From Eledone cirrhosa (Eukaryota): a stretch of 64,000 nucleotides of DNA. Where the stretch lies: assembly GCA_964016885.1 (NCBI GenBank), contig OZ024745.1, forward strand, positions 41,478,001 to 41,542,000, written 5' to 3'. Below, piece by piece: positions 1 through 64,000 of the stretch (the first letter of the stretch is position 1; each line of letters opens with the position of its first letter). The translations under genes were made by a program, and so were the position numbers. The notes under the pieces are model-generated. The model was not told the DNA's origin and searched no databases. It saw only the letters and a program-made list of their open reading frames with translations.

Positions 1-2509
1 TGTAAATAAATTACATGTATGTATATATATTTATATATACATATATGTAAATATATGAAATTATAAAATATTGAATACGCATGAAATTGCATAAGTAGAC
101 AGCTGAATGGAATTCTAATTGACTAGTGCTATTTTCAGGGTATTTTGTGGTGTAATGAAACTTTGAATACATTTCTGTCATTTAATTCATATTTGTAAGA
201 TAATCAATCATTCTTATACTAATAGCAGACACAACATGGCTGAATAAGAATTTATTTTCATAATCATTATATCCCAACATCGAACACAGTATCTGTCATC
301 TTGGTTAAGTCTCATTTACCCTAGCCTAAGGTCAACCCAGGCTTTACGCGTGGAATTGGGTAAATGGAAACTGTTTGGAATCCCGTCGGATGGACTGTAT
401 CTCCAATTCAAAGGCCTGTGGGTTACATATATACAGGATGACAGCAAAGCGATTTCGAGTAATGCCATCATTTGATACTTAAGCACGAGCATCGCAAAAA
501 AATGTCACATATCAAGCGATGCCTGAGCTTGAAGCTTTTTTTTTAAGTAAGGAAAGTCTTCGCATTGGGCCTGTCCCACTCTCTGAACATCGAATGCATT
601 TACCAAAAAATTAGAGTTGGTCTACATCATGGATGCAAACGAAATCGTAGGTTTTATATCACAGTGACTTTCTCTGAAACAGATGTCTTAATAAAGGCTA
701 GGCCTCTCTGGCTCCGATAAACAAATACATACATACATTTGCATATGGAGACGTGACATGGTTGATAACTATAAACATGGAAGAGAAACGTTGAGTAACT
801 GATGCATACTAGAAATCACTAGAAAATACAGTAACATTTGTCAATAGATAAGAGCACAAACGAAACTGCAAAACATCATAAAACATAAAGAGAAGCTAAT
901 AGAAGTGGACAATGTATATGGCAGAAACAAAGCAGTGTACAAAGCGGGGAATGGACAGGGTAGGAGCATGTATTGAGGAAGACAGGTGGCACAATGCGAA
1001 TAATAATTTTATGGTGAGACGAAGAATCACTGTCATTTACATACAGGCCCTCCACACTCAGATTCACACTTATACATACACACATAGAGATATGTAGAAA
1101 AACGGACGGACAGAGAACGAGAGAAAGTAGGAGAACGAGGGTCAGCATGTGGAAAAGTTCAGGTGAAGTTTTTCGAAAAAACATATTTTTAATTGGTTCA
1201 ATGATGATTGTTTTCTAATTCACCTCCACTGTACAGTACATAAAATATGTATGTTTCATCACCTTATTTCATTGAACAAAGCCTTGTGAATGAAATTTTG
1301 CGGATGCCTGTTGGAAGGACTATTTCTTTTAATGAATAGTAGATTGAATCCCACACCAAGTCGAACACCCCCACCTCATAATTAGGGGGCCTTTGACAGA
1401 ATCCACTATGTTGCAAGTATTTACGTTAGATCTCAGATTTGTGTATAATTTCATCCTTTAATTCCACCAGAACCTTGAAAGGGGGTTATGGGTTTTGCCC
1501 TTTCTTTTCTGAAAGGAAGGTAATTAAAGATTTGATCCTAATTCACAGATTTTACATTCTATCCTTAGTGTATTTGAAAGCGAAATGATGATCACGAATT
1601 AATTTCCTTTCTTGTACTTTATGAAGCATTTCAGTTAATCACCCATTTATGGATACCAAAACTTCAAAGTAGTCAAACAAAATTCCAATTTTTACATATA
1701 AATGAAGGAGAACGAGGCTAGCCCAAGATATATAGAAACTCACTCATATTAGTAGCTATAATAACCTTTCATATTTCTTCCCTTTTACGATCCATTCACT
1801 CACCCAGGATTCATGAATTACTTTAACAAGTATGCCGATCCGTTGACCGTAAGATTTAAATACTCTTCTCGAACCCGGCAGAAGCTTATTTATTTGTATT
1901 ATTTCAAATGTTTTTTCAGCTTTGAACATAATCGTGTAGTGATGTTGGAGATGTTCAGAGTTTTTTTTGTTGATTTTGTTTGTTTTTTTTTTTTTGTTTT
2001 GTTTTTTTTACTGCCAAAGTTTTTTTTATGCTAGAAATTGGATTTTGATAAAGGATTGGAAAGGATACTTTATAAAATATTTTTTGAAATCATTTGAATT
2101 AATTACACCCACCGCCGACACACTTAGAATATATACATAAATACACAGGCTTACACACACAGACAAACACACACACATACACTCACACATACTCATACGC
2201 GTATGTGCATGCGTATGTGCACATATGCGAAATTAGTGTTATGTTGTTTGAAAAAGAGCTGATTATTCAGATTTATTACAGACTCATTAGATTCGATTAT
2301 ATAAAATGTGTTTAATGAATCCTTAGAGCTTTAAGACATTCTCACGAACATATTTCGTCACTATAACATTGAGTTTCATGGCGATAGCTTAAAATCGCAT
2401 GAACGCATAAATGTACAAACATCGCGTGGAAACCTACTGAAAACCTACATCATCCTTTGAGTTAAACTCAATGATGATTGAATTTGTAGAATTTTTTATA
2501 ATTATTTGC

Positions 2510-2746
2510 TTATTTTTTTATCATTACATTAGTGTGGGTGGGAAAATTATGATCCACTAATGATGTCTAATGATGTATATATATGTGTATATATATGTGT
2601 ATGTGTATATATATATATACACATACACACCAATGTTGCATATTTCGGCAAGTACGGGAGACAACACACGTCATGTTTCGGCCTCATTAGACATATTAGT
2701 GGATCATAATTTTCCCACACACACTAATGTAATGATAAAAAAATAA
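2510..2746. repeat. Inverted-repeat (fold-back) element with a degenerate hammerhead-like motif
   Basis: ~65-bp arms (ttatttttttatcattacattagtgtgggtgggaaaattatgatccactaatgatgtctaatga / tcattagacatattagtggatcataattttcccacacacactaatgtaatgataaaaaaataa). Minus strand 2668-2694 reads atgt-CTAATGA-ggcc-GAAA-catg-acgt, a decayed HHR-like motif. Confidence 0.5.
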
Positions 2747-2756
2747 CCAATATATG

Positions 2757-2798
<42 letters not shown>

Positions 2799-3189
2799 TG
2801 TTTGTATATATATATGTGTGTGTGTGTATGTACAGTGTTTCGCTTTTGTTTTCACAATTGAAACTTCTCTAAACACCATATATACACCACCAAATAGTGC
2901 TATTTTCCGTTTGGTGAGTAGAGTAACTGTGTAACACTTCCTTTTTGATTATATATTTGTCTACAACTTTTTTGTGATTATTCCCTCAAACAAATCCCTA
3001 TTATTATAGCAATTGTTTCGGTGTTCAATCCCCACATTCTGATTATCTCTATTTTCAGATCTTATATATTTACATATGTTTTCTGGGATGCACAATGACG
3101 GAAGCCTTTGAATCTTCAGAAGGAAATGTTAAAGTCGGATATAAAGAAGTTAGTAATCTTCTTTTTTTTCAATATTATTGATTTAGTAA

Positions 3190-3960
3190 AACTGAATGAA
3201 GAATAGCCTAGAGATCTAACAACACACCATCATACAATTGCAAGAAGATATGGAATACAAGTAAGGGCTGAAGAAAACAGGAATAATGATAACTTGTAAA
3301 GTTATAAAGAAAATAGTAAATCCTATTGAAGTAGGAGTAAAGACGTTCGTTCATGCAAGTTGATGGATTTCAATATTTGAGAAGGAGAATAACGGAAGAT
3401 GTAACTTCAAAGAAAGAAGTAAAATACCGGATTGTAGAAACGGTTTTAGCGAAACAAGATACTGATTGCAATAAAAACAATTACAATAACCACAAAGGCT
3501 TTTTAGTTGGGTTTTTTTTTTGTAAATTTTTTCTTTTGTCAAAAGCAGCAGTAATTTCCACAGCACTCTATAGGTGCGAATCATGGGTGTTAGATGCTGA
3601 AAGGGAGAATCAGATCATCGCCTTTGAAATGAAATGTTATAGAATGATTCTTCATATTCTATGTACATATTATTGAAGAAAGGAAAGCGTTATGGAATAA
3701 ATTGTTGGGAAATCTACAAACCATGAAACACTTTTGTCAATTAATAGAAGCCCCAAAATGACATTAGTTTGGTCATATTACATAAGATGATCATATTCTA
3801 CTACTAGGTATATATTCAGTCTTGTAAAAGAAAACCAAAGAGGTATAGGGAGATCACAAAAGATGATGGGTGTGCAATATCAGGGAATAAAAATAGAGGA
3901 AGATAGTAAAAATATGGGTTATCTGGTGACAGGCAAAGCTGGAAACAAAGATTGTTTCTA
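3190..3960 (+). pseudogene. Decayed RTE-clade LINE, RT C-terminal fragment
   Basis: ORF 3353-3676 contains ALYRCESWVLDAERENQIIAFEMKCYRMILHI, matching the RTE post-RT motif LYGxESW...AFEMxCYRRIL. Flanks carry stops and frameshifts. Confidence 0.8.
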
Positions 3961-4063
3961 TTGTTGTGTAACTATAGCCTCTTTAAGCTAGAAATTTTGA
4001 GTAAAGATGATATTAAGATATTCCTCTCTTTCTTTTTTACACACACACACAAATATATATATA

Positions 4064-4100
<37 letters not shown>

Positions 4101-4176
4101 CAGAATAATACTGAGAGCAACTGGGCATACATACCCATTAAATACATGTTTCCTACTGGTTGATTGGATAATACAC

Positions 4177-4225
4177 ACGCCCTCTGATGAGGGTTAAATA
4201 AAAGCTGAAAATCAATTGAAGGTGT
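4177..4225 (+). ncRNA. Degenerate type I hammerhead ribozyme motif
   Basis: acgccct-CTGATGA-gggttaaataaaagct-GAAA-atcaat-TG-aaggtgt. Stem I pairs 6/7, but stem II is weak and the cleavage dinucleotide is TG rather than TH. Confidence 0.45.
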
Positions 4226-4980
4226 TTATCATTTTTTGAATTTACTGGGAAATTCGTATGGTATCGAGGAGGGGGGTTTTGGATACTGTGTGGGATAAAA
4301 ACCAAAACCCGTCTAAGGTCATGAGGAACTCAGGAAAGTCAATGGCCATCCAATAAAGTAGTTTTTCGTGGATTGAGAAAAGACATCTCTCTAGGAGGTC
4401 CCTCTAATATAAAACCTACAACTTCGTTTGCATCCAATGATGTCTACCAGTTCTACTTTTTGGGTAAATAGATTCGATGTTCAGAGAGTGGGGTTGTCTC
4501 CGTGCGAGCAATTGAAACCCTGCATTTTTTCTGATTACTGTACCCAATAATATCTGGTCAGTTTTCCTAAATCTACCTCTAAGTATGAAGTCATAATTTC
4601 ACTGTGTTTATGAATGCCTTAACATAGTCTCTTTTGAAAATCTCAAATAAATAATTCAATAACGAACGCATAGCCACACCTATCCAAGGCATGAAAACAT
4701 GTGAAAAACACTTGAAAAATGTACATATGTTAGACGCTGAACAAAATCCTGCAGGTTTGTATATTATATAAAATCAAAATCAATCGAAAATAAACAGCAT
4801 GTTAAACACATTTAGATTATGTAATAAAGTTTTGAATAGCATTTATCATACCCTTTTTAACATTTCACACACCTGTTAGGTTTTGCTTCACGCACTCAGT
4901 ACTATTATTTTTTTTTCAGTAGTTAAATATTTTGTGCGTAACTGCTTACTCGATCTTACTCTGTGCTTCCTGTACGAGAA

Positions 4981-5012
<32 letters not shown>

Positions 5013-5049
5013 GGTTATATATATATATATATATTTGTATATATACAGA

Positions 5050-5330
5050 TTTCTCGTACACATTTCTCCCAAAAGTCAGCTCAAAAGTAACATAGAGGAG
5101 ACTGAGGTTAGCTGGACATGCTCACCGACATCCAGAGTTGATATTGCACTCAGTGCTCCTGTGGGAGCCCCTACATGTACACACTGGAAGAGGAAGACCA
5201 AGGTTAACGTATGCTGATGCCCTAAGGACAGATACTGGTCTGTTGGAGACGCAGGACATGGCACCGATAATGAGGGACAGAGACCGCTGGAGAGAACTCG
5301 TCCAGGGATCTCGGGAATTTTACCCGCCCT
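5050..5330 (+). pseudogene. RTE-like LINE 3' end fragment
   Basis: Translates to [49 protein letters not shown]...[11 protein letters not shown], a typical RTE/RTE-X C-terminus. Flanked by (TA)n. Confidence 0.8.
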
Positions 5331-5332
5331 AG

Positions 5333-5376
<44 letters not shown>

Positions 5377-5404
5377 GTGTATATATATAAATATATATAT
5401 ACAA

Positions 5405-5454
<50 letters not shown>

Positions 5455-5457
5455 GTG

Positions 5458-5488
<31 letters not shown>

Positions 5489-5563
5489 TTATAACACAAT
5501 AAATTGAGTTCAGATGCATCACTGATTTTTCGTTTTATATTATATATATAATATATATATAAA

Positions 5564-5641
<78 letters not shown>

Positions 5642-5658
5642 GTACATATATATATAAT

Positions 5659-5700
<42 letters not shown>

Positions 5701-5706
<6 letters not shown>

Positions 5707-5963
5707 GTGAGGTTTATTTTACAAAATGAAAAATAACCGAGGTGTCCTACACGAGTGAAAGTATAAAGAAAAAGAGATGAAATCGAAAATGCAACTGGAG
5801 TCTTATTTTTTTTTTAAATATATATATTTATTTGGTTCCACAGACCCTCCATCTCAACTCACCTTTTGAAAAGCAGAAGAACTGCGAAACCGGTAAAGGA
5901 ACCAAATAAATATATATATTTTTTAAAAAAATAAGACTCCAGTTGCATTTTCGATTTCATCTC

Positions 5964-5967
<4 letters not shown>
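5701..5967. mobile_element. Family A hammerhead-containing fold-back insertion in (TA)n (PLE pLTR-derived, non-autonomous)
   Basis: Inverted arms ~5766-5839 and 5898-5967, extra tail 5702-5765 starting tagaaagtgagg, HHR at 5862-5899. Same family at 16859 and 18508. Confidence 0.8.
5862..5899 (+). ncRNA. Minimal type I hammerhead ribozyme, U3-A8 core variant
   Basis: cctt-TTGAAAA-gcag(aagaa)ctgc-GAAA-ccgg-TA-aagg: stem I cctt/aagg, stem II gcag/ctgc, palindromic stem III ccgg, UA cleavage site. Confidence 0.8.
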
Positions 5968-6038
<71 letters not shown>

Positions 6039-6052
6039 CATATATATATATA

Positions 6053-6156
<104 letters not shown>

Positions 6157-6184
6157 CATATATATTTATATATATATATATATA

Positions 6185-6710
6185 CTAGCAGTGGTACCCG
6201 GCGTTGCACGGGATAAGGTATTCTGGAACGCGGGCCGCCAACAGACCTAATCGTGGAAAAACTACATGCCTGGACAATATGTAAAGAAAATAAACCGAAT
6301 ACTCTGATGGGTGGATAATCCAAGATTTTCCTCGATGAAGCAGGGAAAAGGCAGGTTTTCACCTAATGCGGGCAACTAGGGGATCAAGAAAAGGAATTTT
6401 ATGAGCATAATATGTCTTGAAATTTTGGGAAAATCGGCTAGACGTAACGCCTCACTAAAGCCCTAAAAAGCTAAAAAAAAAATGCAGTTTTTCACTTAAT
6501 GCGGGCCCTAGACCATAAAAAAGTTGGATTTCTTTGCTCACGGTATGAGGAAGAGACTGACTAATACATAGTTACAATTTCAAGGAAAGCTGGGGAAAAC
6601 GCAGTTTTTCACCTAATGCGGGCCCTAGGGGATCAAAAAGTTGAAACACTCCCTGAAATATAAGTAATACACATGTAAAGTTTGAAAAATATCGGTTGGG
6701 TACTTCTCGG

Positions 6711-6778
<68 letters not shown>

Positions 6779-6830
6779 CGCACACACACACACACACATA
6801 CACACATATACACATACACACATACATACA
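6185..6830 (-). mobile_element. Non-autonomous Helitron (3' end)
   Basis: Minus strand ends cccgtgcaacgccgggtaccactgCTAG (GC hairpin + CTAG). Homologous to the plus-strand copy at ~48300-48884. Confidence 0.8.
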
Positions 6831-7050
6831 TACAGGAACAGAAAGAACACAACTAGTTAGGAAATTACAAGTACAATCCATTAATTGAACAGTAAAAATA
6901 TGTAAAACATTCCAAAAACTTTGCATCTAATAACTGCATATACACATGTTCAGATGCAAAGCATATACACATGCACACATACAACTCAAAACGTCCACAT
7001 CCACACATACAATAACATCCATATCTACGCATGCATGCATACATATCTAC

Positions 7051-7251
7051 CTAGTTGATGTGTAAATTCGAATGCGAGAGTCTTGTGTCTATGTTAGAAA
7101 CCGACTCTCTCTCTATTGGTAAAACTTTGTGAAATTATAAAACCAGAAGAACATACATACATACATACATACATACATACATACATACATACATACATAC
7201 ATACATACATACATACATCCTTCCTCAGTTTTATATATATACATATATAGA
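7051..7251 (-). mobile_element. Short non-autonomous Helitron-like element
   Basis: Minus-strand 5' end TCtatatgtatatatataaaactgagg resembles that at 47905. Internal (ATGT)n, CTAG at 7051-7054. Confidence 0.45.
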
Positions 7252-7268
7252 TTAAAATAATAGATTAA

Positions 7269-7319
7269 AATTTAAGCAAAGAATCGTTGCTTTCACCCTT
7301 AATGGGATCTTCTGAAACT
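7269..7319 (-). ncRNA. Type I hammerhead ribozyme, family B (CAGAAGA core, U4A)
   Basis: agttt-CAGAAGA-tcccattaagggt-GAAA-gca(acgattctt)tgc-TT-aaatt. Same family at 50059 and 13632. Confidence 0.65.
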
Positions 7320-7439
7320 AAAAACATCAATCTGTGAACGCAGAAGTAAATATTTCGAAAAACGTTGCAACCGAAGGAAAACAGGAAGACGATACTTTGG
7401 TTCGTGAAGACGTTCCCTGGCAATGAACGGAAAATAGCG

Positions 7440-7730
7440 AACATAATACGTCATCAATGTTCGTCAGAATGCCGTAATGCAGACAGCCAGGCATACAGAC
7501 AGATATTATAAGAGCGCGACGGAGATGGATAACCTGCGCCTAACACCTCTTTAACAACAGAAAATTGAAAAATAGAAGCTGCAGTTAATATCTTTAGACC
7601 GCAAGGAATATATAAATGCAAGTTTGAAGTCAATCGGAGTAGAAATTTGGATTTGTATAGACTTTGCAAAAATGAGGACACGCACACACACACACACACA
7701 CTCAGACAACATCAGTTTTATATATATAGA
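7440..7730 (-). mobile_element. Helitron-like 5' fragment
   Basis: Minus strand starts TCtatatatataaaactgatg followed by (TG)n, like the other Helitron 5' ends in the window. Confidence 0.45.
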
Positions 7731-7791
7731 TAAAGTGAATAGGGTATAAGGAAAAGGCTAGGCAAAATCTTACATAAACGGTTATTATTTT

Positions 7792-8130
7792 GGCAGCATC
7801 GGTGGAGGGTCGGACGCCATGCTTTCCAGCATAGTTACGTCCCTTTACGATCTGAGTTCAAATCCCGCCGAGGTTGACTTTGCCTTTCATCCATACGGGG
7901 TCGATAAAATAAAGTACCAGTAATGCACTGGGTAATTGCTGGCCTTGTGCCTAACGTAGAAACAATTATTAGATTGCCAGAATCTTAGAGTATCGGAGAA
8001 AATGCTTTGCTGCATTTATTCCGGCTCTTTACAACCTGAGTTGAAATCTCGCCAAGGTCTACTTCATCTTTTATCACTTCGGGGTCGATTTAATTGACTT
8101 TGTCCTCCCGTCAAATTGTTGGCCTTGTGT
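7792..8130 (+). mobile_element. Tandem pair of tRNA-derived SINEs (Nin/Deu-like core)
   Basis: B-box gagttcaaatccc followed by conserved core gactttgcctttcatcc...ggggtcgataaaataaagtaccag. A second diverged copy starts ~7971. Confidence 0.8.
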
Positions 8131-9153
8131 TGAATGTATTCTACGTAATATGTGTACAGCCTCTAGTATATTTATTTTCTCTATGCAGTGTTTAGGGTAA
8201 GAGCTTGGGTTTTTGGTTATGTATGAGTTTATTGATTATATATGAGTTTTAATCGTTCCGAAAATGGTGGTGGTGGAGGCGGTGTTATTCCTTCGTTTGC
8301 GGCTTTTATTCACTCTCTTGCCACCTTATTACCTACCATTCAGGACATAAGATAAGTGAGTGAGCAGTTTCTTTCGTCCTCATGCATCGGCAGTGCCACG
8401 GAAGTACCTCTCTCGCAGAAAGAGATACTTACATTGTAACTTTGGAGAACTACTAGTGGAATGACTAACAAAAAGACATCCACAAAATCTACAGTCAATT
8501 TTTGGAATCTAATTCAGCATAGGGGTGTGCCAGTGTCTGGAGGGAAAACTTTGGTTATTGCACCTAGATTAAAACCTCTTGTGTGGTTTGGATCCTGCAA
8601 TGCTAATGTTGGGGATATCTGCATATATACTTCTGCCCCAGTTTGATCCGATATTGACCATTAGAGGAGATTTTTTTTTTTTTATGCGGATATTTTGCAA
8701 TGCAATTCTCTGTTTATTTATATTTGTTTTTGTTTTAATATAATTTCTGCTGCTGGTGCTTCATCCTCAGCCTTTATTTTACGTTTATTTTATCCCATTT
8801 ATTTATTATTTCTTGATTGTTGTAACTATTATTATTTTGTTGTTGTCGGTATAGTTTTATCGATGTTATTGTTGTTTCTTTGGCTGTTGTTGTTATTGGT
8901 GTTGTTATTGGTGTTGTTGTTATTGGTGTTGTTGTTATTGGTGTTGTTGTTATTGGTGTTGCTTTGGTGTTCATTGAGAGAATCCCGAGATAAAATCATG
9001 TTGCTCACTCGGCAGACACACTGTCCAGTAATATATGACGTTATTTCTGACTCAATAATAAAAAAACATTAGACACAGAGGTGTCAAACAAAGACAGAAA
9101 TGTCAGTGTATGAATAATGTATAAAAAGAAATATAGTATAGAAAGATCAAATA

Positions 9154-9290
<137 letters not shown>

Positions 9291-10609
9291 TAGACTGTTG
9301 GACAACGGGAGGCAGAGAGAGAGGGGAAGTGAGTGACAGAGACAGAGTGTTCAAGGAAATATAATGTTCTATTTAAAACAAAACAGCAGATATATCAATC
9401 GACGTAGAAAAATTAATAAAATAGAGTGAGCATGGAGATGTTGTAGTGAATAGAAAATGCATGAAATTGTTTATAGAGTAAGTTTGGGGGAATCTAGGAA
9501 TCTATAAAAGAACTCGTGAAGGATCAAAGCTTAAGTAGCATAAATATATGACTCTACAGATTGAAGTATTTTACGACTTTAATAAAAATGCCGTGGTTGG
9601 TTAAGCCTTGATCAATATTCCAGGAAATCACGTATTCCATAAATAACATGTAGCTGACAACTGGAGAATGAAAACAGCCCTTGGGCAGCCAATATCTGTC
9701 AAGGCTCTGTGCAGTGCAAGTGGATGTGCAAAAAAAGTCAGCAACTTTCTAACGTCTTATGAATTTCCTATAATTCTTGGATATTCTAGTTAATGATGCA
9801 TACTTTGTATCGAATGATCGAGACAGCTCACGAGTTGATAGCTGGGATATTTCAACTGTTTGAGTGGCATTTATTCGTCCTTCTTATATATTCATTTTCC
9901 AGTATATTAGTCACATTGTTTCTTTGTTTCTATTTTTCTTTGTTTTTTTTGTTGCTGTTGTTTTTCGTTTTGTTTTTGTGGGATAGTTTCTTTGTTGTTT
10001 TTGTTTCTTTGTTTTTTTGTGGAGGGGGGTACAATTTTATGCAGCTGCCTTTGAAAACTCATATATACTTCTACTCAATTACATAAAAATACTATACAAT
10101 AAAGCAGACTATATACTCAAAACTATAAAAAATATTACATAAAAATACCATGCAATAAAGCAGGTACCAGGGAGCGGGCTGAGGAACGGTTATAAGATGT
10201 TGGGTTTAGTGCCAAATCAAAAATAATTAATTCCTGAACTATATAGCCTTGGATTACAGTTGAACCCAGAAGAAAGGTGGTAATTATGCAATCTCGACAA
10301 AATAGTAATCTGTGACCGACAATGACAGTCTTGTGATGCTGGGCAGAAGAGAATCTCTGAGTTCAATGGTCAGATTCACAAAGTTCCTCAAGCGTATTCA
10401 TGTGTCAACTATAGGCCTGGCCACCATATGTGTCAATACAAATCCGAGCAAGGGTAACAGATAAGATAATGATATTACAAAACCCTGATTGTGACATCAG
10501 ACGTTGTCAAATTGTGTAAGGACTTCAAGAAAGATTCCTCAAATACTTGTTCAGAAATACCACATGCTCTAAGTACAGCACTGTTCCACCACCCTAGATT
10601 TGTACTTTG

Positions 10610-10873
10610 TTTATCGACCATGTGTGGATAAAAGGTGAAGTTGACTTTGACACCATTTGAACTCAGAACGCAAAGAAATTGGAATAAATAATTGTTTCTA
10701 CTTTAGGCACAAGACCAGCAATTACCCAGTGCATTACTGGTACTTTATTTTATCGACCCCGTAAGGATGAAAGGCAAAGTCAACCTCGGCGGGATTTGAA
10801 CTCAGATCGTAAAGGGACGTAACTATGCTGGAAAGCATGGCGTCCGACCCTCTACCGATACTGCCAATCCACC
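10610..10873 (-). mobile_element. tRNA-derived SINE (full copy 10688-10873 plus an older partial copy)
   Basis: Reverse complement of the 7792 SINE, near identical. Confidence 0.85.
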
Positions 10874-12249
10874 GAGTTGGAATAAATAATGTAATGCAAT
10901 ACGTTCGGCACTTTAATCCTTTTATGTGAGTGTACACGTTAGCTTCTACGTGTATATATGTGTATTAACTGTGAATGTGTATATTTATATATACATACAT
11001 GCACTTGTGTTTATGAGTATGTATATATATATATATATATACTTGAATACGTTTATGTTTGTGCAAATGCATATGCACACATGTGCACATAAATATATAT
11101 GAATGTGTGTGTGTGTGTGTTACTTGCATATATGCATATGAATATCAGCATGTGTATGTATAGTTTGACATACAAGAGAGGGGAACCATGTGTACATTCA
11201 TGCTTTTATGTCTCCATATTTTTATTATGTTTTCCACGTTCCCATGTTCACATACTCTCATAATTCCAGATCCTTTAATCGTTATTTGTCGTATCACAAT
11301 CATTACAGCTATTACACAACAATAATTATATAAAACATATACTTTTAATATTTATATATTTACACATTTTTAGATCTATTCTAATTTTTATATAATCTTT
11401 AATCAAATTTTAACCACTTTTTTTTTATATTTCTTTATATTTTAAAGATGTTTTATATTTTCTCATATGTTTACATATTTATATTGTAATTAAACATTCG
11501 GTTCGGTTTATATTCATAGATTTATGTGTTCAGTCTATTCATGCATTTACCTCTTCACAATTTATTCCTTCATAGTGTATGTGCATCAACTATAAAATAA
11601 TATAGTTATGAATGTATAAATTGCAAATGTAAATGCATATATACACTGAACATAAGAACTATATATGTATATGTTTGGGTATGTACATCAAAGCTTGTAT
11701 ACACATCGATACATGTTTGTATGTATGTGTGCACGTATTTGTAAATAAGGGTATATGTGTGAATACAATAAGGACATATGTGTATATACAATAAGGGTAT
11801 GTGTGTATATACAATAACGGTATATGTGTAAATACAAGTATATAGAAGTATATACAAGTATATGTATATATGTTTAAAGTTTATGTGTATATATATATAT
11901 ATATGCCTAGAGCCATGTTTTTATATATGTTTATACGTGTATGCATACATTCATGTGTACATCTGAAGATTTCGAAGATTTCTAAAATGTATTCATACAT
12001 TGATATATGTCCATATCTCGATCCCATACTTACAGGATTCTTGCAGTATCCGTGTAAACTGACCCAATGCGTATATAAAGAAATATTACGTATGGAATCA
12101 TCAATTGCCTGCGAATCGGGAACGAGAAACTCCAACATATTACTCCCACGGATATACCTTTGAATAAATAATATTCAACTTTTTTAACATTATTGAGTAT
12201 TTTTCCCCTTTGCTTTCCCCACCTTTGCTTTCCCCCCCTCTTCTATTAC

Positions 12250-12313
<64 letters not shown>

Positions 12314-12317
<4 letters not shown>

Positions 12318-12850
12318 CACATGAATCAAAGTTCTGTTCAAACCATTTATTAGCTTACAATTGTTTCGTCCAAACCGAGGGTTGGGGCCTTCGGAGCAAT
12401 TTTTCAATGATTGTTTACATACATGACCTCCTTTCCAACACAAGAGACATACAGAAACATATGTATATATCGATGCACAGTGGGGTGACATCCATTATAA
12501 TATTTTAGCATGGCAATTTACATTCAAAAATTAAAATCATATTAAAAGAAAATTAAAACAAAATTAAAGTTAAAGTACATCTGCAGTTTACGAAGATAAT
12601 GCAAGAGGATAGTTTGAAGTAGTTAGTGTATGCAATAGTTACACGTGGGGCATGCACGTGTGTCTTATTTATATAAGATTATTGTGCGGCAAGGTGTTAT
12701 ATGCAATACAAGCACTTTAAGCAGAACTTTGATTTATGTGATTTCTATATAACTGCTTTGTAGAACAACTGATGTTATTACATTGAGCTATTTATCTTAC
12801 TGGTAATAAGGTAGTAATAAATTACTGTCTTTCACTGTTTAGGGTTTAAA
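12314..12850 (-). mobile_element. PLE-derived remnant with terminal inverted segment and hammerhead
   Basis: 12314-12340 is inverted at ~12716-12745, followed by a tail. (TA)n flanks, HHR at 12349-12400. Confidence 0.55.
12349..12400 (-). ncRNA. Minimal hammerhead ribozyme, CCGAAG core (degenerate)
   Basis: attgct-CCGAAG-gccccaacc(ctc)ggtttggac-GAAA-caattg-TA-agctaat, with palindromic stem III caattg. Confidence 0.6.
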
Positions 12851-12909
12851 ATATATATAACTATAAAAAGTTTTAGTATATACATAACCATAAATAGTAT
12901 CCTTAATAC

Positions 12910-12941
<32 letters not shown>

Positions 12942-13521
12942 TTTAAATTCTATTGACTGATGAATAGCTTTTGTTAACTTTAAAACCATTCTGTTGAGAA
13001 CTTAATTCGTTTTGTTATATTTTGCAATTTTGCAATAATATACACATACTGAATTCATCCGCCAAAAATAAGGGTTGCCTCCCTTGTCGAGTCCCACGTG
13101 GGTATTGGTAACGGTCAATCCTTGGCCTGGCACTTGAACTAAAAGCTTGTGAGAAAGTGACTTCCTTGTTCAATCATCTTACCAGAAGCCTAACATTATT
13201 TGTCTAAGCGGACAGTACTTGATTTAGGAGTCGCAGAAACCCAAATGCTGGATTTCTACCAACCATCCAGGGGTCCGGGTAAATTTTTCAATCATTTTTT
13301 TATTTGTTTGACCCGAATTTCTTGGTCGTTTCTATGGCTGTGCGGATAATGGTTGAACCATCGTCTTGGTGTGTTTGGCCTTTTAACGTATGTTGTAGCT
13401 CTGGTTCGTTAGAATCTATTGAGCGCTTGCCACACATCTCGGAAGTTATTTTTCGCTAATTTCCAAAGCGGAAATACGATTCTCGGTTATTTATATTTAT
13501 ATATATATATATATATATATA

Positions 13522-13720
13522 GTAATAATAATAAATTTGAAGACTAAAATCCAAAGACGGCTCGATAAGGATAAATATATATTAGATATATAAGAACCGT
13601 AGAGCAAATATTTATTAAAATAACAGATTAAAGTTTAAGCAAAGAATCGCTGCTTTCACCCGTTAAGGGTGAAAGCAGCGATTCTTTGCTTAAACTTTAA
13701 TCTGTTATTTTAATAAATAT
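13522..13720. mobile_element. Family B fold-back insertion in (TA)n, apex at hammerhead stem II
   Basis: Perfect palindrome ~13607-13719 centred on ttcacccgttaagggtgaa. Tail 13522-13606 is also seen at 50237-50286. Confidence 0.8.
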
Positions 13721-13735
13721 ATATATATATATATA

Positions 13736-13929
13736 TAGGAAAATGTAAGACCCCAACGGCAGAGCTCAAGCCCTTTCGACGGCTATCTCTGAGTCCAGAA
13801 ATAGCCGTCGAAACGGCTTGAGCTCTGCCGTCGGGGTCTTACATTTTCCTATTACCCACTCTACTACCATAAGTATTGAGTACTCTGGTACGTTATGGTC
13901 CATCTGGTTCCTTACCACAACTCCTTCGT
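13736..13929. mobile_element. Family C fold-back insertion in (TA)n with half hammerhead
   Basis: Palindrome 13736-13851. Right arm reads stem II gacggctat...atagccgtc, then GAAA-cggc(ttgagctct)gccg-TC-gggg. Tail 13852-13929. Related sequence at ~15430-15460. Confidence 0.7.
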
Positions 13930-13932
13930 TAT

Positions 13933-14582
13933 ATATATATATATAAAGTTGTATTCCTGTCTCTTTGTTTGTTTGTTTGTTCACGAACTACTTCTATGGT
14001 TTGGAGATAGACCCCCCATAACCATATATATTCTGAAACTACATTGCCCAGAGTACTTGGATAGGTATATTTCATTTTAATCAAAGGGTTTCCCGGGGGC
14101 ACAAAACCCCGCTGAAATTTTTTCCCTTCGATTTGTATGAAATTTAAACCATAGATAAAAGACAAGATATGATTCCTATTCACAGAATTTCAGCAAATTT
14201 CAATAATATTAAGACACCCTAATGGGGGTTAAACCCCCATATTAGGGTTCCCCGGAGGCACAAACACCCGCTGAAAGTTTTTCCTTTCGATTTATATGAA
14301 ATTTAAACCATAGGTAAATGACAAGATATGATGCCTATTCACAAAAGTTTTGAATTTATATTTTGAAAAAAATTATTTACAAGAAACAAAATAAGAATAC
14401 GATTCATTTGATTTAATATATTACAAAAAATAATGTTTTCCAATTTTTCATGCATTACATTTTACATTGAGTAATATTGAAATGCAGGGTTTTTCTCCAT
14501 AAATTATATCACTGATTTAAAATCAATCATCATTTTCTTACAAAAAAAAATGTGTGCAGCAAGACGCGGGTAATTCGGCTAG
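13933..14582 (+). mobile_element. Non-autonomous Helitron with internal ~160-bp tandem duplication
   Basis: 5' tatatatataaagttg...(GTTT)n, duplicated block at 14085/14244, 3' end gacgcgggtaattcggCTAG. Confidence 0.6.
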
Positions 14583-16010
14583 TACATATATATATTCATA
14601 TATATATATATATATATATATAAATCTACGAAATCACATTACCACGAGGTGCGTTGCGCATTCATAGCATTGTAACATTGTGCCACACACCATTTTGCTC
14701 AAAGCTAACTGAAATGAATTCAGCAACAGAGTACACCACTCACAGACTCAGTGATGTAGTGGCAATATTGAACAAATTAATTAAGGTTATCAATAGAATT
14801 AATATGACTAGCAACAAATCGACCATCAAATCAATTAATGAAAAATATCCAAATTATTGATATATCCAACAAGTAAATTAAGGCCGCCAATAAAATTAAT
14901 ACAACTAACAACAAACAATCGATAATCGAATCAATTAATAAAAATATAAAAAGATATTGATATATATCCAAACCAGTACCAGTTTCACTAAATGACGAAC
15001 TACAAGTATCAGTTACGTAAATAAGTGTATATTCAAACACTCAGTGGCATCACAACCCGGAATCGGCATAAGGATCGTCGGTGGGCATTATCCTGTACCT
15101 AACACAGGGAAAAAATAAGACATTTTATTAGGCATTTGCCATAGTGACATTCACCAGCTCTGCTTTTGTGTGCATGCCACTAACCTTGAAAACAAGTAGA
15201 TGTATCTATGCTGTGTTGTCCAAAAGAGGCAGGAATTAATGGAAAAAATTAATTCGCGTTTTCAGAAATTTTACTCATAGTAAAATTACTACTTGGAGTA
15301 AACTATATTCATAAATTTAGGAAATCATATTGCCACGAGGAGCTTTGCAGATCCATGGCATTGTAACACCGTGCCACACACTATCTCACTCAATGCTGGT
15401 TGTTTCAACAGTCAGTCCGGAATTAGCTATTGAAACGACAAGAGCTCAGCCGTCGGGTTCTGAATCTTTATAATTCCCCATAAAAACTTGTCCTCTGTTA
15501 ATTATCTCACGTTTATATATATCTTCCCTTACTGCTATCCTCTTTCTCTCTCCCCCTTCTCTCTCTTACTTTCACTCACCCCCTCTGCTAGTCAACCTCT
15601 CTCGGCTAGCCCCTTCCTCGCACTTTCACTCATTCACTCTCTGCTACTCATCCTCTCTCTCACTTCCTCCATCGTCCCACACCCTACGTGATCCTTTTCC
15701 TCGCTCGTTCTTATGTTCGAAATGAATTATTGACTTGATTTTTCATTTTTTCCTCTCTTTACGTTGCCTCACCATTCGTGTTTGTTTGCATGTCTCTCTT
15801 TCTCCACCCAATCTTTTTATCCCAATAACTTATTTTAGTTATTGTATCGCCCTAGCTGGAAGTATATTGTCTGTAATGCGAAGAAATACCTATGATGGCT
15901 AGTAGACAACTGATGATGGATATTCCTAACTTCTATTTCTAATTCTCCATTTATTATAGTTAACTGCAACAACACAGCTCGCCTTTTTTATTTATATATA
16001 TATATATATA

Positions 16011-16460
16011 TAATTAGGGAAGTAGAAAATTGCTTATTGTGATCCAGTTCTTGGTTAAGAAAGCCAGTTTCATGGATGGTTTCAACGTACGGTTAGGGGT
16101 GACTCCACAAGTTTGTAAGAATTCCCTTTAATCTTGGAGTATAAAGTATAAAAGAGAAAACACAGGTAAGCATTAAGAGAAGGATTTTATCCAGGTATGT
16201 ACGACCGTTTCATTGGTAAGTGCAACCTTATATTGCTATACTGCAAATAGGAGCCACTCAATTATAATTGTTGTTCACAGTCAAAATTTTCATTAAAAAA
16301 ATTTAAAAAATTTGAAAATTTGGACTGTGAACAACAATTTTAATTGAGTGGCTGCTATTTGCAGTATAGCAATATAAGATTGCACTTACCAATGAAACGG
16401 TCGTAAATACCTGGATAAAATCCTCCTCTTAATGCTTACCTGTGTTTTCTCTTTCATACT
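16011..16460. mobile_element. Family D fold-back insertion in (TA)n with half hammerheads
   Basis: Imperfect palindrome ~16146-16460. Each arm carries GAAA-cggtcg-TA-(a/c)atacc but no CUGANGA. Tail 16011-16145. Confidence 0.7.
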
Positions 16461-16470
16461 ATATATATAT

Positions 16471-16811
16471 AAATAAAATTAGAATTGGTGCTCTGAAATA
16501 GCTATATATATATGAATGTATATATAGTGTATTTTGCAATACACTGTATGCTTCATTAAAACCATTTCGAAGACCGTATGCTATTATTTTAGAGTAGTGA
16601 CAGGCTCACTTACTTTAATGTTCACCAAACAGGGGAGATAAAGCTGACAAGGCCCTGTTTCGCATTTATTGATGCTTATCAAAGCTTTATCTCCCCTTTT
16701 TGTTGCAAATTAAAGTAAGTGAGTCTGTCACTACTCTAAAAGAATAGCATAAGGTCTTCGAAATGCTTTTAATTAAGCATACAGTGTATTACAAAATACA
16801 CTATATATACA

Positions 16812-16820
<9 letters not shown>
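16471..16820. mobile_element. Family E fold-back insertion; ~135-bp arms extend hammerhead stem I
   Basis: Arms ~16506-16645 and 16683-16820 with a complete HHR as the loop. Tail 16471-16505, (TA)n flanks. Confidence 0.85.
16642..16686 (-). ncRNA. Type I hammerhead ribozyme, U3-A8 core variant
   Basis: agct-TTGATAA-gcat(caataa)atgc-GAAA-cagggccttg-TC-agct, with a GUC cleavage triplet. Confidence 0.85.
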
Positions 16821-16858
<38 letters not shown>

Positions 16859-16864
<6 letters not shown>

Positions 16865-17198
16865 GTGAGGTTTTTTTTACAAAATGAAAAATAACCGAGG
16901 TGTCCTACACGAGTGGAAATATAAAGAAAAAGGGATGAAATCGAAAATGCAACTGAAGTCTTATTTTTTTTTTAAATATATATATTTATTTGGTTCCTTT
17001 ACCGGTTTCGCAGTTCTTCTGCTTTTCAAAAGGTGAGTTGAGATGGAGGGTCTGTGGTTTAAAAACCACAGACCCTCCATCTCAACTCACCCTTTGAAAA
17101 GCAGAAGAACTGCGAAACCGGTAAAGGAACCAAATAAATATATATATTTTTTTTAAAAATAAGACTTCAGTTGCATTTTCGATTTCATCCCTTTTTCT
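16859..17198. mobile_element. Family A palindromic insertion with two divergent hammerheads
   Basis: Palindrome ~16920-17198 centred on ggtttaaaaacc. HHRs at 16996-17033 (minus) and 17090-17127 (plus). Tail 16859-16920. Confidence 0.85.
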
Positions 17199-17271
17199 TT
17201 ATATATATATATATATATATAAGTGTATATGTGTGTGTATATGTATGTGTATGTATATGAGCATGTATATA

Positions 17272-17336
<65 letters not shown>

Positions 17337-17420
17337 ATATATATGTATATGTATATATATATATGTGTATATGTGTGTGTGTGTATGTGTATATATATGT
17401 ATATATATGTATATATATAA

Positions 17421-17460
<40 letters not shown>

Positions 17461-18153
17461 ATGTGTATATATATGTATATATATATATGTATAAATATAT
17501 ATATATATATATATATATTATTTTTATATTCTTTTAATTTCCCCTCATCTTTAACAGCACTTTTCAACTGCATCTAACTCTTATTTATCATATCTATATG
17601 TATTAGTATAATTTTATCAATATAAATATACCCATCAATTAAATTAATTTATATTCTTTTCATAGATGTATTTTTTTCACTAACATTCTTATCTTAAAAC
17701 TTTAGTCACCTTAGATATTTGTATTGGCATTACTACTTTATAACAGCAACTGCTTGTATACCTTTTACTGACCATCTGACCTATTTTCACCCCTAAAATA
17801 AGCTTCAATTACTACTACTTTACCATTTGGCCAATTATTAACTTTCTATTGGTTAATTCTAAACCTCTTACCAAACAGACAGAATATATTAGATCTTTGT
17901 TGGTTTTATTCAATGAAAAAATAAAATTATTTCTGAGGTCAGCATGAGACCTATTTCTTCCCTAAAATAATCCTTCATTCATAATATTCTTTTCCATCCA
18001 AAACTGAAATCTACCTTCCTCTACCCATAATTTAAGGTTCTTCTACTACTATATTACTATCCTGACCCTCACTATCTCTCTATTGGTCAATTCAAAACCT
18101 GTTCCCAAACAGACCTATTGTATTGAATCTTTGTTTTTTTCAATAAACAAATA

Positions 18154-18295
18154 TCATTATTTCTGAAGACAGCATATATATGTGTAGGTATGTATATTCC
18201 CTCTGATAGTTTGTATAAATATTGTACATAGATCTATAGAATATGCATACCAACTCTAACACATATATATCCTAGAAACGATCGTAAAATGATGA
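18154..18295 (+). ncRNA. Type I hammerhead ribozyme with ~105-nt extended stem II
   Basis: tcattattt-CTGAAGA-[long imperfect hairpin: atatatatgtgt/acacatatatat and ggtatgtatattc/gaatatgcatacc]-GAAA-cgatcg-TA-aaatgatga. Stem I is 9 bp and stem III is palindromic. Confidence 0.75.
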
Positions 18296-18507
18296 ATTTT
18301 TTTAATATAAGGAACTGTTTCTTTGTTTATTCATTATTTTATTAATTTATCTTGACTCTGTTTTCCGTTTATTTTTCACCGAAAGTAGTTTTTGAATGCA
18401 TCTTCTCTTTTCATGATATCCGGATTACATTGAGTTCTTCATACGGATTGGACACTACCGTAAACTTTTGGTAGATTTATCTACATACTATATATATATA
18501 TATATAT

Positions 18508-19203
18508 TAGAAAGTGAGGTTTTTTTACAAAATGAAAAATAACCGAGGTGTCCTACACGAGTGAAAGTATAAAGAAAAAAAGATGAAATCGAAAATGCAA
18601 CTGGAGTCTTATTTTAAAAAAATATATATATTTATTTCGTTCCTTTACCGGTTTCGCAGTTCTGCTTTTCAAAAGTAGAGTTGAGATGGAGGGTCTGTGG
18701 TTTTTTTCACATCTGGTTGGTCTCTGAATGTTACTTGTTTTATATGGAAAAAGTGGCTCGAAATGCCAGGTTTTTCGAGAAGTAATTTGATTGGTTGGTC
18801 AATAATTATAATAAATTTCGCGCCAGTTCGCGTTACAAAGTTCTTCAATCAAAGGGGGGGGGTGTCATAGGTTGTTTTTTCATATATGAGTGTTTCAATT
18901 TATTTTTACTTAAAAAAAAGGGGGCTCACGAAGGCTTTTTTTTTAATAAACGTAATTTGATTGGTTATAAATGAAATTATGGTTGTCACGTGAACAAGTT
19001 TTCATTAAATTTTCGCGCCCTTATTTGGAAATCCATTCTGTAGCATTTTTAGAGAAGTTTATGACAAGTAAAAGATAATGGTCAAGAGAAATTGGATGGG
19101 AGAATTGTTCTGGTTCAGTGAATATGGTTAGTTCGCTGGGGTGTCAGAATTCAGATTTTCTATTGAATAAAGAAAGTAAAGATATGTATGTTTATTTGTG
19201 TGC

Positions 19204-19237
<34 letters not shown>

Positions 19238-19995
19238 TTCTTTTTACTTAAAAAAGGGGCTCACGAAGGCTTTTTTTTTATAAAACCAATCAAATTACGT
19301 TTATTTAAAAAAAGCCTTCGTGAGCCCCTTTTTTTAAGTAAAAAGAAATTCAAACACACACACACACACAAGCACACAAATAAACATACATATCTTTACT
19401 TTCTTTATTCAATAGAAAATCTGAATTCTGACACCCCAGCGAACTAACCATATTCACTGAACCAGAACAATTCTCCCATCCAATTTCTCTTGACCATTAT
19501 CTTTTACTTGTCATAAAATTCTCTAAAAAGGCTACAGAATGGATTTCCAAATAAGGGCGCGAAAATTTAATGAAAACTTGTTCACGTGACAACCATAATT
19601 TCATTTATAACCAATCAAATTATGCTTATTAAAAAAAAAGCCTTCGTGAGCCCCCTTTTTTTAAGTAAAAATAAATTGAAACACTCATATATGAAAAAAC
19701 AACCTGATACCCCCTCCCCCTTGTTTGAAGAACTTTGTAACGCGAACTGGCGCGAAATTTATTATAATTATTGACCAACCAATCAAATTACTTCTCGAAA
19801 AACCTGGCATTTCGAGCCACTTTTTCCATATAAAACAAGTAACATTCAGAGACCAACCAGATGTGAAAAAAACCACAAACCCTCCATCTCAACTCTACTT
19901 TTGAAAAGCAGAAGAACTGCGAAACCGGTAAAGGAACCAAATAAATATATATATTTTTTTAAAAATAAGACTCCAGTTGCATTTTCGATTTCATC

Positions 19996-19999
<4 letters not shown>
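18508..19999. mobile_element. Family A ~1.4-kb palindromic insertion with two divergent hammerheads
   Basis: Near-identical arms ~18570-19278 and 19306-19999. HHRs at 18642-18675 (minus) and 19898-19934 (plus). Same tail as 5702 and 16859, (TA)n flanks. Confidence 0.85.
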
Positions 20000-20057
<58 letters not shown>

Positions 20058-20184
20058 CAGTTCACTCAGCTGTAGAAATGATTTTACCCAGCTATGGGTT
20101 AAATAGCCTGACCGAAGCCAGAAACATAAAACGGTGAATGTCAATCAGGGAGGGGTTCTTCCGGTAGGAGTGAAAAGGCCCTGG

Positions 20185-20240
<56 letters not shown>

Positions 20241-20244
<4 letters not shown>

Positions 20245-20675
20245 AAAGAATAGAGGTGTAACACACAAGTTATTATATATTGGTAAACGGAATAGAAAAT
20301 GCTGACAAATTGTTCACAGTTGAAAAATGGTTTAATTAGGAATAAAAGAGTATTAGTGATTGTATGGGTTAGTATTCAGTTGTGGTTTTAAGTTTTTAAG
20401 TTTTTACCGGTTGCGCATTTCTAAATGCTTTTCAAAAATAATTTTGAGATAGAGTGTCCGTGCTGTTTGCTCTGATCTGAGCAAACAGCACGGACACTCT
20501 ATCTCAAAATTATTTTTGAAAAGCATTTAGAAATGCGCAACCGGTAAAAACTTAAAAACTTAAAACCACAACTGAATACTAACCCATACAATCACTAATA
20601 CTCTTTTATTCCTAATTAAACCATTTTTCAACTGTGAACAATTTGTTAGCATTTTCTATTCCGTTTACCAATATA
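20241..20675. mobile_element. Family F palindromic insertion with two hammerheads (UUGAAAA / GCAA variant)
   Basis: Palindrome ~20273-20675 centred at ~20475. ttt-TTGAAAA-gcattt(ag)aaatgc-GCAA-ccgg-TA-aaa at 20513-20549 (plus) and 20402-20438 (minus). Tail 20241-20272. Confidence 0.8.
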
Positions 20676-21689
20676 TATATATATATATATATGTGTGAAG
20701 GTGTGTGTGTGCGTCTGCGTAAATAGAGAGAGGGAAGTAGGTAGCAGAGACAAAGAAGAAGAGCTAGATGGACAGTAAGACAGGCAGCATAAACGTAGCA
20801 TTGTCTTAAGCAACTTAATGCACTTGCCAAAGTTTTTTTAACATTGCAGCCATATAAAATACGATTATTATCTCACAGAAATATGAGCCAATTCATATTT
20901 GAATATGTGTTGGGGGGGGGGGGGGGGTTGTGTGCGTGCGTGTGTGTGTTTGCGCGAGTGTGTGTGTGTATGTGTGTGTAGCTGATACATAGCATGAACA
21001 TTAAATAATGTAGTATATGCCAAGGAAGTGTATATATTTAAACCGTAGTATGTGAACATTTGTATCGAATGGAAGTTTGTAGACTTACCCTACGTTTTTG
21101 GCAACATGATGCATATATCAACTAGGTTTATTGAACAGTATGTCCATATTTGTATTCTTTAAATAACATAAACACTGGAACATAGATCCCCTACCCCATT
21201 ATATATATGCATAAAAATACATATATGCTTACATACATACATATTATCTGCTGTAACATGATTTCACGCTTGTGTGTGATCAGGTAATTGAACAGATCGC
21301 TGTGTGTGTCTGTGTGTGTGTGTGTGTGTGTGTTTCATATTTAAGACATAACTATTTTGTAGTATGTTGTATTGTATTACGGGTTTTTCACATTTCCTTA
21401 ATACCTCATTGTGTTTAGCTTGGAACTATAGCGATCCTAAATCTATATGTCTTCTGAAAGTTAAACATTTCACATCCTTATCTTCAGAAATAAAAGGTGG
21501 ATAGCAAAGGTGTGCTGTTCGCGTGTTTTGTATTTGTCGCAAAGGATCGTGGGAATACTGGTTTAAATATCTAACGGTTTAAATATCTATTAATGAAATC
21601 ATTAAGGTCAAATACTGGTCAAACCATGTTCGATAGATAATAGATAGACATACATACAGACAGACAGTCATAATTACAAATAGACAGAC

Positions 21690-21750
<61 letters not shown>

Positions 21751-21751
<1 letters not shown>

Positions 21752-22589
21752 ATTTCTTTATTAGCCACAAGGGCACAAAAGAAGGGGACAAATACAAATG
21801 GGGAGTTTACATACAGGTATATGAAAATAAAACTATTAATACAATAACAAATAACAATTGAAATCCCCAATAGGGGGGAGGTGTTACACGGGGGTTGTAC
21901 ACACCCCGAAAAAATGTACAACCCACATCTCCAGGAGCATCAAGAGTGAGTACTCCCTTCCTCTCTTCCTCTTTTTCCTCAACCTACAGGCTTATATAGA
22001 GAGAAGGCCCAACCACTCGCGCCATCTTTGCCACATTCACCCACCTTTTATAAAATTATCTGATTCTTCTTCTAAAATGATATTTGAAAAAACGAATCAG
22101 TTGCTCGCCGGAGAGGACGGTGTCTGACATCAGCTCTTTTAACCTCGTCCACCATATAACCTCTTTCACCATAGCCATAACACATAGGAAAACAGCCTCT
22201 CCCTCGTTTTTGAAGGAGGGTGGCGGTTTGATCTTGACAATGGACTCGGTGGTCAACTGGATTGGTCCCACTCGTGACAATAGTCGTTCTACATAGCCCC
22301 ACAGGTCAGTAACGCCCGGGCAGTGTACAAATGCGTGTGTGACGGTTTCCTCGTCGCGCACGCATCTCGGACAGATCTTTTTCGAAGGGTCCTTATCCGG
22401 GCGCCCGTGTCTGTAGAGCTTGTCTCGAACTGATAGAGCTCCTCGGTAGCACTGCCAAGCCAGGGACTTTTGGTAGTTGACCATTGGTCCCGGGCGGAAG
22501 GTCCTACCGAACAGACTGGCCAGTTCGTCCTCCTCTACGCCTAGAGTTTCTCCGAGCGTGTCGTCGCATTTGCTGCGGACCAACCCTCT

Positions 22590-22594
<5 letters not shown>
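21751..22594 (-). mobile_element. 5'-truncated Tx1-clade LINE (ORF2 C-terminus + 3' UTR) in (GATA)n
   Basis: ORF 22056-22583 has the zf-RVT-type motif CPRC..DEETVTHAFVHC. The 3' end ttgtggctaataaagaaat is followed by (ATCT)n. Confidence 0.9.
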
Positions 22595-22627
<33 letters not shown>

Positions 22628-23257
22628 TTCTTTATTAGCCACAAGGGCGCAACAAGAAAGGGGACAATACAAAGACATGCCGGGGATTTTACATACAGTC
22701 GTGTAAAAAAATATAAAAACAAACAATTTCAACAATCGAAATCCCCAATAGGGGGGAGACGCCACAAATGGGTTGTTTAATACCCCGTCGATAGAACAAC
22801 CCTCAACTCGAGGAGCGTGTTGTGCAAGTGCTCCTTTCTTCCTTTTGCTCTCTTCCTCAACCTACAGGCTTATAAACAGAGAAGGCCCAATCACTCGGGC
22901 CATTTTCGCTTCATTCACCCACCTTTCAGTAAATTTACTGGGGTGCAGTGCCTCTCTCTCCACCCTGATTCTCCTTCTAAAGTGATACTTAAAGAATGGA
23001 ATCAATTGTTGTCCGGAGAGAAAGGCATCTGTCCTCAGTCCTCTCAACCTCGTCCACCATATAACTTCTTTCACCATAGCCACCGTACAGAGGAAAACCG
23101 CTTCTCTTTCGTTTTTGAAAGAGTCTGGCGGTTTGATCCTTACTATGGACTTGGCAGTCAACTGTATTTGTCCCATACGCGACAGCAGTTGTTCTGCATA
23201 GTTCCACAGGTCGCTTACGCCCGAGCAGTGTACAATTGCGTGCAGAACTGTTTCAAT
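22628..23257 (-). mobile_element. Second 5'-truncated Tx1-clade LINE in (GATA)n
   Basis: ETVLHAIVHCSGVSDLW...FKYHFRRRIRVER, homologous to 24833-25456. Same 3' terminus, (GATA)n on both sides. Confidence 0.9.
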
Positions 23258-23301
23258 TAGATAGATAGATAGATAGATAGATAGATATGTTTCTTTATTT
23301 T

Positions 23302-23341
<40 letters not shown>

Positions 23342-23395
23342 CATGCATACATTGTTGGACACCGTCGTTTTTCAATGTTTCTGTTGTCGCTTATG

Positions 23396-23590
23396 CCGAC
23401 CTACCAATTCTACCCGTCGGACGGGGAGATCTCCCACCCACTTTGGGTTGGGTGAGAGATGTCCTCTCTTGTGAAAATGGGTATAGCTTACATTATGTAA
23501 AATCTCCCCACGTTGCCTCATTTCTTCGCGTTTTGGGGCACCTTTTTTCATAGTACTCACCGTTTACGTTTTCAGAGATTGGCAGGTCTG
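23396..23590. mobile_element. MITE with CAGACCTGCCAA-like TIRs
   Basis: Ends ccgacctaccaa / ttggcaggtctg, flanks cttatg/cttatt. Second copy at 58184-58354. Confidence 0.55.
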
Positions 23591-24832
23591 CTTATTTTAC
23601 CCCATTTCAACCTTACTTGGGATGGTGAAAGTGATGTGGATTGGTAATTTAGAGTAGATTGAAGACATCTTTCAGTAATATAGAAAATGACTTTTTCCAT
23701 TGGTCATCCCTGGTTATATACAACTTATGATGTAAACAAATAGTATACATTTTGTAGTTACACGAACAAATATTTTAGATCAACATATGTAGGTATTTAG
23801 TGGTACGTAAGGTCCTTTGTAATGACAAGGTACATTTGGTGGAACCCTATATTCTTGCTAACTATTACATAGCAGAATTGTATTAGCAGTAGCTAGAGAA
23901 TTCGGTCACTGCTTCATCGCAGAAGGATTTGTCAATAATAAGTTCTTAACACCTTACCTTTATCTCAGGTGTTTTAGCACCCTAAATCTCAACTTCCTTA
24001 CAAGCTTGTAAATGTCCTACTCCTCTTTAATTATACAATACCAATTTTCGAATGTGTTAAACATATTCAAGCGTTCAAATATGCTCATACTTTATTCAGT
24101 AAGTCCTTAGTTTCATTGGTTAAGTGTCATAAAGTTGCTACTGTGAAATCGCTTGTTAATAATACTCAGCACTGTGAGCCATAAATATCCAATAAATCCC
24201 ACCCTTTAAAGCATACTCTACCATCTTAAAACAAATGTGTTATATTGGATAACGTAGTTCAAAGTACGCTATATCTGAATAGAAAAGCATGGAGAGTTAC
24301 GGCCGGGATACATTTGATCATCAAAAGTCTGCTTGACTAGGGCTAATTTATATATTTATGACTAGAAAATTTGATACTGGTCATGCGAAGTATATTGTCA
24401 AATATAGTAGTTTCTTTCTGGAGGAGGTTTGAACTAAGGGTTAACACCCTCTTCTATTGACAGGAGAGACATAAAAAGACAGAGAAATGATGAGTGATGT
24501 TGAATGAAGAAAATTGTAGGAGAAAGCATTAAGTATATAACAAAATATATGTATATAAATAGATAGATAGATAACTTTCTTTTTATTTGCCACCAGGGCG
24601 TCAAAGAGTGGGACAAGTACAATGGGGGAGTTTACATAAAAAGGCGTCCTCAATAAGGAGGAGGCAATAACAAAATATAAAAATATAAGATATAAAATAT
24701 AACAAAAATAAATTGAATAACAAAATCCTCAATAGGGAGGAGGCGCTTTGGGGGGTCGCACACACCCCCGAAAAAGTGTGCAACCCTTCTCCTCAGGAGC
24801 ACAGAGCTCCCTTGATCTTTCATCTTTCTCAC

Positions 24833-27800
24833 CTACAGTCTGATGTAGAGTGAAGGCCCATTCACACGGGCCATTCTCGTCACTTTCACCCATCTTTCAT
24901 AAAAACGACTGGGGTGCAGCACCTCTCTCTCCATCCTGATCCTTCTTCCGAAATAATATCGGAAGAAACGGAGCAGTTGTTGGCCAGAGAGAAAGGTGTC
25001 TGACCTCAGTCCTTTCAGACGCGTCCACCATACAACCTCTTTCGCCATGGCTATTACGCACAGAAACACCGCCTCTCCTTCGTTTCTGAAGAGGGGAGGC
25101 GGCTTGATCGTTACAATAGACTTGGTGATCAACCGGATCGGTCCCACCCGTGACAGCAGTCGTTCGACATAGCCCCACAGATCGGCAATGCCCGAGCAGT
25201 GTACCAATGCGTGTGCAACGGTTTCCTCGTCGCACCGGCATCTGGGAAAGATCTTTATCGAGGGGTCCCTACCCGGGCGCCCGTGTCTGTAGAGCCTTTC
25301 TCGAATGGGCAGAGCCCCTCGGTAGCACTTCCAGACCAGAGAGCTCTGGAAATTATCCATAGGTCCCGGGCTGAATGTCCTAACGAACAGGTTGGCCAGT
25401 TCGTTTTCCTCTATGCCTAGGGCTTCTCCGAGGGCGTCGTCGCACCTGCTAACCACCAGCCCTCTATAGAATGACGAGGTGTATTCTCCACTGACAGCCG
25501 GGTCCGCCTGCCATAGAGCCGTGAGCGCCTGGGCACACTCGGTGTGCCAGGCGCCCAGTTTTCTCGGTCTTTGCTTGACTCAGGATTGCAGCTCGGTGAG
25601 CGAAACGAATCTGGGAAAGGCTCGCCTCACTAACGGGGCCCACACCGGTTGACCGGTGAGGAATACCTGGAGATGCCGTAGCCTTAATGCGTGTTTACGC
25701 ATCATCAGCCACGGCATGCCCAGGCCCTCCTTTCGAAGGGTGTTGACAGCAGATAGATCTCCTCACCATAGGAGCCCGCTTCTTCCAAAGGAATTGGAAG
25801 AGTGCGCGCTCCATTTTGGCGAGCGTTTCCCTTGGACAAGGCACGACGGTCAGGCGGTAGTAGATGACGGATGCTATATAAGTGTTCGCCACCTCCGCCC
25901 GACCTTTCAGGGACAGTTTGCACTCGGCCCACTTCTGGGTCAGTGCAAACACCCTGTTTGTTACCTCACCCCAGTTCTTCTCCGCCTGGAGGTCTGGTCC
26001 GAACCAGACTCCGAGCAACTTCACTGGGCCCTCCGTCAAGCGCCCGCCGACGCCATCGTAGGGCATCGATTTGCCCCTCCACGTGCCGAGTTGCAGACCG
26101 ATCGACTTGTCCCGGTTCAGCTTAGCCCCTGTAAACCTTTCGTACTCCTCCAGTAAGGTGCCGATCGCCCCGAATTCCGAGGCCGTCGACACCATTACTG
26201 TTACGTCATCGGCGTAGGCCGACACCGCTTTCCGCAATCCCGGTTCTAACGGGATGCCCCGCAACACCTCCAACTTCCGCAGTAGTGGCTCTAGAGTCAT
26301 TACATACAGAAGGGAGGAGAGAGGGCACCCTTGTCGGATGGACCGCGCCATTTCGAACGGCTCCGAGAGGTAGCCGTTCACTTTGACCCTAGAGCAGATG
26401 CGGCTGCTGTGCATGGCAGTGATCCAGCCCCTGAAAACGGGTCCGAAGCCTGCCGCCGCTAGCACCATATCCAGGTAACCATGGTCGACCCTATCGAACG
26501 CCTTAGATTGATCCAAGTTGATCAGGGCCCCACCAAAGCCGGGTTCGTTCCCAACCCTCTCTATCGTGTAACGCATGAGATGGAGGTTGTCGTGGATGGA
26601 CCTGGATGGGATAGCACATGTCTGCGCATCTCCCACCAGGTTGCCCACGACAAGCGCCAACCTCTTTGCTAGCATCTTGGCCAAAATCTGTAACTCTGTA
26701 TTTAGCAGAGTTATGGGCCTGAAATTATTTATATCGTCCCCCTTGTTCTCGTCCTTCCTCACTAGCGTGACTACGCCCTTGGTCACAGCACAGGGAATTC
26801 TCCCGTTCTGTTGCCCGTTGCAGTAGACCGCCTCGAGGAGATCGGGGAACAAGTCCAGCATAGCTAGATATAGTTCGTATGGAAAACCATCGAGACCTGG
26901 GGATGTGCGTTTGCCGCATTGGCTCAGCACGTCCTCTAGCTCAGCACCTGAAATCGGCTCCTCGCAGGACTTCGCCTCCCTGTCCGAGAGACGCGGCAGG
27001 CCGTCGAGGTATGGACCGAAGTCCACTTCCCCAACCGGCTCCCCGCCCCTTCCGAACAATCTGGCAAAGTGCTTTTGAAAAGCCTCGCAAATCTGCTTAG
27101 GTTCAAGGATCACCCATCCATCCTGGTCTCGCAAAGACCGGATAGTGGATCTAGTCTCTCTTTTAGCCTCTGTCACGCGGGCCCAGCTAACAGCTTTGGT
27201 CCCCTCGTTTCCCAGAGCACGTATTTTGCTTCGGACGATGTAGCCTTCGTGCTTCGCGTCGAAGAACTGGCCCAGGGCCGTTCTAGACGGTAGCACTCTG
27301 GCCACGTCGCCGCTTCTAATTGCCTCTTCTACACTAGCTACCAACTCCCTTTCCTTCCTATTTCTATTTGAGGCTAACTCCTTACTAAATTCTATAGCGA
27401 CTACTCTAATCTCTCTTTTGAGAGAGCCCCACCACCTGCTGTTGACGATGGCGCCCGTCAACCGCGCCTTAACTAAAATGCTAATCCGGTCCCTGTAAGC
27501 TTTACTTGCCGGTAAGGACAAGTTGAGCTTCCAGTAACCGGGTCCCTGTCTATGCGTTCTGTCAAGGTTGACCATGCAAGTCACTAACTTGTGGTCTGAA
27601 TAGCCAACTATGAGCATTTTTGGACAACTTAAAAAGTCCTTATCCTCATTTCTAACTAAGAACCTATCTAGGTACGATCTAGATGATCCGCTGGGGTTTG
27701 CCCAAGTCCAGGTTGGCGCAGTCGGAAAATCTAGTCGATATCTATCGGTCAGGTCAAATCGGCCGAGTAACCCTTTGAGGCTGTTACACCCCCCTCTATC

Positions 27801-28275
27801 GGGACAGACCCCTACGTAGTCCCAACGTGCATCTAAGATACCATTCCAGTCCTCCACTAATAGCAAGGAGCGGGACGTCCCTAGAAAAGTCTCCAGACGA
27901 TGGAAGAAGTCCGGCCGCGTTGACCCAAAAGGGCTACCAGCCTACCAGCTACCAGCCTAAACGCTCCGCCTTTACCACTGCCAAGGTTCGGAACCACTAG
28001 TCGACCCTCCGGGTCCAAATGTACCGTCTGTGATGCGAGACCCAGATGTTTTTGCAGCAGAACGACAACCCAACCCCACCTCCGGGCTGACAGAGAGATG
28101 CGTGCATCTCAAAGTCATCAAAGGTGGGGGCCAGCTGTCGCACGTTGCTGATCCGGGCCTCGCAAATAACCATCACATCTATACGTTGTGACCTGAGGTC
28201 ATTTAGAAGCATTGCTTGCTTCCAAGTTGAGCCCAGGCCACGCGCATTTAGACAGCCTACTCTTAGCATAACCAT
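24833..28275 (-). pseudogene. Tx1 ORF2: AP endonuclease + reverse transcriptase + C-terminal zinc finger, frameshifted
   Basis: MLRVGCLNARGL (APE), SYLDRF..YSDH, SPGLDG, FRPITLLN, DQSKAFDRVDH, RQGCPLSSLLY, AYADD. Split over ORFs 27997-28299, 25695-27866 and 24833-25456. Confidence 0.92.
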
Positions 28276-28399
28276 GTTGGTGGTGAAGAGAAAAGGCACT
28301 TACCTCTCTGCGTCCCGGGTATCGGGCTGCACAATTTCCATGGGGGTGGGGATGGTTTGTTGGGTGGGGTGGTGGTTTGTGGAAGTGTAGGGGCATCAG

Positions 28400-29998
28400 T
28401 GTGTTGTGTGGTTGGGGTGTTTGGGGAGGGGTGGGGAAATTTTTTAGGAGGACGCGGTTAATGGGCCCGACGCAGGGGGGGGGGCGTACTCTTTAAAGTT
28501 GTCTTTTAGCGTTTTGTATGTTTCCTCTGGGACCTTACTCATTTTGAGGTGGGGAAATCCCCTGCCTGGGTGAAGTTAGGCCCTTGGGTTTTCACTAAAT
28601 TGTTGCTGTATACAATGTTTAGCAGTTTTTTATTTCTTGTGTTTATGTATGTGTATGCATGTTTTTGTTTTTGTGTGGTGTTTTTTGTTTGCTGTTGTTG
28701 TGTGCTCTTTTGTGTTGGTGTCTGTGTTATGTTTTGGGGAGGGGTTGTTTTCATTTGTGTGTTTTTCTTTTGATTGTGTGGAAGTGCTCCACTTCTTCTG
28801 ACGACGAACGAGGGTCATCTTCCATGTTAGAGGGGAGGGGTAGATTTTCGGGTTGTGTTTGCGGTGCGGGTGTTTTGGAAATTGTTTTTTCTTGAGTGGG
28901 GGGGATGGGTTGGACAGTGTTTTGTTTTAGTTTGAGCTGTGGTTGTTGTTTTTGTAGTGGTGGCTGTGGTGATTGTGTTGGTTGTGCAGTTGTTGATGGT
29001 GTAGGCAGGATTTGGGTTTTCTTTTTAAGTTGAGGACAGACAGCCCTCAGGTGACCTCTGGCTCCACAGAGGTAACACGAGGGCCGCCTACCCTCAACGG
29101 TAATGTTAATAAAAGTTTAATCATCCAGTATGACGCGTTCAGGGATCTGGGCGATCCTTTCGGGTCTCATTTGAACTACAAGTTCGAGGCCCGTTCCACT
29201 GAACGCGTCACCCGATGCTTTTCCCATGGATATTAATGTGTCATCATCTAGGTCCAGGAAACCTGTCAATACCCACCATATGTCCATAATCGGAAGGATG
29301 GTGTGAATTTTTATTTTTGTGTCCTTCTACCCATGTACGTAGGGTAGAAGGTGTATGCGGTGGGTGTGATTGGTTTTATTGACAGTTTCACTGCCGTGTC
29401 CCTGTCCTTCGTGAGAATGGATAGACTCCCGTAGAGTCTATCCTTCTGAATGAATATGATGTCTTTCATGACATCTTTTAAAACCAGCTCTATCTCACTC
29501 TGTGATGGTTGAGCTTTTTTTTTGTTTTGTTTAACACTGTCCTAAACATGACAGTGTTTAGGAGCCTCTGGCTTTTTAGTTCCAGGGGGGGGGGGAGTGG
29601 ATCGAAAATGATCCATTTTCCCCGTACACTACGTATTTTTTGGCATCTGCCAGTAGCTCTTTAGCTTTGCTTATACCTACTGGCAGATAGTCGAGGGTTT
29701 TCCTTGCAGTCTGGGCGAAGGAGACTTTTTCCTTGTTCGTGTTGCTGTTGTTGTTGGTGGTGTTGTTGTTATCATTGTTGTTGGTGTTGTTGTTGTTTTT
29801 GTTGTCTTTATTGTTGCTGTTGTTGTCGTTGTTGTTGTTGTTTTCAGTTTCTTGTATAGTTGTGGCTACATCAAGTTGTCGGTCAGCAGGTGGCTGACCT
29901 CTGCCTTTGGGATCTGCTGCTGTGCCAGTGGAAGGGGGAAGCTATGAGTTTAGCTTCCCTTTTCTTTCTTTGAATGTTGGTGAAGATGCTTCAGCCAT
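28400..29998 (-). pseudogene. Tx1 ORF1 (disrupted)
   Basis: ATG at 29998 (MAEASSPTF...), poly-Asn tract, KVSFAQTARK, Pro/Thr/Gln-rich C-terminus. Lies upstream of ORF2 with several frameshifts. End approximate. Confidence 0.65.
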
Positions 29999-30621
29999 TT
30001 TTATCAAAGTAGGACATTTTTCGAACTATATTTTTTAGAACTATATTTTTTAGGACTATATTTGTACATAGGTGAGACAGCTCGTAGTATAGGGGAACGA
30101 ATAAATGAACACTGGCGAGACCTCCAAGATAATAAAGAATCATCTGTGCTCTACCAACATGCTAAGATAGAACACAGGGGTAGATTAGAGAGCATAGAAA
30201 TAAAAATAGAATCCACGCACAGAAAAGACGCAATGTTTAGGCAAATTACAGAGGCAGTAAGCATAAAATAATTAAAACCAAAATTAAATAGAAAATTCGA
30301 GTGGAACAGCAACATCACAACTTACAATTAAGGACAAAATGAAAACACACACACACATAGAACAAACAACTTACAATTGAAAACACACACAAAATGAAAA
30401 CACACACAGGAGAAAATGAAAACACACACACACATAGAACAAACAACCAACCAACAATAAATAAATAAATAAATAAACAAATAGAAAAATGAACACAAAC
30501 ACATACAGACACCCGGATGTGGCACATGCGCAAACTGAGCACACAACACACACACAGAAACAAAATGGCGTAGGATAGAAGAAAGAAAAGGCACAGAAAC
30601 GAAGAGAAGAAAGGAATCCCC

Positions 30622-30666
30622 AGTCACTGAAGAGGTCACAGAGTGTGTGACGAAAGGACTATGACT
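30622..30666 (+). ncRNA. Minimal type I hammerhead ribozyme in 5' pLTR
   Basis: agtca-CTGAAGA-g-gtcac(agagtgt)gtgac-GAAA-ggac-TA-tgact. Minimal HHRs are an established feature of PLE pLTRs. Confidence 0.85.
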
Positions 30667-30808
30667 ATATATATAAACAACTATCTGGTTGTGGAACCAA
30701 CCAACCAAACAGAAATTTATAGGTTTGTAGATTTGTAAATTTATAAATTTATAAATATATAATAAATTGAAGTGAAAGCAACTGGTGCGTGTGTTTCTTA
30801 TTGGCAAC

Positions 30809-33800
30809 ATGACCCTCCCAAAGTATAACAATATCGGTTTCAACACACGATTTCAGATAAAGAATCTTGCTAAACAAATTCAGAAACGAAATATCGTAAG
30901 CCTTAGCCAGGCTAACAAGATACTGAAAACCACCATGTTCTGTTGTCTACGAAAAACCATAACATCTCGACAACTACACTTCATAAAACTGTGCACCACT
31001 TCTAGAATCTACACCAACACCATCAATACCGACGTTAGAAGATTACAACTCACCAAAAAACAAGCAGATAGGCTAAAACGAACTTTAATTCTAAACATAA
31101 AAAAGAAGATCTATAGAGAATTAAGTCATCAAGAAAAACTAAAGCGTAACTTAATACAAGAAATATCTAAAATCACCACACCAGCAGAAAAACTAACATC
31201 TATAAGCCTTATACGCCCCGAAGAACAGTACATTACTCAAGAATGTGATAACCACTTTAACAGAAAATTAAAGTGGCTTAAACAGGCAAAGCTAAATCGG
31301 GATACTATAGAGTATACCAATAGATATCCCGACAAAATTGACGGTATCAACATGGCCGACACCTCATTATCTGAAGAGTTCAACAACGAAAATACCAACA
31401 TTTATGGAAACACGGAAATAGATAATAATGAAATGTCTGTATTACGTCTGCCACCCAAATATGCGACATTCAGGAGGGTAAATATGATTAGTTGTCTGTC
31501 AGAAATAGAAAAATCATTTACAAAACTACGCTGGAGCATCAAAAACAAAAGCAACAATATACGCACACACATATACAACACACATCCCAACAACGACAGA
31601 CACACAGACAAAAACAACAATAACAACAACAACAACAATAGCAACATACCCAGATACAACAACAACAATAGCAACATACCCAGATACAACAACAACAGAC
31701 ACGCAGACACAAACAACAATAACAACACACACAGCAACGATAACACACACGGAGACAACAATAACAACAACACACACATCAACAACAATAGCAACATACC
31801 CAGATACAACAACAACAGACACGCAGACACAAACAACAATAACAACACACACAACAACGATAACACACACACACACGGAGACAACAACAAAACACATCAA
31901 CAACAACACACATCAACAACAACAACACACACGCATTCAATGCCTCTCACCACCACCACAATCTTAACAAACACACAGACACAGAAAACAAGTAATGACA
32001 GTAGCACAGAAATCAGAGAAATAAGAGAAAGTAATAGGATTAAAAAGAATAAGAGATGGGAGACTAAGGACAAAGAGAATAACCAAGACGAACACACAGA
32101 CACACAAAATAGGGTAGATAACAACATTGAGCCAGTGGAAAGAGACAGGAGTAATTATGAGAGACATAGAAACAACCATGAAGCTGAGGCTGCTGGTGGA
32201 AATAGAAATAGAAATAACACAACTAACAATAATAATAGCACTAGTACACATAAAGCAGCAGCCTGGAACTCTCCGTTTTATAACCCCTCCGATAAATCAT
32301 TCGACCTACGACGAGTCCACGCCACGACTTTGCCATTTAACAAACGCACGCAGTTGCCGTCGCAGGTCGATGAACAAACAGAAGCACAATTTAGTATAGC
32401 TAAATCCGAACTTAGAAATATTATAGAACAGTATAGCAAGAAGCATAATAGAATAGAGGCCCAGCAACTGGGAGAAGAATCTGCAAATGGCTTGCGTAAG
32501 CTCATGCAGCGCTCGCGTAATGGAGAAATAGCATGTTTTCCAACAGACAAGTCTGGCAGAATGTCGGTTGACAGCCTGCCAAACTACATCCAGGCAATGC
32601 AACCCCACATCACTAACACAAGAGAGGTAACACCACAGGAGCATGAGGATAGAGAAAAAGCCCTCAATGCCCATATGGTGATGTGGACGAATATAATGGA
32701 GCCCAACAAAAGGACTGCCAACAACTTCCAGGCCTGGAACAATGACGTGCCGGCGTTGTATGGGCTTCGAAAAGACCATAAAACGGGCTGGGACCCTGTC
32801 ACGGGACCACCAACACGACCAGTCTGTGGGGCTAACATTGCTAGTAACTACAGACTGTCCTACTTCCTCTCCCTGATCATACGCCCCATCATTGAGATGT
32901 CCCCAGATGTGTGTCACAGCACGGAGGACCTCCTCAGCAGAATCGGCGCGGGTAACCGATCTGGGGATCTGGAGACCTAACAAACTGCATAATAGGCAGT
33001 ATGGATGTTGTGTCCCTGTATCCATCTATTGGCGTGGATTTTGCTGTGGAGAAATGCGTAGAAATGATCAGCGAGAGCAAGGTTGAGTTCCGTGGGATTG
33101 ATACCAGTGAGCTGGGACTTCTACTTAAGCTTACCCATAGTAATAGTTACCTAGACACTTATGACCTTAGCAACCTGTGCCCTACAAGACCAGCAAGAGG
33201 CAGACCACCTACCATTACCTCAATGGCCAAGAAAACCCACACAGATAGATGGAACGGGTGGACCAGAGCCATACGGACACCCGAAAACCACGATGAACTG
33301 AAGAAAATGATTGCACATGCGGTAGGGGCCAGCATAAAATTAACCCTTAAGGAACATATGTTCAAATTTAATGGTAAAACATATGCCCAAGAGGAAGGAG
33401 CAGCCATTGGTGTTAGCATTGCAGGCGACATAGCTAACTTATCCATGGTATGGTGGGACAGTAGACTTAAACAAAAACTTAATGAACAATTAGAAGACAG
33501 CTTAACCCTGATAATGTACTCCCGCTACGTAGATGATATAAACATCGTAGTTAAGACACCCCCACTAAAGAACAGTCAGGAACTAGAGAAAAACACAATG
33601 GAAAGCATCCAGCAAATAGCAAACTCCATCCACCAGAGCATTAGAGTTACTATAGACTACCCAAGTAGACACCCCAACCATCGATTACCTGTACTAGACA
33701 CAGAGCTCTGGTTAGATACCATTAACAACCAAAAACAAATCCTCCATTCCCATTATGCCAAACCCATGACTTCCAAACATCTGATCCACCGAAACTCGGC

Positions 33801-34656
33801 CATTTCGGACCATACCAAAATCAACATACTGATTGCGGATTTGGTACGGGTGATGAGAAATGTGTCCCGCATGTGCAACCCCGAAGAACTAGAGAGACAC
33901 ATACAACACTTCATCCACCGTATGCAGTTCTCTGGCTACAATCAGAGAGATAGAATCAGAGTGTATAAAGAAGCCAGAACCAAATGGGAAAAAATGGTAA
34001 ATAATGACATAAATGGGACCTGCCCCTTGTATAGGAGCAAATTTTGGAATAGAATAGAAAGAACTAGGAACAAGGCCAATAGAATAAACTTATGGTATGA
34101 TAGCAATAAATACCAGAGTGTAATGTTCATCAATACAACCCCTAGAGGCGAACTAGCCTACAAATTTAGAAGGGCCCTAAATAAACATAATCTCAATATT
34201 AAGATAGTAGAAAGACCTGGTACCTCCGTAAAAACACTTATTAGCAAGACATACCCGTTCCAAAGACCCTCATGTATAGATAAGAAATGTATAACCTGTA
34301 AAATAAGCCCCCATATTAACTGTAAAACTAGAAATGTAGTGTATAGCATAAGATGTACTGAAGGACAATGTAGAAACAAAAATATAGTGTACATAGGTGA
34401 GACAGCTCGTAGTATAGGGGAACGAATAAATGAACACTGGCGAGACCTCCAAGATAATAAAGAATCATCTGTGCTCTACCAACATGCTAAGATAGAACAC
34501 AGGGGTAGATTAGAGAGCATAGAAATAAAAATAGAATCCACGCACAGAAAAGACGCAATGTTTAGGCAAATTACAGAGGCAGTAAGCATAAAAGAATTAA
34601 AACCAAAATTAAATAGAAAATACGAGTGGAACAGCAACATCACAACTTACAATTAA
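30809..34656 (+). pseudogene. PLE polyprotein (RT + Cys linker + GIY-YIG endonuclease) with one frameshift
   Basis: PTDKSGR, LYGLRKDHK, RPVCG, SMDVVSLYPSI, GAAIGVSIAGDIANL, SRYVDD, LPVLD, CIDKKCITC, NVVYSIRC..YIGETAR..RINEH..EAVSI..PKLNRK. Frame break at 32958-32973. Confidence 0.92.
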
Positions 34657-34946
34657 GGACAAAATGAAAACACACACACACATAGAACAAACAACTTACA
34701 ATTGAAAACACACACAGAATGAAAACACACACAGGAGAAAATGAAAACACACACACACATAGAACAAACAACCAACCAACAATAAATAAATAAATAAATA
34801 AACAAATAGAAAAATGAACACAAACACACACAGACACCCGGATGTGGCACATGCGCAAACTGAGCACACAACACACACACAGAAACAAAATGGCGTAGGA
34901 TAGAAGAAAGAAAAGGCGCAGAAACGAAGAGAAGAAAGGAATCCCC

Positions 34947-34991
34947 AGTCACTGAAGAGGTCACAGAGTGTGTGACGAAAGGACTATGACT
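34947..34991 (+). ncRNA. Minimal type I hammerhead ribozyme in 3' pLTR
   Basis: Identical to 30622-30666. Confidence 0.85.
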
Positions 34992-35215
34992 ATATATATA
35001 TAAACAACTATCTGGTTGTGGAACCAACCAACCAACCAGAAATTTATAGGTTTGTAGATTTGTAAATTTATAAATTTATAAATATATAATAAATTGAAGT
35101 GAAAACAACTGGTGCGTGTGTTTCTTATTGGCAACATGACCCTCCCAAAGTATAACAATATCGGTTTCAACACACGATTTCAGATAAAGAATCTTGCTAA
35201 ACAAATTCAGAAACG

Positions 35216-35277
<62 letters not shown>

Positions 35278-36269
35278 CTTTCTTCCAATGTCTCTTATCC
35301 TCCAGCTAATAAAGGTCAATTTTCATTATTGCAGTAAAGTGCTCTAGTTAAAGCTAAGTTGATGTTATTGAGTACAAATCTGGTCTGTATCTATAAAGAT
35401 ATCTATATAAATGAAGTTAATTCATTGCAGTTTCATTTGATACATAAACTCGTTTCTTTATTTGTTTATGTCTCTTTCTCTCACTCTTATCCCCTCTCTC
35501 ATTCTTTCACTTTTTCTCTCCCTCCCTCTTTCTTTTATTCTGTCTCTCTATTTTGGCTCTTTTCCTCCTAAGTCCGAGAATATATTTATTTTCCTCTTTT
35601 CCGCCCTTTCCTTTTATCTGTCTTTATGTCGCCCTATCTATATGACTATCAACGTCTGTCTATATGTGAAACTTTATACATACATATGTATACGAATAGA
35701 TAAATTTATATAACTGTGTATGTATTTGTATAGAGACGTACAGACAGATTGTAAGTAATCCATTTATTACAGCGAAATATTTTCAAATACTATATCTGTT
35801 GGTTATATATAGTTATTTGAAGTTTTATATTCGGAATTAATACCAGAATTATCATCAGAATAGCAAACGCATGTTCAAAGCAAATGCCTTAGTGCCTTGT
35901 CATGAAATACTTTCTAAATGGCAACAAGAGCACAATAACAACAACAAAAATAACTACGCGAGCATTTACTAATAACAACACAAGAATATCTGCAGAAGCA
36001 ACAGCAACAACATCAAGATCAACAGAGTCAGCAGCAACACAACAGCAAGCAACAAAACCAACAATAGTAACAACAGTAGCAGCGGCATCAACAACAGCAA
36101 CAGCAACAGGAGCAGCAGCAAAAACAACAACAAATCTCACAGCAGCAGCAGAAACTCTGTCAGAAACAAAAGCAACAACAGCAGCAAAATCTCTGTCTGT
36201 AACAAAAGCAACATCTGCAGCAAAAACAACCATTATAACAACAGTAACAAGGAAGGTGGAATGGCACAA

Positions 36270-36465
36270 TTGGTAGAACGTCGGACAACATGCTTCGCGG
36301 CATATCGTTACGTCCCTTTACGTTCTGAGTTCAAATTCAACCAGGGTTAGCTTTGGCTTTCATCATTACGGAGTCAATAAAATAAAATACCAACAACGCA
36401 CTAGGGTCGATTTAATTGACATCCCCCTCCCCAAAATTGTTGGTCTTTTGCCTAAATCAGAAACC
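36270..36465 (+). mobile_element. tRNA-derived SINE
   Basis: Same core as the 7792 copy. Confidence 0.75.
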
Positions 36466-36929
36466 ACCATTACAACAATAACAACAATCTTAGCGATAAC
36501 ATCAGCAACAACAGCATGAATAAGAAGAATAACAAAGACGGTCAAAAAGAAGAGCATATAACAAAGAAAAAAAAGTAAAAGTATCAAGCTGGTCATCAGA
36601 TCGAACCAGGAAAACGATTCTTCTATTCATGATTCCATTGCTGAGACTATGTGCCGATCGCAATATCTAAGGATCATAAAAGTAGAGATAGATGTAAACA
36701 AGGAAGAAAATAGTGATTTCTAATTTAAGCAGAAAGCCTAGAATTTATGGGGAAAAGAAATTCGATTATATAGACCCAGTACTTAACTGGTACTTTATGT
36801 TATCAACCACGGAAGGATGTAATTTTTAAAGTTGATCTCTGCAGGTTTGAACTCAGAACGTAAAGGGCTGTAACTAGATGCCTCAAAGCATGTTGTCCTA
36901 GGCATTTAGTTACGGCCCTTTAGACACTT

Positions 36930-37385
36930 TTCTTCTTCTTCTTCCCCCACCCCCACATATTCTTGAGAAGATCGTGGGGGAAGAATCCTCAAGCTATCCT
37001 TCCAGCGAGTCATGTCAGAAGCAACTATTTCCAAATGAACTGGCTCGATCCCCAAGCGAGACCAGCCAAGATCATGGATGGTATCCAATCATCTTCTTCG
37101 AGGTCTACTCCCGGGTCTCCTGCCATTAGGTTTTGCCCGCAAAATCTGTCCAACGATTCTATCCTGAAACATTCTAACCACATGCCCATAGTTTCGGGGC
37201 TGTCACCTCTCAATTCAGAGAAGTAGCGGCTGTACCTGGAGTAACTCTCTGATCTCCTAGCTACGCACTCTATCGAGTAACGTTACTCCAAAGAGCCATC
37301 GGAGCAACCCCATTTCGACCGCTTTTATTTTTTCGGTCATTACCCAAGGTACCATAAGTAAGGGTTGACATGAAAACCGAATTGA
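36930..37385 (-). pseudogene. RTE LINE 3' fragment
   Basis: Minus strand reads GLLRWLFGVTLLDRVRS*EIRELLQVQPLLL*IER...GHV, an RTE C-terminus, and ends in (GAA)n. Confidence 0.7.
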
Positions 37386-37404
37386 AGAGAGAACATAATG
37401 GTTT

Positions 37405-37845
37405 CATATACAGGCACAAGGCCATCAATTTTGGGGGAGGGGAAAGTCGATTATATCGACCCTAGTGCGTGACTGGTACTTTATTTTATCGACCCCGTAA
37501 GGATAAAAGGAAAAGTTAACCTCAGCGGGATTTGAACTCAGATCATAAAGGGCCGTAACTCAATGCTTCAAAGCATGGCGTCCGACCCTCTACCGATACT
37601 GCCAATCCACCGCCTGATGGAGGAAAATAATGATTTCTAGTATAGGCACAAGGCCAACAATTTTGGGGTGAGGAAAGTTGATTAAATCGACCCCCAGTGC
37701 ATTACTGGTGCTTTATTTTACGACCCCGTAAGGATGAAAGCCAAAGTTAACTTTGGCGAGATTTGAACTCAGATCATGAAGGGCCATAACTCTATGCTAC
37801 AAAGCATGGCGTCTGACACTCTAAAGATACTGCCAATCCACGGCC
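37405..37845 (-). mobile_element. Two tandem tRNA-derived SINEs (a further copy at ~36710-36900)
   Basis: Reverse complement of the 7792 family, twice. Confidence 0.8.
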
Positions 37846-38242
37846 CTGAAGGGAGAAAATATTGAAATTATTTACAGCATGAAATAATGGTTTGAGTCAA
37901 GCATCTTGTCCTGCTCCCAGCGACATGGTACACTACTGAGGAACTGAGTCAGTGGCCATATCACAAATAGTACGACGAAAATGTTGACACCAAGAAATAA
38001 ATGATATATATAAAATTAACAGTTATTGCCTGTTTTTAATTTGCTAAAATGCCTTTGCCAAGCTTAAATTTAAACACGCAGTCTCAGATTAAATCACTTT
38101 CTACACAAATAATTATTTCATTATTATTTCTTCGAAATAATTAAATGATTTACAGAAGTGTCATGGTTCTTTTTTTCCTTTTTCTGTTTTTTCTTGGAGT
38201 TTGGTGAATAAAATTTAGGGTGGTGGTAGTGGTAGTGGCAAT

Positions 38243-38249
38243 GGTTGTA

Positions 38250-38313
<64 letters not shown>

Positions 38314-38369
38314 CAGTAGTAGTAGTAGTAGTAGTAGTAGTAGTTGTTGTTGTTCTTCTTCTTCTTGTG

Positions 38370-38451
<82 letters not shown>

Positions 38452-38463
38452 AATTGGGAGTGA

Positions 38464-38511
<48 letters not shown>

Positions 38512-38523
38512 AATTGGGAGTGA

Positions 38524-38577
<54 letters not shown>

Positions 38578-38710
38578 AAGTGATAGTAGTAGTAGTGGAA
38601 TTGGGAGTGATAGTAGTGGTAGTAGTAGTAGCATTAGTAGTAGTAGTAGTAGTAGTAGTGGAAGTGATAGTAGTAGTAGTAGTAGTAGTAGTAGTGATAG
38701 TAGTGGTAGT
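38243..38710. repeat. (AGT)n microsatellite with interspersed ggaattgggagtgat units
   Basis: Direct reading. Confidence 0.95.
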
Positions 38711-39049
38711 AATTTTGGAGACTCTACAATTAAGTGAAAATGATGGACGGTTTAAGATCGATTAGAACACTCCCATTATTACCACCATCATTATCATGAT
38801 CATCATCTACAACAGCAGCAGCAACATCACCATCAGCAACAGCAGCAACATCACCATCAGCAACAGTAGCAATATCGTCATTAATAACAACATCATCATC
38901 ATCGCCAATAACAACGTCATCATTATCATGAAGTTATTAATGATATAAGCTGCTCCTCCACCAATCAACCATTATCACAAGTATTATCACCACCACTGTC
39001 ACCTCCATTACCACCACCATAGTACCATCGTCACCTCCATTACCACCAC

Positions 39050-42000
39050 CATGATAACATCACCACCACCACTGTCACCACCATGTTACCATCACCACTA
39101 CCACTGTCACCACCATGCTACCATCACCACTACCACTACCACCACCATGCTACCATCACCACTACCACTACCACCACCATGCTACCATCACCCCTACCAC
39201 TGTCACCACCGTGCTACCATCACCACTACCACTGTCACCACCATGCTACCATCACCACCACCACCACTGTCACCACCGTGCTACCATCACCACCACCACT
39301 GTCACCACCGTGCTACCATCACCACTACCACTGTCACCACCGTGCTACCATCACCACTACCACTGTCACCACCATGCTACCATCACCACCACCACTGTCA
39401 CCACCGTGCTACCATCACCACTACCACTACCACCACCATGCTACCATCACCACCACCACTGTCACCACCATGTTACCATCACCACTACCACTACCACCAC
39501 CACTACCACTGTCACCACCGGGCTACCATCACCACTACCACTGTCACCACCATGCTACCATCACCACCACCACTGTCACCACCGTGCTACCATCACCACT
39601 ACCACTGCCACCACCATGCTACCATCACCACCACCACTGTCACCACCATGTTACCATCACCACTACCACTACCACCACCACTACCACTGTCACCACCGTG
39701 CTACCATCACCACTACCACTGTCACCACCATGCTACCATCACCACCACCACTGTCACCACCGTGCTACCATCACCACTACCACTACCACCACCATGCTAC
39801 CATCACCACTGTCACCACCATGCTACCATCACCACGACCACTGTCACCACCATGCTACCATCACCACTACCACTGTCACCACCGTGCTACCATCACCACT
39901 ACCACTGTCACCACCATGCTACCATCACCACTGTCACCACCATGCTACCATCACCACTACGACTGTCACCACCATGCTACCATCACCACCACCACTGTCA
40001 CCACCGTGCTAACATCACCACTACCACTACCACCACCATGCTACCATCACCACTACCACTGTCACCACCATGCTACCATCACCACTACCACTGTCACCAC
40101 CATGCTACCATCACCACTACCACTGTCACCACCATGCTACCATCACCACTACCACTGTCACCACCATGCTACCATCACCACTACCACTGTCACCACCGTG
40201 CTACCATCACCACTACCATTACCACCACCGTGCTACCATCACCACTACCACTACCACCACCGTGCTACCATCACCACTACCATTACCACCACCGTGCTAC
40301 CATCACCACTACCACTACCACCACCATGCTACATTCACCACTACCACTGTCACCACCATGCTACCATCACCACCACCACTGTCACCACCGTGCTACCATC
40401 ACCACCACCACTGTCACCACCATGCTACCATCACCACCACCACTGTCACCACCATGCTACCATCACCACTACCACTGTCACCACCATGCTACCATCACCA
40501 CTACCACTGTCACCACCATGCTACCATCACCACTACCACTGTCACCACCATGCTACCATCACCACTACCACTACCACCACCATGCTACCATCACCACCAC
40601 CACTGTCACCACCATGCTACCATCACCACTACCACTGTCACCACCATGCTACCATCACCACTACCACTGTCACAACCTTGCTACCATCACCACTACCACT
40701 ACCACCACCATGCTACCATCACCACTACCACTACCACCACCATGCTACCATCACCCCTACCACTGTCACCACCATGCTACCATCACCACCACCACTGTCA
40801 CCACCATGCTACCATCACCACTACCACTACCACCACCATGCTACCATCACCACCACCACTGTCACCACCATGCTACCATCACCACTACCACTGTCACCAC
40901 CATGCTACCATCACCACTGTCACCACCATGCTACCATCACCACTGTCACCACCATGCTACCATCACCACTACCACTGTCACCACCATGCTACCATCACCA
41001 CTACCACCACCATGCTACCATCACCACTACCACTGTCACCACCATGCTACCATCACCACTGTCACCACCATGCTACCATCACCACTGTCACCACCATGCT
41101 ACCATCACCACTACCACTGTCACCACCATGCTACCATCACCACTACCACTGTCACCACCGTGCTACCATCACCACTACCACTGTCACCACCATGCTACCA
41201 TCACCACTACCACTGTCACCACCATGCTACCATCACCACTACCACTGTCACCACCATGCTACCATCACCACGACCACTGTCACCACCATGCTACCATCAC
41301 CACTGTCACCACCATGCTACCATCACCACCACCACTGTCACCACCATGCTACCATCACCACTACCACTGTCACCACCATGCTACCATCACCACTACCACT
41401 GTCACCACCATGCTACCATCACCACGACCACTGTCACCACCATGCTACCATCACCACTACCACTGTCACCACCGTGCTACCATCACCACTACCACTGTCA
41501 CCACCGTGCTACCATCACCACTACCACTGTCACCACCATGCTACCATCACCACTGTCACCACCATGCTACCATCACCACTACCACTGTCACCACCATGCT
41601 ACCATCACCACTGTCACCACCATGCTACCATCACCACGACCACTGTCACCACCATGCTACCATCACCACTACCACTGTCACCACCATGCTACCATCACCA
41701 CTGTCACCACCATGCTACCATCACCACGACCACTGTCACCACCATGCTACCATCACCACTACCACTGTCACCACCATGCTACCATCACCACTGTCACCAC
41801 CATGCTACCATCACCACTGTCACCACCATGCTACCATCACCACGACCACTGTCACCACCATGCTACCATCACCACTACCACTGTCACCACCGTGCTACCA
41901 TCACCACTACCACTGTCACCACCGTGCTACCATCACCACTACCACTGTCACCACCATGCTACCATCACCACTGTCACCACCATGCTACCATCACCACTAC

Positions 42001-44370
42001 CACTGTCACCACCATGCTACCATCACCACTACCACTGTCACCACCATGCTACCATCACCACTGTCACCACCATGCTACCATCACCACTACCACTGTCACC
42101 ACCATGCTACCATCACCACTGTCACCACCATGCTACCATCACCACTACCACTGTCACCACCATGCTACCATCACCACTACCACTGTCACCACCATGCTAC
42201 CATCACCACTGTCACCACCATGCTACCATCACCACTACCACTGTCACCACCATGCTACCATCACCACTGTCACCACCATGCTACCATCACCACTACCACT
42301 GTCACCACCATGCTACCATCACCACTACCACTGTCACCACCATGCTACCATCACCACTACCACTGTCACCACCATGCTACCATCACCACTACCACTGTCA
42401 CCACCATGCTACCATCACCACTACCACTGTCACCACCATGCTACCATCACCACTGTCACCACCATGCTACCATCACCACTACCACTGTCACCACCATGCT
42501 ACCATCACCACTACCACTGTCACCACCATGCTACCATCACCACTACCACTGTCACCACCATGCTACCATCACCACTGTCACCACCATGCTACCATCACCA
42601 CTGTCACCACCATGCTACCATCACCACGACCACTGTCACCACCATGCTACCATCACCACTACCACTGTCACCACCATGCTACCATCACCACTGTCACCAC
42701 CATGCTACCATCACCACTGTCACCACCATGCTACCATCACCACGACCACTGTCACCACCATGCTACCATCACCACTACCACTGTCACCACCGTGCTACCA
42801 TCACCACTACCACTGTCACCACCGTGCTACCATCACCACTACCACTGTCACCACCATGCTACCATCACCACTGTCACCACCATGCTACCATCACCACTAC
42901 CACTGTCACCACCATGCTACCATCACCACTGTCACCACCATGCTACCATCACCACTGTCACCACCATGCTACCATCACCACGACCACTGTCACCACCATG
43001 CTACCATCACCACTACCACTGTCACCACCATGCTACCATCACCACGACCACTGTCACCACCATGCTACCATCACCACTACCACTGTCACCACCGTGCTAC
43101 CATCACCACTACCACTGTCACCACCATGCTACCATCACCACTGTCACCACCATGCTACCATCACCACTACCACTGTCACCACCATGCTACCATCACCACC
43201 ACCACTGTCACCACCATGCTACCATCACCACTACCACTGTCACCACCATGCTACCATCACCACCACCACTGTCACCACCATGCTACCATCACCACTACCA
43301 CTGTCACCACCATGCTACCATCACCACCACCACTGTCACCACCATGCTACCATCACCACTACCACTGTCACCACCATGCTACCATCACCACTACCACTGT
43401 CACCACCATGCTACCATCACCACTACCACTGTCACCACCTTGCTACCATCACCACTACCACTGTCACCACCATGCTACCATCACCACTACCACTACCACC
43501 ACCATGCTACCATCACCACCACCACTGTCACCACCATGCTACCATCACCACTACCACTGTCACCACCGTGCTACCATCACCACTACCACTACCACCACCA
43601 TGCTACCATCACCACTACCACTGTCACCACCATGCTACCATCACCACTACCACTGTCACCACCATGCTACCATCACCACTACCACTACCACCACCATGCT
43701 ACCATCACCACTACCACTGTCACCACCATGCTACCATCACCACTACCACTGTCACCACCTTGCTACCATCACCACTACCACTACCACCACCATGCTACCA
43801 TCACCACTACCACTACCACCACCATGCTACCATCACCCCTACCACTGTCACCACCATGCTACCATCACCACCACCACTGTCACCACCATGCTACCATCAC
43901 CACTACCACTGTCACCACCGTGCTACCATCACCACTACTACTGTCACCACCATGCTACCATCACCACTACCACTGTCACCACCATGCTACCATCACCACT
44001 ACCACTGTCACCACCATGCTACCATCACCACCACCACTGTCACCACCATGCTACCATCACCACTACCACTGTCACCACCATGCTACCATCACCACCACCA
44101 CTGTCACCACCATGCTACCATCACCACTACCACTGTCACCACCATGCTACCATCACCACTACCACTGTCACCACCATGCTACCATCACCACTACCACTGT
44201 CACCAGCATGTTACCATCGCCACCACCTCTGTCACCACCATGCTACCATCACCACTACCACTGTCACCACCATGCTACCATCACCACCACCACTGTCACC
44301 ACCATGCTACCATCACCACTACCACTGTCACCAGCATGTTACCATCGCCACCACCTCTGTCACCACCATG
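39050..44370. repeat. 32-bp satellite (ccatgctaccatcaccactaccactgtcacca) with 26-bp variant
   Basis: Long tandem array with degenerate (CAC)-rich flanks from ~38985 to ~45160. Confidence 0.97.
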
Positions 44371-45319
44371 TTACCATTGTCACCACCAATACCATCAATA
44401 CCGCCACCATTGTCACCTCCATTACCACCACCATAGTACCATCGTCACCACCATTACCACCACCCTGCTACCATCACCACTACCACTGTCACCACCATTT
44501 TACCATCACCACTACCACTGTCACCACCATGCTACCATTGTCACCACCAAAACCATCAATACCGCCACCACTATCACCACCAATACCATCCACCATACAA
44601 CATTCACCACCAATGCTGCCACCATGCTATAATCCTCACCACTACTATCACCACCACTGTTTCCAAAATTACCATCACCATGCTACCATCGTCACACCAG
44701 CACTACTACTGTAACCAGCATTATCGTCACCACCAGCACCAAAATCATGCTACCACCGTCGCCACCATTGTCACCACCAGCACCACCACTATCACTACCA
44801 GTACCGCCACAATGTTACCATCGTCACAACCATTCCTACCACCATGTCACCACCACCACCACCACCACTTTAACACTACTGTCACCACCAACACCAACAT
44901 CATGCTATCACCGTCACCATCACTGGCAACACCAGCACCACCACTATCACTACCAGTACCGCCACAATGTTACCATCATCACAACCATTCCTACCACCAT
45001 GTCACCACCACCACCACCACCACCACCACCACCACCACTTTAACACTACTGTCACCACCAACACCAACATCATGCTATCACCGTCACCATCACTGGCAAC
45101 ACCAGCACCATGGCTCCCATCATCAACACCACAGTCACCAGCATTCTCTCCGCCACTACCACCTGGATATCACGTTTGGGATTGTTGTTGCTTTGTTCCA
45201 ACTAGCGTCCCTAATTTGTAATTTGATTTCAAATTATCCTCGAAAGGAAAATCTTGAACAACAAGTTCGCCAGCTGAGACTGACGAATTCGTTAATTATG
45301 AATGAGAAAATAAGCATAG

Positions 45320-46110
45320 TTGTGTAGTATAATGTAGTGTAGTGTAGTATAGTATTGTGCAGTATAATGTAGTGTAGTGTAGTATAGTATTGTGCAGTAT
45401 AGTGTAGTGCATTATTAAAAAGAATAATTATTTCTACTTTAGGCACAAGGCCAGCAATTATCCCAGTGCATTACTGGTACTTTATTTTATCGACCCCGTA
45501 AGGATGAAAGGCAAAGTTAACCTCGGCGGGATTTGAACTCAGATCATAAAGGGACGTAACTATGCTGGAAAGCATGGCGTCCGACCCTCTACCGATACTG
45601 CCAATCCGCAATATTATTAAAAAGAATAATGTCTGCATTGAAAATTTCTATCGGTAAAAAGCAGTATATTCCAGGGTGGTGTAGTGCTATGCAATTTTAA
45701 GCTATGTAATATATTTTTATCTAGTGTTGTGTCGTTTGCAGATACGGTTTCTCTCAGCCTAAAACAGTATTTATGTATGTAATGTAGTGTATTATAGTGT
45801 AACGTAGTATCGAGTAGTATCGTCTGCACAGAAAAACAGTATCTTCAATTGTAGTATAATGTAGTGTGCTGTAATTTATTGTAGTTTAGTGTAATGCAAC
45901 GTAGTGTAGCGTAAGTATAGTGTTATGTAGTGCACTGTAGTGTAGTGTAATATAGTGTAGTTAATATCGTCTGCACAGAAAAACAGTATTTTCAATTGTG
46001 ATATAATGTAGTGTGCTGTAATTTATTGTAGTTTAATATAGTTTCGAGTAGTCTAGTGCAACTTAGTGCAGTTTAATGTAGCGTAATATAGAGTAGTGTA
46101 ATATCGTCTG
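45320..46110. repeat. (TAGTG)n-derived degenerate repeat interrupted by a SINE (45425-45608, minus)
   Basis: Pentamer repeats and recurring atcgtctgcacagaaaaacagtat blocks. Confidence 0.75.
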
Positions 46111-48199
46111 CATAGAGAAGCAATACCTCCCTCGGCATGATATTATTGTCACTTTACTAGGTGTTCAATTTTTTTACCTTCTCGGGATTCGATACTAGTG
46201 ACAGAATCTCAATATTAATAGCAAAATCTCCTGTGAATTAGATTTTGCTGTCTGTTTTAGACAATACAGTAACAGTAAAATTAATTTTCCATCCTCCTCG
46301 CCAGTAAGCTTTTGCTATTATATTTGTTCTTTTAGCGTAAAAGGTTTTAGCTTTTTACAGCTTTTACCATCTTTCTCATCATCATAATCTTCATTATCCT
46401 CATCTTATAATCTTCATCACCATCATCATTCACATCAGCATAACCAACATCTTCGTTTTCATCAGTATAATTTATATCATCATAATTTTCCTTGAAATCA
46501 CTATCATAATCTTCATCATCATTGTCACTATCATGATCATAATCTTTCTTATAATCTTCATCATCACAATTATCATCAAATTTTCATCATCATAATCCAT
46601 AGAGTGACAGTTAGTGTTACTTGAAATCGTCAGAATGACGATTCTGCGCAAGCCTGGACAATGGGAGAGTGTACACTCCATGAGACATCCAGGATGTACA
46701 ATACAACAAGGTCTGCAACTTCAGAGCCATCATAACTCCCAATGGAAATATCGTATAACGGGTACTTACATTTACAACCTAGCTGTAATCGTCATGATAT
46801 ACCAGTGGCCCTTTTTTAGGGACAGCGGAGCGGGAGGGGGTGATATGAAAGAACAGAAGTCTACGATATTAAGCTGGGTAGATCTATAGGCTGCTTTATT
46901 ATTGATACTGCGAACCTTGTTGAAAACGGAGACACTACGGTTCCATTCGACTAATCCCAAAATTGACGGCGTTGTGTACGTTATTACTCACTATACAATC
47001 TCCGTTTTATAAAAGTATATATATCATCTACTTATATATATAACCAGCAATTTCTCTGTCTGTCTGTCCGACAGTGGAAACACGTGCGTAGAGAGAGAGT
47101 GAGAGTGAAATAAAGAGACAGACTACGAGAGGGGGATAGCGGGAGGGAGAGAGAGTGAATAGACGCTAAAACACGTGCTACAGAAATATTACCTTCCCCT
47201 TCCTTTCTCCACTTTGGTACTACCAAGAGAAACACTGTCGCTATAGAAACATTACCTTCCCCTCTCCACTGACTTTGGTCACTGAGGCCGAGGGAATCGC
47301 TGGTTGCTATAGAGACACCTTGCACAAGCCAGAAGTAACCAGTTCGAGGCGGTTCTGACTTGACACCATGCCAAGTCTACTTATAATATATAATGGGCAT
47401 TTCTCTGTTTGTTTGTCTGTCTGTCCGTCTGTAAAAAATGCCAAGGAAACAAATAGACGCGGTTTCAAATCTCTATGCTTTTCAAATTCATTACATTAAT
47501 CTTTATTTATACGTTTCGCTTTACGAGTGTTTCGACTTACGAGTGTTTCGGCTTACGAGTGTTTCGGCTAATCATTATATATAAACGTTTCTATTTCCAT
47601 CGTTTTATCGTAAACGTTTATATATTTACATCGTTATATCATAACGTTTATGTATCATAACGTTTATGTATCATAACGTTTATATTTCCGTCACTAATCT
47701 CTTTTTCTCCTTTTTCGTTTTAACATATATTTATTTCAAAGATTTCACCGTATAGATAACATATATATTTATACATGCATAAAAGACACACCGAGAAACG
47801 GTGAACATGTGATGCCGAAAACATTTCTCATCCGAATCTCAACAATATCAGTATATACACTAGATTTGCTAGCAGAAAACCGCCCGCTGGTGGTTTCCTG
47901 CTAGTCTATATATATAAAACTGAGGATGTCTGTCTGTGTCTGTGTGAGTTTGAATCCCTAAAACTAGAGAAGCACCCAACCGACTGTTTTCAAACTTTAC
48001 ACATGTAATACTTATGTTTCAGGGAGTGTTCTGAGCAAAAATTATTTCAAATTTTCAATGTCCTAGGGACCGCATTAGGCGATTTAGTGATATCTCTCTA
48101 TAATTCTTAGTCTTTCTCTTTTTAGATAGATACATACAAATAATGTCGCGCTCTTATAATATATGTCTGTATGTCTGCATTACGTCACTTCCCTGAGGA

Positions 48200-48297
<98 letters not shown>

Positions 48298-49492
48298 AAT
48301 CCCTAAAACCTAGAAGTAGCCAGCCGATTTTTTTCAAATTTTACATGTGTATTACTTATATTTCAGGAAGTGTTATGCACATAAAAAATTCAACTTTTTG
48401 ATCTCCTAGCGCCCGCATTAGGTGAAAAACTTCGTTTTTAAGCTTTTTAGGGGTTTTTTGAGGCGTTATGTCAGACCGATTTCCTTGAAATTGTAACTAT
48501 GTATTAGTCAGTCTCTTCTTCATACCGTGAGCAAAGAAAATCCAACTTTTTTATGGCCTAGGGCCCGCATTAGGTGAAAAGCTTCATTTTTTTCAGTTTT
48601 TTAGGGCTTTTTGGAGGCGTTACGTCTAGCTGATTTTCCCGAAATTTCAAGGCATATTATGCACATAAAAAAATATTATTTTCTTGATCCCCTAGGTGAA
48701 AACCTGCATTTTTCCTGCTTCATCGAGGAAAATCTTAAAGATTATCCAGCCATCAGAGTATTCGGTTTATTTTCTTTACATATTGTCCAGGCATGCAGTT
48801 TTTACACGATTAGGTCTGTTGGTGGCCCGCGTTCCAAAATACCTTAAATACCTTATTTCGTGCAACGCCGGGTACCACTGCTAGTCTATATATCTAAAAC
48901 AGAGAATGTTTGTCTGTCTGACTCCATAAAACTCGAGAACCACTCAACCGATTGTTTTCAAACTTTACACATGTAATACTTATGGTCCTGTGAGTGTTTT
49001 GAGCAAAACATATTTCAAATTTTTAATGACCTAGGGACCGTATTAGGCTATTTAGCGATCTCTCTCTATAATTCTTAGTCTTTCTTTTTTGATAGATACA
49101 TAGATATAACATTGCGCCCTTATAATATCTGCCTGTATGTCTGGCTGTCTACATTACGACATTATGACGCTATATGTGTGTGTGTATATATGTATATATA
49201 TAGTGTGTGTGTATATATATATGTGTGTATATATTTATGTCAGGTCACTCTTGAGTGCTAGGGGCAACATGTAAACCAGTACAACCTGTCGCATGGTCGG
49301 ATCGTCGGCGACTAAACTGGCAACCCCACCAAGTTTACTTGGTGAGGAGGGTGATTTTGGACACCCTGCAGGACAAAAAACAAAACCTGACAAAGGGCGG
49401 AAGAACTCATAAGAGTCAACGGCCATCCAAAAATGTGTAAATATGTATATACACATGTACATATGTATGTGTATGTATATGCGTGTGTATAT

Positions 49493-49990
49493 GCCTGGGG
49501 TGTCAGGGAGGGGCATGTACCTCTGTAGGGAGGGCTAGCCATGATCTTTTCAGGACAGCTCGTCCTGCATTGGGTCCCACCTGAAGGCGGCGACAGCAAG
49601 TGGTGTGGAGCACTAGGGCACGGCGAAGCACTACAGACGTTGTGGCCATCCACTGTAGCCAAGGAAGTCCTTGGTGGTGACGGTCCTCCGTACCACCGGA
49701 TTCTGGCTTCTGCGGCCGAGTGAGTTGGACCGTCACTGTGCACTGACTATATAAACCTTTCCCGCACAGGTTTCTTCTTAAGCGTGCACACCCAAAGCCC
49801 TGCGGCGATGGGCGAGAGATGGAGGTAACAGGTGGAGCTAACCTCTGGGAGTTGCCAGTCTGACTCCGGTCTCTTTCCCTGCCCCCAGACCTGCAAATCA
49901 AGGATCGGCCTCCACAGCCACCTTCGTGCCCACGGCAGACGGGAACAACAAAACAAAAGATGTCATCATCGTTTACGGTGGATAACCAAG
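49493..49990 (+). mobile_element. Internally deleted RTE-derived element (5' UTR-like part fused to 3' end)
   Basis: GC-rich leader joined to FPCPQTCKSRIGLHSHLRAH (RTE C-terminal C2H2 motif) and a short 3' UTR. The 5' UTR assignment rests on recalled similarity. Confidence 0.6.
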
Positions 49991-50058
49991 GTATGTATAT
50001 ATATAGTGTGTAATGTTTTTCGAAATATTTACTTCTGCGTCCACAGATTGATTTTTTT

Positions 50059-50109
50059 AGTTTCAGAAGATCCCGTTAAGGGTGAAAGCAGCGGTTCTTT
50101 GCTTAAACT
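50059..50109 (+). ncRNA. Type I hammerhead ribozyme, family B (U4A core)
   Basis: agttt-CAGAAGA-tccc(gttaa)gggt-GAAA-gca(gcggttctt)tgc-TT-aaact. All three stems pair. Confidence 0.7.
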
Positions 50110-50120
50110 TTAATCTGTTA

Positions 50121-50160
<40 letters not shown>

Positions 50161-52206
50161 TATAATTATATATTCGTGTACAGATATTTTTGAATACACA
50201 ATAACAAAATATAAATAAACGTATTTATTTCACGAGGCTCGATAAGGATAAATATATATCAAATATATAAGGACCCTAGAGCAAATCCCGAGAAACGCCG
50301 GGCCATTCTGCTAGTCCTAACTATTTAGTTGAGAAGAAAATTAGATTTGTAGTCCTTAAGAGTAACGTAACGTCAGGCAAATCATGCATACTTCTATGTT
50401 TAACAAAGTACATCTATATTTATTTCATTGTATGCCGTGATATTAGTCTTTGCGTATGTGTTATTAATGCTGTTACATAGGAATAAATTATGGCTATGGT
50501 TTCTTATTTAATATATGTTCTTTTTATCAATAGGTGCATGTGCTGTTTGAAACGTATCATAATTATTTAGTTACATCAGTTAAAGTTTGTTTCAGGTCTA
50601 AAATTCTATCATTTTTAATTGGTGTTAAGCCTCTGAGAGGGCAAGACCTCCACTAAACGAGGCGTCAGTCCATCGCCTGGTTAAATACCAACTACTGCTG
50701 CTACTAGTATTCATTTTTAGCTACGTACTTGAGGCTCGTTTAATGAAGTATTTTGTCCAAGAACACAACACACCGCACAGTCCAAGAAACGAATCCATGA
50801 TATCACGATTGTAAACACAACACCTTAAGTAGTACACCACATGGCTTTACTATGTTTTAAAAAAAGGATTGGTGTATTTTCGAAATCATAGTATTGTATT
50901 CATGCCAGTCACGTCTGCTTCGTAGTTCTCAACCTAGGAGACCATATATAGAGTTATTTATGCTGAGGTATTATTGATGTTGATGATGATCATTATCATG
51001 ATTCTAAAGGTGTTGTTGATTAGGGGGAAGAAGATAAGGAAAATGAAGATTGCGATTACAATTTATTCAGTAGGCCTTTTTTAAGGTCTCCAAGGTCGGT
51101 TGGAGAGAGTAACGATGGCATTCTCAGATAGATTTGACAGGAATGCTTGCAACATAATCGACTCAGTTAAAGGCACACAAAGATCATATGGTTTTGCTAA
51201 GTTATTTTTCTCTGGTTCACTAGACTTTCTTTAAAACTTATGTAAAACGTTAGTCTCTTGTCTGTATAACCCTCATTAATCACCAACAACAACAACCAAA
51301 AGTATTATAAACAGAAATAACATCTTCGGCAACAATAGTGGCGTTTACATAAAACTGACATTAAATTTAACAACATATAAACAGAAGAAAACGAAAAATA
51401 TCAGTTTAAAAATTAAAACAAAAGAAAGAAAATGGTTAGACAGAAAATATTTTTTTAATTTAGTACAACAGTTCGACAATAATAGAAGCTGTATACGTTT
51501 CATATCATATGAGATAAGGTAAAAGGCTACTAACTACTGAGAGGAGGGGACACAGACGATTTCTTCCAGAGAAAGAATCGACCCCAGTAGTGGATTGGTC
51601 ATTTATTTATGGAACTAGGAAAGATGAAAAGCAAAGTTGACGTCGGCAAAAATAGAACTCAGATCACAATAAACCGAAACAAATAAGTCATTTTTAATCT
51701 GACGCACTAACACCACTGACAATTCGCCGTTTTAATATCACAAGAGCAACACGTAAAATAGTTATTTTGCATGCAACAATGCCGATTAAGATACATGTCT
51801 CCTGGGCCAGCAGTTTTTATCTCTTTTCTTTTGAGACTCTCTTTTAGCACTTGTTGCTGCCACTATTGCTGTCATTATTTTCTAAACTTTGGCTATTCCA
51901 TCTTGTGGAAGAAAATCTGTTGTCCGCCGTCTTATTTTTCAAAACAAATTGTGCTACAGGTAGAGAAAAACTAATTAGCTCACAAAGATACTGGTTAGTA
52001 TAATTATAAAACAATAAGAAATGTCTATGGTAATGGGAATAAAATATAGTTGTTTATAACCTTATATGACTTTCATAGCACACATTTAATTTTCTTCACC
52101 GTCACACTACGCTGGTTTTCGGCCAGTGTCTAATGACACATAATACCCTAACCTTTGTAGCAGGTTACCGTTTGGTTCTCATTAACGGCATTATCTATGA
52201 ACAGCA

Positions 52207-52322
52207 GGAGTTCAAATCCCACCGAGGTTAACTTTGCCTTTCATCCTTACGGGGTCGATAAAATAAAGCACCAGTAATGCTCTGAGATAATTGCTGGCCT
52301 TGTGTCAAAAGTAGAAACAATT
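52207..52322 (+). mobile_element. 5'-truncated tRNA-derived SINE
   Basis: gagttcaaatccc...tttcatccttacggggtcgataaaataaag. Confidence 0.8.
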
Positions 52323-52707
52323 ACCTATAAACAGCAGAATTTCTGGTGCCACCACACAAACCCCACCCACCTTGGTCGTGCCTACCAAACCCACAATGCT
52401 TAAACAGAAAATACTCGCGACCCCATCAATTGGTAATCCTCTACAATGGGTGCACATTGTAGTTCTACTCACATATAATTACAAATATCTGCGGCAACAT
52501 TCAAACAATAGTCATAAAAACTTACTCATCTATATAAAATAACCACTAGATCACAGACGTACAGTTTCCCTTAACGATGTTTCCGTCGAAGCCAAGTGAC
52601 TCTGAGCTTGAATTCAATGCGCAGGCTTTAGTTAAGTATCTTTTATTAGAAATTAATTAATGCCTTTTGAGTGAAATTTGGTTGATGGAAATGTGTGGAA
52701 AGTCGTC

Positions 52708-52768
<61 letters not shown>

Positions 52769-53579
52769 CGAAACATAAGTCAATTGCATGTGTGTGTCTG
52801 TGTGTATGAGCGCGCGCTCTTCATATATATATATAAATATATGAAACTGTTCACAGTAGATTTCAAAACGTGGCTAGCCAGAAATAATCACGAGACAAAG
52901 ATCGGTTTCCTGAATAAATAATAACATAGGATAAATAAGTTACATGAGGCAGTTCTTTCTTGGTTGAAGAATGCTTTCAGAAACGATGAAGAAGGTATGT
53001 ACCACCGTTGTCTTACCTAAAATAAAGCAGCCTTTTATATGGCTCAACATTTACAATTATAAAGAACCCTGGTCGATATGTGAAACGATGTGATTTCCAT
53101 TGAACGACGAGATACAAGGGAAAGTTTCGAAGATTAGGACAGGAAGTCGGCAGGTGAACAGGGTGGTGGTAAGAGGGGGTGGAGGGGGAGTGAGAATTGC
53201 TAACTGGGTAGTAGGAATATAGACTAATGGTAAGAGAAGGGTGGGAAAAGAGGTGGGTATGTGAAAGAAATGAAGAAGGAAGTGATAGCAGGTGATATAT
53301 TTATTGAATTATACAATGGCTTACATATCTTTAAAGAGGGGACGGGTGTGATTAACTAAATATTAATAGGAACGGGTTGGGAGAGATGGGAATGAGGAGA
53401 GAGAGTAGGAAAAGAGAAAGTTTCAAAGGGGAGATTATCTGTGTGTGAAGAGGTGCACAAGAAGGTCTATATAATTTACAAATAGAATGTTGTGTGCAGA
53501 TATGTGTGGATTTGGGGTTATAGGTGTGCTGGGGTAAATGTTTGTGTAATATGGTGTCGAAATTTGGGTGTCGAAAATT

Positions 53580-55910
53580 GGTGTATGTTGTCTGTGAGAT
53601 GTGTATGTGTACCGTGGTATATGCTGTCTGTGAGATGTGTACCGTGGTGTATGTTGTCTGGGAGATGTGTATGTGTACAGGGGTATATGTTGTCTGGGAG
53701 ATGTGTATGTGTACCGTGGTGTATGTTGTCTAGGAGATGTGTATGTGTACCGTGGTGTATGTTGTCTGGGAGATGTGTATGTGTACCGTGGTGTATGTTG
53801 TCTGTGAGATGTGTATGTGTACCGTGGTGTATGTTGTCTGGGAGATGTGTATGTGTACCGTGGTGTATGTTGTCTGGGAGATGTGTATGTGTACCGTGGT
53901 ATATGTTGTCTGTGAGATGTGTATGTGTACCGTGGTGTATGTTGTCTGTGAGATGTGTATGTGTACTGTGGTGTATGTTGTCTGGGAGATGTGTATGTGT
54001 ACCGTGGTGTATGTTGTCTGGGAGATGTGTATGTGTACCGTGGTGTATGTTATCTATGAGATGTGTATGTGTACCGTGGTGTATGTTGTCTGGGAGATGT
54101 GTATGTGTACAGGTGTGTATGTTATCTGAGATGTGTATGTGTACCGTGGTATATGTTGTCTGTGAGATGTGTATGTGTACCGTGGTGTATGTTGTCTGGG
54201 AGATGTGTATGTGTACCGTGGTATATGTTGTCTGTGAGATGTGTATGTGTACCGTGGTGTATGTTGTCTGTGAGATGTGTATGTGTACTGTGGTGTATGT
54301 TGTCTGGGAGATGTGTATGTGTACCGTGGTGTATGTTGTCTGGGAGATGTGTATGTGTACCGTGGTGTATGTTATCTATGAGATGTGTATGTGTACCGTG
54401 GTGTATGTTGTCTGGGAGATGTGTATGTGTACCGTGGTGTATGTTGTCTGGGAGATGTGTATGTGTGCCGTGGTGTATGCTGTCTGGGAGATGTGTATGT
54501 GTACCGTGGTGTATGTTGTCTGGGAGATGTGTATGTGTACCGTGGTGTATGTTGTCTGGGAGATGTGTATGTGTACCGTGGTGTATGTTGTCTGGGACAT
54601 GTGTATGTGTACCGTGGTGTATGTTGTCTGTAAGATGTGTATGTGTACCGTGATGTATGTTGTCTGGGAGATGTGTATGTGTACCGTGGTGTATGTGTCT
54701 GGGAGATGTGTATGTGTACCGTGGTGTATGTTGTCTGGGAGATGTGTATGTGTACCGTGGTATATGTTGTTTGTGAGATGTGTATGTGTACCGTGGTGTA
54801 TGTTGTCTGTAAGATGTGTATGTGTACCGTGATGTATGTTGTCTGGGAGATGTGTATGTGTACCGTGGTGTATGTTGTCTGGGAGATGTGTATGTGTACC
54901 GTGGTGTATGTTGTCTGTGAGATGTGTATGTGTACCGTGGTATATGTTGTCTGGGAGATGTGTATGTGTACCGTGGTGTATGTTGTCTGTAAGATGTGTA
55001 TGTGTACCGTGATGTATGTTGTCTGGGAGATGTGTATGTGTACCGTGGTGTATGTTGTCTGGGAGATGTGTATGTGTACCGTGGTGTATGTTGTCTGTGA
55101 GATGTGTATGTGTACCGTGGTGTATGTTGTCTGGGAGATGTGTATGTGTACCGTGATGTATGTTGTCTGGGAGATGTGTATGTGTACCGTGGTGTATGTT
55201 GTCTGGGAGATGTGTATGTGTACCGTGGTGTATGTTGTCTGGGAGATGTGTATGTGTACAGGGGTGTATGTTGTCTGGGAGATGTGTATGTGTACCGTGG
55301 TGTATGTTGTCTGGGAGATGTGTATGTGTACCGTCGTATATGTTGTCTGTGAGATGTGTATGTGTACCGTGGTGTATGTTGTCTGGGAGATGTGTATGTG
55401 TACCGTGATGTATGTTGTCTGGGAGATGTGTATGTGTACAGTGGTGTATGTTGTCTGGGAGATGTGTATGTGTACCGTGGTGTATGCTGTCTGGGAGATG
55501 TGCATGTGTACCGTGGTGTATGTTGTCTGGGAGATGTGTATGTGTACCGTGGTATATGTTGTCTGTGAGATGCGTATGTGTACCGTGGTGTATGTTGTCT
55601 GTGAGATGTGTATGTGTACCGTGGTGTATGTTGTCTGTGAGATGTGTATGTGTACCGTGGTGTATGCTGTCTGTGAGATGTGTATGTGTACCGTGGTGTA
55701 TGTTGTCTGGGAGATGTGTATGTGTACCGTGGTGTATGTTGTCTGTGAGATGTTTATGTGTACTGAGGTGTATGTTGTCTGGGAGATGTGTGTGTACCGT
55801 GGTGTATGTTGTCTGGGAGATGTGTATGTGTACCGTGGTATGTTGTCTGGGAGATGTGTATGTGTACCGTGGTGTATGTTGTCTGGGAGATGTGTATGTG
55901 TACTGTGGTG
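53580..55910. repeat. 36-bp minisatellite (gtaccgtggtgtatgttgtctgggagatgtgtatgt)
   Basis: Long tandem array, read directly. Confidence 0.97.
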
Positions 55911-56169
55911 TTTGTAGAATGCGAATGAAAAGATGTCCCGTGGGAACATGCAATAGGAGAATGTGATGTGGTAGTGTGCTAAATGGAATGTTGTGTGGTG
56001 ATGGAGGAGCAAAATGAAATGACGTCGAGATGCAATTAAGTAAACGTCCCTCAACAGCTCATACTAAAGGGAATAGAACAACTAAGGTGAGAAACAAAAT
56101 GTTGTTCCATGCGATAGCGAGAAGTATGAAGTGGTGTTGTAAAATAACCCCACAGACTGAGAGGTAGAA

Positions 56170-56362
56170 AATAATTGTTTCTACTTTTGGCACAAGGCCA
56201 GCAATTACCCAGTGCATTACTGGTACTTTATTTTATCGACCCCGTAAGGATGAAAGGCAAAGTTAACCTCGGCGGGATTTGAACTCAGAATGGCAAGGGC
56301 CGTAACTCTATACGTCAAAGCTTGGCGTCCGACGCTCTACCGATACTGCCAATCCACCGCCC
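56170..56362 (-). mobile_element. tRNA-derived SINE
   Basis: Near identical to 10688-10873. Confidence 0.85.
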
Positions 56363-58183
56363 TCGGTAGAAAATAATGTGAATAGGCGATGTAGGTGAGA
56401 GGTAGAAAATAATGTGAATAGGTGATGTAGTGTTATTTAAGTAGGTGTCGTGTAGATGTAGGGTGGAACGATTTGCTAACTTACACCCGGTCCTTCCGAA
56501 GTGGTCAGTGATTGGTAGGGTATGTTGTACATTGGTTGTCTCTAACAATAATGGCAGTATTTGGGATTTATGTGCAAGTATATTTATATATATATATGTC
56601 TGTGTGTGAGTGTGTGTACACGTGTCTGAATTTTCCAGTCTATCTATCATTCTATAGAACTATTTATCATTTCGTGGTTTATTTCTTCTTCTGTCTATCG
56701 TACTATATATCAATCTGTCTGTAAGTTGATCAAGCTTAAGCTGTCTGTCCGACTTCTGTCTAACTATAAATTACAATTTAATAACTGTATTCATCGTTCA
56801 CCCGTTTTTATGACCCACGAAGGAAAAATAAAAAGCTCACAAATACACCACTCCATGATTTTTACCTCTGTAACTTTGCACTGCAATTCATACACGAATT
56901 TTTCAAAAGAAAAAAAACAACAGAAATTCTATGAGAACATGTATTCGACAAAGACAAGAGCCAAATCAAAACTATTTAAAAAGTATTCACGAGCTGAAAG
57001 CTAAAACAAAATGTTTCGAAGTTTTTGTTGTTTTTTCTTTTTTTTCCCCCATTATTATCGATTTTATATTTTAAATACAAGTCGTTTGACATTTTAATAT
57101 ATTCTTTCATATTTTTCTTCCATCGTTATTATTAACGTTTCAAAAATCTTGATAAGTCTGTCGACCGCCTCTCTCACTTGTTACGTTTTATTTTATTTTA
57201 GTTTACTTTAGTTTATTTTAAATATTACATTTTAAATATCAAATTTTTTTTTTGTTTTCGGATTTTTTTATGACTTCGGGTGCTGCTAATGATGTAAGGG
57301 CGGTGAATTAGCAGGATATAGAAAGTGTGTGGTAGCACTCCTGCCTCAAATATATGAGGAGTGCCATGATTATTCTAGAGTCTCAGCTAATGACCAAAGA
57401 TAGTGGCAGCGTTGATTCAAATATGTAATTGACACTCTCCTATAGACTTTATCTGACAATTCCAAAGTGTAACTCTTCAACAACAGTAATACAACCGTGT
57501 CGGATACCTAAGGGTGGACGCAGCATGGCCGAATTTTAAAAAGGTTTTGGGTTCGTCATATTGCGTGGCATCTTGCACGGGTGTAATTTGCCATAACCTC
57601 GGATCGACTCAAGCCCTGAAAGGGAAATTGAGTGGACAATAACTGTTTAGTAGCCCTTCGAATAGACTGTTCTTGTAATTTAAAGAGAACGCTTTGTCAC
57701 ATACTGCCACGCTGAATCTCCCTAAGGATTACGTCAAACGTAAAAGAGCATGTGAAATGCTCGATCAATTACATGTTAAATTCACGAATAGTTCCCTTGA
57801 TCAAACAAGTGGAACATTCCTCGTTATGACTGGCCGAGGTTTAATCCATACGTGTGGTGTACTTCAATGCTGGTTCTATCTGAGTATTTTACATTATGTG
57901 GTGTTAGCTTAGTATTCAGGGATTCAACTTCTGTTCTACGATAGTAGCCCCACTCTATCAGATATGCAAGGAGTACACTAATGTAGATCTTATCCGATTG
58001 TTCTAAACTCTCATCTATTGATAAACGATGAATTAAATCTTTTACAACTTTCTAGTCACAACATATCCTATATTTGAAATATTGGTGCTATTCTCAGCCC
58101 CATGCAATCCCTGATAGAATGAACCTATGTTCAACTATATTCCAACTATGACTCTTTCACTCTCTTGATATCAGATATAGTGT

Positions 58184-58354
58184 CTGACCTGTCAACTCTC
58201 CCACTCAAACGAGGAGATCTTCCACCCACCGTGGGGTGGGTTGGAGATGTCTTCATTATGTAAAATCTCCACATTTTTGCCTCATTTCTCCCCGCTTTGA
58301 GGCGCTCTTTTGCGTGGTACTCCCCATTTGGGTTTTTAGATGTTGAAAGGTCTG
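58184..58354. mobile_element. MITE, second copy
   Basis: Ends ctgacctgtcaa / ttgaaaggtctg, flanks tagtgt/tagtga. Internal similarity to 23396-23590. Confidence 0.5.
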
Positions 58355-59756
58355 TAGTGAGTCCATTTTTATCAAGATTATATGAAGTAATTGTTGCTCT
58401 CGTTATTTTTATTGTTGTTGTAGTTGTTCTTTTAGCCCAGGTGCAGCATTGTCCCTTTTAAAAATAGTAGGATGTAAGTTGAGATTAGGCTATTATTTCT
58501 ACAAAGTCAAGCTACCAAACAGGAGCTATCAGTGAGTATTGACCTCAGCACAACTTACTTACATAATGAATGTTCTCACTACTGAGCTATGGAGGTTGAT
58601 GTTGAATTTTATCGCTCTGCAGGGAAAATTTATAGAAAATAATTCAGCAGTAAACTTAACAATAAATAAGAAATTTTAAAAAAACATTTAAATTAATTAA
58701 AATAATGATTTATTTGTTGTTTTTGTTTATTTTTATTTCTAGTATAAGATTTATATTTCTGCGGTAGATGGCGCTGGTGTGGTAATATCAAAAACAGCTG
58801 TTCTAATTGTAATGATCTTGTTGATGTTGCTATTGCTGATACTGTTGGAGCTGTTGTTGTCTTTACTGTTATTGTTGTTAATGATGTTGCTATTGCTGTT
58901 ACTGTTGACGCTACTGTTATCTCTGGTGTTATTTTGGTGCCTTTGTTGTTGCTGTTGTAGTTGTTATTGTTTATGCTGTTGCTGTTGTTCCTGTTGTTGC
59001 TACTGCTGTTGTCACTCGGTCCTATGTTTTAACTCAAGTACTCACAATTTCCAAGACACCTTTATTTACAGAAATATTTATACAAAGCAATAAGGAAATG
59101 AAGATTAGAAGAAAAATAAAAGAAATAAAATGAAAGAAGATATCAAACAACGAAAAGAAAGGGAGAAGGAGATGGAGCGGCAGACTCTACACACCCGTCT
59201 GAGAGTATCTTCTAGCTGCGTCCTGCGGACAAGATGGCGAAAGCATTGCCGCTGAGAGTGGCCAGCGACACCCGCTACAACAGCCAATCCGCCTCACAGA
59301 GTTCTTTACGAGTTGATGGTGACGAGTTGATGATGACGAAACTATAGTTGACGATTGTAGTTGAAAGGTGACGAAATTTGTTAATAGACAAATTTGGGGT
59401 GGAGATCCTTTAATTCCCAAGCTGAATCAGTGACCAAACTGGACTTTTGAATTACAATCCACCCGACGTGTTTCCGTACAGGTTCCGTCTATTCCATATC
59501 ATTTACAAGGCTTGAGTTGGCATTAGGCAATGGGAAAGTCATTTTAATAAGATGCCGTGCTGTGAGATTGATCTCGGGATCTTATAGTTAGGAAATGAAA
59601 ATTTTAACCACATATTCATGTCTGCGTCTAATATGAGAAATCCGCATTTACATTTAAACAGCGAGAACATGCGGCCTGAATGGTCTAAAATTCATCAAGG
59701 ATATAAGTAACAAAATGGAACACGAGACGAACGCGCCCTTAATTACTGTTCTTTAT

Positions 59757-59832
59757 ATGACAGACTAGCTTAGCAACGTTATGAAAGACAGACTAGCTTA
59801 GCAACGTTATGAAAGACAGACTAGCTTAGCAT
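59757..59832. repeat. 28-bp tandem repeat, ~2.7 copies
   Basis: Unit gacagactagcttagcaacgttatgaaa. Confidence 0.85.
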
Positions 59833-61175
59833 CGTAGAGTTAAGCCTCAGTTGCTGTTGGTATTCATTTTCAGCTGAGTTAACTGTAACAACGTGAAATG
59901 AAGTGTTTGGCTAAAGAACAAAATGCGCTTCTTGGTACATGAATCCTCAGCATTACGTTTGTTAGACCAACACCTAAACCACTAAACCATGCACCTTCAC
60001 ATGTGCAGAAGTAGGCTTTTTTTTAATTTAATACATTATTATAATGTGGGTCGAAATCGATATCAGTGAATCGAAATGGGTAAAACATTATATTAAAATG
60101 CAGTTCAACGTGATACAACCAAATAATAGTATAATATATTACAGTGTAGTACAATGCAACACATGCTACAACAATATTTAAAGCCTAGAAATGGTATTTC
60201 TCATAAAAATATGTAGATGAATCCTATTCAATTTGTTTATTCAGGTGAATAGTTTTTATTTTATCATTCACCGTATAGAATCTAGCATGGAGTCAATGTT
60301 AAGCTGGTCTGTGACGTTTATATAAACACTGGATTTTCTATTCCGGAATGGTCAGTCACTTCAAAGTATGAAATATTTGAAAAAGATACGCTGCCTTCCT
60401 TTATCTATTTAATTGGATTGTCTTTTCTAGTTTATCTGCTTCAACAATTTCCTTCGACCTATAAAACCATTGAACCTGATTACCTGCAGCAATAGTTTAC
60501 ATAGTCCGTTCAACTTGATTATGTCTAGAACATTCTTTGCTAGACTATAAGCTTCATTATCGACGAATGAAGAATGAATGTTGAGAATTGTAGGCGTTTC
60601 TTTAAGTGGATAGTCAATACAAAATCGGAAATGAGTTTAGGCAAGTTTGAGAAGATTCTTTTGAATGAAAAGCAACAATGGATCCTCAATCTTTACATGT
60701 CAAATTAAGCATTGTCTGGAAAACTTAAACAAATATACCACGGCAGAGAAAGATTCCGGCGATCGTAAAAACGAACCGAAAAATGAGATTACGATTCTGT
60801 TTTCAAAATGGTTGCTGTATACGTAGAAAGATGAATGAGGTATTTATAGTCATAGTTTGTTGAATTCAACAGTGTACAGAATCGATTAATCAAATAAATA
60901 TATATTTCTTTAGACTGTAAATCAAACTGCATTTTATTAAACTGACGACTAAATAGATAACTGGTATAAGAAGGACGAGCATCGAATACGAAATATGACG
61001 TTTTATAATTTTGGTGGCATAGAGGCAGCAAATTAGATTCTCTGCTTAGAAAGATATAAATTGATCTAAGGAATAAGTTATGATGGATCTTCTGTCGGTT
61101 TCGACGATGCACATTCAGTCCTGCACCAACTAAACGTTCGACTTGGGAATTACCGTGTAAGTGTTTGAGTATTAC

Positions 61176-61556
61176 ACTGTCTGTAGATACCGAATGTGTG
61201 ATCAATGTCTGTAGATGGTGACTGACTGTAGATGTTGACTAGTTGGTCACTGTTTGTAGATGTTGACTGGGTGGTCAGTGTCTGTAGATGTTGACTGGGT
61301 GGTCAGTGTCTGTAGATGCTGATTGTGTGTCCACTGTCTGTAGATGTTGACTGAGCGGTGACTACCTGTAGATGTTGACTGTGTGGTCTCTCTGTCTCTA
61401 GATGTTGACTGGGTGGTCAGTGTCTGTAGATGCTGATTGTGTGATCACTGTCTGTAGATGTTGACTGTGTGGTCTCTCTGTCTCTAGATGTTGACTGGGT
61501 GGTCACAGTTCGTTGATGGTTACTGGGCAGTCACTGTTTGTAGATGTTGACTGTGT
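61176..61556. repeat. ~28-bp minisatellite (tgtctgtagatgttgactgggtggtcag)
   Basis: Direct reading of diverged tandem units. Confidence 0.9.
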
Positions 61557-62187
61557 GGATTAGTGGCTAAGTAGTTCGCCTCGTGATAACAAAATCCTTA
61601 GTTCGATTCTCGGTGGTGTGTTGTGTCAGTGAGCAAGACACTTTCTCATTGTCTTTGAGGACTACGTTAAGGGTACACGTGTCTATGAAATGCTCAGCGA
61701 CTTGCACACTATTCTCACTTGCAGGTTGTTCCTTTGATCAAATAACTGAAACATTCGTCGGAGCTCCAACAACAACAGCAACAACTATATAAAAACAACC
61801 TTTATACAAAAAAAAACTAATTTTGCTCATACATCACATATTCGATTATTGAAAAAAAAGTACATTTATTTTTTCCTGTAACGTTTTCCAGGGAATTTAA
61901 TAGCTTTATAGAAGTTTCTAAATTAAGGTTTTGTCAATAATATTTATAGTACTTTTGTTTTTATTGCCTTTTCTGAATTTTATTTTTAATGTTTCTGTCT
62001 ATTGAAATAAATGGTCGTAGTCAAAGGAATCCTTTGAAAATCAGTAGCCAATTGCAACCAACAGAAAATTAAGAATGGTATTAAAATAAATTAAAAGACC
62101 CTGCCCTCATATAGATATATGTGTATGTGTGAGTCCGTGTGTGTGTATGTATATTTAAACATGTAAACTTCTAAGCACACATGAGGT

Positions 62188-62296
<109 letters not shown>

Positions 62297-62377
62297 CAGG
62301 CGTTCTGAGTTCAAATCTCGACATGGTCAACTTTACCATTTATCCATTAGATAAATAAAGTGCTACTTTGGATCGAT

Positions 62378-62420
<43 letters not shown>

Positions 62421-62871
62421 CTCCCTCTCGGAAATCAGGTGTGCTCAGATTTGTAGTGGGATGGGATCCACCAGGTTTAAAAAATTCAAAGGTACACCGA
62501 ATGTCACGATGGCACCCCTATGATTCAATCAACATAAGAGAAAGTAATATAGGGGCATGGTGAAGAGAGGTATAGAATGAGAGAGAGAGCGTGACAAGCG
62601 AATAATGTATCTTATTAATTGTAAAAATGCGATATATTATTACTGGTCAGCAAACCATTACATCCTCATAATATATATATATATGTGTGTGGGGGGGGGG
62701 GGGGGGGTCAGAATAGACCCGGTTTTAAACTAGTTAGACCATTACTCAACAGACTACTACTCGATAATTAAGATAGTAGATTATGGCTATATTAGAAAGA
62801 GTCAAGGTCCTTCATACGGAGTGAGGTGTTTTAGTCATAGCCCTCGGAGTTTTGTTTCTAATATATACATT

Positions 62872-62905
<34 letters not shown>

Positions 62906-63724
62906 GGAGGAGGTTATAGTTCACTTGAAGCATTGTGTAATGAGGTATAAACGTTAGAATATGTGTAATAAGGCCAAGACAATGTAGATATGGACATAGA
63001 AAAAAGAATGCAATAGTGAGAGATATTGATGAGAATTCGTCTTTCACCTTGAATTTATTTAAATGTCCTTAATTTTCGAGATAATATCTCTTCTTCGGAG
63101 GGAAGTAAAAGTCTCAGACCAGCGTCTTAAATTTCCAATGAAGCCATGCTGACCGGAAATAGTATAGAGTTCTAACTTTAATATCAAAGAATTAAAATTA
63201 GGTGGGTAAAGAGTAGTCTCCCTTTAAGAGGGGTTTGTTTATGTTTTTGTTGTGTTTTTTAAATTTTATATGCGTGCCTGTATATGTGTGTGGGAGAAAG
63301 CATGAAGGTGTAGGTATGTGTGTGTGTGAGTGTGGGAAGATAGGTCTAATCGTAAAAGTGGGGGGTAGGTGTTATCTGGTGTTAGAACTGGTTTTGTGTG
63401 TGTATGTGTGAGAGAGAATAAGTGGAGGTGTGTGCGTGCGTGTGTGTGGGGTGTGTAAAGTGGGGCTAGAGGCCCTATCAGGTTATAAATTGGGTGTTGA
63501 GCTCTAGTCTATTATTGATTGGTGGATGTGTTCTATCTATAATGAGTGCTTCCTTGATTCTAAGATTACCGAGGTTTCTTTCTTTAGTTTCTATCCTAAC
63601 TGTTATGTTTTTATCAGTGTTTTTGCATTTAACTAGGTGTTTCTTAAATGAGGAAGCGTTAGTATTGAGGTGTTCTTTTATTCTTATGTGGAGTGGTCTG
63701 ATGGTGCTACCTACGTAGAAGTTG
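62906..63724 (-). mobile_element. 5'-truncated Penelope-like element (GIY-YIG C-terminus, 3' UTR, hammerhead) ending in (TA)n
   Basis: NFYVGSTIRPLHIRIKEH...RIKEALIIDRTHPPINNR (63478-63724), HHR at 63067-63101. Confidence 0.85.
63067..63101 (-). ncRNA. Minimal hammerhead ribozyme, CCGAAGA core (U4C)
   Basis: cct-CCGAAGA-a-gagat(att)atctc-GAAA-at-TA-agg, located in a PLE 3' UTR as expected. Confidence 0.7.
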
Positions 63725-64000
63725 GTCTTTGCTTGACCCAGGACTGCAGCTCGGTGAGCGAGACGAGTCGCGGAAAGGCTCGCCTCACAAACGGGGCCCA
63801 CACCGGTTGACCGGTGAGGAATACCTGGGGGTGCCGTAGCCTTAATGCTTGTTTACGCATCAGCAGCCACGGCATCCCCAGCCCTCCTTTCGAAGGGTGT
63901 TGACAGCAGATGGATCTCCTCACCATAGGAGCCCGCTTCTTCCAAAGGAATTGGAAGAGTGCGCGCTCCATTTTGGTGAGCGTTTCCCTTGGGCAAGGCA
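63725..64000 (-). pseudogene. Tx1 ORF2 internal fragment (continues beyond window)
   Basis: MERALFQFLWKKRAPMVRRSICCQHPSKGGLGMPWL, highly similar to ~25566-25843. Confidence 0.9.

What the first reader, a model, noticed from the sequence alone, without database searches (positions are those of the whole stretch)
13607..13719. Fold-back occurs at hammerhead stem II, with the intact parent visible in the same window
Seen: the intact family B HHR occurs at 50059-50109 (plus) and 7269-7319 (minus). Here the sequence 5' of stem II (agtttCAGAAGAt) is replaced by the exact reverse complement of the 3' side, so the palindrome centre is the ccc-gttaa-ggg stem II loop. This is internal evidence that ribozyme helices act as inversion points. 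Inference: hairpin-primed second-strand synthesis during PLE integration.
Basis: partly seen in the sequence, partly recalled or inferred. Interest (0 to 1): 0.75.

Follow-up and report, generated by a model that had tools for sequence, protein, structure and literature searches.

The report
Penelope stub folded at hammerhead stem
This 113-base mirror repeat is two short copies of the end of an abundant repeat, likely a Penelope-like jumping gene in an octopus-type genome, joined head to head at a 3-base-pair hairpin of a hammerhead-like RNA motif; it is likely an ordinary by-product of insertion, and most other joints seen lie elsewhere, so ribozyme stems are not shown to be special turning points.

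Summary
Observation confirmed: 13608-13720 is a perfect palindrome (54-bp arms, 5-nt loop) whose joint is the CCC/GGG stem II of a hammerhead-like motif found unrearranged at 50059-50109 (+) and 7269-7319 (-). The motif is variant (A at core position 4, U-U at 10.1/11.1), cleavage is untested, and both 'parents' are truncated pieces inside a Helitron-like element. Reads show family B is high-copy with tailed and tail-less 3' ends in (TA)n, the known architecture of Penelope-like insertions; no linked RT gene was found. The generalisation is weak. None of 6 strand-switch joints shown in reads (15 of 36 joints were displayed) repeats the stem-II joint. Of 8 palindromes examined in the window, 2 (perhaps 3) turn at a hammerhead helix. 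A post-hoc hint remains: 3 of the 6 shorter arms end in stem II. The loop is co-oriented with the tail-less arm, which a simple fold-back of one target-primed cDNA cannot produce. Most likely: fold-back of the tail-less cDNA plus a second priming event that supplies the tail (inferred). Self-priming at palindromic junctions was proposed in 2013. A tidy example of a known structure.

The parts
13608..13661 (-). Left arm: family B 3' part (stem II 3' strand, GAAA, stem III, putative cleavage site, stem I 3' strand, 45 nt downstream); tail-bearing
13659..13669 (+). Joint: stem II hairpin CCC-GTTAA-GGG, 3-nt microhomology; loop reads in the sense of the right arm
13667..13720 (+). Right arm: same family B part, tail-less, runs into (TA)n
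13559..13607 (-). Family B tail (one-sided extension). 1466 and 1384 reads in two runs continue past the tail-less end into it; a second copy lies at 50236-50286
13522..13558 (.). Either more tail or target DNA; unresolved
   Evidence: no match to the 50-kb copy
13498..13521 (.). Left (TA)n flank
13717..13736 (.). Right (TA)n flank, shared with the next palindrome (13735-13852)
50009..50128 (+). Unrearranged family B piece; hammerhead-like motif 50059-50109; inside a Helitron-like element (about 48886-50316)
7251..7434 (-). Unrearranged, tail-less family B piece; hammerhead-like motif 7269-7319; 5' limit approximate; inside a Helitron-like element starting near 7730
30064..35217 (+). Context only: a different, near full-length Penelope-like element in partial tandem, with canonical minimal hammerheads at 30622-30666 and 34947-34991; not homologous to family B

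Best explanation
The palindrome is two 5'-truncated copies of the 3' end of an abundant repeat, likely a Penelope-like retroelement, joined head to head at the CCC/GGG stem of its hammerhead-like motif, and it was likely built in one insertion into a (TA)n tract in which a short cDNA folded back on that stem and was copied while a second priming event likely supplied the one-sided tail. Steps: (1) the element's enzyme cuts both strands of (TA)n and starts reverse transcription at two sites of one uncleaved RNA (shown in vitro for an anole element, PMC11167929; inferred here); (2) the cDNA from the nearer site (tail-less, right arm) stops just past stem II (inferred); (3) its 3' end pairs back through CCC/GGG and primes the sense strand (3-nt microhomology shown, priming inferred); (4) that copy anneals to the cDNA from the farther site, which carries the tail and is attached to the other target end (inferred). 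Stem II serves as one convenient hairpin among many, not as a required turning point.
For: Perfect arms and joint at the foot of the stem. Two classes of 3' end in family B: 1466/1384 reads continue into the tail and 1009/991 into (TA)n, of 14402/14143 laid in two RAD runs. The same layout, (TA)n-extension-arm-arm-(TA)n, holds in the neighbouring palindromes. In family D both arms of each of 3 loci share locus-specific bases, pointing to one template. In all 4 junctions that can be oriented (13664, 5836, 17061, 19288) the tail-less arm reaches further 5' (only 2 nt at 17061). Centres are near-symmetric over arms of 54-700 nt. Read joints scatter with 0-3 nt of homology. Literature: inverted 5'-truncated copy, tail and (TA)n bias (PMC8557442); self-priming at palindromic junctions (PMC3846280); two RT start sites, both strands cut and extended, ribozyme cleavage not needed (PMC11167929).
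Against: No RT or GIY-YIG gene has been tied to family B. Steps 2-4 are inferred from end products only. Four of 6 read joints are asymmetric by 61-132 nt, which needs no fold-back. Polarity rests on 4 junctions, 3 from one family, and 16503-16825 may be a counter-example if its 31-nt left extension is a tail. Shared bases in both arms could also come from later gene conversion. The tail copy at 50236-50286 lies downstream of, not upstream of, the sense copy and is unexplained. The stem-II joint itself was not among the displayed read joints.
Confidence: 0.5

Rival explanations
1. Pure twin priming: two full cDNAs, one from each start site and target end, anneal at their 3' ends through CCC/GGG; no hairpin priming.
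For: Explains tail on one arm, the polarity, and asymmetric joints of 61-132 nt. The anole protein extends both strands and is predicted to be a dimer.
Against: Does not readily explain centres symmetric to within 0-55 nt on arms up to 700 nt, nor locus-specific bases shared by both arms, unless both templates are tandem copies of one transcript.
Confidence: 0.2
2. A hairpin intermediate (self-primed cDNA, or self-priming on an antisense template as in Arkhipova 2013) carries the tail on both arms, and the endonuclease then trims it from the template arm.
For: Gives the same polarity and symmetry. PMC8557442 ascribes the tail to endonuclease resolution; PMC3846280 proposes antisense self-priming.
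Against: PMC11167929 maps the tail to the interval between two RT start sites, so trimming is not needed.
Confidence: 0.15
3. One reading: hammerhead helices are preferred inversion points, and one target-primed cDNA folds back there and copies itself.
For: This joint is at stem II; 16503-16825 extends stem I of a hammerhead; 13735-13852 turns 16 nt before a GAAA half-motif. Two or three of 8 against about 3% per junction gives P 0.022 or 0.0013 under a rough uniform model. Three of 6 shorter arms in reads end in stem II.
Against: Polarity contradicts simple self-copying in 4 of 4 oriented cases. 0 of 6 read joints are helix-symmetric. Five of 8 window joints are not at a helix. The finding's own joint is among the 8, the natural stem II of the 13735 family is unknown, and short cDNAs end near the hammerhead anyway. 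The hotspot claim taken alone (without simple fold-back) has about 0.3 probability.
Confidence: 0.1
4. Post-insertion rearrangement (break-induced fold-back) or an assembly fold-back artefact.
Against: Such a copy would run from the template arm into its own flank, yet the copy arm holds a family tail the template arm lacks. Neighbouring palindromes have diverged arms (92-99%), and strand-switch joints of family B occur in independent runs.
Confidence: 0.05

Closest known systems
Inverted-pLTR insertions of endonuclease-bearing Penelope-like elements (Arkhipova 2013 PMC3846280; Craig 2021 PMC8557442; passages read)
   Same: Head-to-head 5'-truncated copies, palindrome at the inverted junction, one-sided tail, microsatellite target, self-priming proposed.
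   Different: Only a 54-bp stub; the tail is at least 49 nt rather than 30-40; the junction palindrome is a hammerhead-like stem; the passages read do not tie junctions to ribozyme helices or to tail polarity.
Poseidon element of Anolis in vitro (Frangieh 2024 PMC11167929; parts 1-2 of 4 read)
   Same: Two 3' end classes (tail), AT-rich target, template uncleaved at the hammerhead.
   Different: That study did not resolve second-strand synthesis or inversions; family B has no ORF start at the motif.
[quoted passage not shown]
   Same: Type I topology near the element's 3' end, short stem I; U3-A8 cores of neighbouring families are a described variant.
   Different: Family B has A at position 4, U-U at 10.1/11.1 (a tolerated natural variant in PMC3088659, passages), a 3-bp stem II and a non-palindromic 4-bp stem III.
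L1 twin priming and small-hairpin inverted duplications (bioRxiv 10.1101/2024.12.14.628481, passages; PMC2837659, listing only)
   Same: Inversion joined by microhomology at a two-ended insertion site.
   Different: In L1 twin priming the two pieces do not overlap (recalled); here they are near-mirror copies.

Membership tests
Penelope-like element insertion | Head-to-head inverted, 5'-truncated copies | tested here: met
   depth falls 5'-wards
Penelope-like element insertion | One-sided tail; two classes of 3' end | tested here: met
   loose ends at 7251 and 7232
Penelope-like element insertion | Microsatellite or AT-rich target | tested here: met
   (TA)n on both sides
Penelope-like element insertion | Linked PLE RT plus GIY-YIG ORF | not testable with these tools
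   No genome held; no family B homology to the window's PLE; pattern scans empty
Penelope-like element insertion | Target-site duplication | tested here: inconclusive
   hidden in (TA)n
Hammerhead ribozyme, type I | Stems I, II, III around the core; GAAA; A15.1-U16.1; H17 | tested here: met
   (5, 3, 4 bp; triplet CUU); 0.05-0.1 chance hits per 64 kb
Hammerhead ribozyme, type I | Core CUGANGA (or U3-A8) | tested here: not met
   CAGAAGA in both copies; no majority variant at these places among the 40 best-supported read differences shown (297 not shown)
Hammerhead ribozyme, type I | G10.1-C11.1 pair | tested here: not met
   U-U; described as a tolerated natural variant in PMC3088659
Hammerhead ribozyme, type I | Folds into the three-way junction | tested here: inconclusive
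   stems II and III in the 7-kb copy, a competing fold in the 50-kb copy, z near 0; no Rfam hit at E<=1
Hammerhead ribozyme, type I | Self-cleavage | not testable with these tools
   needs an in vitro assay
MITE or amplified palindromic element | Many copies sharing the same centre | tested here: inconclusive
   The stem-II joint is absent from the 15 best-supported of 36 joints, so it is unlikely to be high-copy; 21 joints not shown

The most novel reading that the evidence does not exclude
Penelope-like elements build their mirror-image ends by fold-back of the tail-less cDNA captured by a second, tail-only cDNA, and the hammerhead's stems are hotspots where the first cDNA stops and turns; the ribozyme fold would then shape insertion structure without cleaving, and octopus genomes hold enough such junctions to test both rules.
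Probability: 0.25. Interest if true: 0.6.

Novelty: new member of a known kind. Interest (0 to 1): 0.3.

Why it matters
How Penelope-like elements make their inverted ends and finish second-strand synthesis is an open question (stated in PMC8557442 and PMC11167929), and the role of their hammerheads is unclear. One junction settles nothing, but this window offers two countable rules: which arm carries the spacer, and whether joints favour ribozyme helices. Such perfect hairpins may also add to the high double-stranded RNA potential reported for octopus (PMC5625713, passages; link inferred).

Tried and rejected
No genome was held, so the genome-wide breakpoint plot could not be made. Rfam gave no hammerhead hit on family B; its miRNA hits on the palindromes are all below gathering score. 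Family B patterns found nothing in metagenome or viral contigs. No RNA holder was listed, which says nothing on expression. Earlier findings by place, by sequence and by the long word list were empty. Family B as native Helitron sequence was considered and rejected: its depth and loose ends separate it from the Helitron segment. A common ancestor for the 5.7-kb and 17-kb family D palindromes was considered unlikely: they carry different arm-shared bases. A spliced form restoring a canonical core (a possible 3' splice site precedes the motif) had no support among the displayed loose ends and stays untested. Pair counting on the family B alignment was not obtained. Two of 10 self-palindromes (2497-2760, 4971-5060) were not examined. 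Seven paper searches showed no paper linking PLE inversion joints to hammerhead helices; the library lacks most subscription papers, and no supplements were read.

Full report
Observation. Positions 13608-13720 form a perfect palindrome with 54-bp arms and a 5-nt loop; 8 local shuffles of 10 kb gave at most 16 bp. The right arm with the loop matches 50072-50128 at 56 of 57 bases. The two unrearranged copies carry the motif at 50059-50109 (+) and 7269-7319 (-). The base before CCC is T in the parents and A in the palindrome, so the switch is at the foot of stem II with 3 nt of microhomology.

The motif. It has type I hammerhead topology: stem I 5 bp, stem II 3 bp, stem III 4 bp, GAAA and a CUU triplet. 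A descriptor relaxed enough to find it returned 7 hits in the window and 0.05-0.1 per shuffled window over 20 shuffles. It departs from the consensus at core position 4 (A) and at 10.1/11.1 (U-U); the second is a tolerated natural variant (PMC3088659, passages). No majority read variant at these places appears among the 40 differences shown, of 337, so the deviations are probably family-wide (inference). The three differences between the 7-kb copy and the read majority inside the motif (7270, 7287, 7303) fall in loops or keep pairing. Predicted folds are not better than shuffles and Rfam gave no hit. It is hammerhead-like; activity is unknown.

What family B is. I laid 4 of 15 listed runs on 7228-7670. 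Two RAD runs gave 14402 and 14143 reads. At the family's short 3' end, 1466 and 1384 reads continue into a sequence matching 13584-13613 at 29 of 30 bases, while 1009 and 991 continue into (TA)n. The palindrome's left extension is therefore a family tail; a second copy at 50236-50286 supports 13559-13607. Both parents follow the same upstream segment (49114-49169 and 7462-7517) inside an element with Helitron-like ends (my reading of the termini from recalled features), and read depth and loose ends separate family B from that segment. Tail, (TA)n target, truncation and head-to-head layout are the described features of Penelope-like insertions (PMC8557442, passages; PMC3846280, passages). No RT gene was tied to family B. 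The window holds a different element at 30064-35217 with an RT-like ORF (weak Pfam hit) and canonical minimal hammerheads; its best hit is an Octopus vulgaris protein at 67% identity, so the host is likely an octopus.

Test of the hotspot claim in reads. One search displayed 15 of 36 joints; 6 switch strand: 7302/7314, 7302/7434, 7306/7319, 7324/7413, 7337/7464, 7373/7434. The joint of this finding maps to 7295/7306 and is not among them. None is symmetric about a helix; offsets are 12-132 nt and homology 0-3 nt. Stem I and III joints would be hard to detect with this reference, head-to-head geometry is supported by the reported overlap for only one joint, and the ends at 7434 and 7464 lie where the reference diverges. 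Stem II is the third most stable of 37 short hairpins in 184 nt.

Test within the window. Of 10 self-palindromes, I examined 8. At a helix: 13664 (stem II) and 16664 (arms extend stem I of a U3-A8 hammerhead). Possible: 13793, which turns 16 nt before a GAAA half-motif but has no intact parent. Not at a helix: 16302 (92 nt upstream of a half-motif), 17061 (about 29 nt upstream of stem I), 19288 (about 610 nt), 20475 (40 nt) and 5836 (asymmetric; one arm ends 2 nt past the predicted cleavage site). Two or three of 8 exceeds a rough 3% expectation (P 0.022 or 0.0013), but the set includes the finding itself and ignores truncation bias. Helices are sometimes used, are not required, and may be modestly favoured.

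Mechanism. The loop reads in the sense of the right, tail-less arm. A target-primed cDNA that folds back and copies itself must keep the loop on the template arm, and its copy cannot gain element sequence the template lacks; yet the tail is on the copy arm. The same polarity holds at 5836, 19288 and, by 2 nt, 17061; 16503-16825 may be a counter-example and three others cannot be oriented. Both arms of each family D locus share locus-specific bases, and centres are near-symmetric even on 700-nt arms, which favours copying from one template. In vitro, an anole Penelope protein cuts and extends both strands, starts at two sites that bound the tail, and does not need ribozyme cleavage (PMC11167929, parts 1-2 of 4). 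Taken together, the best fit is fold-back of the tail-less cDNA at CCC/GGG, with the copy captured by a second cDNA that carries the tail (0.5). Rivals: pure twin priming (0.2), hairpin intermediate with trimming (0.15), simple fold-back at helix hotspots (0.1), rearrangement or artefact (0.05). All mechanistic steps are inferred from end products.

Relation to what is known. Palindromes at inverted junctions were already read as self-priming (PMC3846280), and opposite-strand hammerhead pairs were noted in PMC4209133 (passages). Seven searches showed no paper tying joints to hammerhead helices or to tail polarity; PMC13282606, PMC5625713, PMC6431247 and two bioRxiv preprints were seen as passages only, and no supplements were read. 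Earlier AI notes on other genomes describe similar stubs with varying centres; they are unchecked and not independent support.

Verdict. A real feature, a new member of a known kind of structure. The hotspot idea is unproven but testable, and the polarity rule is the more informative lead. Interest 0.3.

Noticed in passing
window 13735-20677 and 5701-5967: A dense run of head-to-head palindromes from at least five unrelated families in (TA)n tracts, each with a one-sided extension.
   Followed up: partly
window 16631-16697 (-): A complete U3-A8 hammerhead forms the centre of the 16503-16825 palindrome, whose arms extend stem I.
   Followed up: partly
window 5701-5967, 16859-17204, 18508-20009: Family D: three independent inverted insertions with a 60-nt tail and a U3-A8 minimal hammerhead with palindromic stem III. 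The T/A run differs between tailed and tail-less arms in the same way at two of the three loci; unexplained.
   Followed up: partly
window 50236-50286: A tail-only piece of family B, ending exactly at the tail boundary, lies reversed near the 3' end of the Helitron-like element; unexplained.
   Followed up: partly
window 48886-50316 and 7251-7730: Helitron-like elements carry family B fragments; reads suggest an amplified composite starting at position 7366 of the reference (494 reads in one run).
   Followed up: partly
window 49209-50011: An 803-nt insertion flanked by an exact 20-nt direct repeat interrupts the 50-kb composite.
   Followed up: no
window 30064-35217 (+): Near full-length Penelope-like element in partial tandem, ORF split at about 32960 with an asparagine/threonine-rich insert, ending in (TA)n about 80 nt past a likely start codon in the 3' repeat.
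   Followed up: partly
window 50045-50064: A pyrimidine tract with AG just before the motif looks like a 3' splice site; splicing could change stem I or the core.
   Followed up: no
window 21754-27941 (-): Several L1/Tx1-like LINE pieces, one with a 748-aa RT frame.
   Followed up: no
window 15410-15461: Decayed relative of the 13735 family with a short inverted piece at about the same position.
   Followed up: partly

Follow-up and report, generated by a model that had tools for sequence, protein, structure and literature searches.

The palindromic insertions in this 64,000-nucleotide stretch of the Eledone cirrhosa genome (the window) are probably short insertions of five coding Penelope-like element (PLE) families and of one 318-bp retrozyme, each built on site by two RT primings from both sides of a cut in (TA)n. 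This reading is based on the parent ORFs, tails that run into the ORF start in 5' pLTRs, fixed 3' ends, a pairing rule for the two arms, mostly unique joints, and sharp 5' edges.

Palindromic insertions in the window

Self-BLAST of the window identified palindromes at 13608-13720, 13735-13852, 16140-16465, 16503-16825, 16919-17204, 18568-20009, and 20274-20677, bearing out the seven insertions with a tail and (TA)n flanks that had been listed in an earlier note on this DNA. TA flanks are present at each, and one arm per palindrome is extended by an extra tail, i.e. 86, 80, 136, 29, 63, and 37 nt in families F1, F2, F3, F4, F5, and F6, respectively. The features are as follows.

5699..5975, F5 asymmetric pair: 141 nt in the tailed arm, counted from the tail end, and a tail-less arm with a 60 nt longer reach
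12314..12750, older family: arm (-) of ~400 nt and inverted piece of ~30 nt, with a decayed hammerhead-like core
13522..13720, F1 stub, Hydra-like PLE: arms up to 13666 (-, tailed; tail at 13522-13607) and 13659-13720 (+, tail-less)
13735..13931, F2 stub, second Hydra-like PLE: arms 13735-13791 (-, tail-less) and 13792-13931 (+, tailed)
16014..16465, F3 stub, third Hydra-like PLE: arms 16014-16292 (-, tailed) and 16311-16465 (+, tail-less), separated by an 18-nt spacer
16475..16825, F4 retrozyme-type insertion: arms 16475-16685 (-, tailed) and 16683-16825 (+, tail-less)
16624..16698 (-), type I hammerhead of F4: Rfam Hammerhead_HH9, 27.5 bits, under the gathering score of 52
16857..17203, F5 stub, Neptune-like PLE: arms 16857-17060 (-, tailed) and 17061-17203 (+, tail-less)
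18506..20009, F5 longer pair: arms of about 720-780 nt, extending upstream of the F5 edge
20239..20677, F6 stub, second Neptune-like PLE: arms 20239-20480 (-, tailed) and 20474-20677 (+, tail-less)

Distinct families exist, as had been proposed, but they form five unrelated groups rather than about six, because the copies at 5701, 16859, and 18508 belong to a single family (F5) and the 20241 copy (F6) is 74% like that family over about 120 nt. As to the two further palindromes noted earlier, 5701 stands as an asymmetric pair, and 12314, from a family with 2 exact matches, is a long arm with a short inverted piece and no clear tail. Across the copies analysed, 629 of 705 arm ends adjoin at least 8 nt of TA repeat, in accordance with the proposed insertion at (TA)n; any target-site duplication would therefore be hidden.

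Coding parents of five families

Judged from their sequences, coding PLEs, three Hydra-like and two Neptune-like, are the source of five of the six families, which represent their 5'-truncated pLTR ends. The RNA-derived, PLE-linked origin suggested earlier is upheld, but the description "protein-free, mobilised in trans" fails for these five, which are ends of coding PLEs from the same family. Their predicted high abundance was also found, with 1,278-26,528 exact motif matches for each of the five PLE families.

The parent ORFs of F5 (L045:4716-7025) and F6 (L222:3617-5968) contain RVT_1 and GIY-YIG domains above the Pfam cut-off. The F1 parent ORF lies at L225:2836-4971, that of F2 in L257-L259 (about 50% identity to the F1 protein), and that of F3 in L214 and L216 (about 36% identity). 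Five F1-F3 ORF pieces gave no significant Pfam match; RT and endonuclease motifs were recognized in these parents by eye, along with weak tblastn matches to the F5 protein and Atlas neighbours with GIY-YIG/RVT_1. In EN+ PLEs, an RT whose C-terminus carries a GIY-YIG endonuclease immediately precedes the repeat, and this arrangement was found. Partial pLTR-ORF-pLTR tandems, in which the tail runs into the ORF start, are present in L046 (F5), L225 and L226 (F1), and L220 and L221 (F6), and none was seen for F2 and F3 among the sampled loci.

The F1 protein has RWR for RWK, DKT, a CxCX5C linker, no CCHH, and CxxC and CxH around E and N; its parent is about 3 kb long and is inserted in (TA)n. The F3 protein carries the CxCX5C and C-terminal motifs. 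By motif, F1-F3 would fit the Hydra clade (F2 through its identity of about 50% alone), and F5 and F6, whose proteins in L045 and L222 have a CX2-5CxxC linker and a CCHH endonuclease, would fit the Neptune clade, Nematis also being possible. The available text of PMC8557442 describes Hydra clade PLEs with which the F1 parent agrees in motifs, size of about 3 kb, and (TA)n insertion, whereas the U4A core of F1 and the U3-A8 cores of F2 and F3 with a 65-75-nt stem II are non-canonical. The family lists of that paper may already include these families.

Pairing of the arms and variation of the joints

The copy sample was non-random (the first matches on contig C1, with some loci picked by hand), tail-anchored for F2 and F5 and ribozyme-anchored for F1, F3, F4, and F6, and tail-less arms under 22 nt are invisible in it. 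In this sample, 207 of 208 head-to-head pairs consist of one tailed and one tail-less end, and the same rule is obeyed by 14 of the 16 long ORF-bearing pairs scored; exceptions include a tailed plus tailed pair (L133) and a long tail-less plus tail-less pair (L212). Each family has two fixed 3' end sites. The tailed arm is the shorter by >10 nt in 65 of 207 pairs and the tail-less arm is the shorter in 22, with 120 pairs within 10 nt; in 19 pairs, one arm is tail only, with no duplicated part. Kilobase differences occur in L209, L045, and L215; in L209, a 163-nt tailed arm stopping at the family edge faces a tail-less arm of over 2 kb. Where one arm is very long, the short arm lies in the edge zone in only 2 of 13 pairs.

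Fold-back does not readily account for the near-universal pairing of unlike ends, with either arm the shorter and some pairs lacking a duplicated part, and the pattern agrees with one RNA being primed twice. A model with one priming and subsequent fold-back or self-priming (cDNA hairpin or antisense, as in PMC3846280), with later deletions giving unequal pairs, accords with the 120 symmetric pairs, the overlap of at least 1 nt at 100 of 208 joints, the subfamily letters common to both arms, and the position of the F2 edge in a hairpin. It predicts a tailed arm at least as long as the tail-less arm, however, and the 65 violations contradict the fold-back origin adopted in the earlier note. It is also at odds with the 19 pairs without a duplicated part, the kilobase differences, the letters inserted at 79 of 208 joints, the unpaired copies that end at the same edge, and the distance of the F5 and F6 edges from the ribozyme core, and we consider it unlikely. 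Against twin priming, one-sided deletion of a palindrome at a later time could be the source of unequal arms.

At diagnostic columns, the two arms are concordant in subfamily in 175 of 183 cases in F2 (113 expected), 32 of 32 in F6 (18 expected), and 335 of 427 in F5 (245 expected), those of F1 (8 of 11 versus 7.1 expected) being uninformative; gene conversion, instead of a same template, could produce this concordance. The arms differ by 1.0-5.5%, and full identity is seen in only 16 of 157 pairs. Among 699 arms, none showed A-to-G hyper-editing at the threshold used.

The joints vary (45 distinct of 55 in F2 and 20 of 25 in F5), indicating that the apex is made at insertion, one of two possibilities raised earlier. 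The other, self-propagating palindromic, protein-free hairpin units copied whole by PLE enzymes, would be consistent with the F6 joint that recurs at the same coordinates in 6 of 13 edge-zone pairs (these six loci were chosen for that spacing) and with the truly ORF-free F4. Such units are very unlikely given the mostly unique joints; moreover, the six F6 joints lie on a 4-nt self-complementary word and comprise two sequence variants, both also found in long linear copies, and F4 spreads as a tandem unit, not as a palindrome.

Terminal inverted repeats and TA flanks would also suit DNA transposons (MITEs) or assembly fold-back artefacts. A MITE/TIR DNA transposon was rejected, in line with the earlier note, since equal fixed TIRs are absent, the ends are unequal, the apex and interior are variable, and the parents encode RT. 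The divergence between arms speaks against both, and raw short reads from three further samples contain an F5-family strand-switch joint. Contigs aligned to the window did not reach across its own joints. This hardly credible reading is refuted at the family level.

In the twin priming that we favour, the endonuclease would cut both strands of (TA)n. One of the resulting DNA ends would prime on the RNA at its tail end, and the second would prime on that RNA at an internal site. The two cDNAs would extend towards the RNA 5' end and mostly stop at the pLTR transcription start, putatively located 140-290 nt upstream of where the tail ends; their free ends would then be joined by end-joining and filled in. 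Success on a single side would leave a plain truncated copy, full-length copies would require a longer read-through RNA, and retrozyme RNA would use the same PLE machinery in trans. In L1 twin priming, one RNA is primed twice, once from each target strand, which results in a 5' inversion, and L1 inversions are not known to carry a duplication, whereas both cDNAs would here copy the same segment, generating a palindrome.

Sharp 5' edges and candidate transcription starts

The 5' ends of the arms cluster at a sharp, family-specific edge: 27, 159, 10, 91, and 34 ends fall at the edge in F1, F2, F3, F5, and F6, respectively, versus 1, 15, 0, 5, and 0 in an upstream window of the same width. Measured from the tail end, the edges lie 140 (F2), 160 (F1), 215 (F5), 240 (F6), and 290 (F3) nt upstream. 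Unpaired copies, i.e. those with no inverted partner, end at the same edge, and the piles form a cliff upstream and a slope downstream. In four of the five families, the edge coincides with a pyrimidine-pyrimidine-A step that a TATA-like run precedes by 28-35 nt, under a promoter rule fixed after the edges had been seen; the chance of such TATA/initiator-like geometry is 0.04-0.07 per 8-nt window. The edge is likely to be a pLTR transcription start, albeit a putative one, and Penelope transcription begins within the pLTR (PMC2377424).

It is fairly unlikely that twin priming is right and the edge is instead an RT pause or RNA processing site. The F1 and F3 edges at the 5' strand of hammerhead stem I, the F2 edge inside the stem II hairpin (where the joint of the 13735..13931 copy sits), and the F1 edge without a TATA-like run would fit such a site; the TATA-like geometry of the other four families and the cliff-and-slope shape of the pile argue for a transcription start. 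The F5 and F6 edges are located 35-45 nt upstream of the ribozyme core.

Hammerhead motifs

The earlier statement that each element contains a whole or half type I hammerhead stands for the 13522 and 13736 copies, which hold half (at 13522, the 3' half alone in both arms), but no canonical CUGANGA core was found in the elements by strict and relaxed canonical type I scans, and the cores are variant. The F4 hammerhead listed above is the only hammerhead match from Rfam. By inspection, U3-A8 type I cores are present in the F2-F5 parents. The pLTRs of F2, F3, and F5 appear to carry a type I hammerhead by shape and U3-A8 core, that of F3 being a candidate with a ~75-nt stem II, and further core changes are seen in F1 (U4A) and F6 (a hammerhead-like core with an extra A13C in 98 of the first 100 matches listed). 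A whole minimal U3-A8 hammerhead appears to be present in each arm of the F5 copy at 16857..17203, and the tailed arm (-) of F4 holds a whole U3-A8 type I hammerhead.

The tail-less arm of F4 starts (16683) exactly at the predicted cleavage site, and the tailed arm of 5699..5975 begins 2 nt past it. In a test window set after a first look, 24 5' ends were observed at the predicted cleavage site versus 11.65 expected (P = 0.001) in the range including the F2 site, and 13 versus 13 in the range without it. The excess is carried by the F2 and F5 tailed arms and by F4, with none in F1, F3, and F6. We take this weak second pile as a hint, because pausing of the RT at stem III would place ends at the same position; the pile may be a trace of germ-line hammerhead self-cleavage.

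Passages of PMC4209133 describe minimal hammerheads of metazoan PLEs with a U3-A8 covariant core and palindromic loop 3, and ascribe opposite-strand hammerhead pairs 100-700 bp apart to truncated PLEs. The window elements share the core, the palindromic loop 3, and the opposite-strand pairs and differ in the fixed A13C of F6 and the 5-bp stem III of F2.

A tandem ribozyme repeat with PLE-type ends

F4 (16471) is an ORF-free 318-bp tandem hammerhead unit, a retrozyme by its DNA anatomy. Its arrays (L223 and L224) have a longest stop-free stretch of 63 codons and the features of non-LTR retrozymes, i.e. a tandem unit of 150-450 bp that contains a type I hammerhead and no ORF. The label "non-autonomous, protein-free" is hence appropriate for F4 only and not for the other five families, to which F4 has no meaningful similarity beyond 30 nt of core. 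All 15 resolved F4 pairs follow the tailed/tail-less end rule, which points to insertion of this retrozyme by PLE machinery. As far as the available texts on metazoan non-LTR retrozymes go (PMC7229834; bioRxiv 10.64898/2026.07.22.740005), F4 resembles them in its ~300-bp tandem unit, low GC, lack of ORFs, and one type I hammerhead per unit. It differs in its PLE-type tailed/tail-less inverted ends in (TA)n; "tail" or "inverted" insertion anatomy was not found in the passages searched.

Relationship to known systems and significance

The layout is not an unrecognised class, since the available portions of PMC3846280, PMC8557442, and PMC4209133 already contain it. EN+ PLE insertions with an inverted 5'-truncated pLTR and a tail are described in the first two, and share with the window inserts a head-to-head inverted copy, a one-end tail, a joint palindrome, (TA)n targets, and a putative pLTR hammerhead, the published tails being 30-40 nt versus 29-136 nt here. 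These sources therefore already cover, for PLEs, inverted copies with 5' truncation, tails, insertion in (TA)n, and hammerheads of the U3-A8 type; added here are the minimal form counted across copies and the quantified pairing rule and 5'-end edges. For Poseidon of Anolis (PAc), the text available from PMC11167929 reports in vitro extension of both strands from two internal RT starts bracketing the tail, with AT-rich cleavage, as here; it differs in that the ends here lie on TA-rich words that might pair with the target, and neither a derivation of inverted stubs nor a link between joint and transcription start was found in it. In its accessible part, PMC2997562 reports an unexplained 90-bp palindromic insert without making a PLE link, and PMC8557442 names the origin of PLE inverted repeats and one-sided tails as an open question.

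We give about even weight to a general answer, in which PLEs integrate by obligatory twin priming at two sites near the RNA 5' end, Hydra-like and Neptune-like elements alike. The commonest product would be two joined run-off leader cDNAs, with their joint marking the transcription start, and a retrozyme with the same signature would be direct anatomical evidence for PLE insertion. The retrozyme end signature would turn a circumstantial PLE link (co-occurrence and sequence kinship) into an insertion signature. In annotation, the stubs would be mistaken for MITEs or microRNA hairpins, and many sub-threshold Rfam miRNA matches occur in the window. This genome contains tens of thousands of minimal products, the ends of which give predictions about the pairing rule, the transcription start, and ribozyme cutting.

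Palindromic insertions in the window

The seven palindromes claimed in the earlier note were borne out by self-BLAST and a repeat finder in the window (G000:C5:41478001-41542000; genome size, 3.0 Gb). The elements, including a further copy at 5701, were classified into six families.

Table. Window positions, tail lengths and exact motif matches in the genome assembly (matches count arms rather than insertions and miss diverged copies)
F1: 13522; tail 86 nt; 26,528 matches
F2: 13736; tail 80 nt; 11,394 matches
F3: 16011; tail 136 nt; 1,278 matches
F4: 16471; tail 29 nt; 20 matches
F5: 5701, 16859 and 18508; tail 63 nt; 10,895 matches
F6: 20241; tail 37 nt; 5,574 matches

Reversed-motif controls gave 0 matches in the assembly for each family. 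F5 and F6 are 74% alike across ~120 nt, and no match was detected in 9 of the 10 pairs among the five coding families when the last 320 nt were compared. A TA repeat abuts 629 of 705 arm ends. A single TA tract is common to several of the elements, so repeated landing in (TA)n is the preferred reading of the cluster.

Other features of the window include a palindrome (2497-2760) that contains a TA/TG tract inside it and hammerhead-like words in decayed form, additional F1 pieces 87-94% like the reference (7251-7458, 50015-50133 and 50236-50286), a decayed F2-like hairpin (15400-15460), and a Penelope-like element (PLE)-type ORF remnant with 24% identity to the F5 protein (33322-34455). Diverged, GC-richer direct repeats of 0.4-0.9 kb (21716-25470), long, strongly strand-skewed minisatellite arrays of 32-bp and 36-bp units (39012-44549 and 53579-55915), and a dispersed ~180-bp SINE-like repeat (7790-7970, 10687-10870, 36255-37841, 45423-45607, 52208-52323 and 56169-56359) were also identified.

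Parental elements

The elements had been regarded as protein-free, which holds for F4, found in arrays without an ORF, but not for F1, F2, F3, F5 and F6; since parent ORFs lie beside them, each of these five is a truncated end of a coding PLE. F5 and F6 are the 3' ends of elements whose ORFs encode RVT_1 and GIY-YIG domains (loci L045 and L222, respectively), and their tails extend into the ORF's beginning (F5 in L046; F6 in L220 and L221). Both parent proteins contain a CX4CxxC linker and CCHH, and are Neptune-like by these motifs. F1 flanks an ORF of 712 residues (L225) carrying the Hydra motifs given in section 11 of PMC8557442; the ORFs preceding F2 and F3 are ~50 and ~36% identical to this protein, respectively. 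The F4 tail leads into the start of the next unit, and F4 is a non-LTR retrozyme by the DNA definition in PMC7229834, because its 318-bp units stand in tandem without an ORF. At L224:3450-7916, a ~1.5-kb block (F4 array next to a Hydra-like ORF fragment) is present as three repeats.

Hammerhead cores

No canonical hammerhead core was found in the window elements, and Rfam gave a single, sub-threshold hammerhead match. In longer copies, type I folds with a U3-A8 core were read in F2, F3, F4 and F5, U3-A8 plus A13C in F6, and U4A in F1; the sole variable core letter in F2 is the free position N7. U3-A8 cores, together with opposite-strand pairs spaced 100-700 bp, are described for PLEs in PMC4209133.

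Ends and joints

For the coding families, scoring of the window and 436 other loci gave 208 distinct pairs in head-to-head orientation; a tailed end meets a tail-less end in 207 of them, and two tailed ends meet in one. The same rule was kept in 14 of 16 scorable long loci (of 21; L221 and L225 are counted in both sets), the exceptions being L212, with two tail-less ends, and L259, which gives no clear pairing; it was also kept in all 15 resolved F4 pairs, 7 further pairs having one end unresolved.

The tailed arm is the shorter by >10 nt in 65 pairs (tail-less in 22; difference <=10 nt in 120) and consists of the tail alone in 19. Fold-back of a single cDNA cannot reproduce sequence absent from the first arm; self-priming, proposed in PMC3846280, survives only with later one-sided deletions, which may have occurred.

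By BLAST definition, 100 joints overlap, 29 are blunt and 79 contain extra letters. As to whether apex positions are fixed, they vary between copies, joint coordinates being mostly unique. Subfamily letters are common to both arms far above chance in F2, F5 and F6, and not detectably so in F1. Arm-to-arm divergence is 1.0-5.5%, with identical arms in 16 of 157 pairs, and 24 rare letters occur on both arms versus 353 on a single arm. Read along the RNA-sense strand, C>T and T>C changes are more frequent than G>A and A>G changes in each of the five families (F2: 426 and 220 versus 163 and 69, raw counts unadjusted for base content or subfamilies).

The 5'-end edge

Arm 5' ends pile up at a family-specific edge. 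The tail-anchored sample of F2 comprises 70 arms, of which 38 stop 133-145 nt from the tail end, 25 fall short of this range and 7 extend past it. In that of F5, 37 of 85 arms stop at 200-216 nt (26 shorter, 22 longer in all, of which one lies within the next 17 nt; 5 of 90 loci were left out as duplicates or unmapped). Across all arms, ends in the edge zone versus just upstream numbered 27/1 (F1), 159/15 (F2), 10/0 (F3), 91/5 (F5) and 34/0 (F6). Copies without an inverted partner also stop there.

In F2, F3, F5 and F6, the edge coincides with a pyrimidine-pyrimidine-A step preceded by a TATA-like run at 28-35 nt, a rule set after the edges were seen (chance, 0.04-0.07 per 8-nt window); the F1 edge lacks this geometry. 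Penelope in Drosophila has a TATA-less promoter with transcription starting inside the terminal repeat (pLTR; PMC2377424), and TATA and initiator-like motifs are reported for a rotifer pLTR in PMC3846280. In the F1, F2 and F3 parents (L225, L257 and L128), the edge lies at or within the hammerhead, and a whole ribozyme is present in the 3' pLTR; RNA starting at the edge would therefore hold a half (F2) or flush (F1 and F3) ribozyme. The full-length copies examined begin upstream of the edge, and L221 near the predicted cleavage site, so a longer RNA is needed for them.

Independent reads

Unequal head-to-head joints are present in short-read contigs of run X1, possibly from the assembled sample. 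In three other samples of one study, 122, 150 and 181 raw reads contain a strand-switch joint linking positions 1460 and 1521 of locus L015, and TA-flanked starts occur at L015 1452, the F5 edge. The reads start at few places, probably representing one or two loci. Runs X4 and X6, labelled as other organisms, contain F1, F2, F4 and F5 pieces.

Proposed insertion model

For the Poseidon PLE of Anolis (PAc), PMC11167929 describes cleavage of AT-rich DNA, extension of both strands, and a tail bracketed by two internal RT starts, and predicts a dimer. Transcription starting just upstream of two such RT starts would yield two short run-off cDNAs, one per cut side, whose joining would give the tail-arm-apex-arm product. 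We consider paired, joined run-off cDNAs a reasonably likely explanation of the palindromes. The insertion anatomy is already known from the literature; in the literature surveyed, mostly outside subscription papers, we found no paper that sets out twin priming, an edge at the start site or a retrozyme with PLE-type ends. New here are the retrozyme, the promoter geometry and the counts obtained for Hydra-like families, and the record of F1-F6 is useful for the mechanism of PLE insertion.
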